Origin: an uncultured cyanobacterium | GTDB lineage: Bacteria > Cyanobacteriota > Cyanobacteriia > Cyanobacteriales > Nostocaceae | Length of the DNA: 64,000 nt | Assembly (NCBI GenBank): GCA_963706595.1 | Contig: OY970166.1 | Location: forward strand, 2,176,001-2,240,000 | Direction: 5' to 3' | Part shown: positions 1-64,000 of the stretch, one piece after another | Layout: every line of letters begins with the position of its first letter | Position numbering within the stretch: position 1 is the first letter of the stretch | The notes under the pieces: model-generated | Database searches by the model: none | Told to the model about the DNA's origin: nothing | The model's input: only the letters and a program-made list of their open reading frames with translations | Position numbers and translations under genes: made by a program

Positions 1-2
1 AA

Positions 3-1739
3 GAATACATTATTGGTAATAACTTAACCGCAGACATTAGCCTGGGAATACCTCTGCAAGAAGAACAAGTAATTAGTGTTTTATCAGAAGTATTAGAAAT
101 TTTGGGATTTGTACATAGTCGGGGAGTGATTCACCAGGATATTAAACCAGCAAATATCATTCGTCGAGAGTCAGATAAAAAGTTAGTGTTGGTGGACTTT
201 GGTGCTGTTCAGGAAATTGTGACTACTATTGTTGGTAATCTGGAATATGTGCCAGTGGAACAATTGCGCGGTGAACCCCAGTATAACAGTGATATCTACG
301 CTTTAGGAATAGTGGCGATCGCGGCACTGATCGGTTTACCATCTCAGAAAATCTCTAGACTACAACATCAAAAAAGTCTACTCACAGGCGAGATTATTTG
401 GCGGAACAAAAATATCACAGTCAGTAAAGAATTAGCCAAAATTATTGACAAAATGGTACGTTTTGACTATCGTCAGCGCTACCAATCTGTAACTGAAGTT
501 TTAAACGATTTACAGCAATTAAAAAGTCCTAAATATACTCAACAAAAACAGCTTCATCCACAACTTGGGTTAATTTTAGCTGGGATAGCTAGTTTTATCG
601 GGATTATGACAGCAACGTGGTGGTTACAATCCAGACAAACTGTAGTTACTGAAGTTAGTTTTGAGCAATTATATCAGGAGGGATTAAGAAAATATCAATC
701 AGGAGATTATCAAGCTGCAATTGAGGATTTTACTCAGGCGATCGCCCTTGATTCCCAAAATGCTTTGGCTTACAATAAACGAGGTGATGCTTTTTATCAG
801 CTAGGAGATTATGAGCAAGCAAAGGCAGATAGTAGTAAAGCAATTGAGTTAAATCCTCAAAATGCCAATGCTTACTATGATCGAGGATTTGCATTATATG
901 AATTAGGCAAATACAAAGAAGCAATTGCTGATTATACAAAAGCTATTGAATTAAATCCTGATAATGTTTACGCTTATTATGGACGAGGTTTAGCCCTGGT
1001 GAAGTTGCAGGAGAATAAAGAGGCTAATGCAGATTTTAGCACAGCTATCAGGCTGAAACCTGATTATATTGAAGCTTATTTAGAAAGGGGTATTTTGCGC
1101 CGTCGGCTGAAAATTTATAAAACAGCGATAGAGGATTTTGATGCTATAATTAAGATTAATCCTAATGATGCTAGACCTTATTATCAAAAAGGTTTAATTG
1201 CCGCTAGTAATAATCAAAAGTACGCCGCTATTAGTGAATATACAGAAGCAATTAATCGCAATCCAAATTATGCAGTAGCCTATCTCCGACGAGGGGATAT
1301 ACAGAGTGAATTGGGTTACAAATTAGAAGCTACTGAAGATTATAACACAGTTTTAAAACTGAATCCTAAATGGGGTGCTGGTTATAATCATCGAGGTATT
1401 CACCGTTTTTCCTTCGGAGATTATAAAGGCGCAATTGAAGATCATACTAAAGCCATTGAACTCAATTCTCAGGATGCGGCGGCTTTTAATAACCGTGGTA
1501 ATGCTAATTCGCAGTTGTGGTATCTTAAAGCTGCTAATGCAGATTACACTCAGGCGATCGCGATTAATTCTAAATACGGTTTAGCTTATTATAACAGAGC
1601 AGTGAATCGCGCGAAACAGAAAAATAAAAAAGGTGCGATCGCGGATTTTCAACAAGCTATAAAACTATTCCGAGAAAGTGGGGAAAGAAAAAGTCTTCAA
1701 GATGCACAGAAAGAACTTAATCTATTACTAAATAGGTGA
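3..1739 (+). CDS. Ser/Thr protein kinase domain + transmembrane helix + TPR repeats (5'-truncated by window)
   Basis: Frame is open from base 3 (EYIIGNNL...). HQDIKPANI and DFG kinase motifs, hydrophobic LGLILAGIASFIGIM, then many TPR units (AYxxRG...AIxDYxxAI). Confidence 0.9.
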   Translation, partial: EYIIGNNLTADISLGIPLQEEQVISVLSEVLEILGFVHSRGVIHQDIKPANIIRRESDKKLVLVDFGAVQEIVTTIVGNLEYVPVEQLRGEPQYNSDIYALGIVAIAALIGLPSQKISRLQHQKSLLTGEIIWRNKNITVSKELAKIIDKMVRFDYRQRYQSVTEVLNDLQQLKSPKYTQQKQLHPQLGLILAGIASFIGIMTATWWLQSRQTVVTEVSFEQLYQEGLRKYQSGDYQAAIEDFTQAIALDSQNALAYNKRGDAFYQLGDYEQAKADSSKAIELNPQNANAYYDRGFALYELGKYKEAIADYTKAIELNPDNVYAYYGRGLALVKLQENKEANADFSTAIRLKPDYIEAYLERGILRRRLKIYKTAIEDFDAIIKINPNDARPYYQKGLIAASNNQKYAAISEYTEAINRNPNYAVAYLRRGDIQSELGYKLEATEDYNTVLKLNPKWGAGYNHRGIHRFSFGDYKGAIEDHTKAIELNSQDAAAFNNRGNANSQLWYLKAANADYTQAIAINSKYGLAYYNRAVNRAKQKNKKGAIADFQQAIKLFRESGERKSLQDAQKELNLLLNR

Positions 1740-1744
1740 ATATA

Positions 1745-1788
1745 AGAACCCCACCCCCAACCCCCTCCCCGCAAGCGAGGAGGGGGCT
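1745..1788. repeat. Dispersed palindromic repeat, type A (CCCCTCCCCGCAAGCGAGGAGGGG core)
   Basis: Related copies at ~19598-19643 (reverse), ~41411-41450 and ~62265-62285 (half). Confidence 0.8.
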
Positions 1789-1808
1789 TTAAATTTGCAA
1801 ATATTTTT

Positions 1809-1881
1809 AACCTCACTCCGGTTTTAACTTGCGTGAAACTCTCCCCTCTCCTTACTAAGGAGAGGGGTTGGGGGTGAGGTT
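1809..1881. repeat. Dispersed palindromic repeat, type B (CCCCTCTCCTTACTAAGGAGAGGGG core)
   Basis: AACCTCAC...GTGAGGTT outer arms around an inner hairpin. Related halves at 50111-50128/52013-52030 and 63907-63935. Confidence 0.75.
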
Positions 1882-1987
1882 CTATATTTTATTAAAAGCG
1901 TAATTTCATAGGGATTAGTCATTTTTGTAACTTTATGGGGAATACTAAAATTAATATTCTTTGTCAAATGAAGGCAAATTTTCACGA

Positions 1988-2962
1988 ATGGACTGGAAAA
2001 CAATACTTAAAGCACAACAGACTGATTTTATCGCCAGACTAGAATCTGGTGATTTACTACATTGTGACAAAGAAGGAAAGCATAGTGAGTTAACTGTCAT
2101 CTCCGGTGAGAGGTTAAAGCAATTACGGGATTTTTGCTGGGAGATGGCTGAAAAATATAGACGAACTGCTTCAAATCCTATTCGTGATGTCTTCTTCAAC
2201 AACATGAAGGGAAAACTGGGTGAGGAAGTTGTCAAAATTCGGTTAGCTGACTTTGTAACTGAGGTTGACTATGAAAAACGCATTGGTGGAGATGGAAAAG
2301 TTGATTTTACCTTAACTTCTGACTCATCTGTTGGTATTCAGGTTAAAGCTCGTTATGGCGATTTTGATCAAATTCAATGGTCAATTAGCCGAGAAGAAAT
2401 TGAAAAAAATGCCGTTCTGGTTTGTATTTTAATTCAAGAGGAAGTGAGTGAAGCTCAGGCTGAATATAATCTTATTCTAGCGGGTTTTTTACCAACTGAT
2501 ATGATTACTTTGACTGGTGATAAAGCTTCAGTGGGAATAAATGAATTGCTTTATGCTGGAGGGTTACGTGGCTATTTAGATAGTTTAATATCATCCAAAT
2601 TTGATAAATATATTGATTTGGCTAAAAAATGCTTTAATAAAGAAGATTATGAAGGTGAGATCGCTCATTATAATCAAGCGTTAGAAATAAACCCAAAGAA
2701 TGCTGGTGCTTACAATAACCGGGGGAATGCTCGCTCTGAATTAGGAGATAACCAAGGTGCAATTGATGATTATACTGAAGCTATCAAAATTGACCCCAAT
2801 TGTGCTGATGCTTACTATAACCGGGGGCTTTCTCACTCTATCTTAAAATCCAGACAATCTGCAAATAAAGATTTTAGAACTGCCGCAAATTTATATAAAA
2901 AATCAGGAGATGAAACATCTTATCAAGATGCTATGAAAGAAATTAGAAAGATTATATTATAA
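1988..2962 (+). CDS. PD-(D/E)xK nuclease-like domain fused to TPR repeats
   Basis: KGKLGEEVV...GGDGKVDF...IQVK pattern, then C-terminal TPRs. ATG at 1988 preferred over TTG at 1961. Confidence 0.7.
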   Translation: MDWKTILKAQQTDFIARLESGDLLHCDKEGKHSELTVISGERLKQLRDFCWEMAEKYRRTASNPIRDVFFNNMKGKLGEEVVKIRLADFVTEVDYEKRIGGDGKVDFTLTSDSSVGIQVKARYGDFDQIQWSISREEIEKNAVLVCILIQEEVSEAQAEYNLILAGFLPTDMITLTGDKASVGINELLYAGGLRGYLDSLISSKFDKYIDLAKKCFNKEDYEGEIAHYNQALEINPKNAGAYNNRGNARSELGDNQGAIDDYTEAIKIDPNCADAYYNRGLSHSILKSRQSANKDFRTAANLYKKSGDETSYQDAMKEIRKIIL

Positions 2963-2994
2963 GTACCTGATATCACTTTTAACTAATAACCCAA

Positions 2995-3027
2995 AGATCC
3001 CCGACTTCTTGAAGAAGTCGGGGATCT
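2995..3027. terminator. Perfect 16-bp inverted repeat between convergent genes
   Basis: AGATCCCCGACTTCTT-G-AAGAAGTCGGGGATCT; a repeat-type hairpin and probable bidirectional terminator. Confidence 0.6.
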
Positions 3028-3135
3028 GATCCTCTCGCTATTTGTAAAAGTCATTTTTTTAAACGAACCGCCAAGTACGCAAAGTACGCAAAGTACACAA
3101 AGAGAAGAAAAATCAGAAACAATAACTAATCATCA

Positions 3136-3882
3136 TTACTCTAAATCAGGTTCTACACCCAAAGCCCGCAATTGTTCAATCAACCGTTCTTTTTGCCGTC
3201 TTTCCTGTTCTGTGCGTTCCCTTTCCGCTTCCGTCGGAGTCAAAACCCAATTACCTGTACTATCATACCAACGTAACCAAGGCTGCTGAATATTGTGATA
3301 ACTTCCTTCCCAAACACCCAAACCTAACTCAATTTCTGGAATCCAAAAACGGGAATCTGATAAAATAACTTCCGCATAACGACCACCATCTAATTTAAAC
3401 ATTTTAAATTCATATTTATAACGGTCAAAAATAGCATAATAAGGAATCCTTAAAATCTTCTCGTATACTTCCCATTTTGTCGGCGGTTTTGCCACATCTC
3501 GCAAAGTCTGTCCTAAATCTTCCTTCTCAGTTCCAGGTGAGAGTAATTCCACAATAATAAATGGACTAATTCCCTCTTGCCAAACCACATAACTCAGACG
3601 TAAATCACCATTTTTATAAAGCGGCGAAACATCCACAGCCACAAACCAATCTGGTCTTTTGTACCATGTCGGATGATGGGGGTCATAATAAAGATTCATA
3701 TCACTAGCAGTAAATATCTTGTCGCTAGGATAACTAGGCGAGTTAAAACTTTCGTCTAACAAACGCGGTTGTAATAAATGAAAATGATCAGGTAAACCAG
3801 GTTCCTCTGGATCTTCACTCATGAGATCATACATAGTGGGTAAAACTTCTTCGGGAGAAAGGGGTGGATCAGTTTGATACAT
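3136..3882 (-). CDS. Uma2 family (putative restriction endonuclease fold) protein
   Basis: RPDWFVA, IIVELLSPGT, KWEVYEKILRIPYY motifs and a C-terminal coiled coil, typical of cyanobacterial Uma2. Confidence 0.9.
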   Translation of the reverse strand: MYQTDPPLSPEEVLPTMYDLMSEDPEEPGLPDHFHLLQPRLLDESFNSPSYPSDKIFTASDMNLYYDPHHPTWYKRPDWFVAVDVSPLYKNGDLRLSYVVWQEGISPFIIVELLSPGTEKEDLGQTLRDVAKPPTKWEVYEKILRIPYYAIFDRYKYEFKMFKLDGGRYAEVILSDSRFWIPEIELGLGVWEGSYHNIQQPWLRWYDSTGNWVLTPTEAERERTEQERRQKERLIEQLRALGVEPDLE

Positions 3883-4038
3883 TAGAGAACACTACTGTAT
3901 AACTCCTCCCTCCATTATGACTTTCTCCGCGTCCTTGGCGGCTTGGCGGTTCGATAAAATTCTTCTACCCTGTTGCGAAACCTTAATTAATTGATACACT
4001 TGTTCTTCATTAGCCATCAGCCCAGTTAAACAGCGCCT

Positions 4039-7000
4039 ATGGTACACGTTAAGCGCGTGGAACTTACCAACTTCAAATCCTTCGGTGGTACTACCTCAGT
4101 CCCTCTACTACCGGGGTTTACTGTCATTTCTGGGCCAAATGGTTCGGGTAAATCTAATATTCTCGATGCTTTGCTGTTTTGCTTGGGACTTTCTAGTTCT
4201 AAGGGTATGCGGGCGGATAGATTACCGGATTTGGTAAATAATAATCAAACTTCTAGGGGACGGGCTTCGATTGAGGCTAGTGTGACGGTGACTTTTGATT
4301 TGTCGGGGGAGGATGTGTCACGCAGAGGCGTAGAGGCGCGGAGAGAAGAGGAGGAGGATGTCTCACGCAAAGGCGCAGAGGCGCAAAGTGAGGAAGAAAA
4401 TGAAGAAATTCCCCACTCCCCACTCCCTACTCCCCACTCCCCTCTTGAATGGAGTGTGACTCGGCGGTTGCGGGTGACTCATCACGGGAGTTATACGTCG
4501 AATTATTATATGAATGGTGTAGCTTGTACTCTGACTGAGTTACATGAGGAGTTGAATAATCTCCGCATTTATCCAGAGGGGTATAATGTTGTGCTGCAAG
4601 GGGATGTTACTAGCATTATCTCGATGAATGCTAAGGAACGTCGGGAAATTATTGATGAGTTGGCTGGGGTTTCGGCTTACGATCGCAAGATTATTCAAGC
4701 GAAGAAAACTCTGGATGAGGTGAAGGATAAGGAAGATAGTTGTCGGATTATTGAGACTGAGTTGACTACTCAGCGCGATCGCTTGTCTCAGGATCGGGCG
4801 AAGGCGGAAAAGTATCAAAAACTACGCACGGAATTTTTGGCTAAACAGTCTTGGGAGGCGGTTCTCTCTTGGCGATCGCTTCAAGCACAACAAGAAAAGT
4901 TAATTGGGGAAATTCAAGCAGGCGATCGCACTTCTACTGAATTAAATTCTCAACTCACAGCCCTCAATTCCCAAATTTCTCAGAAAAGCGCTGAATTAGA
5001 AGAACTCAATGCCCGTGTCAAGGCTTTGGGTGAAGAGGAACTTTTGGCGGTACAATCTACTCTGGCGACTCAAGAAGCAGAACGGAAACAACTCCAACGC
5101 CGACAAGCTGAGTTAAATACGGCTATTCAGGAAACTGTGAAGCGGTTAGCGCAAACTCAGCAGGAAGTTACACAGTATCAGCGTTCTTTGGCGGAATTTG
5201 CCCAAACTCAGGTTGTCGAACAGCAATCTATTCTCTCCTGTCAGCAACAACGGGATGAAGCCCAACAAGCTTTAGATGCTTCTCGCGCCGCAGCAGCAGA
5301 AATCGCCACCGCTTCGGAAGCTTGGGTACAGCAACAAACGGCTTACAATCGTCAAATTGAAGCTTTACTGCAAACTCTCGAACCCCAGCGCACTGAACAA
5401 GCCCAACTCAGGGAACGCCATGATCAGTTACAGCAGTTAATTACAGAACAAACTCAGCTAATTGCGACTTTAGAACCAGAATTAGCCGCTAAGGAAACTG
5501 AATGTAATCGGGTGGAAACGGAGTTTAACGCTTCTAGTGAACCCATCCAAAATTTAGCCGAAAATCTCTCAGCGACAGAACAAGAATTACAAATCCAACA
5601 GGAAACCCAAAAGCGACTTCTGCAAGAACAACGGGAAAAACAACGCCAGTTGGATAAAATTGAGGCGCAAGCCCAAGCCCAACAGGAGGTACAAGGAACC
5701 CAAGCAAGTAAAGTTATATTACAATCTGGATTGCCGGGGCTTTGCGGTTTGGTTGTTCAATTAGGTAAGGTGGATTCTCGCTATCAGTTAGCTTTGGAAA
5801 TCGCTGCTGGTGGGCGTTTAGGGCATATTGTGGTAGAAGATGACAGTGTAGCCGCAGCCGGTATTGAATTACTGAAACAAAAACGCGGTGGTAGGGCGAC
5901 TTTTTTACCTTTAACTAAGATTAAAGCTAGTAAGTTTACGCAGGATGCTACTTTGCGTTATGCCAATGGTTTTGTTGACTATGCGGTGAATTTAGTGGAG
6001 TGCGATCGCCGTTATCAAGATGTTTTTAGTTATGTATTCGGTAATACTGTAGTTTTTACAAATATTCAACAGGCGCGCCCCAATATCGGACTGTATCGCA
6101 TTGTCACTTTAGATGGGGAATTGTTAGAAACTAGCGGCGCGATGACTGGGGGAAGTAGTAATCAGCGTTCCTCGTTGCGGTTTGGGAAAGGAGAATCGGC
6201 GGAATCTCAGGAAGTTGTGGCTTTAAAGAGTCGCTTGGCAGATATTGAACGAATTATTGAACGTTGTACCGAGGCGATCGCTACTTTAGCAGCCAGAACC
6301 AAAGAACTTACCCAAGCCCTCACAGAAGCCAGACAGGGGCGACGAGAACAGCAGTTACAGTTGTCACAACTGCAAAAGGATATTCAGGGTTTAACAGCCC
6401 AATTAGAGGGGACGCAATCGCAACTTACCCAAAACAGCGAAAAAATCACCGTCGCCCAATCCCGGTTGTCAGTTTTGGATCGGGAATTACCAGGACAGGA
6501 AACTGAACTGCAACAATTGCGACAAGCTTTAGCCGAGTTGGAAGACTCTCAAACCCCTAGTGAATGGCAAGAAATCCAAGTAACTATTAAAAGCCAAGAG
6601 CAACAATTGCAACAACGAGAGGGAGAATTAAGGGATGCCCAGCAAAGATTAAAAAATTTGGAAATTCAGCAATTGCGATCGCAAGAGAAAATCCAAGAAG
6701 CTGAAACCAAGATTCACCAATATCACGAACAGCAAAATAGCCAACAAAATCAACTCAACACCCTGCAAAATCAGCATTCTGAACTCAACAATCAAATTAG
6801 CGAAATCCAGGCGAAGCTGAGTCAAATGGAGCAGAATCTGGGGGCAGAAAAACAAAAACGTGACGCAACAGAACAGGAAGTGCGATCGCAACTTCTCAAA
6901 CAACAACAACTGCAATGGGAAATTCAAAAACTCCAAGAAACCCAAACAAAGCGGCGAGAAGATTTGACAGCCTTGCAAAACCAACTGCGAGAAACTGGCG

Positions 7001-7692
7001 CAGAATTACCCAATCCTCTGCCAGAAGTCCCCGATAAAGTCGATTTAGAGGAATTGCAAAAAGAACTACGCAGCCTAGCCAAACGCTTACAGGCGATGGA
7101 ACCCGTGAATATGTTGGCTTTGGAAGAATACGAACGCACCAACAACCGTCTTCAGGAACTAACAGAAAAATTGCAAACCCTAGAAGGGGAACGCACCGAA
7201 TTACTTTTACGCATTGAAAACTTTACCACCTTGCGGCAAAGGGCTTTTACAGAAGCCTTTGATGCTGTGAACGAAAACTTTCAATCGATTTTCGCCATAC
7301 TTTCCGACGGTGACGGCTATTTACAATTAGAAAATCCTGAAGATATTTTTAACAGTGGACTAAATTTAGTCGCCCACCCCAAAGGTAAACCAGTCCAGCG
7401 TTTAGCTTCCATGTCCGGCGGTGAAAAATCCCTCACAGCCTTAAGTTTTATCTTCGCCCTGCAACGCTACCGTCCCTCGCCATTTTACGCCTTTGACGAA
7501 GTAGATATGTTTTTAGATGGGGCAAACGTCGAGCGATTATCTAGAATGATTAAACAAGAAGCCCAACAAGCGCAATTTATAGTTGTGAGTTTGCGTCGTC
7601 CGATGATAGAATCAGCCGAGCGCACCATTGGCGTAACTCAAGCACGAGGAGCTTATACTCAAGTTTTGGGTATTAAATTAAAATCATCTTAA
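4039..7692 (+). CDS. smc: Chromosome segregation protein SMC
   Basis: Walker A GPNGSGKSN, hinge GRATFLPL, signature MSGGEKS, Walker B FDEVD, long coiled coils. Confidence 0.98.
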   Translation: MVHVKRVELTNFKSFGGTTSVPLLPGFTVISGPNGSGKSNILDALLFCLGLSSSKGMRADRLPDLVNNNQTSRGRASIEASVTVTFDLSGEDVSRRGVEARREEEEDVSRKGAEAQSEEENEEIPHSPLPTPHSPLEWSVTRRLRVTHHGSYTSNYYMNGVACTLTELHEELNNLRIYPEGYNVVLQGDVTSIISMNAKERREIIDELAGVSAYDRKIIQAKKTLDEVKDKEDSCRIIETELTTQRDRLSQDRAKAEKYQKLRTEFLAKQSWEAVLSWRSLQAQQEKLIGEIQAGDRTSTELNSQLTALNSQISQKSAELEELNARVKALGEEELLAVQSTLATQEAERKQLQRRQAELNTAIQETVKRLAQTQQEVTQYQRSLAEFAQTQVVEQQSILSCQQQRDEAQQALDASRAAAAEIATASEAWVQQQTAYNRQIEALLQTLEPQRTEQAQLRERHDQLQQLITEQTQLIATLEPELAAKETECNRVETEFNASSEPIQNLAENLSATEQELQIQQETQKRLLQEQREKQRQLDKIEAQAQAQQEVQGTQASKVILQSGLPGLCGLVVQLGKVDSRYQLALEIAAGGRLGHIVVEDDSVAAAGIELLKQKRGGRATFLPLTKIKASKFTQDATLRYANGFVDYAVNLVECDRRYQDVFSYVFGNTVVFTNIQQARPNIGLYRIVTLDGELLETSGAMTGGSSNQRSSLRFGKGESAESQEVVALKSRLADIERIIERCTEAIATLAARTKELTQALTEARQGRREQQLQLSQLQKDIQGLTAQLEGTQSQLTQNSEKITVAQSRLSVLDRELPGQETELQQLRQALAELEDSQTPSEWQEIQVTIKSQEQQLQQREGELRDAQQRLKNLEIQQLRSQEKIQEAETKIHQYHEQQNSQQNQLNTLQNQHSELNNQISEIQAKLSQMEQNLGAEKQKRDATEQEVRSQLLKQQQLQWEIQKLQETQTKRREDLTALQNQLRETGAELPNPLPEVPDKVDLEELQKELRSLAKRLQAMEPVNMLALEEYERTNNRLQELTEKLQTLEGERTELLLRIENFTTLRQRAFTEAFDAVNENFQSIFAILSDGDGYLQLENPEDIFNSGLNLVAHPKGKPVQRLASMSGGEKSLTALSFIFALQRYRPSPFYAFDEVDMFLDGANVERLSRMIKQEAQQAQFIVVSLRRPMIESAERTIGVTQARGAYTQVLGIKLKSS
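7472..7688 (+). repeat. Left copy of smc 3'-end direct repeat (island boundary)
   Basis: Near-identical to 17290-17486. Confidence 0.95.
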
Positions 7693-7796
7693 TAAAGCAT
7701 TAATAAAAAATAATTTTTTGTGTTCTGGATAAATGAGAAGTAAATTTTAACATAGCTCACGATTATATAAGAGAATATTGCCTAAGTGTCAGTAAA

Positions 7797-8675
7797 CTAA
7801 ATATCTTGCAATTTAGTTTTAAAAAATCCCAAAATATTAGCTAATTGTGAGATAAATAATAAGCCAAAAATAAATATTTTGGATGGTTGCTGATATTTTT
7901 TTACAAATGGATAAGTTAGTAGTTGAAAATAAAAGCGCAATGGTTCAACTTTCAAGGATGTTTGATTACGGCGAAAACGAATTTGATGAAAGTAAAATGC
8001 ACCACAACCGTAATTAAAATGTTGTCGCCAAAATCTCGATAAACTGAGATGATGGGAATGATATATTATGGCTTGAGGAACATAATATAAAAAATACCCG
8101 GAAAATAGCCAGCGATCGCAAAATTCCCGATCTTCTCCCGCAGCTAAAGGAAAAGTAATATCAAACTGTCCTACTTGGTTAAATAATTCTCTAGAAACCG
8201 CAAAGTTATTAGAAGCGAAAAACTGAGCTTGACCAGAATCTATATTGTAATATTCGTAGATATAATCAATAAGTAATTGACTAGCTGTGGAGTAAAGGTT
8301 ATCTGGCAGAGCGTTGATGGTTTTTCCCCCTAAAAGAGCATTTGGAGTCTCCAAGAAGCCATTTTCGAGGGCTAATAGCCAATTTGGTTCAGGGGTGCAA
8401 TCATCATCAGTAAATGCTAAATATTGACCTTTGGCTGCGTTAGCACCTGTATTTCTCGCTGTAGCTGGTCCAGCATTAGCTTGTCGAATTAAATTGAGTT
8501 CCATCTCGTTATCATAAGATTTCACTAGCACATCAAGAGGGCGATCGCTACCATCATCGACAATAATAACCTCAAAGCGATCGCGTGGGTAATTGAGACG
8601 AGTTATGGAATCTAAGCAAGTCTTTAATCTTTCAGGACGATTATAGGTAGGGATGATAATTGAAAAAGTTAGCAT
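7797..8675 (-). CDS. Glycosyltransferase family 2
   Basis: SIIIPTYNR, VDDGS, FTDDD, GEDRE. Confidence 0.93.
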   Translation of the reverse strand: MLTFSIIIPTYNRPERLKTCLDSITRLNYPRDRFEVIIVDDGSDRPLDVLVKSYDNEMELNLIRQANAGPATARNTGANAAKGQYLAFTDDDCTPEPNWLLALENGFLETPNALLGGKTINALPDNLYSTASQLLIDYIYEYYNIDSGQAQFFASNNFAVSRELFNQVGQFDITFPLAAGEDREFCDRWLFSGYFLYYVPQAIIYHSHHLSLSRFWRQHFNYGCGAFYFHQIRFRRNQTSLKVEPLRFYFQLLTYPFVKKYQQPSKIFIFGLLFISQLANILGFFKTKLQDI

Positions 8676-8695
8676 CGCTATGGTTGTAATACGTT

Positions 8696-10159
8696 TTATT
8701 GGGAGTTGGTTTTAGGAGAAGATCGTAATAAGGCAACTAGGGTAAAAATATGGGAAAATAATTCAGGAAAAAGCAGTTTTATGGAGAGAGTATACACAAT
8801 AAATCCGATGATAGAGCAAATGATTAAACTGAGTTGAAGACTAAGAATAGGCGTGAGAGATTGTTGAATGATAAAGATAACTGAAACCATGATCATTGTA
8901 CTGATAACAGGGGCTAAAAATTGAGATAAATAGGTTTTCCAAGACAGAGAAATTAATTTGCCTAAAAACCATTGTCCTAAAGGAAAAACCAGATAATCAC
9001 TAATGACATAAGCACCCGCAACGGCTAAGATTCCCCACTGCACAGCTATCAAACAAGCAAGAACATTAACAATAGCATTCAGCAAGCCTAATTTCATCTG
9101 TATTGAAGGTTGACCCATTGCGACAAAAGCAGAGCGTTGAAAAAAAGAAACGGCTCGAAGAATTCCCGTTAAGGGAAGAATTTGTAGTATGGGAATTGCA
9201 CTTCTCCATTGTTCACCAAATAGGGTTATTACTAATTGTGGACTGAGAATAATAATCGCAGAAAAGACGGGAAACGCAATTAAACTGGTAAATTGAGTAG
9301 CTCGATAAAAAGCAGATAGAAACTGTTTGGGTTCATCTTGTAAGCGAGAAAAAGTGGGTAAAGCAACTTGATTTAAAGTTCCAATCAATAATTGAGTTAG
9401 AACTTGTAAAATTCGATGGGAAATTGCATAATAGCCTAATGCCACTTCTCCTAAAAAATAACCAATTAATAAATTATCTGTCCTTTGATTAAAAAATTCT
9501 AATAATTTATATCCTAAGAGATTAAGACTAAACCTATATAATTGGGATAAGGCTTGCCAAGAAAATTGGAATTTAGGTCGCCATGTACTAGCTGTCCATA
9601 AAACAATGACACCTATGATTTCATAGGTTAACTGTTGTCCCACTAAACTCCAAACTCCATAACCCCAAAAAGCCATTAAAATTCCCACTATTCCAGCAAT
9701 GAGAATGCCTAATAAAGAACGAGTAGCCATGACTTTAAATTTAAATTCACGTTTCAATAAAGTCACTTGAGTTTGGCTAAATGAGGCGATAATAAACAGT
9801 ATAGAAAGAACTTGAACAATCAGATTTAAACGAGGTTGATTAAAGGTAAAAGCAATGAGATTAGCACTACTCAACGTGATAGTTGTTAGCAAAAAACCTA
9901 CAAAAACTTGTGTCCAAAAAGCAGTATTGATATCTTGTTCTTCTAAGTTCTGTTTTTGAATTAAAGCATGAGCAAAACCTTGATTCAAGAAGATTTGCAT
10001 AAAGTTAATAAAAACATTAGCTAATGCTACTAGACCGAAGGATTCTGGGGTTAATAAACGAGCTAAAATTAAAAAGACAATAAATGAGCCAGCTTGACTT
10101 CCCCAATTTTGAATCCCCGACCAAAAAACTCCCTGAATAGTTTTGCTTTTAATGTTCAT
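8696..10159 (-). CDS. Wzx-type polysaccharide flippase (MOP/PST family)
   Basis: LARLLTPESFGLVA, LFGEQW, multiple TM helices. Confidence 0.92.
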   Translation of the reverse strand: MNIKSKTIQGVFWSGIQNWGSQAGSFIVFLILARLLTPESFGLVALANVFINFMQIFLNQGFAHALIQKQNLEEQDINTAFWTQVFVGFLLTTITLSSANLIAFTFNQPRLNLIVQVLSILFIIASFSQTQVTLLKREFKFKVMATRSLLGILIAGIVGILMAFWGYGVWSLVGQQLTYEIIGVIVLWTASTWRPKFQFSWQALSQLYRFSLNLLGYKLLEFFNQRTDNLLIGYFLGEVALGYYAISHRILQVLTQLLIGTLNQVALPTFSRLQDEPKQFLSAFYRATQFTSLIAFPVFSAIIILSPQLVITLFGEQWRSAIPILQILPLTGILRAVSFFQRSAFVAMGQPSIQMKLGLLNAIVNVLACLIAVQWGILAVAGAYVISDYLVFPLGQWFLGKLISLSWKTYLSQFLAPVISTMIMVSVIFIIQQSLTPILSLQLSLIICSIIGFIVYTLSIKLLFPELFSHIFTLVALLRSSPKTNSQ

Positions 10160-10362
10160 TTGAGGTTTTTAACTATCATAAGTGTAACCTGATAGGAATG
10201 AATAACGTTAGCTTAATTCAGTAAATTTTATAAGGGACAGTTTCAGATAGACCATTCCTTGAAATATTGCCCTGTAAATTTGCATAGTTTAAAACTAGAT
10301 GGACGGTGAAGAAATTTATTCATTTTAATCGTTAATTAATCAGTTATTTGTAAGTGTAAAAT

Positions 10363-11232
10363 CTAGACCGACCATTCAGAAAAACTTCTGTTAGTATATT
10401 GGCGCAAACTATCAATATCAGGTTTAAGATGTTCAATCAATCGCTGACGTAAATCTTGGTTTAAAGTCGGTTTCTCAATAGGTTGAGTACAAAGAAAATA
10501 CAAAAATTTATCAGCATAGTCTTTAACAGGAGAGGGAATCAAGTTGATCCCTTTCACCACAGAAGGTCTAATAACGTATTTACCAATTTTTGTTTTTCTT
10601 CTTTTATCCGTTGATTTATGGAGTTTTTCTTGATAGTTAATCGAGTCAACTTGATCAGAAACTCCTAAAAATTGAAAGACAGTCTTTAGGGTTTTTTGAG
10701 GAAAGTGATCTAATTCTTCGGTGGTTATAATTAAAATATTATTAGAAGAGTAATACTGCAAATACTGTTGAAGCTGAAAATAATAATGACTACGAATTAC
10801 ATAATCTTGATTAAAATCAGCCAAAGCGTCATTAATATCTCTGTCTTCTACAGACGCAGCATAACGATTAAGATAATGAGAAATCATTCGCTCAATTGGA
10901 TCTCTTAAAATATAAATGAGTTTAGCATTAGGAATCACAGAGTACATTCTTTGGGGAACACCTTTCCACTTCGGATAGGCAGAATAACTCGGTGAAGTTT
11001 CTCCCCGAATAGGAGCATCACTGTTAAAATGAGATCGATACCATTCCAGTCCTTTTTGCCAATTTTTTTCTTGAATAAAGAAATGCAGTTCTTTAGGGTT
11101 GGATAAATAAATTTGAGGATGGTGATTGAGATAGTGATGAAGACTGGTTGTTCCAGATTTCATAGCACCAATAATTACTAAATTTGGCAAAGTTTCTGAA
11201 GAAATAGGTTTAGAAGCAAGATGTTCGATCAT
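10363..11232 (-). CDS. Sulfotransferase
   Basis: 5'-PSB IGAMKSGTTSL and 3'-PB LRDPIERMIS motifs. Confidence 0.93.
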   Translation of the reverse strand: MIEHLASKPISSETLPNLVIIGAMKSGTTSLHHYLNHHPQIYLSNPKELHFFIQEKNWQKGLEWYRSHFNSDAPIRGETSPSYSAYPKWKGVPQRMYSVIPNAKLIYILRDPIERMISHYLNRYAASVEDRDINDALADFNQDYVIRSHYYFQLQQYLQYYSSNNILIITTEELDHFPQKTLKTVFQFLGVSDQVDSINYQEKLHKSTDKRRKTKIGKYVIRPSVVKGINLIPSPVKDYADKFLYFLCTQPIEKPTLNQDLRQRLIEHLKPDIDSLRQYTNRSFSEWSV

Positions 11233-11246
11233 AGTTTTTAATAAGA

Positions 11247-12119
11247 TTAAAAAAATATCTTCTGAAAAGGTGAAGCCATTCGACTTAAAGTATGAATAGG
11301 ATGAATTTTCATTGCTTCTTTAATACTTTTTAAAGCAATTAAACGTTGTCCTAATTTATAAGAAATAATTGCATGATCATACAAGAAATTAGCAAACATT
11401 TTCGGATGAGCTTCAAACAGTAATCGGTGCTTAGTCAATAAACGATTAAAATTCAGTTGTCGTTTATTAGCATCAAGAGAAACTCTGGGTTCTTGATGGT
11501 CAAATAGTTGATAAGTAACAATCGGTAATCCTTGAATTGAACACACTTGATTAAGCCTTAAAAAGAGTTCTGTATGGATACGAGAAGTAAAATTTTCATC
11601 AAACCCTCCAATATCCAAAAGGACTTTTTTTTCAACCACCATCGTCTGTTTACAAAAGAATGATTGATCGGGTTCAATTTCTTCGAGACTAAAATGAGAG
11701 CCTTTGGGTAAACTAGGGGGGATGCGAGTTTGCCTAACTTTTCCGTCTTTTCCTATCACTTCTAAAGCTGAAAGAAGAGCAACCGGTTCAGGTAAGCTAG
11801 TTTGATTAAGGGTATCTAAAGAAACCTGAGCCATGTGGGGGAGTAAACAGTCGTCATCATCCAAATAAGTAATCCACTGTCCTCTAGCTTCTCTTGCTCC
11901 GATATTGCGTGCAGCCGAACCTCCTCGGTTTTCTAGCAAGCGAATCACCCTAAGCCGTTCATTTTCTCCTAAATTCACTGGACTTGAAGAAGCGTCATCA
12001 ACTACAATGACTTCAAGTTGCTTGAAGGTTTGTCCCAATGCACTATTGACAGCACGAGGCAGGAGATGAGGACGATTATAAGTGGGAATAATAATACTTA
12101 ATAGCGGATTTGTCATCAT
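11247..12119 (-). CDS. Glycosyltransferase family 2
   Basis: SIIIPTYNR, VDDAS, YLDDDD. Confidence 0.92.
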   Translation of the reverse strand: MMTNPLLSIIIPTYNRPHLLPRAVNSALGQTFKQLEVIVVDDASSSPVNLGENERLRVIRLLENRGGSAARNIGAREARGQWITYLDDDDCLLPHMAQVSLDTLNQTSLPEPVALLSALEVIGKDGKVRQTRIPPSLPKGSHFSLEEIEPDQSFFCKQTMVVEKKVLLDIGGFDENFTSRIHTELFLRLNQVCSIQGLPIVTYQLFDHQEPRVSLDANKRQLNFNRLLTKHRLLFEAHPKMFANFLYDHAIISYKLGQRLIALKSIKEAMKIHPIHTLSRMASPFQKIFF

Positions 12120-13321
12120 TAAAATCTTATTGGAGAAAGATAATTACTTCGGATTTCTTGATAAATCTCTAAAAAATGTTCAGTCCGACGATCCTCACTA
12201 AAGTAATTAATTGCTCGTTTTCTACCTGCGTGACCCATTTTTTCAGCTAAATCTCGGTCTTTTAAGATAGATAAAACTGCCGTTGATAAAGCCTCCTCAT
12301 CATTGGAGGGAACTAACAACCCTGTTACCCCATCTTCAATAATCTCAGGTTGCGCCCCGACTGCACTAGCAACAACTGCCGTTCCTCGCATCATGGCTTC
12401 TGTTGTCACATTGCCAAAGGGTTCATCCCAAATCGAAGGAACAACCTGCACCCAAGCACAATTAAAAGCTGTTTCTAGATCAGATCGAGTTAAATAGCCT
12501 AACCAAGTCACATTGTCACTAATTCCTAATTCTTGAGTTAGTTGATGTAAGTTAGCTTTTTCTTTACCTTCACCAGCAATTAGTAACCTAGCATTTGGTA
12601 GAATTGAAATTACTTTTTTAAAGGCTTGTAAAAGAATATCAACTCCCTTTTCTGAGGATAATCTTCCAGCAAAGGCAACTGTGGGAGGATTAGTCAGTGG
12701 TGGTCGAATTTCTCTGTATGGCACGCCATTATAAACTACTTGAACAGGAGAAATGCCTTCTGTTTCAAGTCTGGTTTTCATTCGATGACTTAACGCCACC
12801 ACTGTATCAAACGCATTACGCCAACGTAACCATAATTGACGCTGTATCATTAAAAATAGCCAAGACTGAGGCGTAACACAACCCATGTTTAAACAAGCTT
12901 TCCCTGCCTGATGATAACAAGGACTGCCATCGGGTAACATCTTCGTTCCGACGGGGCAAATTGGTCGGTAAAGGGCGGTTTGATAGACACTGGGAAAGGG
13001 TTTAAGTAAAGGTAGAATTAAGGGGGACAATTGGGTGAAAAACAAGCGAACATGAACAACATCCGGTTTAAATTCCCGTAAAACTTTTTTCAGCTTAAAA
13101 TAACTCGACAGGTTAGCGGTTTCCACTACCACCTCTAAGCGAGAATTCGTGCCAAAACAATGATAATCAGCCAATAAGGGACTATTTTCAACCGGGATGC
13201 AGTTACTTGTGAACAAGCGTACCTCATGCCCTTTCTCTCTTAACCCTTCTCTGAGGGATAACATTTGTAATTCTGCTCCACCTGTGGCTGTCCCATAGTC
13301 ATGAATTAAAAGAATTTTCAT
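12119..13321 (-). CDS. Glycosyltransferase family 4
   Basis: AGRLSSEKG and EPFGNVTTEAM (EX7E). Confidence 0.93.
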   Translation of the reverse strand: MKILLIHDYGTATGGAELQMLSLREGLREKGHEVRLFTSNCIPVENSPLLADYHCFGTNSRLEVVVETANLSSYFKLKKVLREFKPDVVHVRLFFTQLSPLILPLLKPFPSVYQTALYRPICPVGTKMLPDGSPCYHQAGKACLNMGCVTPQSWLFLMIQRQLWLRWRNAFDTVVALSHRMKTRLETEGISPVQVVYNGVPYREIRPPLTNPPTVAFAGRLSSEKGVDILLQAFKKVISILPNARLLIAGEGKEKANLHQLTQELGISDNVTWLGYLTRSDLETAFNCAWVQVVPSIWDEPFGNVTTEAMMRGTAVVASAVGAQPEIIEDGVTGLLVPSNDEEALSTAVLSILKDRDLAEKMGHAGRKRAINYFSEDRRTEHFLEIYQEIRSNYLSPIRF

Positions 13322-13324
13322 AGA

Positions 13325-14398
13325 TTAACTATGGGTGGTTACAGAAACAGATACGTTTTCACAGGGATGATCGTTGTCAGAATTGGTATTATTTAACCAC
13401 TGACGAGCATATTGGTCAGTTAGATAGTGATTCATAAGTTTTTCTATGGGAGCAAATAACCCATACATTAGCAATTTGTGTAAAAGTCGATGCTTAATTC
13501 CCAATGTTAGAGAATTAATAATTGGTTGTAAAAGAGTTTTTCTCCGTCGCCATCCTAAGCCTTTATATTTCTGCAAAAAATACATATCTTCTGCAATGTT
13601 CCATTTTTGTCGTAAACGGTTTAAACTTGCTAATTCCCAAGCATCACTCCATCGCAACATATAAAATTTCAAATCTGACAAATTTGGGGTAATTCCTGTT
13701 ACATAGGTGACAATACTTTCTGGTTCAAAATAGACAGTTCCACCATGTTTTCTAACTGTCATACAAAAATCAACGTGTTCTTTTGTATTAAGCATTTTTT
13801 CGTCTAAATATCCCACGTTCTCAAAAATTTCAGTTTTTGCTAACATACAGTGAAATTCACATAATTCTGTTTCTTTACGGGTGAGGGTGGGAAGCATTTT
13901 TTCCACCTTGTGTCCTTGTTTGTACATTTTCTCCCGTAAACGCTTTCTTCCTTTGATATCGGTGAAAATATGGGCTTCTCCCCCGGCAAAATGAATTTGT
14001 TCGTGGACGGGTTCATGCTGACACATTAAAGGTCCGACAATAGTTGCCTCTGTTGCTTCTGCACAGTCGAGTAATTTAGTTAACCATCCCTGAGACACAA
14101 TCACATCATTATCGACAAAGACTACATAGGGAGTAGTCACCCGTTTTAAACCCATGTTCCTTGCTACATTAGGAACAAGATAATGTTCAGTCCGAATTAA
14201 ATCAAATCCTTTTTCCTGGGCTTGACTTTTTAAATAATCTTTAATAGAAGTCGGTGAGCCACCATCAACATAAACTAATTTGAAGGGAATATCGGTATTT
14301 TGATAGATATTCTCTAGGGAAGAGATGGTAAAACTAAAACGTTCTCTAGGAACAACAACCAGAGTGACTTTTGGTTCGATTGGGGTGAATAGCTGCAT
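13325..14398 (-). CDS. Glycosyltransferase family 2
   Basis: YVDGGS, ARNMG, FVDND. Confidence 0.85.
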   Translation of the reverse strand: MQLFTPIEPKVTLVVVPRERFSFTISSLENIYQNTDIPFKLVYVDGGSPTSIKDYLKSQAQEKGFDLIRTEHYLVPNVARNMGLKRVTTPYVVFVDNDVIVSQGWLTKLLDCAEATEATIVGPLMCQHEPVHEQIHFAGGEAHIFTDIKGRKRLREKMYKQGHKVEKMLPTLTRKETELCEFHCMLAKTEIFENVGYLDEKMLNTKEHVDFCMTVRKHGGTVYFEPESIVTYVTGITPNLSDLKFYMLRWSDAWELASLNRLRQKWNIAEDMYFLQKYKGLGWRRRKTLLQPIINSLTLGIKHRLLHKLLMYGLFAPIEKLMNHYLTDQYARQWLNNTNSDNDHPCENVSVSVTTHS

Positions 14399-14464
14399 AT
14401 TTTTTACAGACCTAATAACATCGAATTAAATTTGATTCATGAGTATTTGCACAAATCAGAAGAA

Positions 14465-15940
14465 TTAGCTCACTATTACAGGCTCTTTTTTGCCTTTAGT
14501 CATAAATTCCTCATGATAGGATCGCTCAGTATTGACTGTCCAGAGGTTATGATTTGCGCCCATGATATTCTCAGCCGCTAATAATGCAGACAACATGGAA
14601 TGGTCTTGATTGTTATAACGGTGCATCCCATTACGTCCTACTGATTGTAAGTTCTCAAAACTATCTACATAGTCTTGAATGACGTTTAAATGTTGCTGAT
14701 ATTCACCATCGTAGACAGGATAAGCTTTCTTTTCCCGAATGACAGTCCCATCTTCAATTTTCTTAATATCATCTAGTAAGCCTAAATTGACAATTTCTTT
14801 ACTGGCTAATCTAATTAAATCTTGATCTTCCATTGACCATAAATCATCCCCCTCACTACAAAAATATTCCATTCCTAAGCAAGTTTTACGGGGATCTGGA
14901 ACCATTTTCATACTCCAATTTTTAAAATTCTGAATGCGTCCAACTTTAATTTCTGGACTGTGAATATAAATCCAATTGTCTGGAAAAAGGTCTTCTTGAT
15001 TAATCACTATCGGCACAATCAGAAAATCCCGATATTTCAGACTACGGGCAGCTTTCAGAACATTTTCTGGAGGTAAGGGATCTAGACGGTGCATCAATGC
15101 CGTGATCGGCATGGTATTAATGAATTTATCTCCTGTAATTTCAAAGGTTTCATCACCTTTTTTGGCAATAATCCGAGTAATGCGTTTGTCTTTTCGTTCT
15201 ACTCTGATTACTTCCGTATTTAATAATACGGGTGAACCTTGTTCATTCAATTTTTCTTGAAACCGTTCCCACATCATCCCCGGTCCCAATATGGGATAGT
15301 CAAATTCTTTAATCAGAGTTTTGGTGTCATTACTGCCAAATAAAGCGTTAATTATTGCTTTTGTGAGAGATAATCCTTTAATTCTTTGTGCTGCCCAATC
15401 TGCGCGAATTTGAGTACAGGGAATTCCCCAAACTTTTTCGGTATAGCTTTTGAAAAAGGTTTTATATAATCGTTCTCCAAACCTGTTTATCACCCATTGT
15501 TCAAAATTTTCTTCGATGGGTAAAGGACTGGCTTTGACTTTTAAATAACTATAAATAATCAGCAAAGTTTGGATAATTCCCAAGTTCCACACTGCATTAA
15601 CTGGTTCTAAGGGATAACTAAAAAATTTTCCTTTATAGTAAATGCGAGATAAACGGGGAACTTTAATAAATTCATCTCCTAACACCTCATTCCACAAATT
15701 TTGGACTTGGGTAACTTTGGTAAAAAAGCGATGTCCTCCAATATCAAAGCGATAGCCTTTGTAGGTTTCAGTCCGAGAAATTCCCCCCACGCGATCGCCT
15801 TTTTCCAACACTACAGAATGTAAGCCATGTTTAGCTAATTGATAAGCCGCAGTTAATCCCGCAGGTCCGCCACCAATGACAACACTCAAGGGAAAGTTGT
15901 GGTGGTTATGCTCATGATTACTATTCTTATTTTGTTTCAT
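14465..15940 (-). CDS. FAD-dependent oxidoreductase (protoporphyrinogen oxidase / UDP-galactopyranose mutase-like)
   Basis: IGGGPAGL Rossmann motif, FDIGGHRFF, GRNGMHRYNNQDHS. Confidence 0.88.
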   Translation of the reverse strand: MKQNKNSNHEHNHHNFPLSVVIGGGPAGLTAAYQLAKHGLHSVVLEKGDRVGGISRTETYKGYRFDIGGHRFFTKVTQVQNLWNEVLGDEFIKVPRLSRIYYKGKFFSYPLEPVNAVWNLGIIQTLLIIYSYLKVKASPLPIEENFEQWVINRFGERLYKTFFKSYTEKVWGIPCTQIRADWAAQRIKGLSLTKAIINALFGSNDTKTLIKEFDYPILGPGMMWERFQEKLNEQGSPVLLNTEVIRVERKDKRITRIIAKKGDETFEITGDKFINTMPITALMHRLDPLPPENVLKAARSLKYRDFLIVPIVINQEDLFPDNWIYIHSPEIKVGRIQNFKNWSMKMVPDPRKTCLGMEYFCSEGDDLWSMEDQDLIRLASKEIVNLGLLDDIKKIEDGTVIREKKAYPVYDGEYQQHLNVIQDYVDSFENLQSVGRNGMHRYNNQDHSMLSALLAAENIMGANHNLWTVNTERSYHEEFMTKGKKEPVIVS

Positions 15941-16288
15941 TATTTGATTTTTTTAATTTTCTGGAATTAATAACTCAAAGGCTAATACTCCTGACTGTTC
16001 AATGTATTCTGTTGATTAGATTGCCAGCCCTGAGTAAGCATGAAAAAGTTATCTTCTCACCATCTAAAAGTTGTTTAGTACAACTTGTCAGGTGGAAAAT
16101 TTGCGAAGCATAAATAATTGCTACATCTGCTCCTTAATAGTTCCGGTAACAAGGTTTAGCAGTGAGATTGTTAAGTGGTTTTATTTGTTGTTGGTTATTG
16201 ACTTAAATTTTACCTGTTTGATTTGTCAGTATGCATTAATATACCATAAAGTTTGGTAACTAAAATATACAGCAAAGATAAATGTTTG

Positions 16289-17266
16289 TCAAAACTTCCC
16301 AAGAATTATACTGATGATAAAAGCCGAGCCACTGTAGAAATAGTAACACCAGTGCCAAGGTATAACCTGGACACTAAATATCATGCCTCGCTTGTTGAGA
16401 AAAAAGCGGTACACTGGCAAGTTAATAATTATCAGTAATAAACTAATTATCATGCTGAAAATCAGTAGCGGCTGTAGCCAGAAACTCGCCAATATACTTA
16501 GTAATAAAGAATAAACTAGAATTACACTGACGCGACTAGACCAGCCAAGGTTTAAATCAGAAGGCATTTGTCCTTGACGCAGTATTAATTGAGTCCAGGG
16601 TAATGCGCGATCGCACACATCTGCTTTAATTAAAGAAACTATTCCCCATCGTTTCAAATGTTTAACTTGCAAAGCTTTAACTAGGCGAATTTTGTAACCT
16701 GCTGCTTTAAGTCGATAACCTAACTCAATGTCTTCCACACAAGGACGACGATAATTTTTATCAAAACCGTCCATAGTCAAGAAGATATCACGACGAATTG
16801 CGCCGCAAGCACCCCAAAACGTGAAAGCATCTTCATTGCCATTTTGATGGGTATAATGATGAAAAAGATTTTTGTATTGAGACAGAAAATTGCTTGCTCC
16901 TGGAGCATCATCATAAGAACCAATCAATGCTGCTAGACTTGCATCTTCTGTAAACGCCAATCTTACCTGATTGATGGTATCTGGAGCGATCGCCACATCA
17001 GCGTCCACAAAAAAAAGGATATCTCCTTCAGCCGCAGCTGCACCTAAATTCCTGGCTTGTGCAGGTCCGCCTTTCTCCTCCACATTAATTACCTTAGCTC
17101 CCCAGTCGGCTGCTACTTGCCCAGATTCCGTATCCCCATCCGCTACCACAATCACTTCTGTGGGCTGGGAAATAGACGCGCCCATGCTTGACAAACACTG
17201 GCGGAAACTTTCACCACCATTATGAACCGGAATGATCACCGAAATTGATAGCTGTGTTGGGTTCAT
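16289..17266 (-). CDS. Glycosyltransferase family 2 with C-terminal TM helices
   Basis: [22 protein letters not shown], hydrophobic C-terminus. Confidence 0.92.
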
Positions 17267-17289
17267 TTCTACTTTTACTAGCCTCAGTA

Positions 17290-17502
17290 GTCCCTCGTCA
17301 TTTTACGCCTTTGACGAAGTAGATATGTTTTTAGATGGGGCAAACGTCGAGGGATTAGCTAGAATGATTAAATCAAGAAGCCCAACAAGCGCAATTTATA
17401 GTTGTGAGTTTGCGTCGTCCGATGATAGAATCAGCCGAACGCAGCATTGGCGTTACTCAAGTTTTGGGAATTAAATTAAAATCATCCCATACATCTGCTT
17501 GA
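17290..17502 (+). pseudogene. smc: Orphan duplicate of smc 3' end (right island boundary)
   Basis: Matches 7472-7688 with a few substitutions, a 1-bp insertion and a 21-bp deletion between two ACTCAAG copies; ends ...KLKSSHTSA*. Confidence 0.92.
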
Positions 17503-17560
17503 GTTTTTGTTAATAATAGTGTATAGATAAACCGGATTCGAGATCAGGACTCGGTATAGA

Positions 17561-18550
17561 ATGACCTCTGAACAGATAATTAGGCGTTCCGACATATTAA
17601 ACACCCAGGTGATTACTCGCGACAACGGCAAACGGCTCGGTGTCGTCAATCAGCTTTGGGTTGATATCGATCAAAGAGAGGTTGTGGCAATTGGTCTGCG
17701 AGACAGCCTGATCTCTATTTCGAGTTTGCCACGATATATGTACCTCAGCACCGTCAACCAAATTGGCGATGTAATTCTCGTTGACAACGAAGATGCCATA
17801 GAAGACATCGAAGTTGAAACCTTAAGTAACCTGATTAACTGGGAAGTAATCACAGAAACAGGCGAAGTCTTAGGCAGGGTGCGGGGCTTCAAGTTCAATG
17901 GCGAAACTGGTAAAATTCTCTCTATAGTCATTGCTTCTTTAGGATTACCCCAAATTCCCGACCAATTTCTCAGCACCTACGAATTTTCGGTGGATGAAGT
18001 CGTCAGCACTGGCCCCAGCCGCTTGATTGTCTTTGAAGGAGCCGAAGAACGAGTTAATCAGTTAACAGTGGGTGTACTAGAGCGCTTAGGCATAGGTAAA
18101 GCACCGTGGGAGAGAGAAGCCGAAGAAGAATATGGCTATACTCCGCGTACAGTTTCACCAGCGAATCAGCTACCCAGTGGAGTCCCATTACAACCACCCA
18201 GAACCAGAGTTCGCGCTCCCGAACCTGTAGTTGAGGAAGAATGGACAGAAGACTATGTGGAAGAAGAAATTCCCCAGCGTCAAGTCATGCGGGCGCGACA
18301 GTACGAACCCATTCAATACGAAGACGACGAGGAAGATAACTGGAGTGAAGCCAGTGGTAGGGATAGATATCAAGAACCACCAGCCAGATATGAACCCCAA
18401 CCACCGACTTACAGCAAGCCTTACGCCGACGATTACGACGATTACGACGATTTAGAAGGCGACGCTTGGGAAGATGCACCAAAGCCAGTCAACATTCCCA
18501 AGAAAATCAAAGAAAGACAGCCAGAATACGAAGAAGAAGGCGGATATTAG
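17561..18550 (+). CDS. PRC-barrel domain protein with acidic tail
   Basis: Two PRC-barrel repeats (VITRDNGKRLGVV; VITETGEVLGRV). Confidence 0.88.
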   Translation: MTSEQIIRRSDILNTQVITRDNGKRLGVVNQLWVDIDQREVVAIGLRDSLISISSLPRYMYLSTVNQIGDVILVDNEDAIEDIEVETLSNLINWEVITETGEVLGRVRGFKFNGETGKILSIVIASLGLPQIPDQFLSTYEFSVDEVVSTGPSRLIVFEGAEERVNQLTVGVLERLGIGKAPWEREAEEEYGYTPRTVSPANQLPSGVPLQPPRTRVRAPEPVVEEEWTEDYVEEEIPQRQVMRARQYEPIQYEDDEEDNWSEASGRDRYQEPPARYEPQPPTYSKPYADDYDDYDDLEGDAWEDAPKPVNIPKKIKERQPEYEEEGGY

Positions 18551-18843
18551 GATAATTCGTGAACACGGATCAGACGGATTAAGGGATTTCACGGATTTTA
18601 ATTATGTTAGCAAATAAAAAAAATCTGCGTAATCAGCGTAATCCATATAATCCGCGATCCGGATTTTAGTGTCTGTTGCTATCACAAATAATCTCATCCG
18701 CGCCATCCTTTAATCAGCGTTCGTAGTTCGTAGTTCGTAAACCCTCTTCCTCTTATTCACGCGGAAGGGGGTATTTAATTTCTTAACTCCTCCTCCTCTC
18801 TGCGCCTCTGCGCCTCTGCGTGATATAAATTCTTAATTCAGCA

Positions 18844-19539
18844 GTGCATAAAAAAATTTCGATTATTATCCCCACCTTCAACGAAGCGGCAAATATTGAG
18901 AATGCGATCGCCTCTACTCAACCCAGTACAAATGTAGAATTAATCGTAGTAGATGGTGGCTCACAAGATGATACTCTCAGCATAGCTCAAACATTAGGTG
19001 TAAAAGTTATCTCATCTGCCCCTGGTCGTGCGGCGCAAATGAACGCCGGTGCTATGGCTGCAACTGGCGACATTCTGCTGTTTCTTCATGCCGATACCCG
19101 CCTACCTGCTGGCTTTGATAGCATGGTTCGCAGCGCCCTACAACAGCCGCAAACAGTAGCTGGTGCTTTCTCCTTGCTGATTGATGCCGACTATTGGGCT
19201 TTGCGATGGGTAGAAAAAGGAGTAAACTGGCGATCGCACTTTTATCAAATGCCCTACGGTGATCAAGCAATATTTTTAACAATAGAAATATTCCAAAAAA
19301 TTGGCAAGTTTCCCGAATTACCTATAATGGAAGACTTTGAACTCATCCGGCGTTTAAAACGTATCGGAAAAATTACTATTATTCCAGTACCCATTGTCAC
19401 CTCAGCCCGGAGATGGTTGAAAAAAGGCGTATTTCAAACTACCCTATTAAATCAAATTGTAATTACTGCTTATTTCCTCGGTGTTTCACCCGAACGCATT
19501 CGTCGCTGGTATCGCCAGGAAAAACCTCAGAAATTTTAA
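18844..19539 (+). CDS. GT2 glycosyltransferase, TIGR04283-like (arsenosugar-associated family)
   Basis: GRAAQMNAGA, FLHADT, PYGDQAIF, IMEDFEL, TSARRW. Confidence 0.88.
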   Translation: MHKKISIIIPTFNEAANIENAIASTQPSTNVELIVVDGGSQDDTLSIAQTLGVKVISSAPGRAAQMNAGAMAATGDILLFLHADTRLPAGFDSMVRSALQQPQTVAGAFSLLIDADYWALRWVEKGVNWRSHFYQMPYGDQAIFLTIEIFQKIGKFPELPIMEDFELIRRLKRIGKITIIPVPIVTSARRWLKKGVFQTTLLNQIVITAYFLGVSPERIRRWYRQEKPQKF

Positions 19540-19696
19540 GCTGTTTCTCATATCAGCTTCGTATATTAATAGCAGGTATAACGGATGAAGTACATCATAG
19601 CCCCCTCCTCGCTTGCGGGGAGGGGGTTGGGGGTGGGGTTCTTGTATCTCACTTAACTGATAACCGCTATAGCGATGAAAAATTCAGGTAAATTGC

Positions 19697-20449
19697 ATGG
19701 TTCAAAAACCCAAGCCCCGAACAAATCGTACACTCAAATTTTTAATAATTAGTTTTCTGATTATTACCCTGATTTTCCTAGCCCAATACGTCAACATTCC
19801 AGTAATTTTACATAATTCCATTTTATGGGTGCAAAGTCTTGGTGTATTCGGACCCATTGCTTACATTGTTATTTATAACTTAGCCACAATACTATTTATT
19901 CCTGGTTCTCTCTTAACCCTCAAAGGTGGTTGCTTGTTTGGCTTATTTTGGGGTTCTGTATATGTGTTAACTGCCGCAATTATTGGAGCAATTTTAGCAT
20001 TTATCGTCGGACGCTATTTATCCCGTGATTGGGTTTCGCAACAGATGAATAAACATCCTAAATTTCAAGCCATAGATTTAGCAGTAGCCAAAGAAGGATG
20101 GAAAATTGTCTTACTAACGCGGTTATGTCCCATCTTTCCATTCAACTTATTAAATTATGCTTTTGGAGTCACACAAGTTTCGCTCAAAGACTATATATTA
20201 GGTTCCTTTGGCATTATTCCCGGTACAGTTATGTACGTTTATATGGGTTCTTTAGCAGGTGATTTGGCAATGCTGAACGCAGCCAATCAGCCAACTAATC
20301 CCGAAGCGCAAATCTGGCAATGGGTAATGCAAATAATTGGGTTAATTGCCACTATTGCGATAACTATATATATGACGAAAATTGCTCAAAAAGCTCTTGG
20401 CGAAAGTATGGTGACAGCAGAAATTACTCAAGATAACACTAATGATTAA
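19697..20449 (+). CDS. TVP38/TMEM64 (VTT/DedA-like) membrane protein
   Basis: IVLLTRLCPIFPFNLLNYAFG motif. Confidence 0.9.
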   Translation: MVQKPKPRTNRTLKFLIISFLIITLIFLAQYVNIPVILHNSILWVQSLGVFGPIAYIVIYNLATILFIPGSLLTLKGGCLFGLFWGSVYVLTAAIIGAILAFIVGRYLSRDWVSQQMNKHPKFQAIDLAVAKEGWKIVLLTRLCPIFPFNLLNYAFGVTQVSLKDYILGSFGIIPGTVMYVYMGSLAGDLAMLNAANQPTNPEAQIWQWVMQIIGLIATIAITIYMTKIAQKALGESMVTAEITQDNTND

Positions 20450-20667
20450 TCTTAAAAGTTTAATCAAAGTAATATGATGTGTCGTGAGTAGCTACCAATT
20501 TGGGTTTATAATGAGGATTAATTTCCTGGGGTTGCTGAATGGGAATATAAAATTGGTAAATGAAATCCTTTCAAACTTGATCATTTGTGCCTAATTTTAT
20601 AATATCGTGGTCACGTAGCGTTTCCTAGAAAAGCGCGATCTCGTGACAATAATTTTCGCTGAAGGAG

Positions 20668-20695
20668 TGTAGAGACGTTTCATGAAACGTCTCTA
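20668..20695. repeat. GTAG-type REP-like palindrome
   Basis: GTAGAGACGTTTCATGAAACGTCTCTAC. Relatives at 22848-22875 and 24946-24972. Confidence 0.75.
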
Positions 20696-20856
20696 CAAGG
20701 GTTTTCGGCTCACGAATTTGCTTAACAGAGTAGATTGTATGAGAATAGAAAGTATTGATGTTAGCCTCTAAAATGGAAGCAATTACAAGTTTAACTTGAT
20801 CATTCCCATAAACTAAAAGCAGCAAACTTATTGAAACAGGCCGAGGAAAGTAGATT

Positions 20857-22257
20857 TTGACTGAAACGAATAATTTCAACTCTACCACCCAAAATATCAC
20901 GCGCAACGAATTACGGGATTTAGTGCGAAATCAGCTACAAATTCTCTTAGAATCGGGGAATTTGCAGGAAGCCAAATCTATTCTCCGACCTGTGCAACCT
21001 GCGGATATTGCTGAGGCCATTGAAGGCTTACCAGAAGCAATGCACGCTTTGGTTTTTCGCTTGCTTCCTAAGACTGAGGCTATCGAGGTGTATGAATATC
21101 TCGACTACAGTGTGCAAGAACATTTAATTGAGGAACTGAAAAGTCAAGATGTGCGTGACATTGTAGATAAAATGTCTCCAGATGACCGCGCTAGGTTATT
21201 TGATGAATTACCAGCCAAAGTTGTCAATCGTTTGTTAGAACAACTCAGTCCCACAGAACGCCAAGCTACAGCTCAACTTTTGGGTTATGAAGCGGGTACG
21301 GCTGGGCGCATCATGACACCGGAGTTAATTTATCTCAAAGAAAATTTTACAGTCACTCAAGCCATAGAGCGAATTCGTAGCCTCGCTAATGTCAGTGAAA
21401 TAATTTATTACCTTTACGTGACTGATACTGCTAGGTGTTTGACGGGAATTGTCTCTTTACGGGAGTTGGTGGTGTCTCAGCCTGAACAAACAATGGGCGA
21501 AATTATGACCCGTGAAGTGGTGTTTGTTCACACAGATACAGACCAAGAAGAAGTCGCTCGATTAATTCAAAGATATGATTTTTTAGCTGTTCCTGTGGTG
21601 GATAAAGAACAGCGTTTAGTAGGTATTGTCACTGTTGATGATGTGATTGATATTTTGCAACAGGAAACCACTGAGGATATCTACGCTTTGGGTGGTGGTG
21701 TGCAGTCTGATGGTGACAACTATTTTCAAATGAGTTTACTGCAAGTAGCTCGCAAGCGCGTAGTGTGGTTGTTTGTCTTATTGATAACCAATACAGTCAC
21801 GGGTACAATTATTAAGTCTCAAGAAGATATTTTAAAACAAGTAGTCATCCTGACGGCGTTTATTCCTTTGCTGACAGGTACTGGTGGGAATGTGGGCGCT
21901 CAGTCTTCTACAGTGGTAATTCGGGGGATGAGTACCGATGAAATCAGATCCCTGAAGATATGGCAGATAATTGGCAGAGAAGCGATCGCCGGGGCGTTTT
22001 TGGGTTTAATGTTAGGTAGCATCGCCACAATCTGGGCTTATTTTCTCCAAGGACGCGCCGAGGTAGCATTTACCGTAGGTATCAGTCTGGTAGCTATTTC
22101 TATTATTGCTTCTGTCTCAGGTTCAGCACTGCCATTTTTATTCCGCGCCCTCCGCTTAGACCCAGCGTTGATGTCAGCACCGTTTATTACTACAGCCGTT
22201 GATGTCCTCGGTGTTTTGATTTACTTTAAGTTGGCACGAGTAATTTTAGGGTTATAG
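20857..22257 (+). CDS. mgtE: Magnesium transporter MgtE
   Basis: N-domain, CBS pair (TAGRIMT; GIVTVDD), GGNVGAQS, DPALMSAPFITT. Confidence 0.96.
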   Translation: MTETNNFNSTTQNITRNELRDLVRNQLQILLESGNLQEAKSILRPVQPADIAEAIEGLPEAMHALVFRLLPKTEAIEVYEYLDYSVQEHLIEELKSQDVRDIVDKMSPDDRARLFDELPAKVVNRLLEQLSPTERQATAQLLGYEAGTAGRIMTPELIYLKENFTVTQAIERIRSLANVSEIIYYLYVTDTARCLTGIVSLRELVVSQPEQTMGEIMTREVVFVHTDTDQEEVARLIQRYDFLAVPVVDKEQRLVGIVTVDDVIDILQQETTEDIYALGGGVQSDGDNYFQMSLLQVARKRVVWLFVLLITNTVTGTIIKSQEDILKQVVILTAFIPLLTGTGGNVGAQSSTVVIRGMSTDEIRSLKIWQIIGREAIAGAFLGLMLGSIATIWAYFLQGRAEVAFTVGISLVAISIIASVSGSALPFLFRALRLDPALMSAPFITTAVDVLGVLIYFKLARVILGL

Positions 22258-22391
22258 TCCCAAGAGGGAAAGTCAAAAGTCAAAAGTCAAAAGTATTAAA
22301 TTCCCTCGCAACAAATCAAAAGAACAGATTTTTTCTTTGGCTAAAAGCCCTGCTATATAATGAAAAGTCTGCAATCCCGACGCGGAATTTT

Positions 22392-22649
22392 TTACAATTC
22401 TGAAGCTGTCTCTGGTGCAACAATTTCTCCAGTCCCTAATTCTAAGATCATATCCTGATCAGTGATTAATTCATTCAGTTCCTTAACTTGTAAATTCATT
22501 TTTTCACAAGAGTCTCTGAGTTCGCTGGCAAAAGTATTGATATCATCGCCATAGCCACATTGATAAGCAGCAACTTCTATTCCCTGCTTGGCATTTGCTC
22601 TAGCACAATCTACTAATTCTGTGCCAATCAATGGTGTTGGGGATGTCAT
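22392..22649 (-). CDS. Conserved cyanobacterial hypothetical protein
   Basis: ATG-started 85-aa ORF (LVDCARANAKQG...CGYG) with no overlap. Confidence 0.75.
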   Translation of the reverse strand: MTSPTPLIGTELVDCARANAKQGIEVAAYQCGYGDDINTFASELRDSCEKMNLQVKELNELITDQDMILELGTGEIVAPETASEL

Positions 22650-22880
22650 AAGCCGTAGTGGTTATTTGTTATTTGTCGTTAGCTAGACTAGCATTTATTT
22701 ACTATTAACGCATCCATCCGATGGCAGAGAAATAAAAATTGGTAATTGTGAAAATGTCATATCCCGATATCTTGAAGATAACAGGATTGTCATTTGTTGC
22801 TAAATAGACCTCTGGTGACAATTAAATATGCGTTTCCTAGAACCCTTGTAGAGACGTTCCATCGAACGTCTCTACATTCT

Positions 22881-22973
22881 CAGGACTTACGCAGAAATTA
22901 CCAAAAGGGTCAATTTAATGAACCGCCAAGTCGCCAAGAACGCCAAGAATTAGGGGAGTGTGCGTAAGTTCTA
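22881..22973. mobile_element. 93-bp MITE with 5-bp TSD
   Basis: TIR CAGGACTTACGCA / TGCGTAAGTTCTA; ATTCT on both sides (22876-80, 22974-78). Confidence 0.7.
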
Positions 22974-23007
22974 ATTCTTTTTCCATGATCATTTCTCAGT
23001 TTTGGCA

Positions 23008-23862
23008 TTAGCCGTTGACTATTGAACCACCATTGGGATGTAATACTTGACCAGTCATATAAGAGGCATCATCGGAAGCTAAAAATACATAACTGGGTGC
23101 AACTTCTTCTGGTTGTCCGGCTCGTTGCATTGGAACTTGTTTGCCGAAAGTTGCAACTTCATCGGCGGGAAAGGTGGAAGGAATTAATGGTGTCCAAATC
23201 GGTCCAGGTGCGACAGCATTAACCCGAATCTCTTTGTTAACTAAATTTTGGGATAAGGAACGAGTAAAGGCGACTATTGCCCCTTTTGTAGAGGAATAAT
23301 CAAGTAATTTGGCATTGCCTTTATAAGCTGTAACTGATGTAGTATTAATGATGGCACTACCTGCTTTTAAATGTTTCATTGCGGCTTTAGTCAGGTAAAA
23401 CATCGAGAAAATATTAGTGCGGAAAGTGCGTTCTAGTTGTTCTTGACTAATTTCCTCAATGTTTTCTTTTGGGTGTTGTTCAGCCGCGTTATTAATCAGA
23501 ATATCGAGTTTACCTAATTGCTCAACGGTTTGTTCTACAGCTTGCTGACAAAAGGTTTCATCGGTAATATCGCCTGCGATCGCCACTACACGCCGCCCTT
23601 GTTTTTCTACCAAATGTTTGGTTTCTTTTGCATCGTCATGTTCCTTCAAGTAAACGATCGCCACATCTGCACCTTCTTTTGCAAAGGCGATCGCCACAGC
23701 CCGACCAATACCACTATCTCCGCCTGTGATTAATGCTACTTTATTATTTAACTTGCCACTACCTTGATACTGGGGGTCATCAGCTTTGGGTTTGGGCTGC
23801 ATTTCTGATTCTTTACCGGGTGGTTTTTGTTCCTGTGGTGGTTGCAAGATTTCTTCTGGCAT
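23008..23862 (-). CDS. SDR oxidoreductase (general stress protein YhdF/YghA-like)
   Basis: TGGDSGIG, NNAA, YSSTK, PGPIWTP. Confidence 0.93.
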   Translation of the reverse strand: MPEEILQPPQEQKPPGKESEMQPKPKADDPQYQGSGKLNNKVALITGGDSGIGRAVAIAFAKEGADVAIVYLKEHDDAKETKHLVEKQGRRVVAIAGDITDETFCQQAVEQTVEQLGKLDILINNAAEQHPKENIEEISQEQLERTFRTNIFSMFYLTKAAMKHLKAGSAIINTTSVTAYKGNAKLLDYSSTKGAIVAFTRSLSQNLVNKEIRVNAVAPGPIWTPLIPSTFPADEVATFGKQVPMQRAGQPEEVAPSYVFLASDDASYMTGQVLHPNGGSIVNG

Positions 23863-24277
23863 CAGATAATTTCCTGTAAATTTATGAATGAAAAAACCAT
23901 TAACAAAATTCTAAAAGTAAACCCTGGATCGATAATTCAATCCAAGGTTTTATTTATGCTTTAACTCCCAACTTACAATTTGTAAGTTCAGGGATTTTTA
24001 CCCCGGATGTAAGCCAAACGTACTAATTGAGGGCAATTGCACGCGACCGACATTTTTATCCTCACACCTGACACACGCTCTTAATCTGACCACTGAAAAC
24101 AAGTACACAACTCTCTTGGAATGTCAGGATTGCTCCTGTTCATCTGCTTTTAATGTAACTATGAAATTAGGGAAGTTTATCATTCTGGAGATGGAAAGAC
24201 AAATTAACTTTTCTCAACCTTAAGACGTAAAATAAACTATTATTAATAAATAATTTGAACGTTAATTTCACTGAATT

Positions 24278-24940
24278 ATGGCTAATCAAACTCTGGGAAT
24301 AGAACCAAAACTATATAACTACTTACTCTCTGTATCTTTACGGGAACCAGAAATCCTGTCTCAACTGCGGGAAGAAACAGCACAGCATCCAATGGGGATG
24401 ATGCAGATTGCACCGGAACAGGGGCAGTTTATGGCTTTGCTGGTGCAATTAATAGGAGCCAAAAAAACTTTAGAGATAGGGGTATTTACGGGTTATAGTT
24501 CCCTAGCTGTGGCTCTAGCGTTACCTCCAGAAGGTCGGGTAGTAGCCTGTGATGTGAGTGAGGAATTTACTGCGATCGCACGTCGTTATTGGCAAGCAGC
24601 CGGGGTAGCGGATAAAATAGACTTACATATAGCCCCAGCAATGGAGACATTAGATCAGTTACTGGCCGCAGGTGAAGCAGAAACCTTTGACTTCGCCTTC
24701 ATTGATGCTGACAAGAGCAATTATGATGGTTATTATGAGCGATCGCTGCAATTAGTCCGTTCGGGTGGATTAATTGTGATTGATAATGTGCTTTGGTCTG
24801 GTAGAGTTGCAGATACCGAAGTTCAAGACAATCGCACTACAAAGATTCGCGCCTTGAATGAGAAATTGCATCAAGATGAGCGCATTAACCTGAGTTTAGT
24901 TCCTATCGCTGATGGTTTAACCCTGGCGCACAAGAAATAA
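24278..24940 (+). CDS. SAM-dependent O-methyltransferase (caffeoyl-CoA OMT-like)
   Basis: LEIGVFTGYS, FIDADK, DNVLWSG. Confidence 0.93.
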   Translation: MANQTLGIEPKLYNYLLSVSLREPEILSQLREETAQHPMGMMQIAPEQGQFMALLVQLIGAKKTLEIGVFTGYSSLAVALALPPEGRVVACDVSEEFTAIARRYWQAAGVADKIDLHIAPAMETLDQLLAAGEAETFDFAFIDADKSNYDGYYERSLQLVRSGGLIVIDNVLWSGRVADTEVQDNRTTKIRALNEKLHQDERINLSLVPIADGLTLAHKK

Positions 24941-24984
24941 TTCCTGTAGAGGTAATTCATGAATTACCTCTATAGCAAAATTTG

Positions 24985-25119
24985 GGCGTTGCTGAATTTG
25001 AATATGAAATTCCAAAAATACATCTCCTCAAGTCTTCTTCTGGTGCGACTCTGCGCCTGGTGCGTGTTAGCGGAGCGGGGCGGAGCAACGGTAAATTCAT
25101 ATCTTAATTAAGCAACGCC
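24985..25119. mobile_element. 135-bp MITE with 8-bp TSD
   Basis: TIR GGCGTTGCTGAAT / ATTAAGCAACGCC; AAAATTTG on both sides (24977-84, 25120-27). Confidence 0.75.
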
Positions 25120-25216
25120 AAAATTTGTGAATTTTATAGTATTAATAATTACGAGTCATATTATACCATAAAACATGGTATTGTGTAAAATTACTAGTCA
25201 AGTTGTCAGAATTTAT

Positions 25217-25666
25217 ATGGAGAACAGCCAAGTGTTTAGAGTCAATAGTCCTCAAGTTGTCTGTGAAACTATTGATGGAGAAGTGGTAGTTGTCGATCTT
25301 GAGCGGGGTTACTATTACAGTCTGCTAAAAACTGGCGCAGATTTGTGGAGTTGTATCGAGCGTCATCTTCAGCGCGATGACATAATCCAAGAAATTGGAC
25401 AAAAGTATGATGGGACTATCGCAGAGATTACTGAGGCGATTGATGAGTTTCTTGACAAATTGCAACATGAGGGATTAATTGTGGCTGATGCCACTATTAC
25501 ACCTGGGGCTATTAATGAGCAAGAATCAGTTACCAGTAGCGAAAAGCCCAAATTTGAGAAACCGATACTAGAGAAGTTTACAGATATGGAAGATTTGCTG
25601 CTGCTCGATCCGATTCATGAGGTGGATGTAGAAGCTGGATGGCCAAATGTGAAGACGGTTTCATAG
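25217..25666 (+). CDS. PqqD family / RiPP recognition element protein with C-terminal leader-like extension
   Basis: IDGEVVVVDLERGYYYSL..TGADLW...FLDKLQHEGLI RRE pattern; tail FEKPILEKFTDMEDLLLLDPIHEVDVEAGWP. Start 25217 (or 25175). Confidence 0.88.
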   Translation: MENSQVFRVNSPQVVCETIDGEVVVVDLERGYYYSLLKTGADLWSCIERHLQRDDIIQEIGQKYDGTIAEITEAIDEFLDKLQHEGLIVADATITPGAINEQESVTSSEKPKFEKPILEKFTDMEDLLLLDPIHEVDVEAGWPNVKTVS

Positions 25667-25690
25667 TGAATACAATATTGTGATTTTACT

Positions 25691-26737
25691 ATGAGTTTAA
25701 ACTGGAGCGATGGCGTAGCCGCCCGCCAAGGGCTTCGCCTGGCTTACTTTGATAGTTATCGATTAAAATTGTCCCACAAACAATTACTCAAAGCCACACT
25801 GTTAAAAGAGCAGGCAATGTTAACGGCTTGGCAAGATTGGCGAGATTCAGTTGATATAGAAACTTTAGATGCTAGTTCCTATTCATTGTTGCCACAACTT
25901 TACCAAAACTTATTAGCTCATAAAGTTGATGACGCTGATATGGCAAGGCTAAAGGGGATCTATCGTCGCCATTGGTATGCTAATCAATTGCAACTCAAAT
26001 CGCTGACAGCAATATTGTCTAGTTTAAAGGATATTGGCATTGAGGCGATTGTGCTGGGAGATGCCGCTTGGGGTGGGATAGGTAAAAATCAAATTGAGAA
26101 TTACCGCCCAATTTATAGCTTCCATCTCTTGCTTGATGGCAATTATTTAGAGACAGCAATCGAGCATTTGCTCTCGCTAAATTGGCATAGTGTTGATGGT
26201 AGTACCCAACAATTTAGGGAATTACGCCACAATTGTGATTCATCGCTGAATTTACGGCTTTATTTGCAAGGACATCTGTTTTGGGCAATTCCCCAAGACT
26301 ATACAGATGGGCAGGTGTGGCATTATGCAACTGCGGATTGGAGCCATGAAGCTGGTTGGCGGCTGAGTGCAACGGATCAGTTCCTGGATGGATGCGCGCG
26401 AATGTTTTTTAGACGACTAACGCCTAAATCATCGAATCCACAGATACACAGGATTGCAGATGCTTTGGTGTTAATTGCGAATCTCCCAAACAACGATTGG
26501 ATCAGGTTGATCACACAAGCACAGCGATATCAAATGATCTTGCCTGTGCGGAATATGTTGCAGCTTTTGCAGCAGTTATTTTCAGTAGAATTACCAACGT
26601 GGGTATTACCGGCTCTCTGGCAAATGCCGATCGCCAATACGGAGTGGCTAAAATATCGAGTTTTAGATGGCGATCGCCGTTCTCTGATGCGTTCAACCAT
26701 TGTGCAATCGCTACAACTGTTGACTCTTTCAAAGTAA
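25691..26737 (+). CDS. Nucleotidyltransferase family protein (NTP_transf_5-like), degenerate active site
   Basis: LLPQLYQNL...RLKGIYRRHWYAN family N-terminus; the expected LKG and RxxxDxDLL motifs read LGD and RPIYSFHLL. Confidence 0.75.
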   Translation: MSLNWSDGVAARQGLRLAYFDSYRLKLSHKQLLKATLLKEQAMLTAWQDWRDSVDIETLDASSYSLLPQLYQNLLAHKVDDADMARLKGIYRRHWYANQLQLKSLTAILSSLKDIGIEAIVLGDAAWGGIGKNQIENYRPIYSFHLLLDGNYLETAIEHLLSLNWHSVDGSTQQFRELRHNCDSSLNLRLYLQGHLFWAIPQDYTDGQVWHYATADWSHEAGWRLSATDQFLDGCARMFFRRLTPKSSNPQIHRIADALVLIANLPNNDWIRLITQAQRYQMILPVRNMLQLLQQLFSVELPTWVLPALWQMPIANTEWLKYRVLDGDRRSLMRSTIVQSLQLLTLSK

Positions 26738-26758
26738 TTGTTTCTTAACTAGATTCCA

Positions 26759-27865
26759 GTGATTTTTATGTATCCTAACCCTGATCTGAGTATTGCTCAG
26801 AGCGATCGCCTTGCTTATTTCCAACTGGTATATACAGGCTTTGAAAGAGCTGCTCAGATTGCCAGTGAGGTACAGTATTATTATGCAATTGGTAAGTATA
26901 AGATATGTCTGAGGTTTGCAGGGGAAGGGTTAATTCCCCAGATTACCCCTGCATTGTCTCATCTCTCTATAGCCCCAGTTCCCCAGCCTGATCTAACTAT
27001 TTGCCTATGGGATAATACCTCAACTAAAACACAATTGCCATTATTAATTGATAGTCTATTAACTCTGATTCGACTGCATTGGACAGATTATCTCGGTCCA
27101 CGCAAAGAGATCAAAGCCTATGATGGCGATCGCATTCGCAGCAATTTTCATATTGGTCCCAACATTCTCAGCGTACTAGATCGAGAGCAAAATTTAGCTT
27201 GTTATTGGATTGACAATGCTGAAGATATTCCTTATTGGGAAAAAGGTTCACCCCTGCAAACCATCTTAAATTGGTGGACAAGCGATCATCGCCAACATCA
27301 ATATGTTCACGCAGGTGCGATCGGTAATCCTGATGGGGGTGTTTTGTTAGCGGGAAAAGGCGGATCTGGCAAATCTTCCACTGCGCTTACCTGTATCAAT
27401 AGTTCGCTGCTCTATGCCAGTGATGATTATTGTTTAGTCACCAGTGATCCTCAACCCTATGTTTATAGCCTCTACAACACCGCCAAATTAAAAGGACAAG
27501 CGGATCTAGAACGATTTCCCCATTTAGCGGATCTCGTTGATAATTGCGATCGCTTAGAGAATGAAAAAGCAATGCTATTTTTGCATCAACATCATCCTCA
27601 AAAAGTCGTACAAGGATTTCCCATCAAAGCGGTGCTAGTGCCTCAAATCACAGGGAAACTAGATACCCATATCCGTCCTATGAGTGCAGGAGCAGCCTTG
27701 CGCGCCCTAGCCCCTAGTACCATCTTTCAATTAGCTGGTAGTGGACAAACAGCATTACAAATCATGTCAAGTTTGGTCAAACAGGTTCCTTGCTATGTTT
27801 TGGAACTTGGCACAGATATGGTACAAATTCCCGATGTAATTCAACGTCTGCTATCGCAAATATAA
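26759..27865 (+). CDS. HprK-related serine kinase
   Basis: HAGAIG...GVLLAGKGGSGKSS (P-loop) and ASDDYCLV. Confidence 0.88.
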   Translation: MIFMYPNPDLSIAQSDRLAYFQLVYTGFERAAQIASEVQYYYAIGKYKICLRFAGEGLIPQITPALSHLSIAPVPQPDLTICLWDNTSTKTQLPLLIDSLLTLIRLHWTDYLGPRKEIKAYDGDRIRSNFHIGPNILSVLDREQNLACYWIDNAEDIPYWEKGSPLQTILNWWTSDHRQHQYVHAGAIGNPDGGVLLAGKGGSGKSSTALTCINSSLLYASDDYCLVTSDPQPYVYSLYNTAKLKGQADLERFPHLADLVDNCDRLENEKAMLFLHQHHPQKVVQGFPIKAVLVPQITGKLDTHIRPMSAGAALRALAPSTIFQLAGSGQTALQIMSSLVKQVPCYVLELGTDMVQIPDVIQRLLSQI

Positions 27866-27896
27866 ATCTGGGAAACTTAAAACAGGAGTCGATCAC

Positions 27897-28314
27897 ATGG
27901 GATATCTCCGGCGAAAAATGATTGAGGGATTAACTCGATTTGTGCCGACAATTCTTCCTCCCCAAAGGCAATACTATAACGAAACCAATAATGATCGATG
28001 GATTTGTGAATATGTCTTTCCCAATAAACGGGATGGTTATTTCTTAGAAGTTGGAGCAGGTGCTGCTCAAAAAATATCATGCTCCTCAAGTGATTGATTA
28101 TGCTGCTTTTGATATTGAGGGCAGTGAGTTGGATGTTTTAGAAGTTTTTCCCTTTGAGCCTTATGTCTTTCTAGCTCTGAGTTTGGAATGTGATGGTTCT
28201 ATCCGTTTACCCATTTCTCAGTTATTAGAATCCAATGGCTATCGACGCGCTAAAAATCCATTTAATCGGGATAAACCTTGGGAAATGTATTGGTTACATC
28301 AGAGTGTTTACTAG
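27897..28314 (+). pseudogene. FkbM-family methyltransferase with internal deletion and frameshift
   Basis: N-part DGYFLEVGAG joins out of frame to C-part APQVIDYAAFDIEGSE; the central region is missing. Confidence 0.8.
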
Positions 28315-28392
28315 TTTGGTTACTCTTAAACATCTGTGAGCAGATTTTTGGTATCATCTTGAGGTTTTTATCCTAACAGTTTTTGGGCATTA

Positions 28393-29085
28393 ATGAATAA
28401 CTTACCTTTAGTAACTGTGATTATCCCTGTCTATAATTACGCTAATTATATAGCCGCAACACTTGACAGTGTATTTGCTCAAACCTATCGCCCAATTGAA
28501 GTCATTGTTGTGGATGATGGTTCAACAGATAACAGTGCGGAAATTGTGCGTGGTTATCCAGAAGTACAGTATTTTTATCAATCAAATCAAGGTGTGTCAG
28601 TTGCTCGCAATGTGGCGATCGCTGCTGCTAAAGGTGAATTTATCGCATTTTTGGATGCAGATGATCTCTGGAAACCTGAGAAACTCAGTCTTCAAATTGC
28701 CTATATGCAGGAAAATCCTGATATTGGGATCACAGGTACAAAATCGATAAATTTTTTAGAATCAGATACTCAACTTCCCCCTTGGCTAAGAGATAAGCCC
28801 CATTGGGAAGAGGTGAGAGAGATCCTTCCCAGCACAATCGTGGTTCACAAATCTGTTTTTAGTCAAATCGGGGTATTCTCTCCTGATTATCGTGCCAGCG
28901 AGGATACAGAATGGCAATGGCGAGCCAAAGATGCAAATATATCCATCTTTAATATCAATGAAATCCTGACATTAAGACGATTTCAGGGTTCTAATCTATC
29001 GTGGGAGATGAAAGTAACTCAGAAATCTCGGATGTTGAGAATTATCAAGGAATCCATCGCTCGTAAATCGACCCAAGCTCGATGA
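28393..29085 (+). CDS. Glycosyltransferase family 2 (tandem copy 1)
   Basis: VIIPVYN, VDDGSTD, FLDADD, SED. Confidence 0.93.
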   Translation: MNNLPLVTVIIPVYNYANYIAATLDSVFAQTYRPIEVIVVDDGSTDNSAEIVRGYPEVQYFYQSNQGVSVARNVAIAAAKGEFIAFLDADDLWKPEKLSLQIAYMQENPDIGITGTKSINFLESDTQLPPWLRDKPHWEEVREILPSTIVVHKSVFSQIGVFSPDYRASEDTEWQWRAKDANISIFNINEILTLRRFQGSNLSWEMKVTQKSRMLRIIKESIARKSTQAR

Positions 29086-29179
29086 GCTAATCTATTTTAT
29101 TCATTCATAGAATTAAACACCTTTCAACAGATTTTCGGCATTATCTTCAGGTTCGTATCCTAATAGTTTTTGGGTATTA

Positions 29180-29872
29180 ATGAATAATTTACCTTTAGTG
29201 ACCGTTGTTATCCCTGTTTATAACTCTGCTAAGTTTTTGGCAGCAGCACTTGACAGTGTATTTGCTCAAACCTATCGCCCAATCGAAGTCATTGTTGTGG
29301 ATGATGGTTCAACAGATAACAGTGCGGAAATTGTGCGTGATTATCCAAAAGTACAGTATTTTTATCAATCAAATCAAGGTGTGTCAGTTGCTCGCAATGT
29401 GGCGATCGCTGCTGCAAAGGGTGAATTTATCGCATTTTTGGATGCAGATGATCTTTGGAAACCTGAGAAACTCAGTCTTCAGATTGCCTATATGCTGGAA
29501 AATCCTGATATTGGGATCACAGGTACAAAGGCGATAAATTTCTTAGAGTCAGATACTCAACTTCCCCCTTGGCTGAGAGATGATCCCAATTGGGAAGAGG
29601 AAAAAGTGATGATTCCTAGCACAATGGTGGTTCACAAATCTGTTTTTAGTCAAGTTGGAGATTTTTCTCCTGATTATCGTGCCAGCCAGGATACAGAATG
29701 GTTATGGCGAGCCAAAGATGCAAAGATCCCCATGTTTAATATCAATGAAATTCTGACATTAAGACGATTTCACGGCTCTAATGTATCATGGCTGATGGCA
29801 GGAACTCACAAATCTCGGATGTTGAGAATTATCAAGGACTCCATCGCTCGTCAATCGCAGCAATCTCGATGA
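29180..29872 (+). CDS. Glycosyltransferase family 2 (tandem copy 2)
   Basis: Close paralog of 28393-29085, same length. Confidence 0.93.
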   Translation: MNNLPLVTVVIPVYNSAKFLAAALDSVFAQTYRPIEVIVVDDGSTDNSAEIVRDYPKVQYFYQSNQGVSVARNVAIAAAKGEFIAFLDADDLWKPEKLSLQIAYMLENPDIGITGTKAINFLESDTQLPPWLRDDPNWEEEKVMIPSTMVVHKSVFSQVGDFSPDYRASQDTEWLWRAKDAKIPMFNINEILTLRRFHGSNVSWLMAGTHKSRMLRIIKDSIARQSQQSR

Positions 29873-29899
29873 GCTAATCTATTTTATCCATGCAAAGAA

Positions 29900-30207
29900 T
29901 TAAACATCTATGAGCAGATTTTCGGCATTATCTTCAGGTTCGTATCCTAACAGTTTTTGGGCATTGCTGATATCCCAATAGCGGCGCGTGTTGCCAGAAA
30001 CTCCATAAAAAATTTGAAAACCAAGATTGTCATGCTCTAGCGATCGCCTAACTATTTGTGCTAAATCTCTAGGGCTACACCAATTTGATAATATCCGATC
30101 ATTGGGAGCATAAACTTTCGGTTCGGTTTTAAACCAGCCAATCCGCAAACAGATCACCGTCATCCCATAGCGATCGCCAAAATATTGTCCTAAAGCTTCA
30201 CCTAAAA
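29900..30207 (-). pseudogene. C-terminal remnant of NAD-dependent epimerase/dehydratase (uronate dehydrogenase-like)
   Basis: GEALGQYFGDRYGMTVICLRIG...WCSPRDL...YGVSGN...LGYEPED; no Rossmann N-terminus, cut at the stop of the upstream GT2. Confidence 0.82.
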
Positions 30208-30903
30208 TTATTGGTTTAAAGCTCTGTGTTTTGCACGTTCTCGATCTAGCTTGGCTTTGATGATGTGCAGTCTTTGATTGGCATATTGACGTTCTGTAAT
30301 TCCACTATTGCTTTCATGTAGTCGGCGGTGATATACCACATCTGGAATTGTAATTTGTTGCAGTTGATGTTCTATTGCCCAAATATACCAACTTATATCA
30401 ATACCTGTGTTGAGATTGGTGTCAAAGTTGCCCACTCTCAAAAAAGCCGATCGCTTGATCAACATAGCACTAGATATATGCGCCGCAACTGGTTTTTCTG
30501 GACAGCGAATCCTGTTTCTGAAGTTTTCATCTAGTTCTGGGCTATAAAAATTTTGAGCATAGCCAAAGACTGCTTCTATATCTGGGTTAGTATCAAAAGC
30601 CGCCATTTGTTTTGCTAGTTTGTCCTGAACCCAAATATCATCAGAATCGAGAAAGGCGAGAAATTCACCATTAGCTACTGCAATTCCGGCATTTCTAGCA
30701 GCACTGATGCCGCCATTGGTTTGATAGTGATATTTCAGGGGGTAGCTTTGGGCAATTTCGCCACTGCGATCGCTCGATCCATCGTCAATTACAATCAACT
30801 CGATATTGGGATGGGTTTGCTCTAAAACACTTTCAATAGCTTCGGCTAAATAGCGCTCTCGATTATAGCAGGGAATAATAACACTAACTAAAGGTAAATT
30901 CAT
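30208..30903 (-). CDS. Glycosyltransferase family 2
   Basis: VIIPCYN, IDDGS, FLDSDD, RRLHESN. Confidence 0.93.
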   Translation of the reverse strand: MNLPLVSVIIPCYNRERYLAEAIESVLEQTHPNIELIVIDDGSSDRSGEIAQSYPLKYHYQTNGGISAARNAGIAVANGEFLAFLDSDDIWVQDKLAKQMAAFDTNPDIEAVFGYAQNFYSPELDENFRNRIRCPEKPVAAHISSAMLIKRSAFLRVGNFDTNLNTGIDISWYIWAIEHQLQQITIPDVVYHRRLHESNSGITERQYANQRLHIIKAKLDRERAKHRALNQ

Positions 30904-32324
30904 CAGATTGATTTATATACTTCACTATTACAAAAACTATCTAGAAAATAATTTGCTGATAGTTTATCACGAGTTTCGCAGGACTTGAGATATTCATGAG
31001 TTTCTAAAATGAGTGCCGTATCCAATGCTTTTGCTGCGGCTTCTTTTAGAGTATGGAAATACATCGGATAGTCTTCGCCTAGATATTCTTTCACCGCCGG
31101 AATCGGATTAACTAGCAGTGGTGTCGCACGGGCAATACATTCAATGATTGCATTATTTACACCAGAGTCATACAAATTCACAAAGGCGATATTCATCGAG
31201 AGCAGATCATCATAGGCATCGTCGGGAATATGTTCAATAACAGTTGTATTCTCAACATAAGCTGGATCAACTTGAATTTTATAAATCCTCCCTTCAATTT
31301 TCATTAGTTGATCTAATATTTTTTCTGCTGAGTCAAACAAAAAACCTAATCTGACTTTTTCGTAACCAAGACAGTTACCTTTAGCTAGAGGTAATTGATA
31401 AATCGAATGTAACTTCCGCAACCACCAGCCAATCTGCACCACTTTTTTCTGAGGATTGGCGAGAAATTGATTAAAATCAAATTGTTTTTCGGGAATCTCC
31501 GTGGGATGGATTAATACTGAAACTGGTTTGCCTGTTTCTTTCCTCAGCCAATCGCCATAATAGTGAGATAGTGCAAACAATCCCACGCAGTGAGGCAAAC
31601 TATCTTGCCAAATTTGCTTCTCAAATAGTTTTTGGGGCGATCTGTGATAATGGAACCAGATGGGCATCCTGTGGGGGTTGTGCATAAATCCCACCCAAGG
31701 GGTTTTATAAGGTACGATACCCTTTTCTTCTGAGTCCGCTAAACTCTGGAAAACTCCATCAGCCCGCATTTTTGCTAATATCCGGGGCGATCTCCTACCA
31801 AAGTGATGATGTTGAAAAAGAAATTGATTTTCTAGGAAGCCATCAAACAAAACACCTTGGGGATTGTGTAAAGAACTTAGTGCTTGAATTGCAAAATTCC
31901 AACCACTGCGATGAGGAGCAAAAACTCTTTGTTGTCCGAGATTAATTTTTCCTGTGGCTATACCTTGTAGTTTTTCAGTAGAAAAATAAAGATTTTCTGC
32001 TTTTTTATCTGGAATAATTTGTGTGGAATTACTAGGCTTTCGCCAGCCCAAACATTGATAATAAAAAGAAAGATCAGTGGCATCAAAGTCAATAGCTAAA
32101 GCTTGATCATAGTAATCCATCGCTTCTGCTGTCCGTCGTTGCTTGAGCATCAAATTGCCCAATTGTTGATACGCAGGCAAAAAGTCTGGTTGCAGTATTA
32201 AGGTTTCCTGATAGCGAGCGGAGGCATTTTCCAAGTCACCGCGCAATTGCCAAGCATTTCCTAATTTAAATTGGGTTAAAGCTGGGTTGTCTTGGTTATT
32301 GTTTTTGTTTATTTCCAGATTCAT
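30903..32324 (-). CDS. TPR protein with uncharacterised GT-B-like C-terminal domain
   Basis: N-terminal TPRs; NNAIIECIARATPLLVN...EYLG resembles the GT4 nucleotide-binding motif. ATG 32324 preferred. Confidence 0.7.
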   Translation of the reverse strand: MNLEINKNNNQDNPALTQFKLGNAWQLRGDLENASARYQETLILQPDFLPAYQQLGNLMLKQRRTAEAMDYYDQALAIDFDATDLSFYYQCLGWRKPSNSTQIIPDKKAENLYFSTEKLQGIATGKINLGQQRVFAPHRSGWNFAIQALSSLHNPQGVLFDGFLENQFLFQHHHFGRRSPRILAKMRADGVFQSLADSEEKGIVPYKTPWVGFMHNPHRMPIWFHYHRSPQKLFEKQIWQDSLPHCVGLFALSHYYGDWLRKETGKPVSVLIHPTEIPEKQFDFNQFLANPQKKVVQIGWWLRKLHSIYQLPLAKGNCLGYEKVRLGFLFDSAEKILDQLMKIEGRIYKIQVDPAYVENTTVIEHIPDDAYDDLLSMNIAFVNLYDSGVNNAIIECIARATPLLVNPIPAVKEYLGEDYPMYFHTLKEAAAKALDTALILETHEYLKSCETRDKLSANYFLDSFCNSEVYKSI

Positions 32325-33513
32325 AAAGTTTTGGCAATACGTATTCCCATAATACGCGGATGGGACGCACAAAGTAATACAGAAAAAATAATTGCTGAGG
32401 AAGTCTTAAAAATTGGCGATCGCGTTCATTCGGTACACATAATCTCCTGATCAGAAAATACAAATATAATAAACTCATTGAAATTATTTGATCAAGTCCC
32501 CAAGGATTTAATGAACTATCTAGTGTTTTTAATGGTGAGATATATACTAAATGCAGATTGCGGAAAGCCGATATTAGTCTACTTTCATATAATGCTTGGT
32601 GTAAAGTGCTATTTGTCTGAATCTCTAGAGAATTGAACAGTGCAATTTGTGTATCCAGGGATTTAATCTGAATAAATTTTGATCCAATATGATCTGGCAC
32701 AGAAATATTGAAGAGATTTTGAGTTATATAGATTCCCAGTAAAAATAGTTTCTGACACCGCAACTCTGAAGATAGTTGCAAAGTTAAGTGCCAATCTAAA
32801 TCAGGATATGCTTGGATCACTTGGGCAAGATCACAAATTTGTTTAAGCGAGCGCAACCATCCATAATCTTTAGCAATATTAACACTTTGAATAATTAACG
32901 CTATTTCTGGAATGAAACTTTTGATAGATTGACCCATCATTGTCATGGGCTGACAATATTCCCAAAGGCGATCGTAATGGTTCGGGTTCCAAGTCCGTCT
33001 CGGTGGAATACCCCAATGTAAGTCAATACTACGTTTTGGGTTGCTATGCAGCAATGATGGCTCAAATCTGGCGTTAAACATTTCTGCTTCCGGGGCTTTG
33101 TAAGACAGAGAGATTTGCCAATCTCTATCGACTTGATCAAATTCCACCTCTTCTGAGGAATTAGACTGATAGCCTTGACTAATTAAAACTGCCTTTGCTT
33201 GCCAAAAGTCCCGTCGCCGCACCAAAATATCAAGATCATTAAACTGGCGCAAAGACACATTACCATAAGCTGATGCTGCAAGTACTGCTCCCTTAAATGC
33301 GATCGCCTCAATTCCTGACTTTTCTAATTGCGTCAAAATCCTTAACAATTCTTTCGTTTGAGATAAGTTATTCAATCCATTCATGCGATTGAGCGTTTGC
33401 AGTTGCATCATTACCGAGGGCGGTACATCATCAATTTCCTTCAGACTTTGATACAGCAGAGGCATTACACCCTGAGCGATGCTAATTTCTATCAATAAAA
33501 CAGTTAAGATCAT
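32296..33513 (-). CDS. Nucleotidyltransferase family protein (NTP_transf_5-like), intact catalytic motifs, N-terminus frameshifted
   Basis: GVMPLLY, AFKGAVLA, LRQFNDLDILV, IDLHW. Family-like N-terminus (LSAEVIALLACL...DDLN) lies in another frame up to ~33619. Confidence 0.85.
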   Translation of the reverse strand: MILTVLLIEISIAQGVMPLLYQSLKEIDDVPPSVMMQLQTLNRMNGLNNLSQTKELLRILTQLEKSGIEAIAFKGAVLAASAYGNVSLRQFNDLDILVRRRDFWQAKAVLISQGYQSNSSEEVEFDQVDRDWQISLSYKAPEAEMFNARFEPSLLHSNPKRSIDLHWGIPPRRTWNPNHYDRLWEYCQPMTMMGQSIKSFIPEIALIIQSVNIAKDYGWLRSLKQICDLAQVIQAYPDLDWHLTLQLSSELRCQKLFLLGIYITQNLFNISVPDHIGSKFIQIKSLDTQIALFNSLEIQTNSTLHQALYESRLISAFRNLHLVYISPLKTLDSSLNPWGLDQIISMSLLYLYFLIRRLCVPNERDRQFLRLPQQLFFLYYFVRPIRVLWEYVLPKLYESGNKQKQ

Positions 33514-33608
33514 CTCTTAGTAAGTCCCTAACTGCGTTAACAGTTGTCGTGTGAAAATGGCACTTGAGACAAGCAAGTAAAGCGATTACTTCCGCAGATA
33601 AAGTATTT

Positions 33609-33825
33609 TTATAAGTTATTGATTAGTAGAAAGGTAATATCTGCAAAAATCTGTTGTTTATCGTTAATGCTGATACTTACAGCAATGCGATCCACAATTA
33701 ATTTGATGATGTAAAGTAATACCAGAGGTAATATACCCTGAATTCCATTTAAAATTACATTAGCAATTAGTCTAGTTTGGAGAACTTTGCCAAACTAGAC
33801 TAATTGCACGTTTGATGTTTGTCAT
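33609..33825 (-). pseudogene. N-terminal remnant of ABC exporter (permease/ATPase)
   Basis: MTNIKRAISLVWQSSPN* then +1 frame IANVILNGIQGILPLVLLYIIKLIVDRI; not in the ORF track. Confidence 0.75.
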
Positions 33826-33986
33826 TAAGCCATCCTGGAAAAACTAAGCCACTACAAGCAGCTAAATACTACATATAGAGTCTTAGCGGGAGATTTTGAA
33901 AATCTTTATAGTTTCCCTTGGATTTTTGCCCTTCTATTTAGTCTTTATACTTTTTTAACAAATACCTGTAGCGGGGCGAACTATTG

Positions 33987-34883
33987 TTACGAATTACGAC
34001 TTAATTGATATTGTTTCCACTTTTCCTGCTGACGTACTCTTTTTTCTTCAGTCAGGCTATCAAAACAGTGGGGACAAGAAATACCTTCTTCATATTTAGG
34101 GGAAGTCTTATCTGTCGCCGATATGGGATGTCCACAACAAAAGCATAATTCATGACTACCTGACTCTAAGCCATGACGCACTGCTACCCGTTCATCAAAT
34201 ACAAAACATTCACCTTCCCACAAACTTTCTTCTGTTGGCACTGATTCCAAATACTTGAGAATACCGCCTTTGAGGTGATAGACTTCGGCAAAGCCTTGAG
34301 ATATCATAAAAGATGAAGCTTTTTCACAACGAATCCCGCCAGTACAAAACAACGCGACTTTTTTGTGTTGCTTGGGGTCGAGGTTTTGACTCACATATTC
34401 TGGAAATTCTCGGAATGATTTAGTTTGAGGATTTTGGGCTTTTTTGAAAGTCCCAATATTCACTTCATAATCATTACGGGTGTCAATCACAACTACTTCA
34501 GGATCAGAAATTAAATCATTCCATTCCTGGGGTGTGACATAAGTACCCACCTGCTGATTCGGGTCAACTTCTGGCAAACCCATAGTCACAATTTCGGCTT
34601 TTAGCCGTACCTTCATCCGTTCAAAGGGCTGTGTTTCGGTGGATGATTCTTTGGCTTCTAAGTCTGCTAAACGGGGGTCAGCACGCAAAAATGTTAAAAC
34701 AGAGTCAACAGCTTGACGCGACCCGGCAATAGTCCCGTTAATACCCTCTGCGGCTAATAAAATTGTCCCCTTAACACCTTGTGATTGGCAGTAAGAAAGC
34801 AGAGGTTCTTGTTTTTCGGCAAAATCGGGCAGTCTGACAAATTTATAAAGTGCTGCCACCACCTGGATATTTTCTTGCTTCAT
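33987..34883 (-). CDS. trhO: Rhodanese-related tRNA U34 hydroxylase (TrhO/YceA)
   Basis: [32 protein letters not shown]. Confidence 0.92.
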
Positions 34884-34939
34884 TTCGTGAGCAATGATAT
34901 AATCTTTAACTAAAGTAGCAAATGCTTTGTCTATTTTAT

Positions 34940-35012
34940 GGGGGTTTAGCTCAGTTGGTAGAGCGCCTGCTTTGCAAGCAGGATGTCAGCAGTTCGAGTC
35001 TGCTAATCTCCA
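34940..35012 (+). tRNA. trnA: tRNA-Ala (anticodon UGC)
   Basis: GGGGGTTTAGCTCAGTTGGTAGAGC; anticodon arm CCTGC-TTTGCAA-GCAGG; TTCGA loop; G3:U70 pair; CCA not encoded. Confidence 0.97.
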
Positions 35013-35654
35013 CTATTCACCACGTTGAAAAACTACAGACAGATTATTAGCCGGCATTTGGTAAATTTCTTGAAAAATCAGATGCTGAGTGTTAGCTGCT
35101 TCTATGACATCCTCCAAATTACGCACACCCCATTCAGGATTTCGCTCCTTTAAAGATTGGTCAAAAGCCGCATTACTAGAAGCAGTATGTTCACCATTTT
35201 GTTTAAAAGGACCATATAAATAGAGTATTCCACCATTCGGCAAAATTCGACCAGCACCAGCCATCAGTCCCAAACAAGCTGACCAAGGTGAAATATGAAT
35301 CATATTAATATTAACTATAGCTACAATGGGTGAGTCAGGTAAATTACCTTTCTCCACTGCCCAAATTGGCGCACTAGCATCAAGTTCCAAAGGTAAATAA
35401 AGATTATCTGATGGACATTCTTCAGCCCAAGCCGTCACACTAGCGCGTAACAACGGATTTTGTTCAGTCGGTAGCCATCGGCGAGGGCTAAGACGGGGCG
35501 CAAAAAATACCGCGTGTTCACCCGTACCACTAGCCACTTCCAAAATAGTGCCACTTGTAGGTAACACTTGTAAAAGCACCTCTAAAATCGGTTCACGATT
35601 GCGTTCAGTTGCTGGCGCGTACTGTCGCGCATCATCCGGTATATTAATATCCAA
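35013..35654 (-). CDS. DUF938 family SAM-dependent methyltransferase
   Basis: APATERNREPI, LEVASGTGEH, INMIHISPW, MPANN. Confidence 0.92.
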   Translation of the reverse strand: MDINIPDDARQYAPATERNREPILEVLLQVLPTSGTILEVASGTGEHAVFFAPRLSPRRWLPTEQNPLLRASVTAWAEECPSDNLYLPLELDASAPIWAVEKGNLPDSPIVAIVNINMIHISPWSACLGLMAGAGRILPNGGILYLYGPFKQNGEHTASSNAAFDQSLKERNPEWGVRNLEDVIEAANTQHLIFQEIYQMPANNLSVVFQRGE

Positions 35655-35686
35655 ATTAAACTCTTATCCTTTGCGCCTCTGCGCCT

Positions 35687-37129
35687 TTGCGTGACAATAA
35701 TCCATATTCTCTGGAGAATCATTTGCCTAAATCAATCAACTCCACCCAACCACCACTCAAATTTATTCCCCAAAGCTTTAACCCATTTATAGTGCAAATT
35801 TTCCGGTGGTTATTGCCTATTGTGCTACGTTTTCGCACTAAACCGTGGCTACCTGCGGGGATTGTCCAAATTGAAGCTGAGAATGTTGAGATATTAGCGA
35901 AACTTTATCAACAATTCCAGGCTGGCAAAATTCGCTTTTTGATTGCCTTTCGGCATCCAGAGGTAGAAGATCCTCTGTGTATGCTACATCTAGTTTCCTA
36001 CATTTTGCCCAAGGTTTCACGCCAGCAGGGGATTAAACTGCAAGAACCTATTCACAGCTACTTTATTTACGATCGCGGGATGACTGTGTGGGCTGGGGAT
36101 TGGCTGGGGTGGTTATTCTCTAAGGTTGGCGGTGTTCCCATTCGTCGTGGTAGGCGAGTAGATAGACAGGCGATTCAAACCGCACGAGAGTTGTTTTGTA
36201 ATGGTGAAATGGCGATCGCGATCGCACCCGAAGGCGGTAATAATGGTCACAGTGAAATTGTTAGTCCCTTAGAACCCGGTGTAGCACAATTAAGTTTCTG
36301 GTGTGTAGAAGACTTGCAAAAAGCTCACCGTTCTGAGACTGTGGTAATTGTCCCCATTGGTATTCAGTATAGCTACGTCGAGCCGCCTTGGTCAAAACTA
36401 CATTGGCTATTAACTAAATTAGAAGCTGATAGCGGTTTGGAACCAATTGATCAATCTGCGACTCCAGAAATTTACTATCAACGCCTTTGTCGCCTGGGTG
36501 AATATTTGATTACCGAGATGGAAGAGTTTTATCGCCGTTTCCATCATCAAGACATCCCCAAAAGTATATCTATAGATGAATCTGCAAGTCCCAATGAGAT
36601 TCTCATTGCGAGATTGCATCGTTTAATGGATACAGCTTTACACGTTGCTGAAGCATATTTTGGCGTACAAGCCCAAGGAAATTTTATTGATCGTTGTCGT
36701 CGTTTAGAAGAAGCCGGTTGGAATTACATTTACCGGGATGATATAGCAGATATCAATGCTTTACCACCATTCAAACGCGGTTTAGCCGATTGGGTTGCGT
36801 CGGAAGCAGATTTGAAGATGCAACATATCAGAATAGTGGAAAGTTTTGTGGCTGTGACTGCTAATTATATCGAGGAAAAACCGACGGCGGAAAGGTTTGC
36901 AGAAACGGCGTTATTAATGTTTGATCTGCTGTCTCGCATCAAAGAATCTACTCTCCCCGGAAGACCTCGCTTAGGTTTGCGAAAGGCGCTGATTACTGTC
37001 GGTGAACCAATTTCTGTGACTGAACGCTGGGAAAAATCTCAAAGCGATCGCTCTGCAACTCGTCAAGCTGTAAGTGACTTGACAAAAGACTTACAAACTG
37101 CTATGGAAAATCTAATTCAGGATAATTAG
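35687..37129 (+). CDS. Glycerolipid acyltransferase (PlsC-like) family protein
   Basis: FRHPEVEDP (HX4D) and APEGG; exact start uncertain. Confidence 0.85.
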   Translation: MRDNNPYSLENHLPKSINSTQPPLKFIPQSFNPFIVQIFRWLLPIVLRFRTKPWLPAGIVQIEAENVEILAKLYQQFQAGKIRFLIAFRHPEVEDPLCMLHLVSYILPKVSRQQGIKLQEPIHSYFIYDRGMTVWAGDWLGWLFSKVGGVPIRRGRRVDRQAIQTARELFCNGEMAIAIAPEGGNNGHSEIVSPLEPGVAQLSFWCVEDLQKAHRSETVVIVPIGIQYSYVEPPWSKLHWLLTKLEADSGLEPIDQSATPEIYYQRLCRLGEYLITEMEEFYRRFHHQDIPKSISIDESASPNEILIARLHRLMDTALHVAEAYFGVQAQGNFIDRCRRLEEAGWNYIYRDDIADINALPPFKRGLADWVASEADLKMQHIRIVESFVAVTANYIEEKPTAERFAETALLMFDLLSRIKESTLPGRPRLGLRKALITVGEPISVTERWEKSQSDRSATRQAVSDLTKDLQTAMENLIQDN

Positions 37130-37168
37130 CACCAACCGGGTTTTTGGATAAAAACCCAGTTGTTTCAC

Positions 37169-37402
37169 CTAATCGTCTAAATCCATGTCTGAATCATCAT
37201 CGTCATGATCATAAGGAATATCATCAAGCTCAATCATCTCCGAGATTTCTTCTACTTGACTCAGACGCTGAGATTCTTGATGTTCACGCTCTATGAGGCG
37301 ACCATTTGATTTTAGCCATTCTAGTAAAACAAATTCATTACTAGTACGAATTACAGTGGCTCGTTGATTACGAGGTTCTTCACTCAAAGGGCCGTTAGGC
37401 AT
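37169..37402 (-). CDS. Small conserved cyanobacterial protein (DUF3134-like)
   Basis: PLSEEPRNQRATVI...LLEWLKSNGRLIER, acidic tail. Confidence 0.8.
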   Translation of the reverse strand: MPNGPLSEEPRNQRATVIRTSNEFVLLEWLKSNGRLIEREHQESQRLSQVEEISEMIELDDIPYDHDDDDSDMDLDD

Positions 37403-37837
37403 ATAAAAAACTCACTTTTAATGGAAAAAACTAGACTGGCTGGAATTAATAAACTACAATTAACCCTATAAAATGTGACAAAGTATAGTATCCATAACCT
37501 TTCCACAATTTGCTGAAGTACAGATTAATCGGCGTTCATCTGCGTTTATCTTCTTCTATCGGCGGTTAACTCTTTTTTGCATACAGCAATAGGAATAATT
37601 ATTATAACTCATAATCCTATCAGTATAAAACAACTTTACCAAAATCATGATATTTATCTTTTCGATAAAAAGTCTGATTTTATCTGATCCTCGGCGATTT
37701 ATAAGTTAATGTGGGCAATTAATCACAGGATGAGAGCCATGACTGCATTATGGAGAAAAATTGAGTGAAAATCACCGAATTTTTCACCGTAATTACATTT
37801 AAACTGGTGACAATTTGAATAAACAAGGTTAGTAATA

Positions 37838-39493
37838 ATGCCTGAACGTAAAGCGAATTTATTAATTCCTGCTGTTGGTGCGACTGTACTCGTGGCAGGA
37901 AGTATAGCTGCTTATATGTATTTTAAAGGACCATCTGGAGATAGCTCAGGGGCTTTAGGTAGTGCTAAATTAGTACCGTCTACAGCACTGATGGCGACTT
38001 ACATTAGTACTGACCCCCAAGCCTGGGCGGAATTGTCAGAGTTTGGCACTCCAGAAGCGCAAAAGCTACTAGCCAAAGGGTTAGAAGATTTTCAACAAGA
38101 TTTTTTTAAGGAAGGTAATATTTCCTACGAACAAGATTTAAAGCCCTGGGTTGGTGGTGTGATGGTGGCTGTACTCCCACCGAATCCGACTCAACTCGCA
38201 CAGACTAAGGCACAGCCAGAATCGAATATCTTGATGGTAGTAGGGATCAAAGATAAACTTAAGGCTTTAAGTTTTGCCAATAAATTAAAGTCAAAAGAAG
38301 GTGTAAAAGTTGAGGAATCTGATTACAAAGGTGAGAAAATTACAGCAGTTACAGAAAATGGTAGACTGACATATAGTGCTACTTTAAATAATAATCATTT
38401 AGTGTTAGCGCCGTCAAAGCAAGCTGTAGAAAAGGCTATTGAAACTTTCAAAGGACAGCCCTCTTTCGCCAGTGAAGCAGGTGCAAATAAGATGCTCACT
38501 GCTAACGCAGATGTGAAGAATATTCTGGCTCAAGTTTACATCCCAGACTATGGGGGAATGATGCAGCAATTGTTAGCTGCAAGTCCCCAGGCGACGCAAT
38601 TACCACCACAAACGTTAAAACAGTTACAACAAGTAAAATCTATGGTGGCGCGTGTGGGAGTTGATGCTCAGGGTGTGCGGATGAAGGCGATCGCTAATTT
38701 AGATCCACAATTGAATAAGTTCGAGTATCAAGCAAGTCCGGCAAAAATAGTCGGTCAATTACCTTTGGATACCTTTGCTTTGATGACTGGTAATGGGATC
38801 AGCCGCAGTTGGTCAGCTATAGTAGAACAGTCTCAAGATGATCCTGCATTTAACCAAGTCTTACAACAGGTGCGGGGACAATTAAAGTTTGTGAATATTG
38901 ACTTAGATAAAGACGTTTTTGGGTGGATGGATCGAGAATTTGCCTTTGGTGCTGTGCCATCGAATCAAGGTGTCTTGGCGAATTTTGGTTTTGGCGGTGC
39001 ATTAGTCTTAGAAACGAGCGATCGCCAAACTGCAACAGCAACTTTGAGTAAACTAGATAACCTCGCCAAAATTCAACAAATCAACGTCGCGAACAGAAAA
39101 ATCGACGGTAAAGATGTCACTGAATGGCAAATACCTGGACAAGGAGCTTTATTATCTCATGGTTGGCTAAATCAAGATACCGTGTTTTTGGCAGTTGGTG
39201 GTTCCGTAGCTGATGCGATCGCCACGAATAATTCTCCCAAACTTAATACTAGCAACACCTTCAAAGCTGTTACTGATTCACTGCAAAAACCCAACGCGGG
39301 ATACTTCTATATAGATGCAGAAAAAACTGCGTCTTTAGTTAATCGGTTCATGACACAAGGACAACCTCTGCCCACTGATGCTAACACAGTCCTGAGTGCC
39401 GTTCATGGTTTTGGTGTCACCGTCACGAGTCCCGATAAATCTACTGGTGAATTGGAGATGTTGTTGGCTTTGAAACCAAAAACTGCTAAGTAG
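37838..39493 (+). CDS. DUF3352-like membrane-anchored protein
   Basis: N-terminal TM helix; YEQDLKPWVG and DVFGWMDREFA motifs. Confidence 0.8.
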   Translation: MPERKANLLIPAVGATVLVAGSIAAYMYFKGPSGDSSGALGSAKLVPSTALMATYISTDPQAWAELSEFGTPEAQKLLAKGLEDFQQDFFKEGNISYEQDLKPWVGGVMVAVLPPNPTQLAQTKAQPESNILMVVGIKDKLKALSFANKLKSKEGVKVEESDYKGEKITAVTENGRLTYSATLNNNHLVLAPSKQAVEKAIETFKGQPSFASEAGANKMLTANADVKNILAQVYIPDYGGMMQQLLAASPQATQLPPQTLKQLQQVKSMVARVGVDAQGVRMKAIANLDPQLNKFEYQASPAKIVGQLPLDTFALMTGNGISRSWSAIVEQSQDDPAFNQVLQQVRGQLKFVNIDLDKDVFGWMDREFAFGAVPSNQGVLANFGFGGALVLETSDRQTATATLSKLDNLAKIQQINVANRKIDGKDVTEWQIPGQGALLSHGWLNQDTVFLAVGGSVADAIATNNSPKLNTSNTFKAVTDSLQKPNAGYFYIDAEKTASLVNRFMTQGQPLPTDANTVLSAVHGFGVTVTSPDKSTGELEMLLALKPKTAK

Positions 39494-39520
39494 AGGATCG
39501 GGAAAAAAACTCCCCCATCT

Positions 39521-39955
39521 CTACAGAACCTTAGTATCGCGAGATTCCAAAGTTTCAGTCAGCCGATCCAAAGCCCCAGTCAGTCTTTCTTGCGCTACGA
39601 CATTAGGATCTGGTGGTGCGGTTTCTTCTACGACTTCTTCTCGTCTTTTGAATCTTTGTAAGGCGCGTACCGCCAAGAAGATGATCAAGGCAATGATGAT
39701 AAAGTCAACGATAGCACCGAAAAAACTGCCGATTCTAATGCCTGTCCCGACAGTGATTGTTCTCCAATCTTCGCCAGTTACAGCCACCAAGGGATTGAGT
39801 AATGGCATAATTACATCCTCCACAAAGGAAGTGACAATCCGACCAAATGCAGTACCAATGACCACTGCGATCGCTAAATCCATGACATTGCCTTGGAGGG
39901 CAAATTCTTTAAAATCTCTGAAAAAACCGTTGGCTCTTCTTCTGACTCTGGCCAT
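39521..39955 (-). CDS. mscL: Large-conductance mechanosensitive channel
   Basis: FKEFALQGNVMDLAIAVVIGTAF. Confidence 0.96.
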   Translation of the reverse strand: MARVRRRANGFFRDFKEFALQGNVMDLAIAVVIGTAFGRIVTSFVEDVIMPLLNPLVAVTGEDWRTITVGTGIRIGSFFGAIVDFIIIALIIFLAVRALQRFKRREEVVEETAPPDPNVVAQERLTGALDRLTETLESRDTKVL

Positions 39956-40138
39956 ACTTGATAATCAAGAATTTTTGTAGTTTTTTAAACATTACAAATC
40001 TCAAATCAATCAAACATCCCACTTTGGCTAGAATACAAAATTTAAATGTCCAGTCTGATGCACAAGAACAGTGCTAGACTAGCCTGCGATAATGGTGTCA
40101 TAAGTAAAAAAGGCTGTTCAACGCAAACTCAAAAATTT

Positions 40139-41059
40139 ATGACTGCTGCTACAACAACAACTCCTGGTTTAGCCTCCCGTTTGGTAAATGGTATCCTGGG
40201 TATCAAACCTTTAGCCAATCTCGCCAAGCATCAAGCTAGACAAATGATGATTAAACGCGCGGAAAAAATTGGCGTTCCTTGGACACAAGAAGTCAAAACA
40301 TTACAAGCGCGTGATTGGACAGCAGAATTAGCTCAAGTTCAAAATCCTCAGCTTTCCTACCCAGACTATTACCTGACTTCATTTCATGCTTACGAAACAG
40401 GTAATCTCAGTTGGCAAGCTGCATTTGAGGTCAAGCCTGCTGCTCATGCCGTTCATGCTAAAATTTGGCAAGAGGCAGAAGCTCAAGGTGATGCTAAACT
40501 ACGTCAAAGTTATCACGATATTCTCAAAGGTTCGCTGACAAATATTCCGCAAGATATCCTGGATGTGGGATGTAGTGTAGGTTTGAGTACCTTTGCTCTG
40601 CAAGAAATTTATCCCCAGTCTCAAATTACAGGTTTGGATTTATCGCCTTACTTTTTAGCTGTGGCTCATTACCGCGCCCAACAACATCAAGCTCAAATTA
40701 ATTGGCTTCATGCCGCAGCTGAATCGACTGAGTTACCAGATGCTGGTTTTGATTTAGTCTCTATTTTCTTAATGTGCCACGAACTGCCCCAATTAGCAAC
40801 CCGCAAGATTTTTGCCGAAATGCGCCGGGTGCTGCGTCCAGGTGGTCATTTGGCAATTATGGACATGAATCCCCAATCAGAAATTTACAAGAAAATGCCA
40901 CCCTACATTTTGACACTGCTCAAAAGTACAGAACCTTATCTAGATCAATATTTTGGTTTGGATATTGAGCAAGCTTTAATTGAGGCTGGTTTTCAAGCGC
41001 CCACTATCACCAATAATACTCCTCGTCACCGGACTATAATTGCTCAAGTCCAGGGCTGA
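40139..41059 (+). CDS. Class I SAM-dependent methyltransferase
   Basis: LDVGCSVG, GLDLSPYFL, RVLRPGG. ATG 40139 preferred over 40046. Confidence 0.9.
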   Translation: MTAATTTTPGLASRLVNGILGIKPLANLAKHQARQMMIKRAEKIGVPWTQEVKTLQARDWTAELAQVQNPQLSYPDYYLTSFHAYETGNLSWQAAFEVKPAAHAVHAKIWQEAEAQGDAKLRQSYHDILKGSLTNIPQDILDVGCSVGLSTFALQEIYPQSQITGLDLSPYFLAVAHYRAQQHQAQINWLHAAAESTELPDAGFDLVSIFLMCHELPQLATRKIFAEMRRVLRPGGHLAIMDMNPQSEIYKKMPPYILTLLKSTEPYLDQYFGLDIEQALIEAGFQAPTITNNTPRHRTIIAQVQG

Positions 41060-41140
41060 TTTCTTGATTTTGTCTCTCCTGACTCAGGAACCACCTTGTA
41101 TACACAAGTGATCTAATCCCCCTAAATCCCCCTTAAAAAG

Positions 41141-41324
41141 CAGGGCTGTTTCATTCCATCAGGAGGGAGGATTTGTCAATATCATTAGGGATAATTTTTG
41201 GGACAGAAGTCATGGAAAACCTACATTTCAATCCAAAAAATTCAAATTTTTCTCAGGATATTTAGAGCGATCGCTTTAAATATCCCTTGACATAATAAGC
41301 CTTTGAGGGAATGAAACAGCCCTG
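41141..41324. mobile_element. 184-bp MITE with 17-bp TIR and 10-bp TSD
   Basis: CAGGGCTGTTTCATTCC / GGAATGAAACAGCCCTG; CCTTAAAAAG on both sides. Confidence 0.92.
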
Positions 41325-41367
41325 CCTTAAAAAGGGGGACTTTAAGAAATTTTCCCCCCTTCTCAAG

Positions 41368-41522
41368 CTACGGTGTACACACAAGTCAGGAAATTCTCTT
41401 TTGCGTCATAAAACCCCACCCCTAGCCCCTCCCCGCAAGCGAGGAGGGGAACAAGATTTCTGATTAAATCTTGTTTTTAGGGCTGGAAACTCTCTTTGGG
41501 TCAGGATGTGTGTACACTGTAG
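41368..41522. mobile_element. 155-bp IS50-like MITE with 10-bp TSD
   Basis: CTACGGTGTACACACA / TGTGTGTACACTGTAG; CCTTCTCAAG on both sides. Confidence 0.9.
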
Positions 41523-41575
41523 CCTTCTCAAGGGGGGCTAGGGGGGATCAAAACGTGATGCTTTATATTAGACTT

Positions 41576-42556
41576 TTACCAATTCCACATCACCGCATTT
41601 TCATCGAGATGGTCGGTAACAATGCGCCCAATGGTATCGATTTGGGCTAGTTCCTCGTGATCAAGTTGAATCTCAGTAGCTTTGGCGTTGTCTTGTGCTT
41701 GTTCGGGATAACGCGCCCCAGCGATAGCGAAGCGCTCCGTAGGAATCGCATTTGTTTGGGGTTGGGCGATTAACCAAGCTAATGCTAACTGCGCCAAGCT
41801 ACAATGATGACGCGTTGCTATGGGACGCAGTTTTTCTAAAGCTTGTTGGGCGTGTTCAAAGTTTTCCCCTTGGAATAATTTATTTTTAGCCCGGTTGTCT
41901 GTGGGGTCAAATTTATGACCGGGGTCAAATTTTCCGGTTAACAATCCTTGGGCTAAGGGTGAATAAGCCAAAATAGAAATATTATTTTCTATACAATAGG
42001 GCATGGCATCTTTTTCTACCTGCCGCCAAAATAAGGAATATGGGGGTTGTAAACTATCAATACGTCCATACTGTGCGGCTTCTGTCAATTGGGCGCGAGA
42101 GAAATTAGAAACACCTATTGACCGGATTTTCCCCTGTTCTTTGAGTTTATTTAAAGCTTTCATAGTCTCTTCAATGGGGACTATTTCGGAATTGAATGAC
42201 CCGGAAGGCCAATGTATTTGGTAAAGGTCTATATAGTCAGTTTTGAGATTTTTTAAGGAGCGATCGCACGCGTCAATGACTAAATCATACTTGAGATGGT
42301 TGGCGAAAACTTTCGAGGCGTATTCAACGCGATCGCGCACATCAGATAAAGCTGCGGCGATAATTTGCTCAGAATGTCCTTCCCCATAGATTTCCGCAGT
42401 ATCGATGGTGGTAATCCCAGCTTCAACGGCGGCGCGGATAGTTTTAATCGAATCTGCATCCTCAATTCCCGTCCACATGGCTTTACCAGCTTGCCAAGTC
42501 CCCATGAGAATGGGTGTAATGTGGATATCTGATGTTCCGAGTCTGCGCTTTTCCAT
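41576..42556 (-). CDS. Aldo/keto reductase
   Basis: IDTAEIYG, IDLYQIHWP, IGVSNF, YSPLAQGLLTGK. ATG 42556. Confidence 0.94.
   Translation of the reverse strand: MEKRRLGTSDIHITPILMGTWQAGKAMWTGIEDADSIKTIRAAVEAGITTIDTAEIYGEGHSEQIIAAALSDVRDRVEYASKVFANHLKYDLVIDACDRSLKNLKTDYIDLYQIHWPSGSFNSEIVPIEETMKALNKLKEQGKIRSIGVSNFSRAQLTEAAQYGRIDSLQPPYSLFWRQVEKDAMPYCIENNISILAYSPLAQGLLTGKFDPGHKFDPTDNRAKNKLFQGENFEHAQQALEKLRPIATRHHCSLAQLALAWLIAQPQTNAIPTERFAIAGARYPEQAQDNAKATEIQLDHEELAQIDTIGRIVTDHLDENAVMWNW
41721..41749. repeat. 21-nt SDR5-like insertion in a HIP1 site, in frame
   Basis: GCGATAGCGAAGCGCTCCGTAGGAATCGC = HIP1 octamer + 21 nt; adds 7 aa. Confidence 0.75.
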
Positions 42557-42765
42557 AATCCTTTCCTGGTGAATATCTCCCAATATCTGATAATTTAACG
42601 GTTTTAGAGAGAAATTAAATCAGAGGAACGGTAGATATATCGAATTGACTGTCAAAGAAAATTTTTTTTATCTGTGGAAATGCTGCAAACGCAGGTAATA
42701 TCAGCAATCCGCCCTCATGTAGCCATCAAAACAAATCCTCTAATCTGGCAATATCTGCCTAAATC

Positions 42766-42807
42766 GTAGTTATTGCTACATACACTGGCAAAAACCGCAG
42801 ATACTAT
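42766..42807 (+). promoter_or_regulatory. Canonical NtcA-activated promoter
   Basis: GTA-GTTATTGC-TAC (42766-79), 22-nt spacer, TACTAT -10 box (42802-07). Confidence 0.75.
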
Positions 42808-43034
42808 TAGAAAAATCTTAACCTTAACGTCAGGTAAGAAAAAAATGTTGGTTTATCCTTATCTCCTACAGGAAGCCATTGATTACAACCCATAGCAGTT
42901 AAATAATTTTGCCGTTCTAGTTAGTAGACAAAATCACAAATACTGGGTGGATAAAAATTTATCCCACAAGGCTGAGGCAGGTATTGACAAAATTCTGCCA
43001 ATATGCAATCAAGCAAAACGTAAAGGAGTTTGCC

Positions 43035-43289
43035 ATGCAACGTCAAATGTGCTGGTTATCTAAGTCTGGCGGCGATGGAGAGAAAATTTTACATCTGCAA
43101 GCTTCACCCAATCAACCTTGGCGACCCTATACAGCTTTTCCCCACTTTGCAGTCCCTGATTATCAAATTCCTGGTGGTTCTAAAGGTTGGGCTACTTATC
43201 AAAAACTTCTCAAAGCTGGTTGGACTTTAGTACATAGCGCACGGGCAAATGAGTTTACCAGCAGCTATGCAGAATCAATTAGGGAGTAG
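43035..43289 (+). CDS. Small hypothetical protein (84 aa)
   Basis: AAGGAG Shine-Dalgarno before ATG 43035; Trp/Tyr-rich globular-looking sequence. Confidence 0.8.
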   Translation: MQRQMCWLSKSGGDGEKILHLQASPNQPWRPYTAFPHFAVPDYQIPGGSKGWATYQKLLKAGWTLVHSARANEFTSSYAESIRE

Positions 43290-43334
43290 GGAGTGGGGAG
43301 TGGGGAGTGGGGAGTAGGGAGTAGGGAGTGGGGA
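43281..43334. repeat. STRR heptamer tract (GGGAGTA/GGGAGTG)n
   Basis: About 7 tandem heptamers between convergent genes. Confidence 0.9.
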
Positions 43335-43335
43335 A

Positions 43336-45117
43336 TTAGAAACCACTGGGAAAACCTTGACCACGAGGGTCAGCTGCTGCTTCTAAATCTCCGTCTGCGG
43401 TGACTGCGATCGCATTAGCATTACCCCAAGTGTTACTTTCGTTAATTTTGTGTCCACGACGACGTAACTCTTGCAGCGTCAGAGTATCTAAACCCCAACG
43501 TTCCACACGTAACTGATCGGGTAGCCACTGGTGATGTATGCGTGGGACAGACACTGCTGCACCTACATCCATTTGGTATTCCAGGACATTCAGGATAATT
43601 TGCAGCACCTGAGTAATGATCGTGCTACCACCAGGAGTCCCCACCGCCATTCTGAGACGGCCATTCTCGGTGATAATTGTGGGAGTCATGCTGGATAAGG
43701 GAGTTTTGCGAGGTGCGATCGCATTAGCTTCATTACCTACTAAACCAAAGGCATTGGGTACTCCTGGCGCGGCCGCAAAATCATCCATTTCGTTGTTAAG
43801 TACGATACCCGTTCCCGGTGTGGCTATACCTGCACCAAAGCCTAAATTAATGGTGAAAGTCAGACTGACGGCGTTATGTTCCGCATCGACTACAGTTAAA
43901 TGGCTGGTTTCAGTCGATTCTTTCGGTAAAATGGGAGTGGGGAAAGAACGTAAATCAACTGGCTTGATTTGACTTGCAGGTTTCGCCGTTGACATATCAA
44001 TTTCTAGACGGCGTTTTTTGGCGTAGTCTGGGCTGATTAGTTGTTCTACGGGGACTTTGATAAAATCGGGATCACCTAAATATTCTGCGCGATCAGCATA
44101 AGCAATTTTCATCGCTTCCGCCATTAAATGTAACGCATCAGGGTGATGCCATCCTAAAGATTGCAAGTCAGTCTCACCGATGGTGTTTAACATCTGCAAT
44201 AAATGTACTCCTCCCGATGAAGGTGGTGGCATTGAGCAAATTTTAGCTTGACGGAAATTGCCACAAACGGGATTCCGCCAAATTGGTTTGTAGGCTTTGA
44301 GGTCTTCTAGAGTAATTAAACCACCATTTTTTGCCATATCCGATGCGATCGCCCAGGCAATATTTCCGGTATAAAAACTGTGGGGACTGCGGGCAATATC
44401 TGTTAAAGTCCGCGCCAAATCGCGCTGTACCAGCCTTTCTCCCGGTTGATAGAAATCACCATTACGAGTAAAAATCTCCCGCATTGCTGGGTTATTTAGA
44501 ATCGTCTGGAGACGTATATGGTTGACTAGCAAAAAATGAGGCGAAAGTACACGTCTGAGTATAAAACCATCTTCAGCCAGTGCGATCGCAGGTTTTACCA
44601 CTTCTGCCCAGGGTAACTTACCATAAAGCCGATGCACTTCATACATTCCGGCTACCGTTCCTGGTGTCGCCACAGCTAAATAGCCAGTTACACTTGCATT
44701 GGGACGCACCTTACCATCTGCATCCAAATACATATCTTTTGTTGCTTTCAGAGGTGCGCGTTCCCGAAAATCTAAAGCTTTGATTTCGCCAGTTTTCCCA
44801 GAGTGCATTAATAAAAAACCACCCCCGCCAATTCCGGCTGAAAATGGTTCCACTACAGAAATTGCAAAAGTTGTGGCCACAGCCGCATCAATGGCGTTAC
44901 CACCTTGGCGTAACATTTTAATACCTGCGTCACTCGCTAGCGGATGGGCTGAAACCACCATTCCCTTTTGACTGCGTAGGGGTACTGTAATAGTGGTTAC
45001 GGCTGTTTGGCTGTAAAAAATAATCAGGCTACTAGAAAAGATGCCAATGGCAATCCGTCGGGATACAGCAAAAATACGCATTTTATGAATTTTGGTTGAT
45101 ATTTCCGAGAATTTCAA
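43336..45117 (-). CDS. ggt: Gamma-glutamyltranspeptidase
   Basis: GGNAIDAA, DFRERAP, autocleavage ET-SH, LNNEMDDF, PLSSMTP; start uncertain. Confidence 0.95.
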   Translation of the reverse strand: MKFSEISTKIHKMRIFAVSRRIAIGIFSSSLIIFYSQTAVTTITVPLRSQKGMVVSAHPLASDAGIKMLRQGGNAIDAAVATTFAISVVEPFSAGIGGGGFLLMHSGKTGEIKALDFRERAPLKATKDMYLDADGKVRPNASVTGYLAVATPGTVAGMYEVHRLYGKLPWAEVVKPAIALAEDGFILRRVLSPHFLLVNHIRLQTILNNPAMREIFTRNGDFYQPGERLVQRDLARTLTDIARSPHSFYTGNIAWAIASDMAKNGGLITLEDLKAYKPIWRNPVCGNFRQAKICSMPPPSSGGVHLLQMLNTIGETDLQSLGWHHPDALHLMAEAMKIAYADRAEYLGDPDFIKVPVEQLISPDYAKKRRLEIDMSTAKPASQIKPVDLRSFPTPILPKESTETSHLTVVDAEHNAVSLTFTINLGFGAGIATPGTGIVLNNEMDDFAAAPGVPNAFGLVGNEANAIAPRKTPLSSMTPTIITENGRLRMAVGTPGGSTIITQVLQIILNVLEYQMDVGAAVSVPRIHHQWLPDQLRVERWGLDTLTLQELRRRGHKINESNTWGNANAIAVTADGDLEAAADPRGQGFPSGF

Positions 45118-45300
45118 GTGTACATTATGTCTACTGTTGCATGGCTAATAGGTAACTTTTAATTTAGATTTAATAGCAGTAATTATGTCTAGATTTTGTT
45201 ATTATGCCATTGTAGCGTTATTGATTTTAACTAAGTTTTATAAATAATCCTCAAAATCCAATGACCCAAAGCTTAATTATTTTTTTGCAAAAATTATATT

Positions 45301-45788
45301 ATGAATTCCTTTGAAAATATAACTATTCAAGGATATCGTCGTTTGCATAACGTAAAAGTCGATATGCGTAATTTGACAGTTATGATTGGTGCTAATGGCG
45401 TAGGTAAAACTTCTTTCTTAGAGATATTTTTACTCTTAGCAGCATCGGCAAAAGGTCAGTTAGAACCAAAGCTTTCAGAGTTGAGTGGACTGAGTGAAAT
45501 CATTACCCGTGACCAGGCAGATCGTGTGGCGATCGCCTTATCAATGAGTGTACCTGGTTATGCACCGCTTGATTACCAACTCGAAGTTGCGCCTAAAGGC
45601 TTGTCATACGAAATTGCTTTAGAAACACTTACTCAACAGAATAATCCAGATGCTTTTGACCCTTTCAAACACATTGACTCTCGTGGTTTAGATGTTAAAT
45701 ATTTTAGTCCAGAGGATCAAAAATTATTGCGTCCGAATATAGTTTAGACCAAATTTGGGCAATGAATTTAATGGGTGGTCGTCCATGA
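45301..45788 (+). pseudogene. AAA/ABC-type ATPase with large internal deletion
   Basis: Walker A GANGVGKT; after LLRPN the likely native C-terminus EYSLDQIWAMNLMGGRP* follows in another frame; no signature or Walker B. Confidence 0.82.
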
Positions 45789-46393
45789 AGATAGCTATTT
45801 TAGTGGAAGGTGCAACTGAAAAGGTTTTTAAGCCAATTTTAACCGATTTTCTCAAGTCACGCTTACAACAACGAATGCCCAAGCTTCAATTCATGCCGTA
45901 TGATGGACGCATTCCCAAAGAAGAAAAACTCAAACGTATTGTCACAAATTTGCTGACAGGAAAACAAGCTGTTAATGCTGTAATTGCACTAACAGATGTT
46001 TATACAGGAACCAATGATTTTCAAAGTGCAGCAGATGCTAAAGATAAAATGACAGCTTGGGTAGGAAATTACCCGAATTTTTACCCTCATGCCGCACAGT
46101 ATGATTTTGAAGCTTGGCTATTACCTTATTGGAAAACTATTCAGGATTTAGCTCAACATAACAAGTCATCGCCTGGGGGTTTACCTGAGCAAGTTAATCA
46201 TAATAATCCACCATCATATCGGATTAAAGAAATTTTTGAACTAGGTAAATGTAAACGTAGTTACAATAAGATTCGTGATGCAGCAAGCATTTTGAAAAAA
46301 AATGATTTGATAGTTGCGCTTAACCAGTGTTCTGAATTAAAGGCTTTTTTAAACACTATTCTATCTCTTTGTGAGGTTGATTTGATTCCTTGA
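45785..46393 (+). CDS. DUF4276-like (TOPRIM-type) protein
   Basis: IAILVEGATE, ALTDVY, DFEAWLL; ATGA overlap with the ATPase stop. Confidence 0.82.
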   Translation: MKIAILVEGATEKVFKPILTDFLKSRLQQRMPKLQFMPYDGRIPKEEKLKRIVTNLLTGKQAVNAVIALTDVYTGTNDFQSAADAKDKMTAWVGNYPNFYPHAAQYDFEAWLLPYWKTIQDLAQHNKSSPGGLPEQVNHNNPPSYRIKEIFELGKCKRSYNKIRDAASILKKNDLIVALNQCSELKAFLNTILSLCEVDLIP

Positions 46394-46452
46394 ATAGTAT
46401 GCGGTTCAAAGCTATAAACAAAACATGGGTGTACGATTATACGCAGAAATTC

Positions 46453-47352
46453 CTATAATCCCTGAGACTTGCGAAACTCGCGCACCACAGTTTTAATATC
46501 TTGTAATTCGCCTTCAACTAAATTATTTAACTCCCGCATTTTATCGGCGGTAATTTTTCCAGAAAGTTGATTTATAGCGGTTTTTAATTGCGGATATTTA
46601 TCTAACGTTTCTTTACGAACAATGGGCGCAGCTTCATAAGGGGGAAAATACTGTTGGTCATCTTTAAGTACCACTAAACCGAGGCGGGAGATTTGCCCAT
46701 CCGTAGAATTTCCTGCTACCATATCAACTTGTTTTTGAATTAACGCCCGATATATTAAACCCAAGTCCATAATTTGAGGAGGTCTAGCAAAACTGAGATT
46801 GTAGGTTTTAGCTAATCCTGGAAAACCATCTTCCCGTTCTAAAAATTCATAGCCAAACCCACCGCGCCATTCAGGTGTATATTTAGCAGCTTCCGAGAGA
46901 GTTTGAATATTATAGCGTTTAGCATCTTCACCGCGAATAATCATGGCAAATGTATTTTCAAACCCTAAACTGGGCATGACTTCTAAATTAAACTGTTCTG
47001 CATAAGCCTGTTTTAATTTTTCGTGAACTGATTTTGGGTCATTAACTGCTTGTTGTTTTAAAATAGCAGTAAAAGCCGTGCCTGTGTACTCAATATAAGC
47101 ATCAATTTTTCCGGCAAGAATCGCATTATGGCAAACAAAAGAACCCCCTAAACGGGGACGGCGTGTAACTGTTAAATCAGTTGTATCTTCAATTTGCTGG
47201 GCTAAAAGTTCACCTAATATATCTTGTTCTGTAAAATCTTTGGAAGCAATAACAATATCACCAGCACTGCTTGTAGTAGTATTGAAATTGCAACTAGCGA
47301 TCGCAATCACTAACACAAAACTTAATACAAATAAACTAAACAATCTTCTCAT
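46453..47352 (-). CDS. Osmoprotectant (glycine betaine/choline) ABC substrate-binding lipoprotein
   Basis: Lipobox IASC, KDFTEQ, EYTGT, FPPY. Confidence 0.92.
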   Translation of the reverse strand: MRRLFSLFVLSFVLVIAIASCNFNTTTSSAGDIVIASKDFTEQDILGELLAQQIEDTTDLTVTRRPRLGGSFVCHNAILAGKIDAYIEYTGTAFTAILKQQAVNDPKSVHEKLKQAYAEQFNLEVMPSLGFENTFAMIIRGEDAKRYNIQTLSEAAKYTPEWRGGFGYEFLEREDGFPGLAKTYNLSFARPPQIMDLGLIYRALIQKQVDMVAGNSTDGQISRLGLVVLKDDQQYFPPYEAAPIVRKETLDKYPQLKTAINQLSGKITADKMRELNNLVEGELQDIKTVVREFRKSQGL

Positions 47353-47410
47353 AATTTTCTATTAATTAAAACTCTCGCATTTATCAGATGATCTGCTAAA
47401 GTTTTAATCC

Positions 47411-48043
47411 TTAAATTTTAACTTTTAATTTCTGTTCCAGCCAACCAATACCCAAATCAGCGACTAAAGCAATCATCGCCGCCGGCACTGCGCCAGCTAA
47501 AATTAACTGATTATTTACCACGGAAATTCCGCGAAAAATAAACACACCCAAACCACCAGCACCAATAGCCGCCGCAATTGTGGCGATACCGATAGAAATG
47601 ACTGTTGCTACCCGCACACCAGCCAAAATTACCCCCATTGCTAAGGGAATTTCTACTTGTAACAACAATTGTCTATCTGTCATCCCCATACCTCGCCCAG
47701 CTTCCCGAATCGCTGGATCTACCCCAGTTATACCAGTATACGTATTGCGAATTATCGGCAGAAAGGAATATAAAGTTAGAGCAAAAATTGCTGGCACAAC
47801 CCCAATACCGCCAATGACTGGGACGGGAATTAGCAACCCAAATAATGCTAAACTGGGAATAGTTTGGAGAATATTGGCAATACCGAGAATCGGTTGACGC
47901 AGGTGAGTTTTGCGGGTGATTAAAATACCTAATGGTATACCGATGAGTGTAGCAGTGGCGATCGCAATACTCACCATAAATAAGTGTTCTAGGGTATGTC
48001 GCAGGATTTCTGGCGCATACTTAATTAAAAAAAAGTCTTTCAT
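47411..48043 (-). CDS. Osmoprotectant ABC permease
   Basis: QTIPSLAL, EAGRGMGM, IGAGGLG. ATG 48043 overlaps the ATPase stop. Confidence 0.92.
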   Translation of the reverse strand: MKDFFLIKYAPEILRHTLEHLFMVSIAIATATLIGIPLGILITRKTHLRQPILGIANILQTIPSLALFGLLIPVPVIGGIGVVPAIFALTLYSFLPIIRNTYTGITGVDPAIREAGRGMGMTDRQLLLQVEIPLAMGVILAGVRVATVISIGIATIAAAIGAGGLGVFIFRGISVVNNQLILAGAVPAAMIALVADLGIGWLEQKLKVKI

Positions 48044-48804
48044 AAGGTTTCTTGCAATGATTGCAGACATTGGAGAAAAGCTAGGCTTTCTGGATGTTGC
48101 GAGCGTTTAAATTCATCCTTTGTCCCTAATACTACCAATTCTCCCTCACACATTAACCCAATTCGGGAAGCTAAAACAAAGGCTTCTTGAATATCATGGG
48201 TGACAAACACCACTGTCTTATTTAACTCTTGTTGTAAGCGGCGAAACTCTTGTTGGAGTTCTAAGCGGGTAATCGGATCGAGTGCGCCAAACGGTTCATC
48301 CATCAATAATACAGGGGGATCGGCGGCTAATGCTCTCGCTACACCCACTCGTTGCTTTTGTCCTCCCGAAAGTTCATGAGGATAACGCCCCGCAAATTGT
48401 GCAGGATCTAAGCCTACCATCTGCAACAATTCATAAACCCGCATTTTAATTTGTTTAGATTGCCAACCCAGCAACGTGGGGACTAAACCCACATTCCGTT
48501 CGACAGTGAAATGGGGAAATAAACCAGTTTCTTGAATCACATAACCTATATTGCGCCGTAATTTAATTTCGTCCCATTCAGTTGTGGGAATGCCATTAAA
48601 TAATACTTCACCTTGTGTAGGTATGAACAGGCGATTGATTAATTTCATTGTCGTAGTTTTACCGCTTCCACTACGTCCGAGTAAGACTAAAGCTTCTCCC
48701 TGATTAATAGAGAAATTGAGATGAGATACTAAAGGGCGATGGTTGCGGCTAAAGGTGACATCGCGGAATTCCACAGCAATTGGTTGTTGTTGTTGCATCA
48801 TCAA
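48040..48804 (-). CDS. Osmoprotectant ABC ATP-binding subunit
   Basis: GRSGSGKT, LSGGQKQR, MDEPFGALD. Confidence 0.93.
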   Translation of the reverse strand: MMMQQQQPIAVEFRDVTFSRNHRPLVSHLNFSINQGEALVLLGRSGSGKTTTMKLINRLFIPTQGEVLFNGIPTTEWDEIKLRRNIGYVIQETGLFPHFTVERNVGLVPTLLGWQSKQIKMRVYELLQMVGLDPAQFAGRYPHELSGGQKQRVGVARALAADPPVLLMDEPFGALDPITRLELQQEFRRLQQELNKTVVFVTHDIQEAFVLASRIGLMCEGELVVLGTKDEFKRSQHPESLAFLQCLQSLQETL

Positions 48805-48836
48805 GTTGATTTTTGCAGGTACTTATTTATTTACTT

Positions 48837-49625
48837 ATGCCAAAAGTTCACGTTAACGGCATTGATTTGTTCTACGACATCAAAGGACAGGGTGAACCTT
48901 TACTCTTAATTGCTGGTTTCTTATGCGATCACTCCTATTGGTCGTTAATCATGCCATCCCTCGTTACCCAATATCAAGTTATTCGTGTGGATAATCGCGG
49001 CATGGGGCGAAGTTCTGCCCCCGATAGTCCCTATACTATTCAGGAGATGGCAAAGGATATAGCCGCATTACTTGATCACATCGATATCGGTCAAGTAAAT
49101 GTAGTCGGTCATTCCATGGGTGGTCAAATTGCCCAAGAACTGGTATTAGCGCATCCTGGAAGGGTAAAAAGTCTAATTTTGCTTTCTACTTTCGCCAAGG
49201 CTGATGGCAGATGCAATCATGTGATTGCTACATGGGGCGACCTTCCCAGTAGTATAGACCTGAAGCTTTATGAACAAGTCGTATTTCCTTGGATATTTAC
49301 CGATGAGTTTTATACGATTCCCGGCATGGTAGAACAACTAATTGAGTGGGCAGTCAATTATCCCTTTACACCAGCCACACATACACTTTATCATCATAGT
49401 CGGGCTATTCTCAGCAGTGATACACAAGACCGCCTGCATAACATTGACTGTCCCACGCTGATTTTAGTTGGGAAACAAGACATTCTCACCCCAGTTAAGT
49501 TTTCTGAACAACTAGCTCAAAGTATTCCCCACGCTGAACTGGTAGTCATCGACCGTGGCGGTCATGGTTTTTTGATTGAGTGTTCGGATACAGTAATTTC
49601 TGTGATGCTGAAATTTTTAGCTTAA
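48837..49625 (+). CDS. Alpha/beta hydrolase
   Basis: GHSMGG nucleophile elbow, QD and GH catalytic residues. Confidence 0.92.
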   Translation: MPKVHVNGIDLFYDIKGQGEPLLLIAGFLCDHSYWSLIMPSLVTQYQVIRVDNRGMGRSSAPDSPYTIQEMAKDIAALLDHIDIGQVNVVGHSMGGQIAQELVLAHPGRVKSLILLSTFAKADGRCNHVIATWGDLPSSIDLKLYEQVVFPWIFTDEFYTIPGMVEQLIEWAVNYPFTPATHTLYHHSRAILSSDTQDRLHNIDCPTLILVGKQDILTPVKFSEQLAQSIPHAELVVIDRGGHGFLIECSDTVISVMLKFLA

Positions 49626-49629
49626 ACAG

Positions 49630-50091
49630 CAAGAAGCCTCTCACTTAACACGATAGCGGAAGTGATGAGATGAATTGCGCGTGAATTGACGACAGTCTCC
49701 CGACCAATGCGACAGCGAGGAAGGGAGACACGGAGGAAACGAGCAAAATATTTTAAATTTGGTATAATCGATTTGGTTGACTTCACCCATATTGGTGTCT
49801 GATAAGCCTCTGTCCAATAGCATTACGATTATTGGTAAGCGACTCCGTTGCACAGCATAGAAGCAAGTAGGCACATCTTGATTAATACAGATCACCTCCG
49901 GGTTTGTCCTATAGCGCGAATAAGCCAGCATCTCATCCAGGACAGTAAAATTTGTAGGGTACAAGGTAAGAAATTGCATAGTCTGCGGAGGGGCTTCTCG
50001 TGGACTTAAAACAAAGCTCAGTCAATGTCTTCATAGAAGAGTCGCTGAGAAGCCTACACTGTATGCTTGCATCAGTGTAGGAGTATGTCAC
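49630..50091 (+). mobile_element. Non-autonomous IS200/IS605-like element (PATE-like)
   Basis: Both ends have AGAAGCC plus a subterminal hairpin (49638-69; 50053-81); right end finishes GTATGTCAC; no tnpA/tnpB ORF. Confidence 0.6.
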
Positions 50092-50131
50092 CCCGTGATT
50101 TGCTTCAAAATCTCCCCTCTCCTTAGTCCTA

Positions 50132-50451
50132 CTGGCGTGACCAGCTTAAAATAGTGCATTAGGAAAAAGCAGAAAACATAGATTTATCTCAATTTTCTCA
50201 AAAATCTATTGCAACATTTTAGCCTTGTCACGCCAGTAGTAGCGTGGCAAGCTTAAAATGGGGCATTAGGAAAAAGCAGACAACATTGATTTATCTCGAT
50301 TTTCTCAAAAATCTATTGCAACATTTTAGCCTTGTCACGCCAGTAGTAGCGTGGCAAGCTTAAAATAGTGCATTAGGTAAAAAGCAGAAAACATTGATTT
50401 ATCTCGATTTTCTCAAAAATCTATTGCAACATTTTAGCCTTGTCACGCCAG
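50132..50451. mobile_element. Three tandem ~105-bp IS630-derived MITEs separated by TA
   Basis: Units 50132-50236, 50239-50343, 50346-50451; ends match the IS630 TIRs. Confidence 0.92.
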
Positions 50452-50453
50452 TA

Positions 50454-51702
50454 GTGGCGTGACAAGCTTAAAATGTTGCATTAGAATCAACGATTTTGTG
50501 AGTTTCAAACACTGGGTAAAGATGTTTAAGTTTGATACGAGCATCATCAGTAGTAAAACGCCAAATAACTTTACCTGCGGTGCGGTTACGTTCGTTTTGC
50601 CAAGCGGTCAATTCTCTAGATAGTTGACAAATACTAGGAATTCGTCGGTCTAGGCACTGTTGGCTTAAAACGCTTAATTCAATTTCGGCAACGTTGAGCC
50701 AGCTTCCATTGCGAGGAGTGTAATAAATCTCCAGTCTCCTAGCCAAGCGGTGAGCTTCTGGTGCGGGAAAAGCTTCGTAAAGTGATGTAATGCTATGAGT
50801 GTTGAGGTTGTCACATAGCAATTTGACCTTGGTGGCTTGGGGATAGTCTTCATCTAATAGTTGACGGACTTCTTCGGCCCAATCAACACGAGTCCGATGA
50901 GCGCGATTGCTGACACGTCGCCAACCTCTGATTGGGTCAAAAAACATGAACAAAGCTTGGACTCCTTCGCGAGTATAGTGATAATCTTCTTTTGCATCTT
51001 CACCCGGTTCCATTGGTTTTGGCTCATAAAGATGCCCTGTTAATTGTCTAGAAGCTTCATCCATACAGATTAAAGGTTCCAAATCACTATGTTCTTGGCT
51101 GTAGAGGTCTAAAACTACTTCCATTTGAGAGACAAAACGTGCTATATCCCGTTCGGGAATACAAAATCTTTCTGTTTTCCAGGGGCGTAATTTGTTTTTT
51201 TTAATGTCTTTCTAATCGTCTCCCTAGAAATTTCTATGATAATTTTTCGGTTTTGAATTTCTTGCGTCAGTAATCTGAGACTCCAGTGTGCTTGCCCCGT
51301 GGGAGGTTCAGAACAACATAATGCAATGATTTGGGCTTCAGTCTGACCATCTATCTTGCTGACATTTGGTGGTTTTAACCTCTGATGACGATTTAAGGCA
51401 GGTTCTTCTCCCTGTTCGAGGAACCTCTTCCTGATTCTTGCCACCGTATTGCGATGAACCCTTAACCCTATACTTATTTCTTCATCTGTCCATTTTTTCC
51501 TTGCACCCTCTCCCTCATCGCACATTAACAACACCTGTGCGTGCAATATTTTTTTGGCTGGGGCCTGTCCGTTGCGAGCGATCGCTTCTAATCTTTTTCT
51601 TTTCTCTGTATCTAATATGACTTTATCTCTACGACCTCTCCCCATCAATTTCTCCTTTTTTTTCCTCCATTCTAATGCACTATTTTAAGCTTGCCATGCC
51701 AC
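50454..51702 (-). mobile_element. IS630-family insertion sequence
   Basis: TIRs GTGGCGTGACAAGCTTAAAAT.../...ATTTTAAGCTTGCCATGCCAC; TA on both sides. Confidence 0.95.
50468..51648 (-). CDS. IS630 transposase, two ORFs joined by -1 frameshift
   Basis: HTH ORF 51142-51648 plus DDE ORF (MDE, CDNL, NVAEIE); A8 run at 51195-51202 joins to KKNKLRPW. Confidence 0.92.
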
Positions 51703-51704
51703 TA

Positions 51705-51809
51705 CTGGCGTGGCAAGCTTAAAATGGGGCATTAGGAAAAAGCAGACAACATTGATTTATCTCGATTTTCTCAAAAATCTATTGCAACATTTTAGCCTTG
51801 TCACGCCAG
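51705..51809. mobile_element. Fourth IS630-derived MITE copy
   Basis: Near-identical to 50239-50343; TA on both sides. Confidence 0.92.
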
Positions 51810-51888
51810 TAGGGTGTGTTATGCCGAAGGCTAACGCACCATCCCAGATTTTCGGTGCGTTAGGACTAAAGTCCATAACACACCCTAC
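51809..51888. repeat. GTAG-type REP doublet
   Basis: GTAGGGTGTGTTATG...AACGCACC / GGTGCGTT...CATAACACACCCTAC inverted pair. Confidence 0.75.
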
Positions 51889-52238
51889 CGAAAGAAAATG
51901 AGTGCAGGTAATATTTTCCGACTTGTGTGTAAACTGTAGCCTCGCCTACGGGGGCTAGGGGTGGGGTGTTATGACACAAAAGAGAATTTCCCGACTTGTG
52001 TGTACACCGTAGTTCCTTAGTCAAGAGAGACGTTTAGGCTGAGGTTGGTGTATTTAATTAAATTTCTATTCTGTAACTAATGGGAAAATTTCTTTTTAAC
52101 TTAATAGCAGCAAATAAAAATGTCAAATTTTTACGGAAATTGGATTCTAGTTAATGTGGGTAGGTGGGATAATAGTGGCATATTATTATAGTTAGGCATT
52201 GGTCACCCTATTCATCCTCAAGGATACCAATTATAGAT

Positions 52239-52604
52239 ATGACAGACTTTAGAGAACTGCAAGAATGGGAAAAAGCGCACGAACTAACAGTTGCAGTCTA
52301 TGAAATTACTAAAACCTTTCCAGAAGAGGAATTACAGGGGCTAACTCAACAAATTCGTTTAGCTTGCACTACCATTCCTATCAAGATAGCTCAGGGATGC
52401 GATCGCGATGACTATGAAATGCAACTAGATTTTCTGGAAATGGCGCGAGATGCAGTGATTGAGGTGGAATACTACTTGCTGCTTTGCTTTGAGTTGAATA
52501 TGCTCAAGTCCTCTGATTATGATGATTTAATCAGTGACGTGGTAGAAGTCAAGGAACTGCTAGCATCTTATATTGATAAGCAAAGTCACAATTTTGATGA
52601 ATAG
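52239..52604 (+). CDS. Four-helix bundle protein (23S rRNA IVP-like family)
   Basis: FRELQEWEKAHEL...YEITKTFPEEELQGLTQQIR. Confidence 0.9.
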   Translation: MTDFRELQEWEKAHELTVAVYEITKTFPEEELQGLTQQIRLACTTIPIKIAQGCDRDDYEMQLDFLEMARDAVIEVEYYLLLCFELNMLKSSDYDDLISDVVEVKELLASYIDKQSHNFDE

Positions 52605-53064
52605 TAGGTTAATTAACCTCCTCCCGGAACACTTGCAAACTATCTGTAGCCATGCTCAAAGCACCTACCCAGAAGAATGCTGTGGACTAATTATCGGTTA
52701 TCTGGGTACGAAAGGCAAAACTGTCATGGAAATTATCCCCACAGAAAACGCCTGGAATACCCAATCCGGTGATTTTCCAGGAGAACACACAGTACAGACT
52801 ACCAGAAAACGATATGCGATCGCGCCCCAACTTATGTTACAGGCACAAAAAGCCGCAGGCGATCGCTCATGGAATATCATCGGTATATACCATTCCCACC
52901 CAGATAATTCCGCTACACCATCAGAATGCGATCGCCTATATGCTTGGGCAGAATACTCATATATAATAGTTGCTGTTGAAAACGGCCAAGCTACCACAGT
53001 CAAAAGTTGGATTCTTGATGATCATCACCAATTCCAACCAGAGTCAATTGAAAACATAATTTAA
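52597..53064 (+). CDS. M67 family JAB/MPN metallopeptidase
   Basis: YPEECCG and YHSHPD..PS..D JAMM motif. Confidence 0.93.
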   Translation: MNSRLINLLPEHLQTICSHAQSTYPEECCGLIIGYLGTKGKTVMEIIPTENAWNTQSGDFPGEHTVQTTRKRYAIAPQLMLQAQKAAGDRSWNIIGIYHSHPDNSATPSECDRLYAWAEYSYIIVAVENGQATTVKSWILDDHHQFQPESIENII

Positions 53065-53115
53065 AAATATCATTTTTCGATAAAATCAATATCTCGGCTG
53101 ATCTACCTAACTCCT

Positions 53116-54288
53116 ATGCTAAATCCCAACCTGGAAGAAATCCAGTTGACCAAAGACGATTACGAACGCTACTCCCGCCATTTAATCTTGCCAGAAATTG
53201 GACTAGAAGGACAAAAGCGTTTAAAAGCTGCCAGTGTATTGTGTATTGGCACTGGTGGACTAGGTTCGCCATTACTGTTATACCTTGCAGCCGCAGGTAT
53301 TGGACGCATTGGTATAGTAGATTTCGATATCGTCGATACTTCCAACCTCCAACGCCAAGTCATACACGGTACATCCTGGGTAGGTAAACCCAAAATTGAA
53401 TCCGCAAAAAACCGGATACACGAGATTAACCCCCATTGTCAGGTTGACTTATACGAAACTCGCCTCAGTGCTGAAAACGCCCTAGAGATCATTAAACCTT
53501 ATGATATCGTCGTCGATGGTACGGATAATTTCCCCACCAGATACCTTGTGAATGACGCTTGCGTATTGCTGGATAAGCCCAACGTCTACGGTTCCATTTT
53601 CCGCTTTGAAGGACAAGCCACGGTCTTTAACTACGAAGGTGGTCCCAACTATCGTGACTTATACCCAGAACCACCACCACCAGGAATGGTTCCCTCCTGT
53701 GCAGAAGGTGGCGTACTCGGTATTTTACCAGGAATGATTGGCATTATTCAGGCGACAGAAACAGTAAAAATTGTCACAGGAAAAGGTAACACCCTCAGTG
53801 GAAGATTACTATTGTACGATGCCTTAGAAATGAAATTTCGGGAATTGAAACTTCGTCCCAATCCCATTCGCCCAGTTATTGAAAAACTGATAGACTACGA
53901 ACAATTCTGCGGAATTCCCCAAGCTAAAGCAGAGGAGGCTAAACAGCAGATGGAAATGTCAGAAATGACCGTTAAGGAATTAAAAGAATTACTGGATAGC
54001 GGTGCAAAAGATTTTGTGCTATTAGATGTCCGTAACCCTCATGAATACGAAATCGCCAAAATTCCTGGTGCTGTATTGATACCCTTACCAGATATTGAAA
54101 ACGGCGACGGTGTAGCCAAAGTCAAAGAAATCCTCAATGGACATCGCTTAATTGCTCATTGTAAACTAGGCGGACGCTCCGCCAAAGCCTTGGCTATCCT
54201 CAAAGAAGCCGGAATTGAGGGAACTAATGTCAAAGGCGGAATAAACGCTTGGAGTAAAGAAGTAGATCCTTCAGTTCCAGAGTATTAA
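53116..54288 (+). CDS. moeB: Molybdopterin-synthase adenylyltransferase with rhodanese domain (MoeB/MoeZ)
   Basis: RYSRHL, GTGGLG, SNLQRQ, PSCAEGG, rhodanese CKLGGRS. Confidence 0.95.
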   Translation: MLNPNLEEIQLTKDDYERYSRHLILPEIGLEGQKRLKAASVLCIGTGGLGSPLLLYLAAAGIGRIGIVDFDIVDTSNLQRQVIHGTSWVGKPKIESAKNRIHEINPHCQVDLYETRLSAENALEIIKPYDIVVDGTDNFPTRYLVNDACVLLDKPNVYGSIFRFEGQATVFNYEGGPNYRDLYPEPPPPGMVPSCAEGGVLGILPGMIGIIQATETVKIVTGKGNTLSGRLLLYDALEMKFRELKLRPNPIRPVIEKLIDYEQFCGIPQAKAEEAKQQMEMSEMTVKELKELLDSGAKDFVLLDVRNPHEYEIAKIPGAVLIPLPDIENGDGVAKVKEILNGHRLIAHCKLGGRSAKALAILKEAGIEGTNVKGGINAWSKEVDPSVPEY

Positions 54289-54363
54289 AATCCTTTCGAC
54301 AGAGTAACGCAGAGATTCCACATTGATTCTCTGCGCCTCTGCGTGAGGTAAGAAAGTGATTAA

Positions 54364-55227
54364 TTAAGTACTCGGCTGTGACTGTGATTCATTCGCTGGC
54401 GCAGATTCTTTCTTCTCTGTCTGCGTCTCAGTTGACTGCTGTACTTGCTGGAAATGAATGTTATTCACCTGTTGAATAAAGTGTTCTAAAGCTTGGCTAG
54501 CTTTTTGTTGCTGTTGCACCTCGTCAGGAGTATCATAGAAACGATAAGGTTGTGTCACGCCCAAAATAAACTTTTCTTCTTCCGCTTCCAATAATTCTAC
54601 TACCGTGTTAGCCGCTACCCAATTCTTTTGAAAAGGGAACGACGTAACTATACTGGCGAGTATAGACGCAATAGCGGGACAAATAACCGGTAGCCACTTC
54701 AACCAAGTTTGTCCTGCTTCTATTTTATCTACCAGCACTAAAATAGGTGTGATTCCCGAAAAAACCACAGTGGTAATTTGCAGAACATAGTAAATCGTTC
54801 TCGACAAATCCCGAACTCGTCTATAGTCTTCAATCAAATCTTGACAGTATTGTAAAGCTTTAGCTTTAATTGGCGTAAAATTTTTGAGCTGCCAAGAGCT
54901 ATTATTCAATATATAAGTATAGATTTCGGCTTTTTTGTTAGCTTGGTACTGATTAGCAGCTTTTTGTGAGTCTTGAAATAATTGTCTATTGACGATGAAT
55001 AGTGAAAAGACAAAACAGAGTGCTATCACACCATAAAGAGCAAACTTTTGATTTTCGGAAAAACTAATCACAAGAATACTCAATAATAGTAAAGATGCGA
55101 TCAGCAATTTATCAATTATTTTCAGAGTTAAAAATCTTTTCTCCTCTGGCGAAACTGATGCATTACCTGTACTTTCCCCATTGGGATTTTGTATTAAATT
55201 CTCAATTATCAAATCTGGTGTAGTCAT
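54364..55227 (-). CDS. DUF4231 (SLATT-like) membrane protein
   Basis: Two TM pairs; FQKNW...ELLEAEEEKF. Confidence 0.72.
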   Translation of the reverse strand: MTTPDLIIENLIQNPNGESTGNASVSPEEKRFLTLKIIDKLLIASLLLLSILVISFSENQKFALYGVIALCFVFSLFIVNRQLFQDSQKAANQYQANKKAEIYTYILNNSSWQLKNFTPIKAKALQYCQDLIEDYRRVRDLSRTIYYVLQITTVVFSGITPILVLVDKIEAGQTWLKWLPVICPAIASILASIVTSFPFQKNWVAANTVVELLEAEEEKFILGVTQPYRFYDTPDEVQQQQKASQALEHFIQQVNNIHFQQVQQSTETQTEKKESAPANESQSQPST

Positions 55228-55593
55228 TGCTTGGTGTCTCTAGTGATTTTTTAGGGTAAAATTAACAACCAAAAATTTAGTTTCTGAATTGTTAATAGTT
55301 TTAGATATCCAATGCTTACGGATGTTTGCAGTTTTTCCCAACTCTTGTGAATCAAACCTGATCTGGAATTTCCTCTGGATCAGGATGTGTGTACACGTAG
55401 CCCTAGAAGGTGAGGAAAATATCTGTGTACATCTGTTGTGATGTTTAAATCAAAACACACTAGAGTATAATCGAACAATCAAGTTGCTGCAATCTAAATT
55501 TTCGATAATTAAGCTTTTTTTAAGGAATTAGCCCAAATTTAAAACATCCCCGATGAATGGAATTGTTTGGGGATGTTTGTCTTCGTAACTTAA

Positions 55594-56322
55594 TTAGTGC
55601 TTTTTACCAGCGCCCAAATAGAGTTCACCGACTTTGGGATCGTGTAATAATTCTTGACCAGGACCAGAGATAGCATCGCGTCCAGATTCGAGTACATAAC
55701 CACGGTCAGCCATTTCTAAGGCTTTGCGGGCGTTTTGTTCGACTAAGACAATGGCTGTACCTGTTTGATTAATTTGTTTAATTTGCTCAAATACTTGCGT
55801 TACTAGAATGGGGGATAATGCCGCAGAAGGTTCATCTAATAGCAGTAAACTAGGTTCCAACATCAAGGCTTTGCCCATAGCCAACATTTGACGTTCTCCT
55901 CCTGAGAGTGTACCAGCACGTTGACGACGGCGATCGCTTAGTCTAGGAAACATGGTAAAAATTTTATCTTTCAGGGGTTTCAGGGGAATATCACGGACAA
56001 AAGCCCCCATTTCTAGATTTTCCTCAACACTCAGGGAAGCAAAAACATTAGTTAGCTGTGGTACATAGGACATTCCCTTCCTGACAATTTGATTAGACTT
56101 TAACCCAGCAATATTTTCATCTTTAAAGGTAATAGTGCCTGTGTGAGGAGTTAAAAGCCCAAAAATAGTTTTAGCTAGGGTGGATTTACCCGCACCGTTG
56201 GGACCAATTACTGTTACCAATTCACCGGGTTTCACACAAAAATTTACCCCTTTGAGGATATCTATATCTTTGCTGTATCCGGCATGGACATCTTTAACTT
56301 CTAGTAAATAATCATTAGTCAT
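55594..56322 (-). CDS. Branched-chain/neutral amino acid ABC ATP-binding subunit (LivF/NatE type)
   Basis: GPNGAGKS, AGTLSGGERQMLA, LDEPS, VEQN. ATG 56322. Confidence 0.92.
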   Translation of the reverse strand: MTNDYLLEVKDVHAGYSKDIDILKGVNFCVKPGELVTVIGPNGAGKSTLAKTIFGLLTPHTGTITFKDENIAGLKSNQIVRKGMSYVPQLTNVFASLSVEENLEMGAFVRDIPLKPLKDKIFTMFPRLSDRRRQRAGTLSGGERQMLAMGKALMLEPSLLLLDEPSAALSPILVTQVFEQIKQINQTGTAIVLVEQNARKALEMADRGYVLESGRDAISGPGQELLHDPKVGELYLGAGKKH

Positions 56323-56530
56323 TAGTCGAGAGCATCCGAATTTCTTAAAAATATAGAAGACCCATGCAAAAAACCTATTAAACCCTCTTTCCTTGGCGTT
56401 CTTTGCGTCTTGGCGGTTCGTTTTTGCCAAAATCCCATAAATAAATTAAACTTAAACATTTGGGATGCTCCGCATGAGACATTAGTCAACAGCCAAGTTA
56501 ACAATAACTATAGACTGTTGACAGACAATT

Positions 56531-56755
56531 TTAAGGTGTTTTTTGCAAATCAGGACGTTCTTCGGGAAGGATTGCATCTGCTACCGGGCAAACTTGGATA
56601 CATATACCACAATCGATACAAGTGGCAAAATCAATCCAATACCAATCGGTTCCCTTGACATTTTTCCCAGGACCTTCATGAATACAAGCTACTGGACAAG
56701 CATCTACGCAGTCAGCAACGCCTTCACAAACATTAGTAACAATCGTGTGCGGCAT
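56531..56755 (-). CDS. Bacterial-type dicluster ferredoxin
   Basis: CEGVADCVDACP and CIDCGICIQVCP. Confidence 0.93.
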   Translation of the reverse strand: MPHTIVTNVCEGVADCVDACPVACIHEGPGKNVKGTDWYWIDFATCIDCGICIQVCPVADAILPEERPDLQKTP

Positions 56756-56797
56756 TTTTTCGATTCCCTCTCTTTCGGATCAGCTATATCTAGCCTA

Positions 56798-56987
56798 GCA
56801 GGGGAAGAAGCCGGGGGGCAGGGCGCAGGGCGCAGGGGAGAAGAGGCAGGGGGGCAGGGAGCAGGGGGCAGGGGAGAACAAGAATTTCCTACTCCCTACT
56901 CCCTACTCCCCACTCCCCATTCCCTACTCCCCACTCCCCACTCCCCATTCCCCACTCCCCATTCCCCACTCCCCACTCCCCACTCCC
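56798..56987. repeat. STRR tracts (CAGGGGG)n and (CCCCACT/CCCTACT)n
   Basis: Tandem heptamers. Similar tracts at 4411-4441 and 60105-60178; (TCATTAG)n at 60050-60092. Confidence 0.9.
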
Positions 56988-56990
56988 TAA

Positions 56991-58202
56991 TTAACGCAAT
57001 GATTCATTCACAATTGAACCATCAGATTTAATCCAAGCAATTTCGGCAATGCCGCGATCGCTTGCGTATTTTCTCGTAGCTTCCACATCTCTGCCACCTA
57101 AGTCCATTTCTACTCGTACCAAATCTGTAGAATCACGCAATTTTTGCGCGTGGGCAAAGGCCGCAGCTTCCATATTTGCTGTTTGGGCTACTACTAACCA
57201 GTTACTAGCAGGAGTTGATTGCGGTAATTGCTGAGTAGATAGAATAACTTGAGATAAATCTTCGATATTCAGGACAAAACCAATACCGGGAATATCTTCG
57301 CCTTGGGGATGATATAGTCCTAAAAGCTGGTCGTAGCGACCACCACGCCCTAAAACTCTGGCTTGTGAATCCGTATGGCTGACGATTTCAAAGACTATGC
57401 CAGTATAGTAGTCTATGGTTTGAATTAAGCTCAGGTCAAGAATTAAAGGAAAGTCCCCTTCTGATTGTAATAACTCTACCACAGATCTGAGGTTATTGAC
57501 AATCTCTTGTTGCTCTGGATCTAAACCGAGACTACTGACTTTTTGCAAGACATCGGCACTGTCACCACGCAAATCCATCATAATGATGGCGCGATCGCGT
57601 AGTTTATCGCTTAAAGGTAAATTATCGATGGCTATGCGGTCAAGATGAGCGATCGCACTGCGAACTGTAGCTTGGATATTCGCCGGAAAAGCATCCAGGA
57701 GCGATCGCGTAATTCCCGCTTCGCCCAAAATCAAATGCCAATCCTGCAAACCCAGTGCAGCCAGACAATTTTTCGCTAATAGCAGCACTTCGGCATTTGC
57801 CAACAATCCGCCCACACCTAACAACTCAACCCCAGACTGATAAAACTCTTGCTGGCGATTGTGCCTGTTTTCCCAGGTACGGCGAAAGACATTGGCATTG
57901 TAGTAGAGCCGTTGCGGATAAGAAACATCTGTCATCCGCGTAGCCACTGCACGAGCAATAGAAGCTGTCAATTCGGGACGCAATCCTAATTCTTCATCTT
58001 CACCATTTTGCAGCTGAATCACCATCTGGCGATCAATTGCTTCTCCCGCCATCAGAGTATCCATCCGTTCCAACGTGGAAGTGATAATCTGGTGATATCC
58101 CCAACGATGAAACACTTGCTGTAACCGATCTTCAATCCAGCGTTTTTGAGCCACATCTAAAGGCAATAAATCCCTGGCTCCCGCTGCTGGTTGATACACC
58201 AT
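56991..58202 (-). CDS. hisZ: ATP phosphoribosyltransferase regulatory subunit
   Basis: HisRS-like: LRPELTASIAR, EFYQSGVEL, YYTGIVF, GGRYD. Confidence 0.93.
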   Translation of the reverse strand: MVYQPAAGARDLLPLDVAQKRWIEDRLQQVFHRWGYHQIITSTLERMDTLMAGEAIDRQMVIQLQNGEDEELGLRPELTASIARAVATRMTDVSYPQRLYYNANVFRRTWENRHNRQQEFYQSGVELLGVGGLLANAEVLLLAKNCLAALGLQDWHLILGEAGITRSLLDAFPANIQATVRSAIAHLDRIAIDNLPLSDKLRDRAIIMMDLRGDSADVLQKVSSLGLDPEQQEIVNNLRSVVELLQSEGDFPLILDLSLIQTIDYYTGIVFEIVSHTDSQARVLGRGGRYDQLLGLYHPQGEDIPGIGFVLNIEDLSQVILSTQQLPQSTPASNWLVVAQTANMEAAAFAHAQKLRDSTDLVRVEMDLGGRDVEATRKYASDRGIAEIAWIKSDGSIVNESLR

Positions 58203-59170
58203 TATTTTTTATTCCCACCAAAGAAACCACCAAACAAACCCCCACCTCCTGACTTATCTGGTTGATTAGCGCCATCATGAGGAGGTGAGGTTACTTTTGA
58301 GCCACTCGATTGTGTCCCTAAAACCTTTTCTATTTTAGGTTTCCATGACAATGCTATTGCATTTGTGGGATCTAATTTCAAAGCATTATCAAAATGAATT
58401 TTGGCCATCTTCACCTGATTTTGCTTCAAATATACCAAGGCAATCAAACTATGACAGTGACTATTTTTAGGTTCGAGCTTCAGAGCCTCCTGTAACTCCA
58501 CCTTGGCTGGACTAAATTGCTGTTTGTTCATTAAACCTTCAGCCCGGCGGATATACTGCTCTACAGGGGAATCCTCTTTGACTGCTGGGGGTGGCGGTGG
58601 CGGTGCTGTCTTGAGCTTTGCCGTAGCTGAATTACTTTGAGATTTAGCCGATGACAGTGGCGAGGTGAAAGCGTTGGCAGCACTCCGCATCAGGTAAACT
58701 AAATTTAACTCACTGATTTGAGATATCGTCTCAATTGATTGCTGTAACGAGTCATATTGAATAGCCGCAATTTGAGCGATCGCAGTTTTGTAAGAATAAT
58801 CAATATTAGGGGCATTAACTAGTTGTTTCGCCAAGTCGCTACTTAATTCTACTGAAGTAGATTCTTGTACTAGGCGCTTGCCTATTTGAGACAAAACTAT
58901 AATGTATTCTGTGCGACTACGTTCTTTAGAAAGATTTTCATAAGCTGGGTTCACCAACTTTGATAACAATTCATTAGCTAGCTGTTTTTCCTGAGCAGAG
59001 ATCACCACGCTGCTATCCGGGTGCAAACGGCGAGCAATTTGCAGATAACGTTTACGTATGTCCTTCACATCCGCATCAACCGGAACACACAAAATTGCGT
59101 GATGGTCTATCAAATCATATTTAAACAATCCCTGATCTATTTTTAAAGACATAGAGCGGTTCTGCACCAA
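58202..59170 (-). CDS. DnaJ-domain + TPR protein
   Basis: J-domain HPD motif and C-terminal TPR. Confidence 0.9.
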   Translation of the reverse strand: MVQNRSMSLKIDQGLFKYDLIDHHAILCVPVDADVKDIRKRYLQIARRLHPDSSVVISAQEKQLANELLSKLVNPAYENLSKERSRTEYIIVLSQIGKRLVQESTSVELSSDLAKQLVNAPNIDYSYKTAIAQIAAIQYDSLQQSIETISQISELNLVYLMRSAANAFTSPLSSAKSQSNSATAKLKTAPPPPPPAVKEDSPVEQYIRRAEGLMNKQQFSPAKVELQEALKLEPKNSHCHSLIALVYLKQNQVKMAKIHFDNALKLDPTNAIALSWKPKIEKVLGTQSSGSKVTSPPHDGANQPDKSGGGGLFGGFFGGNKK

Positions 59171-59242
59171 AAGAGCTTGAGCTTTTCTCTATTTTACCCG
59201 TAATTTGTCAGTAGTAGATGTGATCAGTTTTCCTGACATCCT

Positions 59243-60055
59243 TCACTTCCAGCTTGACAAAGGCGGAACTTCTACCAACTCATGACTCAGCTTGTGGTGA
59301 ATCTTACCATTAGTAGCCAAAATTCTACCTGATTCAATTTTGAAAGGAGTACCATCATAAGCAGTAACTTCACCCCCAGCTTCTCGCAATAAAACTATCC
59401 CTGCGACCACATCCCAAGGCGAAATTCCCCGTTCCCAGTAACCATCAACACGCCCACAAGCAACATAAGCCAAATCTAGGGCGGCGGAACCGCTACGCCT
59501 CACACCTTGGGTGAGATGAGTCAAGTGACAAAATTCGGCATAGTTATTATCCGATGTTTCCCGGCGGTCATAAGCAAATCCCGTTACCAAGAGGCTTTTA
59601 CCCAGTTCAGATGTTTCTGAAACCTTGATAGAATGACGGTTGCGCGTCGCGCCTAAGCCAGTAGCCGCCCGAAATAGCTCATCATGAAAAGGGTCATAAA
59701 TTACCCCAACTTGTGGCACACCATCAACTAATAGCCCAATAGAAACAGCAAAAGCCGAGTATTGGTGAGCGTAGTTAGTTGTACCATCTAAGGGGTCAAT
59801 TGCCCAGAGATACTGATGATCTTGATTTCCCAACTTGCCTGATTCTTCAGCCAGGATAGAATGTTCGGGAAAGTGGCGACGCAAAATTTCCAAAATCACC
59901 GCTTCCGAAGCTTTATCCGCCACAGTGACTAAATCACCAGGACGACCCTTTTCAGTAATAGCATCTTCTAACTTACCCAAATACCCTTGCAAAACCGCAC
60001 CCGCAGCCATAGCCGCCTCTGTCGCAATATCGAGAAAAATTTGTAAATTAGTCAT
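59243..60055 (-). CDS. suhB: Inositol monophosphatase family protein
   Basis: WAIDPLDGTTNY, GSAALDL, PWDVVAG. Confidence 0.93.
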   Translation of the reverse strand: MTNLQIFLDIATEAAMAAGAVLQGYLGKLEDAITEKGRPGDLVTVADKASEAVILEILRRHFPEHSILAEESGKLGNQDHQYLWAIDPLDGTTNYAHQYSAFAVSIGLLVDGVPQVGVIYDPFHDELFRAATGLGATRNRHSIKVSETSELGKSLLVTGFAYDRRETSDNNYAEFCHLTHLTQGVRRSGSAALDLAYVACGRVDGYWERGISPWDVVAGIVLLREAGGEVTAYDGTPFKIESGRILATNGKIHHKLSHELVEVPPLSSWK

Positions 60056-60176
60056 TAGTCATTAGTCATTGGTCATTTGTCATTTGTCATTAGGAAATTA
60101 CCGTCTTCTGCCCCCTGCCCCCTGCCCCCTGCCCCCCTGCCTCTTCTCCCTACTCCCCACTCCCCATTCCCATTCC

Positions 60177-60699
60177 CTAAAGATTTTGGCGACGAAATTC
60201 AGCAGGAGAGACACCCATCGGTTTTTCTGGGTTCCAGATGCCTTTTCCCATGAGTCTAGCCCATTGTTGGGCGCGTTCCAAGCGCTGGTCATATTTGTGA
60301 TTAGGCGATCGCCCCACAAAGATCGCATATCCTTGTTTAAGGATTTCTTCATTCAATAACTGCTGATCTTTCCACACATAAGCCAAAGTCCGACCAATTT
60401 TATCTTTGTTTGACACATCAAATTCCATAATTACGGTTTTTTCTTGATCACCAATCAACTTGGCTAAAACTTCTCTAGACTCATCTCCCCAAGGACGCTG
60501 ACCAAAATCTGGTGCATCAAGACCAACTAACCGGACGCGAGAAATCAAATTTGGTTGTTCAGCCATACCCAAAACTTCCAAACTTTGCCCACTGACTACC
60601 CGCGCCACCTTCACCTCAACCTGATTGCTTGCAGTCTGATTATTAGCTTGACAACTCACCAGCAACAACAAGCAACCCAAAAGGACAATTTTCCTCACT
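60177..60699 (-). CDS. Thermonuclease (SNase-like) lipoprotein
   Basis: Lipobox LVSC, VRLVGLDAP, DKIGRTLAYV, KGIW; start approximate. Confidence 0.85.
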
Positions 60700-60774
60700 A
60701 AGACATCAAAACAACCCTTTGCGTCTACTCTGCGAGATCGCGGAGCGCGATTGCGCCTTTGCGTGAACAAAATC

Positions 60775-61143
60775 TTAATCCTCATCTAACGGTAAACCCG
60801 CCTTCACCTTACCCCTGGCAAAATAGCGCCCAAACTGCAACTCATAAACCTCATCCTCATCTTGAGTTTCCACCTCCAAATCAGAACGAGCGTAACTCAC
60901 ACATAACAAAGCGTAACCTTGGCGGCGTAACGCAGGCGATAACCCAATCGCCTCCGGTTGGTAAATTTCTCCAGATATCACCCGCACAGCACAAGTCGTA
61001 CAAGCCCCATTCCGGCAAGAAAACGGCAGTTCTTCCCCTTGGTGTTCAATGCTGTGGAGAATGTAGCGGTCATCTGGAACTTGGAGACTGTATTCTTCGC
61101 CTGTAGCGCGATCGCGGACTTTAATCGTATATTTCTGAGACAT
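60775..61143 (-). CDS. 2Fe-2S ferredoxin with C-terminal extension
   Basis: CRNGACTTC...LLC; YELQFGRYF tail. Confidence 0.94.
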   Translation of the reverse strand: MSQKYTIKVRDRATGEEYSLQVPDDRYILHSIEHQGEELPFSCRNGACTTCAVRVISGEIYQPEAIGLSPALRRQGYALLCVSYARSDLEVETQDEDEVYELQFGRYFARGKVKAGLPLDED

Positions 61144-61248
61144 CTTGATTTAGATTGAGAATGTGAGCTTTCAGCTTTAATTTAATCAGATTAATTATAT
61201 AGTTGCATTTTCTAAGATTTCATAGTATGCTTATAAATCGTTGCCCCT

Positions 61249-61335
61249 GGAGAGGTGGCCGAGTGGTTGAAGGCGCAGACCTGGAAAGTCTGTTATGCGG
61301 GAACGTATACGAGGGTTCGAATCCCTCCCTCTCCG
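61249..61335 (+). tRNA. trnS: tRNA-Ser (anticodon GGA)
   Basis: GGAGAGG acceptor, CAGAC-CTGGAAA-GTCTG anticodon arm, long variable arm, GTTCGAATC. Confidence 0.97.
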
Positions 61336-61451
61336 TTTTAACAGTTATCAGTGAACAGTTATCAGTTATCAAAGATAATTGTCTTGAAGTCCCAATAGTG
61401 GTTTTCTTCAACCTTGATAACTGTTTACTGACCACTGTACACTGATTTAAA

Positions 61452-62228
61452 ATGCCCCTAGAACTGCAAAATCTCACTGGTGGTTATACCGCATTACCCA
61501 TTATCCAAGACATTAACCTATCCCTACAAACAGGAGAATGGTTAAGTTTAGTTGGTGCTAATGGTTCTGGTAAATCTACAGTCCTGAAATTACTCAGTCG
61601 GATTCTTTCCCCACAGCAAGGCACAGTATTACTTGATGGTAAAGCCATTCATTCTCAGCCTCCTCATATAGTGGCACAGAAATTGGCATTGTTACCGCAA
61701 CAACAAACAGTTCCTGTGGGCTTAACAGTGCGCCAATTAGTCAGTTTAGGACGCACCCCCCATCAACCTTGGTGGCAATGGGAATTAAACATTGAAGACC
61801 GGAAAAAAGTTGAAGCCGCAATTCAAGAAACGCAACTAGAAAAATTAAGCGATCGCCTCGTCGAACAACTTTCTGGTGGTGAAAGACAACGGGCTTTTTT
61901 AGCCTTAGCACTAGCCCAAGAACCCAAAGTATTACTATTAGATGAACCCACTACTTATTTAGACATCAACTATCAATTACAACTCTTAGAACTGCTGAAA
62001 AATCTCAACCAGCAGCAGAATTTAACCATTGTCACAGTTTTACACGAATTAAATTTAGCCGCCCGTTATAGTTCCCGCATCGCCTTATTAAAACAAGGTC
62101 GTTTATGGGAAGTTGGTACACCCGAAGCCGTTCTCACACCCAACTTCATCGCCCAAGTTTTTGGTGTAGAATCCGTGATTATTCACACCCCTGTTGGTTT
62201 ACAAGTTTGTGCAATTTCTGCTGTTTAA
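61452..62228 (+). CDS. Iron-siderophore/cobalamin ABC ATP-binding subunit (FecE/BtuD-like)
   Basis: GANGSGKS, LSGGERQR, LDEPTTYLD, LHELNLA. Confidence 0.92.
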   Translation: MPLELQNLTGGYTALPIIQDINLSLQTGEWLSLVGANGSGKSTVLKLLSRILSPQQGTVLLDGKAIHSQPPHIVAQKLALLPQQQTVPVGLTVRQLVSLGRTPHQPWWQWELNIEDRKKVEAAIQETQLEKLSDRLVEQLSGGERQRAFLALALAQEPKVLLLDEPTTYLDINYQLQLLELLKNLNQQQNLTIVTVLHELNLAARYSSRIALLKQGRLWEVGTPEAVLTPNFIAQVFGVESVIIHTPVGLQVCAISAV

Positions 62229-62285
62229 ATATTTGTTTAATTTAAAAAAAATATATATTATTTCAAAGCCCCTCCTCGCTGGCGG

Positions 62286-63906
62286 CTATCCATTACCCAC
62301 ATCTTTCTTAACATGGCTGTAAAGCAGACTGTGTGGGGATGACATAGCTTCCATGAGAGGGGATGGTTGACAAACTAGACAAAACATGAAAATGAATATA
62401 TCTATATTGGGATGCGATCGTTAACCAGAAACATCAGATGGGGAGTGGGAATGGAGAAGTTTCCAGGTAGCGGCGATATCGTGTAATCGCCGTAAACCCC
62501 GCCAAATAGTTTTAACTCCCGGCTCACCATCTCCCTTGCGAGCCAGAAAGCCGCCGAGAGTGGCAATCATTCGCACCGCTTCTCGTAAAGATGGAGGTTT
62601 TTTTGGTGGGGTGGGATTTTTGTTGACAGTGGCACATAAAGATTGCCATTCATCAGTTTCTAAAACAGCATCAGAGGATAAATCAGGGTGAACTCGTGAG
62701 GAGTAAGTTAGCCATAATAAACGCCAAGCGACAACAGAATAAGTGGCTAGTGCCATATTGATGCGGTCAGCAGTGGACAATTGTAATTGTTCAATTCTAC
62801 ACCCACTCTTTAGAGTGTAATGATAGCGTTCTATCAACCAACGATAGGTGTACCATTGCACACAACGCGCGGCATCTTCTAAGTTATGAATCTCAAGGCT
62901 GGTGAGCAATAACCAACTAATAGGATTGACTCCGGGTGGTGGATGATCTTCTGATGCCAGAATTACTTGTAACTTGACAGGTTTTAGCTGTGAACGCCCG
63001 ATGTGATGTAATGGGACTTGGATATCAACACTAGTGAATCGAATTGTAAGTATCGCTTTTCTAGCACTATGTTCTGGACTGCGTTTGACCTCTGCTGTCA
63101 GTGTTCCATTGGGTTCAATTTGGCGGATTGCAAGATGTAGATATTTCGCACAATGGTCAACTTTGCGGTTGTGAGTCCCACGAATTAACAAATGGGAATT
63201 TTCTGAACGTTTGAGATTAAATAAGTCAAATATGTCTGCTTCTGAGTCACCTATTGTCACCACTTGAATCTCTGATGGGACTGAGCTTTGTGTGACTTCT
63301 AATCCATCTAACCAGCGCTGACTTTCTTTTAAAAGTGTTTCCCTTTGACGACGTTTTTTCGCTATGCCCAAATTTTCAGGTGGTCTAGCCCATACCTGCT
63401 GTTCAATAATTCCTAACGGCACTCCATTACTTGTGGCAGCAAATGTTGAATGTACTTTCAATCCTGATGATTGACGATGGTCAAGATAACCCACACCTTT
63501 AGTTTTGGGGTGGTCTGTTAAATCTATGTTTGTTGTGTCTTGAATCGCTAAGACTATTTGATGTTCTTTGATTCTTTCGATTGTGCTATTTATATGCCCT
63601 TGACGAATTTCACTGGCGGGAAAATATGGTGATTTCCAAAAGTTATATGCCGCTTTGGTTGCTGCCATATTTCCGCTCGCTTGTGGTACGCTGCTATCCG
63701 GCTGTGCGGCTAAGTCCTCTACTATCTTGATTAACCGCTTGTTTCGACGAAGGTCTCCTAGGTCTACCCCAGACAGTTCCTTGGCTGCCCACTTTTCCAT
63801 GATTCCATTACCCGATTCTGTTCTCTCCACACTATACTTAGCAAGCTTTTTCCCTTTATATTAAGTATCTTGTTGGATTGTTAAGAAAGATGCGGGTAAT
63901 GGATAG
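62286..63906 (-). mobile_element. IS4-family (IS50/Tn5 subgroup) insertion sequence
   Basis: 28-bp TIRs CTATCCATTACCC(A/G)CATCTTTCTTAACA at 62286-62313 and 63879-63906; no TSD. Confidence 0.93.
62421..63830 (-). CDS. IS4/Tn5-like transposase
   Basis: LGDLRRNKRL, QDTT, GDSEADI, YTYRWLIERYH..LK (YREK), LGGFLARKGDGEPG. Confidence 0.96.
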   Translation of the reverse strand: MERTESGNGIMEKWAAKELSGVDLGDLRRNKRLIKIVEDLAAQPDSSVPQASGNMAATKAAYNFWKSPYFPASEIRQGHINSTIERIKEHQIVLAIQDTTNIDLTDHPKTKGVGYLDHRQSSGLKVHSTFAATSNGVPLGIIEQQVWARPPENLGIAKKRRQRETLLKESQRWLDGLEVTQSSVPSEIQVVTIGDSEADIFDLFNLKRSENSHLLIRGTHNRKVDHCAKYLHLAIRQIEPNGTLTAEVKRSPEHSARKAILTIRFTSVDIQVPLHHIGRSQLKPVKLQVILASEDHPPPGVNPISWLLLTSLEIHNLEDAARCVQWYTYRWLIERYHYTLKSGCRIEQLQLSTADRINMALATYSVVAWRLLWLTYSSRVHPDLSSDAVLETDEWQSLCATVNKNPTPPKKPPSLREAVRMIATLGGFLARKGDGEPGVKTIWRGLRRLHDIAATWKLLHSHSPSDVSG

Positions 63907-64000
63907 TTACTAAGGAGAGGGGTTTGGGGTGGGGTAATTCTTTCCTTGATAAGAAAAAAATTTTATTAAGATTTAGTTTCCTGTGTCTGCGCGTCAATAA

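Follow-up and report, generated by a model that had tools for sequence, protein, structure and literature searches.

Within the window, by which we mean the entire 64,000-nucleotide stretch of cyanobacterial DNA analysed here, we identified a gene whose product joins an RRE domain and a leader-like peptide in a single polypeptide, an arrangement that is the rule among its relatives. The domain architecture, the conservation of the tail, the gene neighbourhood and the covariation between tail residue 127 and RRE residue 88 are all read directly from the sequences compared. We favour a reading, to which we give roughly an even chance, where this RRE carries a leader of its own: the docked leader-like motif would display an invariant tail to the enzymes of the neighbouring cassette, in a pathway resembling the LPP pathway of Bacillota.

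Gene and domain architecture

Residue numbers count from the opening of the reading frame at 25175, with M15 at 25217 and the K124 codon at 25544 onwards. The frame (25175-25666, plus strand) has 163 codons, ends on a TAG stop at 25664-25666 and, according to both the list of open reading frames and the sequence itself, closes with the C-terminal peptide KPKFEKPILEKFTDMEDLLLLDPIHEVDVEAGWPNVKTVS. Since 21 of the 24 homologues in alignment A1 start at or after the column of M15 (25217), the product is probably a 149-residue protein that begins there. A homologue search with the RRE-tail protein gave 1034 matches at E ≤ 1e-3, of which the best 120 are mostly 144-163 residues in length. The coordinates of the gene, its parts and its neighbours are collected in Table 1.

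Here, the Pfam PqqD model (PF05402) covers residues 36-102 with an E-value of 1.9e-14, which is over the cut-off. The AF2 model, built with 117 homologues, has a mean pLDDT of 75 and values of 87-91 over residues 21-100, where the RRE is formed by strands 20-23, 28-33, 36-41, 46-50 and 102-105 and helices 53-62, 67-77 and 82-98. When this model was searched with Foldseek, the top matches in the PDB were leader-bound RREs of the lasso B1 type, namely TbiB1 (5v1u/5v1v) and TfuB1 (6jx3), with TM-scores of 0.87-0.91 on the target. Moreover, an HMM search against PDB sequences gave TbiB1 (5.6e-16), PbaB1 (9x90_B, 1.5e-13), TfuB1 and LppB (9x8z_B, 3e-3) as the nearest solved sequences. By fold and by sequence alike, then, the RRE domain is of the lasso B1 type.

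Beyond this domain, the stretch from I102 to F127 is rich in S/A/T/E/N/P and spans 20-29 residues in 379 of 388 relatives (median 26). In the tail that follows, the AF2 model places a strand at residues 132-135 (pLDDT 78-80), the only one lying outside residues 20-105, and a helix at residues 138-142, after which the pLDDT falls to 48-56. The RRE, the flexible linker and the terminal peptide quoted in the earlier note are thus all real. Only the position given there for the start of the tail needs correcting, as 25540 lies 4 bases early and K124 begins at 25544.

Table 1. Coordinates of the RRE-tail gene, its segments and the neighbouring genes of the cassette (positions within the window)
Feature	Position	Strand	Basis
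RRE-tail protein gene	25217..25666	+	ORF opens 25175, likely start M15, stop 25664-25666
RRE / PqqD-like winged-helix domain, residues ~20-105	25232..25489	+	PF05402, AF2, Foldseek, HMM vs PDB
Flexible linker, residues 106-123	25490..25543	+	Length kept, sequence variable; pLDDT 55 for 111-120
Leader-like putative docking motif K124-x-x-F127-x-x-P130-x-L132-x-K134-F135	25544..25579	+	Conservation, covariation, MI, AF2 strand
Near-invariant distal segment T136-D-M-E-D-L-L-L-L-D145-P-I-H148-E-V-D-(V)-E-A-G-W156-P157	25580..25645	+	Conservation in relatives
Variable C-terminal end N158-V-K-T-V-S163	25646..25663	+	Relatives compared
PF14907 (NTP_transf_5) nucleotidyltransferase-like, copy 1	25691..26737	+	Pfam E 3.2e-8, 33.9 bits vs cut-off 31.2
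HprK-like P-loop kinase	26759..27865	+	Sub-threshold TIGR04352 3.9e-8, Hpr_kinase_C 7.8e-4; conserved motifs; fold
FkbM-type methyltransferase remnants	27897..28314	+	Two overlapping ORFs in different frames; weak Methyltransf_21 match on the second
Tandem GT2 glycosyltransferases, 28393-29085 and 29180-29872	28393..29872	+	Pfam Glycos_transf_2 ~1e-37 each
Third small GT2 glycosyltransferase	30208..30903	-	Pfam Glycos_transf_2 6.8e-37
TPR protein with ~380-aa C-terminal part	30903..32372	-	TPR matches at residues 23-100 only
PF14907 nucleotidyltransferase-like, copy 2	32296..33513	-	Pfam NTP_transf_5 6.2e-53

Conservation and distribution of the tail

Two elements of the tail hardly vary among the 354 tail-bearing relatives, F-x-x-P-x-L and DLLLLDPIHEVD..GWP, and the consensus of these sequences reads K-x-x-[F>Y>W]-x-x-P-x-L-x-K-[YF]-[TS]-D-M-[EQ]-[DE]-L-L-L-L-D-P-I-H-E-V-D-x(2,3)-G-W-P. 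As had been pointed out from the window sequence alone, FEKPIL fits the [Y/W/F]xxPxL pattern, and this pattern is conserved in the 354 relatives: the aromatic position holds Phe in 331, Tyr in 17 and Trp in 4, the proline is found in 351, and the +5 position is Leu in 308 and otherwise Ile, Val, Phe or Met. The earlier note had also proposed aligning homologous tails, and such an alignment reveals a conserved tail, with D145, P146, H148, W156 and P157 present in all 240 non-redundant sequences and D137 and M138 in 239 of them. The columns that never vary in the tails of the 117 homologues from cyanobacteria are F127, M138, L141, L142, D145, P146, I147, H148, E149, W156 and P157, and the tail is better conserved than the RRE itself. 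By a rough estimate, so short a docking-type motif would occur by chance in a few per cent of single 45-residue tails; neither its conservation across phyla nor its covariation with the RRE pocket can be put down to chance.

In a scan that used one genome per species, at least 544 loci encode the tail, and these are spread over Cyanobacteria, Chloroflexota, Nitrospirota, Desulfobacterota-type lineages, Bacteroidota, Ignavibacteria, Verrucomicrobia, Acidobacteriota, Planctomycetes, Actinobacteria, Abditibacteriota and others. Within the phylum of the window itself the distribution is patchy, with the tail found in 19 of the 301 genomes of an even sample. From these loci (at least 544), we took 80 from many phyla for the counts of reading frame and gene neighbourhood given below. 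In 79 of the 80, the tail and the PqqD domain lie in one open reading frame, and the sole exception (L051) is a locus whose kinase gene is likewise in pieces. The earlier proposal that chaperone and leader-like peptide form one polypeptide therefore extends, in the same frame, well beyond the window.

When a profile of the tail alone was run against 1.84 billion cluster representatives, it gave 3062 matches at E ≤ 1e-3, 1613 of them at E ≤ 1e-10. Among the best 150 of these 3062 matches, protein lengths range from 46 to 227 residues, and nearly all have the tail at their C-terminus or close to it. Proteins shorter than 125 residues make up 46 of 377 motif-bearing proteins, and we considered whether these might be stand-alone tail peptides; many of them keep the end of an RRE helix or linker-like sequence and lie on short contigs, and they were taken as fragments. 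One short motif-bearing protein (P0128) has a signal-peptide-like start. Against PDB sequences, the sole match of the tail profile was Tektin-3 at E = 1, which amounts to chance, and the best score of an ESM Atlas search with the tail was 0.75, without any lead.

Docking of the leader-like motif on the RRE

In the solved complexes, a pocket of the RRE holds the aromatic residue of the leader. According to Popov et al. (Nat Commun 2026, PMC13381572), D70 of LppB hydrogen-bonds the leader tyrosine, Q79 and E75 of PbaB1 hydrogen-bond the leader tryptophan, and the Tyr-Asp bond recurs in an actinobacterial complex. Using the chain sequences printed by HMMER, we related chain index to the published numbering by an offset of 18, which agreed at every residue compared. 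Residue 88 of the window protein thereby aligns with LppB D70, PbaB1 Q79 and an Asp of TbiB1.

Here, we noticed that residue 88 is Ala, Ser or Gly where the tail carries Phe127, and Asp or Glu where it carries Tyr127. In a first count, Asp or Glu occupies position 88 in 8 of 10 Tyr sequences versus 9 of 293 Phe sequences, and once relatives of the Tyr-bearing lineages were added, in 41 of 48 versus 12 of 337. As related sequences are not independent, three corrections for kinship were made. Single-linkage groups at 50% identity gave 6 of 7 versus 5 of 39 (p 3e-4), and when each of 13 Tyr groups was compared with its nearest Phe neighbour, 9 differed as expected, 1 differed in reverse and 3 did not differ (sign test p 0.02; one of these pairs is 74% identical). 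Both of these tests are weaker substitutes for a strict phylogenetic test. On a FastTree tree, 13 changes account for the Tyr state, and just 2-3 independent pairs fall on supported branches, too few for significance. That the strict test is underpowered in this way, at only 3 such pairs, counts against our preferred reading. New here is that, across the aligned sequences, the aromatic residue of the tail covaries with the RRE position that forms the hydrogen bond to the leader tyrosine in the solved complexes.

A second line of evidence comes from mutual information (MI-APC), in which the pair A88-F127 ranks 18 of 12,403. Moreover, among the top 20 RRE-tail pairs, tail residues 124-129 are coupled to RRE residues 72-91 (the pocket-1 helices) in 8 of 9, and tail residues 133-139 to RRE residues 44-51 (the strand that leaders extend) in 4 of 6. 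This zoning is supportive rather than decisive, as the zones were picked once the published geometry was known. Taken with the conserved length of the linker and the AF2 strand at 132-135, the 127-88 covariation and the zoned pairs support leader-like docking of F127-x-x-P130-x-L132 on the RRE as the best reading, in which the motif would occupy the cleft. The suggestion made from the window sequence, that the tail docks as a lasso leader does, gains support accordingly from these data, and the docking may take place in cis rather than between copies. In a complex prediction that combined RRE residues 15-112, the kinase and tail residues 113-163, the score was 0.75, as against 0.61 with an unrelated protein in place of the kinase, a difference to which we give no weight either way as regards binding.

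Gene neighbourhood

For the surroundings of the gene, 32 open reading frames of the window were scanned (4.0 to 45.1 kb), as well as 116 neighbouring proteins from 14 loci in different phyla, the latter with Pfam. Downstream of the RRE-tail gene lie genes for two PF14907 proteins (19% identical to one another, 53 of 285 aligned residues), an HprK-like kinase and small GT2 glycosyltransferases. In the kinase, G202, G204, K205, S206 and D222 are invariant and D223 is near-invariant among 55 relatives, these being the residues of the GxGKS loop and an Asp pair, and its AF2 model (pLDDT 94) has the fold of PEP carboxykinases and HPr kinase/phosphatase. The tandem GT2 enzymes agree at 195 of 230 residues, and their genes at 624 of 693 bases. 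At the place equivalent to that of the FkbM remnants, another locus (L001) has an intact FkbM gene encoding 245 aa, and in related loci TPR regions occur in one protein with a sulfotransferase, GT2 or GT4 domain. All of this lies within a polysaccharide locus, where GT2, GT4, sulfotransferase and flippase-like genes are also found.

Across the 80 related loci, the HprK-like kinase is found in 69, a small GT2 in 72 and PF14907 in 53 (56 by clustering), while clustering also gives an MsbA-like ABC exporter in 23, GT4 in 23 and SDR in 10. Kinase and GT2 are fused in three loci (L072, L076 and L078). The neighbours therefore form a cassette common to several phyla. The enzyme types are those that put phosphate and sugar on ribosomal peptides in LPP, pseudomycoidin and paeninodin-type clusters. 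None of the cassette proteins scanned reached a curated NCBIfam cut-off.

Several components known from related systems were also sought. A lasso cyclase (Asn-synthase-like C) and a B2 cysteine protease were absent among the 32 window frames and the 116 neighbour proteins, and no peptidase family at all, hence no SpI-like signal peptidase, was seen in either set or in 20 further representatives or fusions of the neighbour families. The 32 window frames scanned gave no match to the PqqA, PqqB, PqqC or PqqE families. They likewise include no MsbA-like or other ABC exporter, in comparison with the 23 of 80 related loci that have one, and this absence speaks against the reading in which the RRE carries its own leader.

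An all-against-all comparison of small open reading frames in the 80 loci gave fragments of known genes and antisense shadows, but no conserved frame that could serve as a separate precursor, which speaks for the reading we favour. It also bears on an alternative already raised in the earlier note, namely that the tail is an autoinhibitory mimic of a leader; the tail would then block the RRE cleft until displaced by a separate precursor that is encoded elsewhere or is too variable to be recognised. Docking in cis would indeed compete with any leader offered in trans, and LPP and lasso precursors share the [Y/W]xxPx[L/V] motif. Moreover, one locus (L025) has a second, tail-less PqqD protein with an HprK-like gene of its own, adjoining the tailed one. 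However, such inhibition would leave the invariant distal segment and the conserved length of the linker unexplained, the RRE-tail gene has a single copy in its own genome, and the 32 window frames scanned include no lasso genes. With the missing small frame added to these points, we regard autoinhibition as improbable.

Candidate acceptor residues

The window protein does end in Ser, as first noted from the sequence, though a Ser acceptor at this place is not conserved: a C-terminal Ser occurs in 19 of 387 relatives (21 of 354 in another set), or about 5%. After GWP, there is a median of 7 residues; Ser or Thr is present among them in 278 of 387 relatives, and K160 in 176 of 240 sequences. 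Kinases of the PadeK and PsmK types phosphorylate a C-terminal Ser, and the last residue of the window protein would suit them. Given how few relatives end in Ser, C-terminal phosphorylation in the paeninodin style is not a feature of the family, and with residues after GWP that vary in both length and sequence, we hold it to be highly improbable that the kinase acts on the terminal Ser of this protein.

Within the tail proper, T136 is the sole conserved hydroxyl, being Thr or Ser in 365 of 388 relatives (T 308, S 57, D 7, N 5, E 5, G 2, K 2, A 1, R 1). It lies two residues ahead of the predicted helix at 138-142, and its rare replacements (D, N, E and G) are classic helix-capping residues, so that T136 may be structural; these replacements would fit a helix-capping role as well as that of an acceptor. 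In the LPP system, LppK places several phosphates on Ser3 of the LppA core, and an S3T variant is not phosphorylated (Popov et al., 2026, PMC13381572). With Thr preferred over Ser at position 136 and with cap-like replacements, T136 was dropped as a firm acceptor. As counted from the published motif and numbering, the register of LppA Ser3 is instead taken by the invariant D145 at +18 from the anchoring aromatic, so that what the kinase encounters at this point may be a carboxylate or product mimic in place of a hydroxyl.

These observations weigh against the tail as a displayed substrate, in that it has no conserved Ser and its T136 is mostly Thr while LppK rejected S3T. Moreover, the tail holds some 22 near-invariant residues in a row, which is more usual for motifs by which proteins dock on one another than for a RiPP core, and AF2 confidence in the distal tail is low (pLDDT 48-56). 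They lend themselves to another explanation, plausible though we doubt it, in which the RRE-tail protein is a scaffold or adaptor only. Here, the motif would dock as above and the distal segment would be a handle that recruits or activates the kinase, the nucleotidyltransferase or the GT2s, while the true acceptor would be another molecule, whether a glycan, a lipid-linked sugar or some protein whose gene lies elsewhere. Such a role would suit the near-invariant segment with its amphipathic helix (DMxDLLLL), which is disordered in the monomer model as is typical of motifs that fold on binding, and would need no conserved Ser acceptor. It would also suit the strongly conserved surface of the kinase itself and the location of the cassette within polysaccharide loci that have GT2, GT4, sulfotransferases and a flippase or ABC-2 transporters. 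Yet it gives no reason why a peptide-binding RRE should be kept permanently filled by its own leader. In addition, the homologous kinases that have been characterised phosphorylate RRE-recognised peptides, and the 80 loci contain no other conserved gene that is a candidate for the acceptor.

Comparison with known systems

The closest described system is the LPP cluster of Bacillota, with the putative precursor fused to the RRE in our case. As published (Popov et al., 2026, PMC13381572), this cluster comprises the precursor LppA, the kinase LppK, the RRE LppB, the signal-peptidase-like leader peptidase LppS, the MsbA-like pump LppD and the uncharacterised NTP transferase LppN; LPP clusters sit in capsule loci and are there called restricted to Bacillota. 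Several features are shared with the window-type cassette. Both have an RRE of lasso type (by PF05402 and the matches to TbiB1, PbaB1 and LppB for the window), although that of the window is not discrete and carries a tail. Both have an HprK-like kinase, recognised in the window by GxGKS, the Asp pair and the PEPCK/HprK fold while the family models remain sub-threshold, and both have an NTP transferase, for which the window has two PF14907 genes. Macrolactam cyclases are missing from LPP clusters and from the proteins scanned here, and both lie inside polysaccharide loci. An MsbA-like exporter accompanies 23 of 80 relatives of the window cassette, and the recognised peptide of LPP and the tail of the window family both have an aromatic-x-x-P-x-[L/V] motif.

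There are differences too. The LPP precursor is separate, whereas in the window the RRE is extended at its C-terminus by the peptide, and LppS, a leader peptidase of SpI-like type, has no counterpart among the window-type cassettes scanned. The LPP precursor reads YxxPxVLxHQxIxFETxxS followed by a variable C-terminus, while the window family has a near-invariant K[YF][TS]DMxDLLLLDPIHEVD..GWP. Position 88 in the window family is mostly Ala, Ser or Gly and paired with Phe, in contrast to Tyr and Asp in LPP. The window-type cassette counts two or three small GT2s among its members, and the window family occurs in many phyla as opposed to the Bacillota alone, the range published for LPP.

With regard to the lasso B1 complexes (TbiB1-TbiA, 5V1U/5V1V; TfuB1, 6JX3; PbaB1, 9X90), these provide the best matches to the RRE, share the same leader motif and have a pocket position (Asp or Gln there, 88 here) that tracks the identity of the aromatic. 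However, the lasso leader is a separate peptide, which the RRE passes on to the B2 protease and the cyclase C, and neither enzyme is among the 32 window frames scanned. The paeninodin and pseudomycoidin systems (PadeK, PsmK, PsmN) resemble the cassette in having an HprK-like kinase and a PF14907-type NTP transferase; the C-terminal Ser receives one to three phosphates from PsmK, and hexoses on the phosphate require PsmN (Zyubko et al., Chem Sci 2019, PMC6993621). Their substrate is a lasso precursor, modified at its C-terminal Ser, whereas the window family has neither a conserved Ser there nor, in the proteins scanned, lasso machinery. Finally, the HPr-rel-A system (TIGR04352, HprK_rel_A; TIGR04353, PqqD_rel_X) likewise pairs a PqqD-family protein with an HprK-related kinase, but the window kinase scores 32.7 bits against a cut-off of 200, and the PqqD protein has no match to TIGR04353 at E ≤ 0.01.

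Motif and topic searches of the literature, supplements aside, found no published description of the tail motif or of a natural RRE-leader fusion. By term search, kinases and nucleotidyltransferases go unmentioned in the two RRE-Finder papers, and the fusions that are mentioned are with enzyme domains and not with leader peptides. According to the newer RRE-Finder paper, 21% of PF05402 proteins exceed the size of a discrete RRE without having a second Pfam domain.

Proposed mechanism

In the reading that we prefer, the linker of 20-29 residues would tether a peptide-binding domain of lasso B1 type to F127-x-x-P130-x-L132, and this motif would fill the leader cleft of the RRE, as separate leaders do in lasso and LPP pathways. 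Docking would fix the start of the tail and so display T136...DPIHEVD..GWP to the HprK-like kinase, the PF14907 enzymes and the small GT2s. The displayed segment would then be the element acted upon, and the product a protein tail decorated with phosphate and sugar. With precursor and RRE in one polypeptide, no leader peptidase would be needed. The docking in cis, the acceptor role of the tail and the chemistry are inferred. A more specific version, which we consider rather unlikely, holds that the RRE-tail protein presents itself as the acceptor: a phosphate-linked glycan would be assembled on it and then exported. The phosphate would come from the kinase, the first sugar from the PF14907 enzymes and the extension from the GT2s.

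Implications

RiPP mining assumes a separate precursor gene beside the RRE, so that orphan loci of PqqD protein, kinase and glycosyltransferase look as though they lack a substrate. If the tail is indeed a built-in leader and acceptor, these loci would represent a large, unexplored class (3062 cluster representatives and at least 544 species genomes). Should the protein be a self-presenting acceptor, the class would be a pan-bacterial, leader-peptidase-free one of ribosomal, post-translationally decorated proteins. Activation by a leader in cis is a device that has so far been used by protein engineers, and the window family would provide a natural example. The 127-88 covariation offers a concrete, testable contact. 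If the tail has this role, the newly described LPP chemistry would extend beyond Bacillota and be tied to envelope polysaccharide loci.

Variant forms of the tail

In six related loci (L082-L087), all from genomes that belong to the phylum of the window and measure 1.7-2.5 Mb, we found a divergent tail subfamily in which the leader-like motif is without its proline and the tail reads N-F-x-L-x-V-x-E-Y-[NS]-D-A-Q-E-L-L-L-A-D-P-I-H-E-V-K. Here, G-W-[ST]-P is present in the tail, an additional conserved end (S-I-G-Y-[ST]-K-E-E-T) is seen in five of the six, and a tyrosine occupies the position of RRE Trp58. Among the motif-bearing proteins shorter than 125 residues, P0128 is the sole form that does not resemble a truncated RRE fusion. 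It is a tail-only peptide of 63 residues, encoded on a 564-base metagenome contig, in which a signal-peptide-like N-terminus is followed by K-P-Y-T-A-P-A-V...DPIHEVDEAGWP.

Gene neighborhood of the cassette

In the window, an FkbM-type methyltransferase gene that appears to be split into two overlapping frames lies downstream of the kinase gene, and an unbroken gene for a 245-residue FkbM protein is found at the matching position in the related locus L001. The proteins of the tandem GT2 genes are identical at 195 of 230 residues and the genes themselves at 624 of 693 bases, which marks the pair as recent duplicates. For the C-terminal ~380 residues of the TPR protein, no Pfam or NCBIfam model was matched; at comparable positions in related loci, TPR is joined to sulfotransferase, GT2 or GT4 domains.

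Coordinates of features in the window and in related loci
Feature	Location	Strand	Remark
Apparent FkbM-type gene remnants	window 27897-28314	+	ORFs of 66 and 87 aa in overlapping frames
GT2, first tandem copy	window 28393-29085	+	
GT2, second tandem copy	window 29180-29872	+	
87-aa ORF	window 29900-30163	-	unassigned; between tandem GT2 pair and convergent GT2 gene
TPR protein	window 30903-32372	-	
Unbroken FkbM gene	L001:8422-9156		
Second PqqD set	L025:3309-5558		
HprK-like kinase-GT2 fusion	L072:9386-11191		
HprK-like kinase-GT2 fusion	L076:9236-11071		
HprK-like kinase-GT2 fusion	L078:5291-7093		

In L025, a locus from a Bacteroidota genome, the tailed PqqD-kinase pair has another set immediately upstream, consisting of a tail-less second PqqD (125 residues), a GT2 gene, and a second HprK-like gene. 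In three Nitrospirota-type genomes (L072, L076, and L078), the HprK-like kinase and a GT2 glycosyltransferase form a single protein of ~600 residues, and this fusion hints that the two act jointly.

What the first reader, a model, noticed from the sequence alone, without database searches (positions are those of the whole stretch)
25217..33825. Cyclase-free RiPP-like phosphorylation/glycosylation locus built around an RRE protein
Seen: two convergent operons. On the plus strand are PqqD/RRE, a nucleotidyltransferase, an HprK-like kinase, an FkbM remnant and two GT2s. On the minus strand are an ABC exporter remnant, a nucleotidyltransferase, a TPR/GT-like protein, a GT2 and an epimerase remnant. 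Known: RRE + HprK-like kinase + nucleotidyltransferase is the tailoring set of paeninodin/pseudomycoidin-type lasso peptide clusters, and PqqD + HprK-related kinases also occur beside exopolysaccharide loci. The window has no asparagine-synthetase-like cyclase, no B2 protease and no separate precursor that I could find. Inference: this is either a distinct pathway making a phospho-linked glycopeptide or protein-primed glycan, or the decaying remnant of a lasso-associated locus.
Basis: partly seen in the sequence, partly recalled or inferred. Interest (0 to 1): 0.85.

Follow-up and report, generated by a model that had tools for sequence, protein, structure and literature searches.

The report
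Chaperone carrying its own acceptor tail
This cyanobacterial locus is a partly decayed copy of a widespread, unnamed gene set whose small peptide-binding protein carries its own recognition signal and a nearly invariant tail, which a partner kinase and sugar-adding enzymes likely use as a built-in anchor for a phosphate-linked sugar chain.

Summary
It missed the key feature. The PqqD/RRE protein ends in a lasso-type leader motif (FxxPxL) and a near-invariant D-x7-DP[IV]H..GWP arm (pN/pS about 0.03, against 0.31 for the RRE).

It is not a lasso remnant. Of 43 well-flanked homologous loci, 41 carry the kinase, 42 a GT2, 36 the nucleotidyltransferase and 0 a cyclase. In 401 Cyanobacteriota genomes, the tailed RRE and this kinase subfamily occur in the same 27.

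All 38 RRE–kinase fusions found carry the arm once and internally. The arm has no conserved Ser/Thr. Its invariant Asp131 sits at the leader distance of the Ser phosphorylated in LPP peptides.

Best reading (0.45): the arm is a protein-borne primer for a phospho-linked glycan. Main rival (0.33): it only activates the kinase.

This copy has lost its exporter, methyltransferase and epimerase, and one transferase is damaged. A second, RRE-less copy elsewhere in the genome may complement it.

The scan noted this cassette earlier on other genomes. Ten paper searches found no description of it. Verdict: new variant of LPP/pseudomycoidin chemistry, untested.

The parts
25217..25666 (+). Self-leadered RRE protein, 149 aa: RRE residues ~5-90, variable linker 90-112, leader-like motif 113-122, invariant arm 123-143
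   Evidence: PF05402; conservation; AF2 model; Foldseek best hit TbiB1-leader complex 5V1V
25553..25582 (+). Built-in lasso-type leader motif F-x-x-P-x-L (residues 113-122), predicted to fill the RRE cleft in cis
   Evidence: aromatic residue 147/150, Pro 145/150; pN/pS 0.027; pLDDT 91 with strand 118-121
25583..25645 (+). Invariant arm D123...D131-P132-I-H134...G-W-P; candidate acceptor Asp131 is codon 25607-25609
   Evidence: D123, D131, P132 150/150 and H134 149/150; 38/38 in kinase fusions; pN/pS 0.036; low pLDDT alone and in a fusion model
25691..26737 (+). PF14907 nucleotidyltransferase-like protein lacking the KG...DxD motif; conserved likely pseudo-enzyme
   Evidence: dN/dS 0.25 against G301
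26759..27865 (+). HprK-like P-loop kinase of a distinct subfamily, catalytic H-K-D-D intact
   Evidence: dN/dS 0.15
27897..28314 (+). FkbM methyltransferase pseudogene (internal deletion, two frames)
   Evidence: blastx against intact 238-245 aa orthologues
28393..29085 (+). GT2 glycosyltransferase, duplicate a
29180..29872 (+). GT2 glycosyltransferase, duplicate b
29900..30205 (-). NAD-dependent epimerase/dehydrogenase remnant (residues 1-150 deleted)
30208..30903 (-). GT2 glycosyltransferase
   Evidence: dN/dS 0.14
30903..32372 (-). TPR plus GT4-like domain protein
   Evidence: in 13 fetched loci; dN/dS 0.16
32296..33617 (-). PF14907 nucleotidyltransferase with canonical KG...DxD; start codon deleted and 2-nt frameshift near 33499; a 405-aa frame remains open from ATG 33513
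33618..33824 (-). First ~69 codons of an MsbA-type ABC exporter, with a 1-nt insertion at 33770; remainder deleted

Best explanation
The small RRE protein is predicted to fold its own leader motif into its cleft and likely presents an invariant acidic arm to the neighbouring kinase, which would phosphorylate it (Asp131 most likely), after which the nucleotidyltransferase pair and glycosyltransferases would build a phosphate-linked sugar chain on it for export. Shown: the gene set, the fused leader and arm, their conservation, the strict RRE-kinase coupling, and the absence of cyclase and protease. Predicted by models: the leader docks in cis and the arm stays flexible. Inferred from LPP and pseudomycoidin chemistry: phosphorylation, first-sugar attachment by the DxD-bearing PF14907 protein with the degenerate paralogue as partner, chain extension, and export by an MsbA-type or Wzm/Wzt transporter. 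The arm would act as a tethered primer or carrier, not as a released peptide. In this genome the copy is incomplete and would need the second cluster at C1:3.66 Mb for export.
For: The arm and leader are far more constrained than the RRE: pN/pS 0.036 and 0.027 against 0.31, linker 0.72, with normal synonymous change (9 pairs sharing one sequence). D123, D131 and P132 are in 150 of 150 best representatives, H134 in 149. Kinase 41, GT2 42, PF14907 36, cyclase 0 of 43 loci. The same 27 of 401 genomes hold the tailed RRE and the kinase subfamily; 16 others with tail-less RREs lack the kinase. 38 of 42 long kinase relatives are RRE fusions, and all 38 carry the arm exactly once and internally. In multi-RRE proteins the leader-like segments repeat but the arm occurs once. 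RRE-arm fusions to GT8 and GT2 also occur. Asp131 is 18 residues after the motif's aromatic residue, the spacing of the phosphorylated Ser in the LPP consensus (PMC13381572). PsmN adds hexose onto a peptide phosphate and needs its Asp pair (PMC6993621). Complex prediction gave weak support for kinase binding: score 0.54, best control 0.01, runs agree in at least 61% of contacts, partner pLDDT at least 77. That mark was reached by 116 of 157 solved and 2 of 215 mismatched pairs, but at 0.60 or under by only 18 solved pairs and both mismatches.
Against: No biochemical data exist. All characterised kinases of this kind modify Ser, and LppK rejected Thr and Tyr, so an Asp or His acceptor would be new chemistry. 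The register match could be chance; my rough estimate is 1 in 6, from three invariant polar positions in about 20. Near-invariance suits a docking motif as well as a substrate. In a model of a natural fusion the arm did not dock on the kinase (pLDDT under 50 at 129-135). Wzm/Wzt exporters, seen in 10 of 104 loci, normally move lipid-linked glycans (recalled), which points to a non-protein acceptor. The 38 fusions may be a single clade. Positives in the 27-genome match are partly circular, since both alignments used some of those genomes.
Confidence: 0.45

Rival explanations
1. The tail is a permanent non-covalent activator or scaffold, a natural leader fusion. The pre-loaded RRE switches on the kinase, which phosphorylates a different acceptor (sugar, lipid carrier or surface protein) at the start of a surface-glycan pathway.
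For: No conserved Ser/Thr after D123: 25 of 143 short representatives have none. One-to-one fusion to the kinase is natural for an activator. No precursor or protease gene was found. Neighbours include Wzm/Wzt, GT87, PMT-type GTs, sulfotransferases and a Wzy_C protein. RREs that act as activators are known from spliceotides (PMC11414181).
Against: A fixed docking motif would often be ordered in a model of the fused protein, but it was not. The arm is present once even where RREs are tripled. The invariant Asp lies in the LPP acceptor register.
Confidence: 0.33
2. It is a true RiPP with a fused precursor. The arm is modified, then cut off by a host protease or by cleavage at the invariant Asp-Pro bond, and exported as a small phospho-glycopeptide.
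For: Leader plus core architecture. Same tailoring trio and MsbA-type exporter as LPP. Asp-Pro is invariant; self-cleavage at Asp-Pro in other proteins is recalled, not tested here.
Against: No recurrent peptidase among neighbours (M16, S15 and DUF1796 once each). No archaeal-type signal peptidase over cut-off in 32 genomes. The penultimate leader Thr of the four lasso-like precursors aligns with Leu in this tail. The arm lies upstream of 600+ residues in the kinase fusions. The C-terminus is variable.
Confidence: 0.14
3. The locus is the decaying remnant of a lasso-peptide cluster that lost its cyclase, protease and precursor.
For: Four peripheral genes are broken here. The RRE is closest to lasso B1 proteins. 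B2 lies 2.4 kb away in 2 of 104 loci.
Against: The intact G301 orthologue has no lasso genes in the cassette. Cyclase 0 of 104 loci. The two B2 cases sit with a second, tail-less RRE and a different kinase. Core genes show dN/dS 0.14-0.37, duplicated GT2s 0.34-0.53. The kinase is only 24-27% identical, over short stretches, to lasso-type kinases.
Confidence: 0.03

Closest known systems
Linear polyphosphorylated peptides (LPP; lppAKBSDN) of Bacillota, Popov et al. 2026, PMC13381572
   Same: RRE, HprK-like kinase, NTP transferase and MsbA-like exporter, no cyclase, set among polysaccharide genes. YxxP-type leader motif. The invariant Asp here sits at the spacing of LPP's phosphorylated Ser.
   Different: LPP has a discrete RRE, a separate precursor, a SipW-like leader peptidase and a Ser acceptor with a variable core. 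Here the leader and an invariant Ser-free arm are fused to the RRE, there is no peptidase, a pseudo-transferase is often paired with an active one, and the set is found in cyanobacteria and many metagenomes.
Phosphorylated and glycosylated lasso peptides (paeninodin PadeK; pseudomycoidin PsmK/PsmN), PMC9266682, PMC6993621
   Same: His-Lys-Asp-Asp kinase, PF14907-type transferase that sugars a peptide phosphate, B1-like RRE fold (5V1V best structural hit).
   Different: No cyclase, no B2, no separate precursor, no conserved C-terminal Ser (last residue Ser in 11 of 143). Several GT2/GT4 genes. Distinct kinase subfamily.
HPr-rel-A system (TIGR04352 kinase, TIGR04353 PqqD chaperone)
   Same: HprK-related kinase with a PqqD-like protein; the kinase matches TIGR04352 at E 4e-8.
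   Different: Score 32.7 bits against a cut-off of 200. The RRE does not match TIGR04353 at E 0.01. No NCBIfam model matches the tail.
Engineered ConFusion enzymes and activator-type RREs of spliceotides (PMC11002830, PMC11414181)
   Same: Leader covalently attached so that the machinery is pre-loaded; RRE can act as activator.
   Different: Here the fusion is natural and on the RRE, and it carries an extra invariant arm.

Membership tests
Lasso peptide cluster (paeninodin/pseudomycoidin type) | Asparagine-synthetase-like macrolactam cyclase | tested here: not met
   No full-length PF00733 hit in the genome; 0 of 104 homologous loci (profile from 3 fetched cyclases)
Lasso peptide cluster (paeninodin/pseudomycoidin type) | B2 leader protease in the cluster | tested here: not met
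   Nearest B2 is 1.08 Mb away; over cut-off in 7 of 31 carrier genomes, never in the stretch fetched around the tailed RRE; 2 metagenome loci have one with a separate RRE
Lasso peptide cluster (paeninodin/pseudomycoidin type) | Separate precursor with YxxPxL leader and penultimate Thr | tested here: not met
   Pattern finds a precursor in 4 of 4 control clusters, but only 2 implausible ORFs in 43 loci and one repeat-borne ORF in the window
Lasso peptide cluster (paeninodin/pseudomycoidin type) | B1-type RRE binding [Y/W]xxPxL | tested here: met
   PF05402; 5V1U/9X90/6JX3 by profile; 5V1V by fold; the motif is supplied in cis
Lasso peptide cluster (paeninodin/pseudomycoidin type) | Conserved C-terminal Ser as kinase acceptor | tested here: not met
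   Last residue Ser in 8 of 93 and 11 of 143 homologues; arm internal in 38 fusions
LPP (Popov 2026) | Archaeal-type signal peptidase (SipW-like) in the cluster | tested here: not met
   TIGR02228 over cut-off in 0 of 32 genomes; none among 138 neighbouring proteins scanned
LPP (Popov 2026) | RRE, HprK-like kinase, NTP transferase and MsbA-like exporter without cyclase | tested here: met
   the exporter is deleted in this copy
LPP (Popov 2026) | Discrete RRE and separate precursor with the YxxPxVLxHQxIxFETxxS motif | tested here: not met
   Leader is fused; only the aromatic-xx-P-x-hydrophobic part matches; Asp stands at the Ser position
LPP (Popov 2026) | Kinase-dependent (poly)phosphorylation of the core | not testable with these tools
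   Needs biochemistry; catalytic residues are intact
HPr-rel-A system | TIGR04352 and TIGR04353 above cut-off | tested here: not met
   32.7 bits against 200; no TIGR04353 hit for the window protein
PQQ biosynthesis | PqqD with PqqA/B/C/E genes | tested here: not met
   No pqqB/C families appeared in Pfam scans of the locus or its homologous neighbourhoods; radical SAM genes occur only sporadically

The most novel reading that the evidence does not exclude
The tailed RRE is a recyclable protein carrier for glycan assembly, analogous to acyl or peptidyl carrier proteins. An HprK-like kinase makes a labile phospho-Asp (or phospho-His) on its invariant arm, an active/pseudo nucleotidyltransferase pair caps it with the first sugar, interchangeable glycosyltransferases extend the chain, and the glycan is handed to an ABC exporter. 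That would be a protein-primed route to bacterial surface glycans, built from lasso-peptide parts and present in about a thousand protein clusters.
Probability: 0.25. Interest if true: 0.9.

Novelty: new variant of a known kind. Interest (0 to 1): 0.62.

Why it matters
RRE-based genome mining looks for a separate short precursor gene. This family hides leader and core-like arm inside the RRE protein, so it is passed over. The 2025 RRE survey notes that 21% of PF05402 proteins exceed the discrete-RRE size with no other domain (PMC12710340). The family is large: 987 clusters at 50% identity score under 1e-30. It gives a direct test of two open questions. One is what PF14907 transferases do, since LppN was inactive in heterologous tests. 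The other is why lasso-type tailoring genes sit among polysaccharide genes. A non-Ser acceptor for an HprK-like kinase, or a protein carrier for glycans, would be new chemistry and useful for glyco-engineering.

Tried and rejected
Separate precursor: the ORF at 24982-25104 matches a leader pattern but lies on a repeat with 12 other genome hits and is missing in G301 (the protein-level check was one base off frame, so only its DNA results are used). No second copy of the tail in the genome.

Tail as an RNA element: rejected, because synonymous sites vary normally (pS 0.47-0.69).

C-terminal Ser acceptor: rejected.

Viral collection: no relative. Plasmids: one full-length relative.

Promoter scan: 23 sites against 28.3 in shuffles, so uninformative.

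Sequencing runs: no RNA holder listed and no run of this strain (best share 0.19). Three relatives' contigs carry two extra bases at 33499-33500, and contigs of all three break off at 33617-33618. So the lesions are not shared with them, but an assembly error for the 2-nt loss is not excluded.

Model of a natural fusion: the arm stayed unplaced (mixed alignment, only about 5 rows over the middle RREs).

Atlas look-up for the RRE protein gave no answer, so its nearest clusters there remain unknown. No kinase tree was built.

RRE-GT2 fusions P0270 and P0272 may be read-through artefacts, and P0271 and P0273 look chimeric. I did not rely on them.
Full report
OBSERVATION. The window lies in a 5.57-Mb single-contig genome. 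Its closest named relatives of this locus are Nostocales such as Anabaena, Dolichospermum and Nostoc. Comparison with genome G301 of the same genus and other relatives dates the damage. FkbM has lost about 90 internal codons and the epimerase its first 150. A 1.69-kb deletion removed most of a 592-aa ABC exporter and the start codon of the second nucleotidyltransferase, which also has a 2-nt frameshift near 33499. Flanking housekeeping genes are intact. The RRE, first transferase, kinase, GT2s and TPR protein are full length, with dN/dS 0.14-0.53 against G301 (flanks 0.06-0.08).

The PqqD protein is 149 aa, not about 90. After the RRE and a variable linker it ends in F-x-x-P-x-L followed by D-x7-D-P-I-H...G-W-P. 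Among 120 homologues the tail columns are more conserved than the RRE. Among the 150 best of 987 clusters scoring under 1e-30, D123, D131 and P132 occur in 150, H134 in 149, the aromatic residue in 147 and the Pro in 145. These sets are score-ranked, which favours tail matches. Summed over 9 relatives, pN/pS is 0.31 for the RRE, 0.72 for the linker, 0.027 for the leader motif and 0.036 for the arm, with ordinary synonymous divergence. The motif matches the [Y/W]xxPx[L/V/I/A/F/Y] consensus of lasso leaders (PMC13381572). AlphaFold2 places residues 111-120 with pLDDT 91 as an added strand, while linker and arm are low. The best structural match is TbiB1 bound to its leader (5V1V). The tool gave no contacts, so docking in the cleft is inferred from confidence and secondary structure.

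A CONSERVED NON-LASSO CASSETTE. I examined 105 loci: 25 from genomes (one duplicate dropped) and 80 from metagenomes. The metagenome scan used a tail pattern, and some loci are near-duplicates. 104 had RRE and tail in one frame. Of the 43 with at least 6 kb downstream, 41 had the kinase, 42 a GT2, 36 a PF14907 gene, 2 a B2 and 0 a cyclase. The two B2 genes sit with a second, tail-less RRE and a different kinase. B2 is over cut-off in 7 of 31 carrier genomes, never beside the tailed RRE. No archaeal-type signal peptidase passes cut-off in 32 genomes. Pfam scans of 53 cluster representatives and 138 of 184 remaining neighbours showed GT2, GT4, GT8, GT25, GT61, PMT-type GTs, sulfotransferases, methyltransferases and epimerases, but no recurrent peptidase. 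Exporters are MsbA-type or Wzm/Wzt, the latter in 10 of 104 loci. A precursor pattern that finds a candidate in 4 of 4 control clusters finds nothing credible here.

COUPLING TO THE KINASE. In 401 Cyanobacteriota genomes, 27 have the tailed RRE (E under 1e-30) and the same 27 have the kinase subfamily (E under 1e-20). Sixteen further genomes have only tail-less RREs and lack it; one has a weak 1e-14 kinase hit only. Positives are partly circular and kin are not independent, but no genome broke the pairing. The kinase keeps the His-Lys-Asp-Asp set required in lasso kinases (PMC9266682), yet is only 24-27% identical over short stretches to lasso-type kinases. A search with the kinase alone returned 42 long relatives, 38 of them RRE-kinase fusions. 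All 38 carry the arm exactly once, near the N-terminus, ahead of further RREs and the kinase. One fusion is seen on 13 contigs. Tandem-RRE proteins likewise repeat the leader-like segment but keep one arm. A complex prediction gave weak support: 0.54 against a best control of 0.01, at least 61% shared contacts, partner pLDDT at least 77. That mark was reached by 116 of 157 solved and 2 of 215 mismatched pairs, but at 0.60 or under by 18 solved pairs and both mismatches. In a model of one fusion the RRE and kinase domains and the first leader segment were confident, but the arm was not placed (pLDDT under 50 at 129-135).

TWO TRANSFERASES. PsmN needs its Asp pair to add hexose to a peptide phosphate (PMC6993621). 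The first window transferase lacks both Asp residues, as do 16 of 62 sequences aligned; 7 more lack one. Of 13 loci with two copies, 10 pair a canonical with a degenerate one. A conserved pseudo-enzyme partner is inferred.

MECHANISM. Known kinases of this kind modify Ser. The arm has no conserved Ser or Thr, the last residue is Ser in only 11 of 143 proteins, and the arm is internal in fusions. Residue 122 is Thr/Ser in 119 of 150, but Asp, Glu and Arg also occur, which fits a helix cap (inference). In the LPP consensus the phosphorylated Ser is 18 residues after the motif's Tyr; 18 residues after Phe113 is the invariant Asp131. I therefore favour the arm as a tethered acceptor on which phosphate and then sugars are built (0.45). 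The main rival is a non-covalent activator with another acceptor (0.33; precedent in PMC11414181). A released glycopeptide gets 0.14 and a lasso remnant 0.03. No step of the chemistry is shown.

THIS GENOME. A second cluster at C1:3.658-3.668 Mb has a kinase paralogue (54% identical), both transferase types, Wzm/Wzt, a sulfotransferase and a GT87, but no RRE. Its orthologue in G191 has the tailed RRE beside a TPR-GT gene that is mostly deleted here. The window supplies what that cluster lacks and the reverse, so the two may work as one pathway. This is inference.

PRIOR KNOWLEDGE. The closest described system is LPP. It fails membership on the peptidase, the discrete precursor and the Ser acceptor, but works with the same tailoring trio. 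Ten full-text searches found no paper describing the fused tail; the library omits most subscription papers. Papers seen: PMC13381572 parts 1, 2, 3 and 5 of 12 plus passages; passages of PMC6993621, PMC9266682, PMC7470986, PMC11414181 and PMC11002830; PMC12710340 passages, section 7 and one supplementary file. Unseen supplementary datasets of the RRE-Finder papers may list these proteins. The scan noted this cassette and its tail on other genomes. I had recorded the tail before those look-ups, and took the LPP paper from them. In the few lines shown of those notes I did not see the kinase fusions, the Asp register or the transferase pairing.

VERDICT. Real, widespread and uncharacterised. A new variant of LPP/pseudomycoidin-type chemistry, with a 0.25 chance of a categorically new protein-carrier route to glycans. 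Interest 0.62.

Noticed in passing
L018:6181-13939 (G000:C1 ~3.282-3.290 Mb): Lasso-like cluster with B1, GT4, a 40-aa precursor with a YxxPxL leader, HprK kinase, GT2, B2, split ABC exporter and PF14907, but no cyclase. The predicted core has no Asp or Glu, so it could not form a lasso ring.
   Followed up: partly
L019:6199-16429 (G000:C1 ~3.658-3.668 Mb): Second copy of the cassette without an RRE gene: kinase paralogue, both transferase types, Wzm/Wzt, sulfotransferase, GT87, split GT4 and TPR-GT remnant. Complementary to the window's losses.
   Followed up: partly
window 7797-17266: Separate minus-strand polysaccharide cluster about 8 kb upstream: GT2s, flippase, sulfotransferase, GT4 and a UDP-galactopyranose-mutase-like oxidoreductase.
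   Followed up: no
L067-L071 (family f34, 1.7-2.5 Mb genomes): Kinases of about 500 aa carry an extra C-terminal RRE with a degenerate leader and no arm, directly upstream of the tailed RRE. 13 sampled genomes of this family have the pair.
   Followed up: partly
L065:9809-10234 and protein P0203: Variant arm ending D-P-P instead of D-P-I-H, keeping both Asp residues and the Pro. Possibly a second subfamily.
   Followed up: no
proteins P0309, P0269, P0284, P0285: Further fusions: kinase with an ABC exporter (Margulisiibacteriota), RRE-GT8-RRE-arm (Holosporaceae), and kinase with GT2 and DUF1919.
   Followed up: no
window 30903-32372: The C-terminal domain of the TPR protein has no Pfam family, and its nearest atlas clusters are rich in viral proteins, some GT4-like.
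   Followed up: partly
L152:8333-18934 (G301:C2): The sister genome has a complete lasso-type cluster (B1, B2, cyclase, kinase, precursor candidate, ABC, PF14907) that is mostly absent from the window's genome.
   Followed up: partly
window 24977-25073: Dispersed repeat between the O-methyltransferase and the RRE gene, with 12 other hits in the genome and absent in G301.
   Followed up: yes
G000:C1 ~2,301,950: A gene of about 320 aa shared with G301 (it reads like cysteine synthase; label recalled) appears frameshifted in this assembly, a reminder that single indels here may be errors.
   Followed up: no
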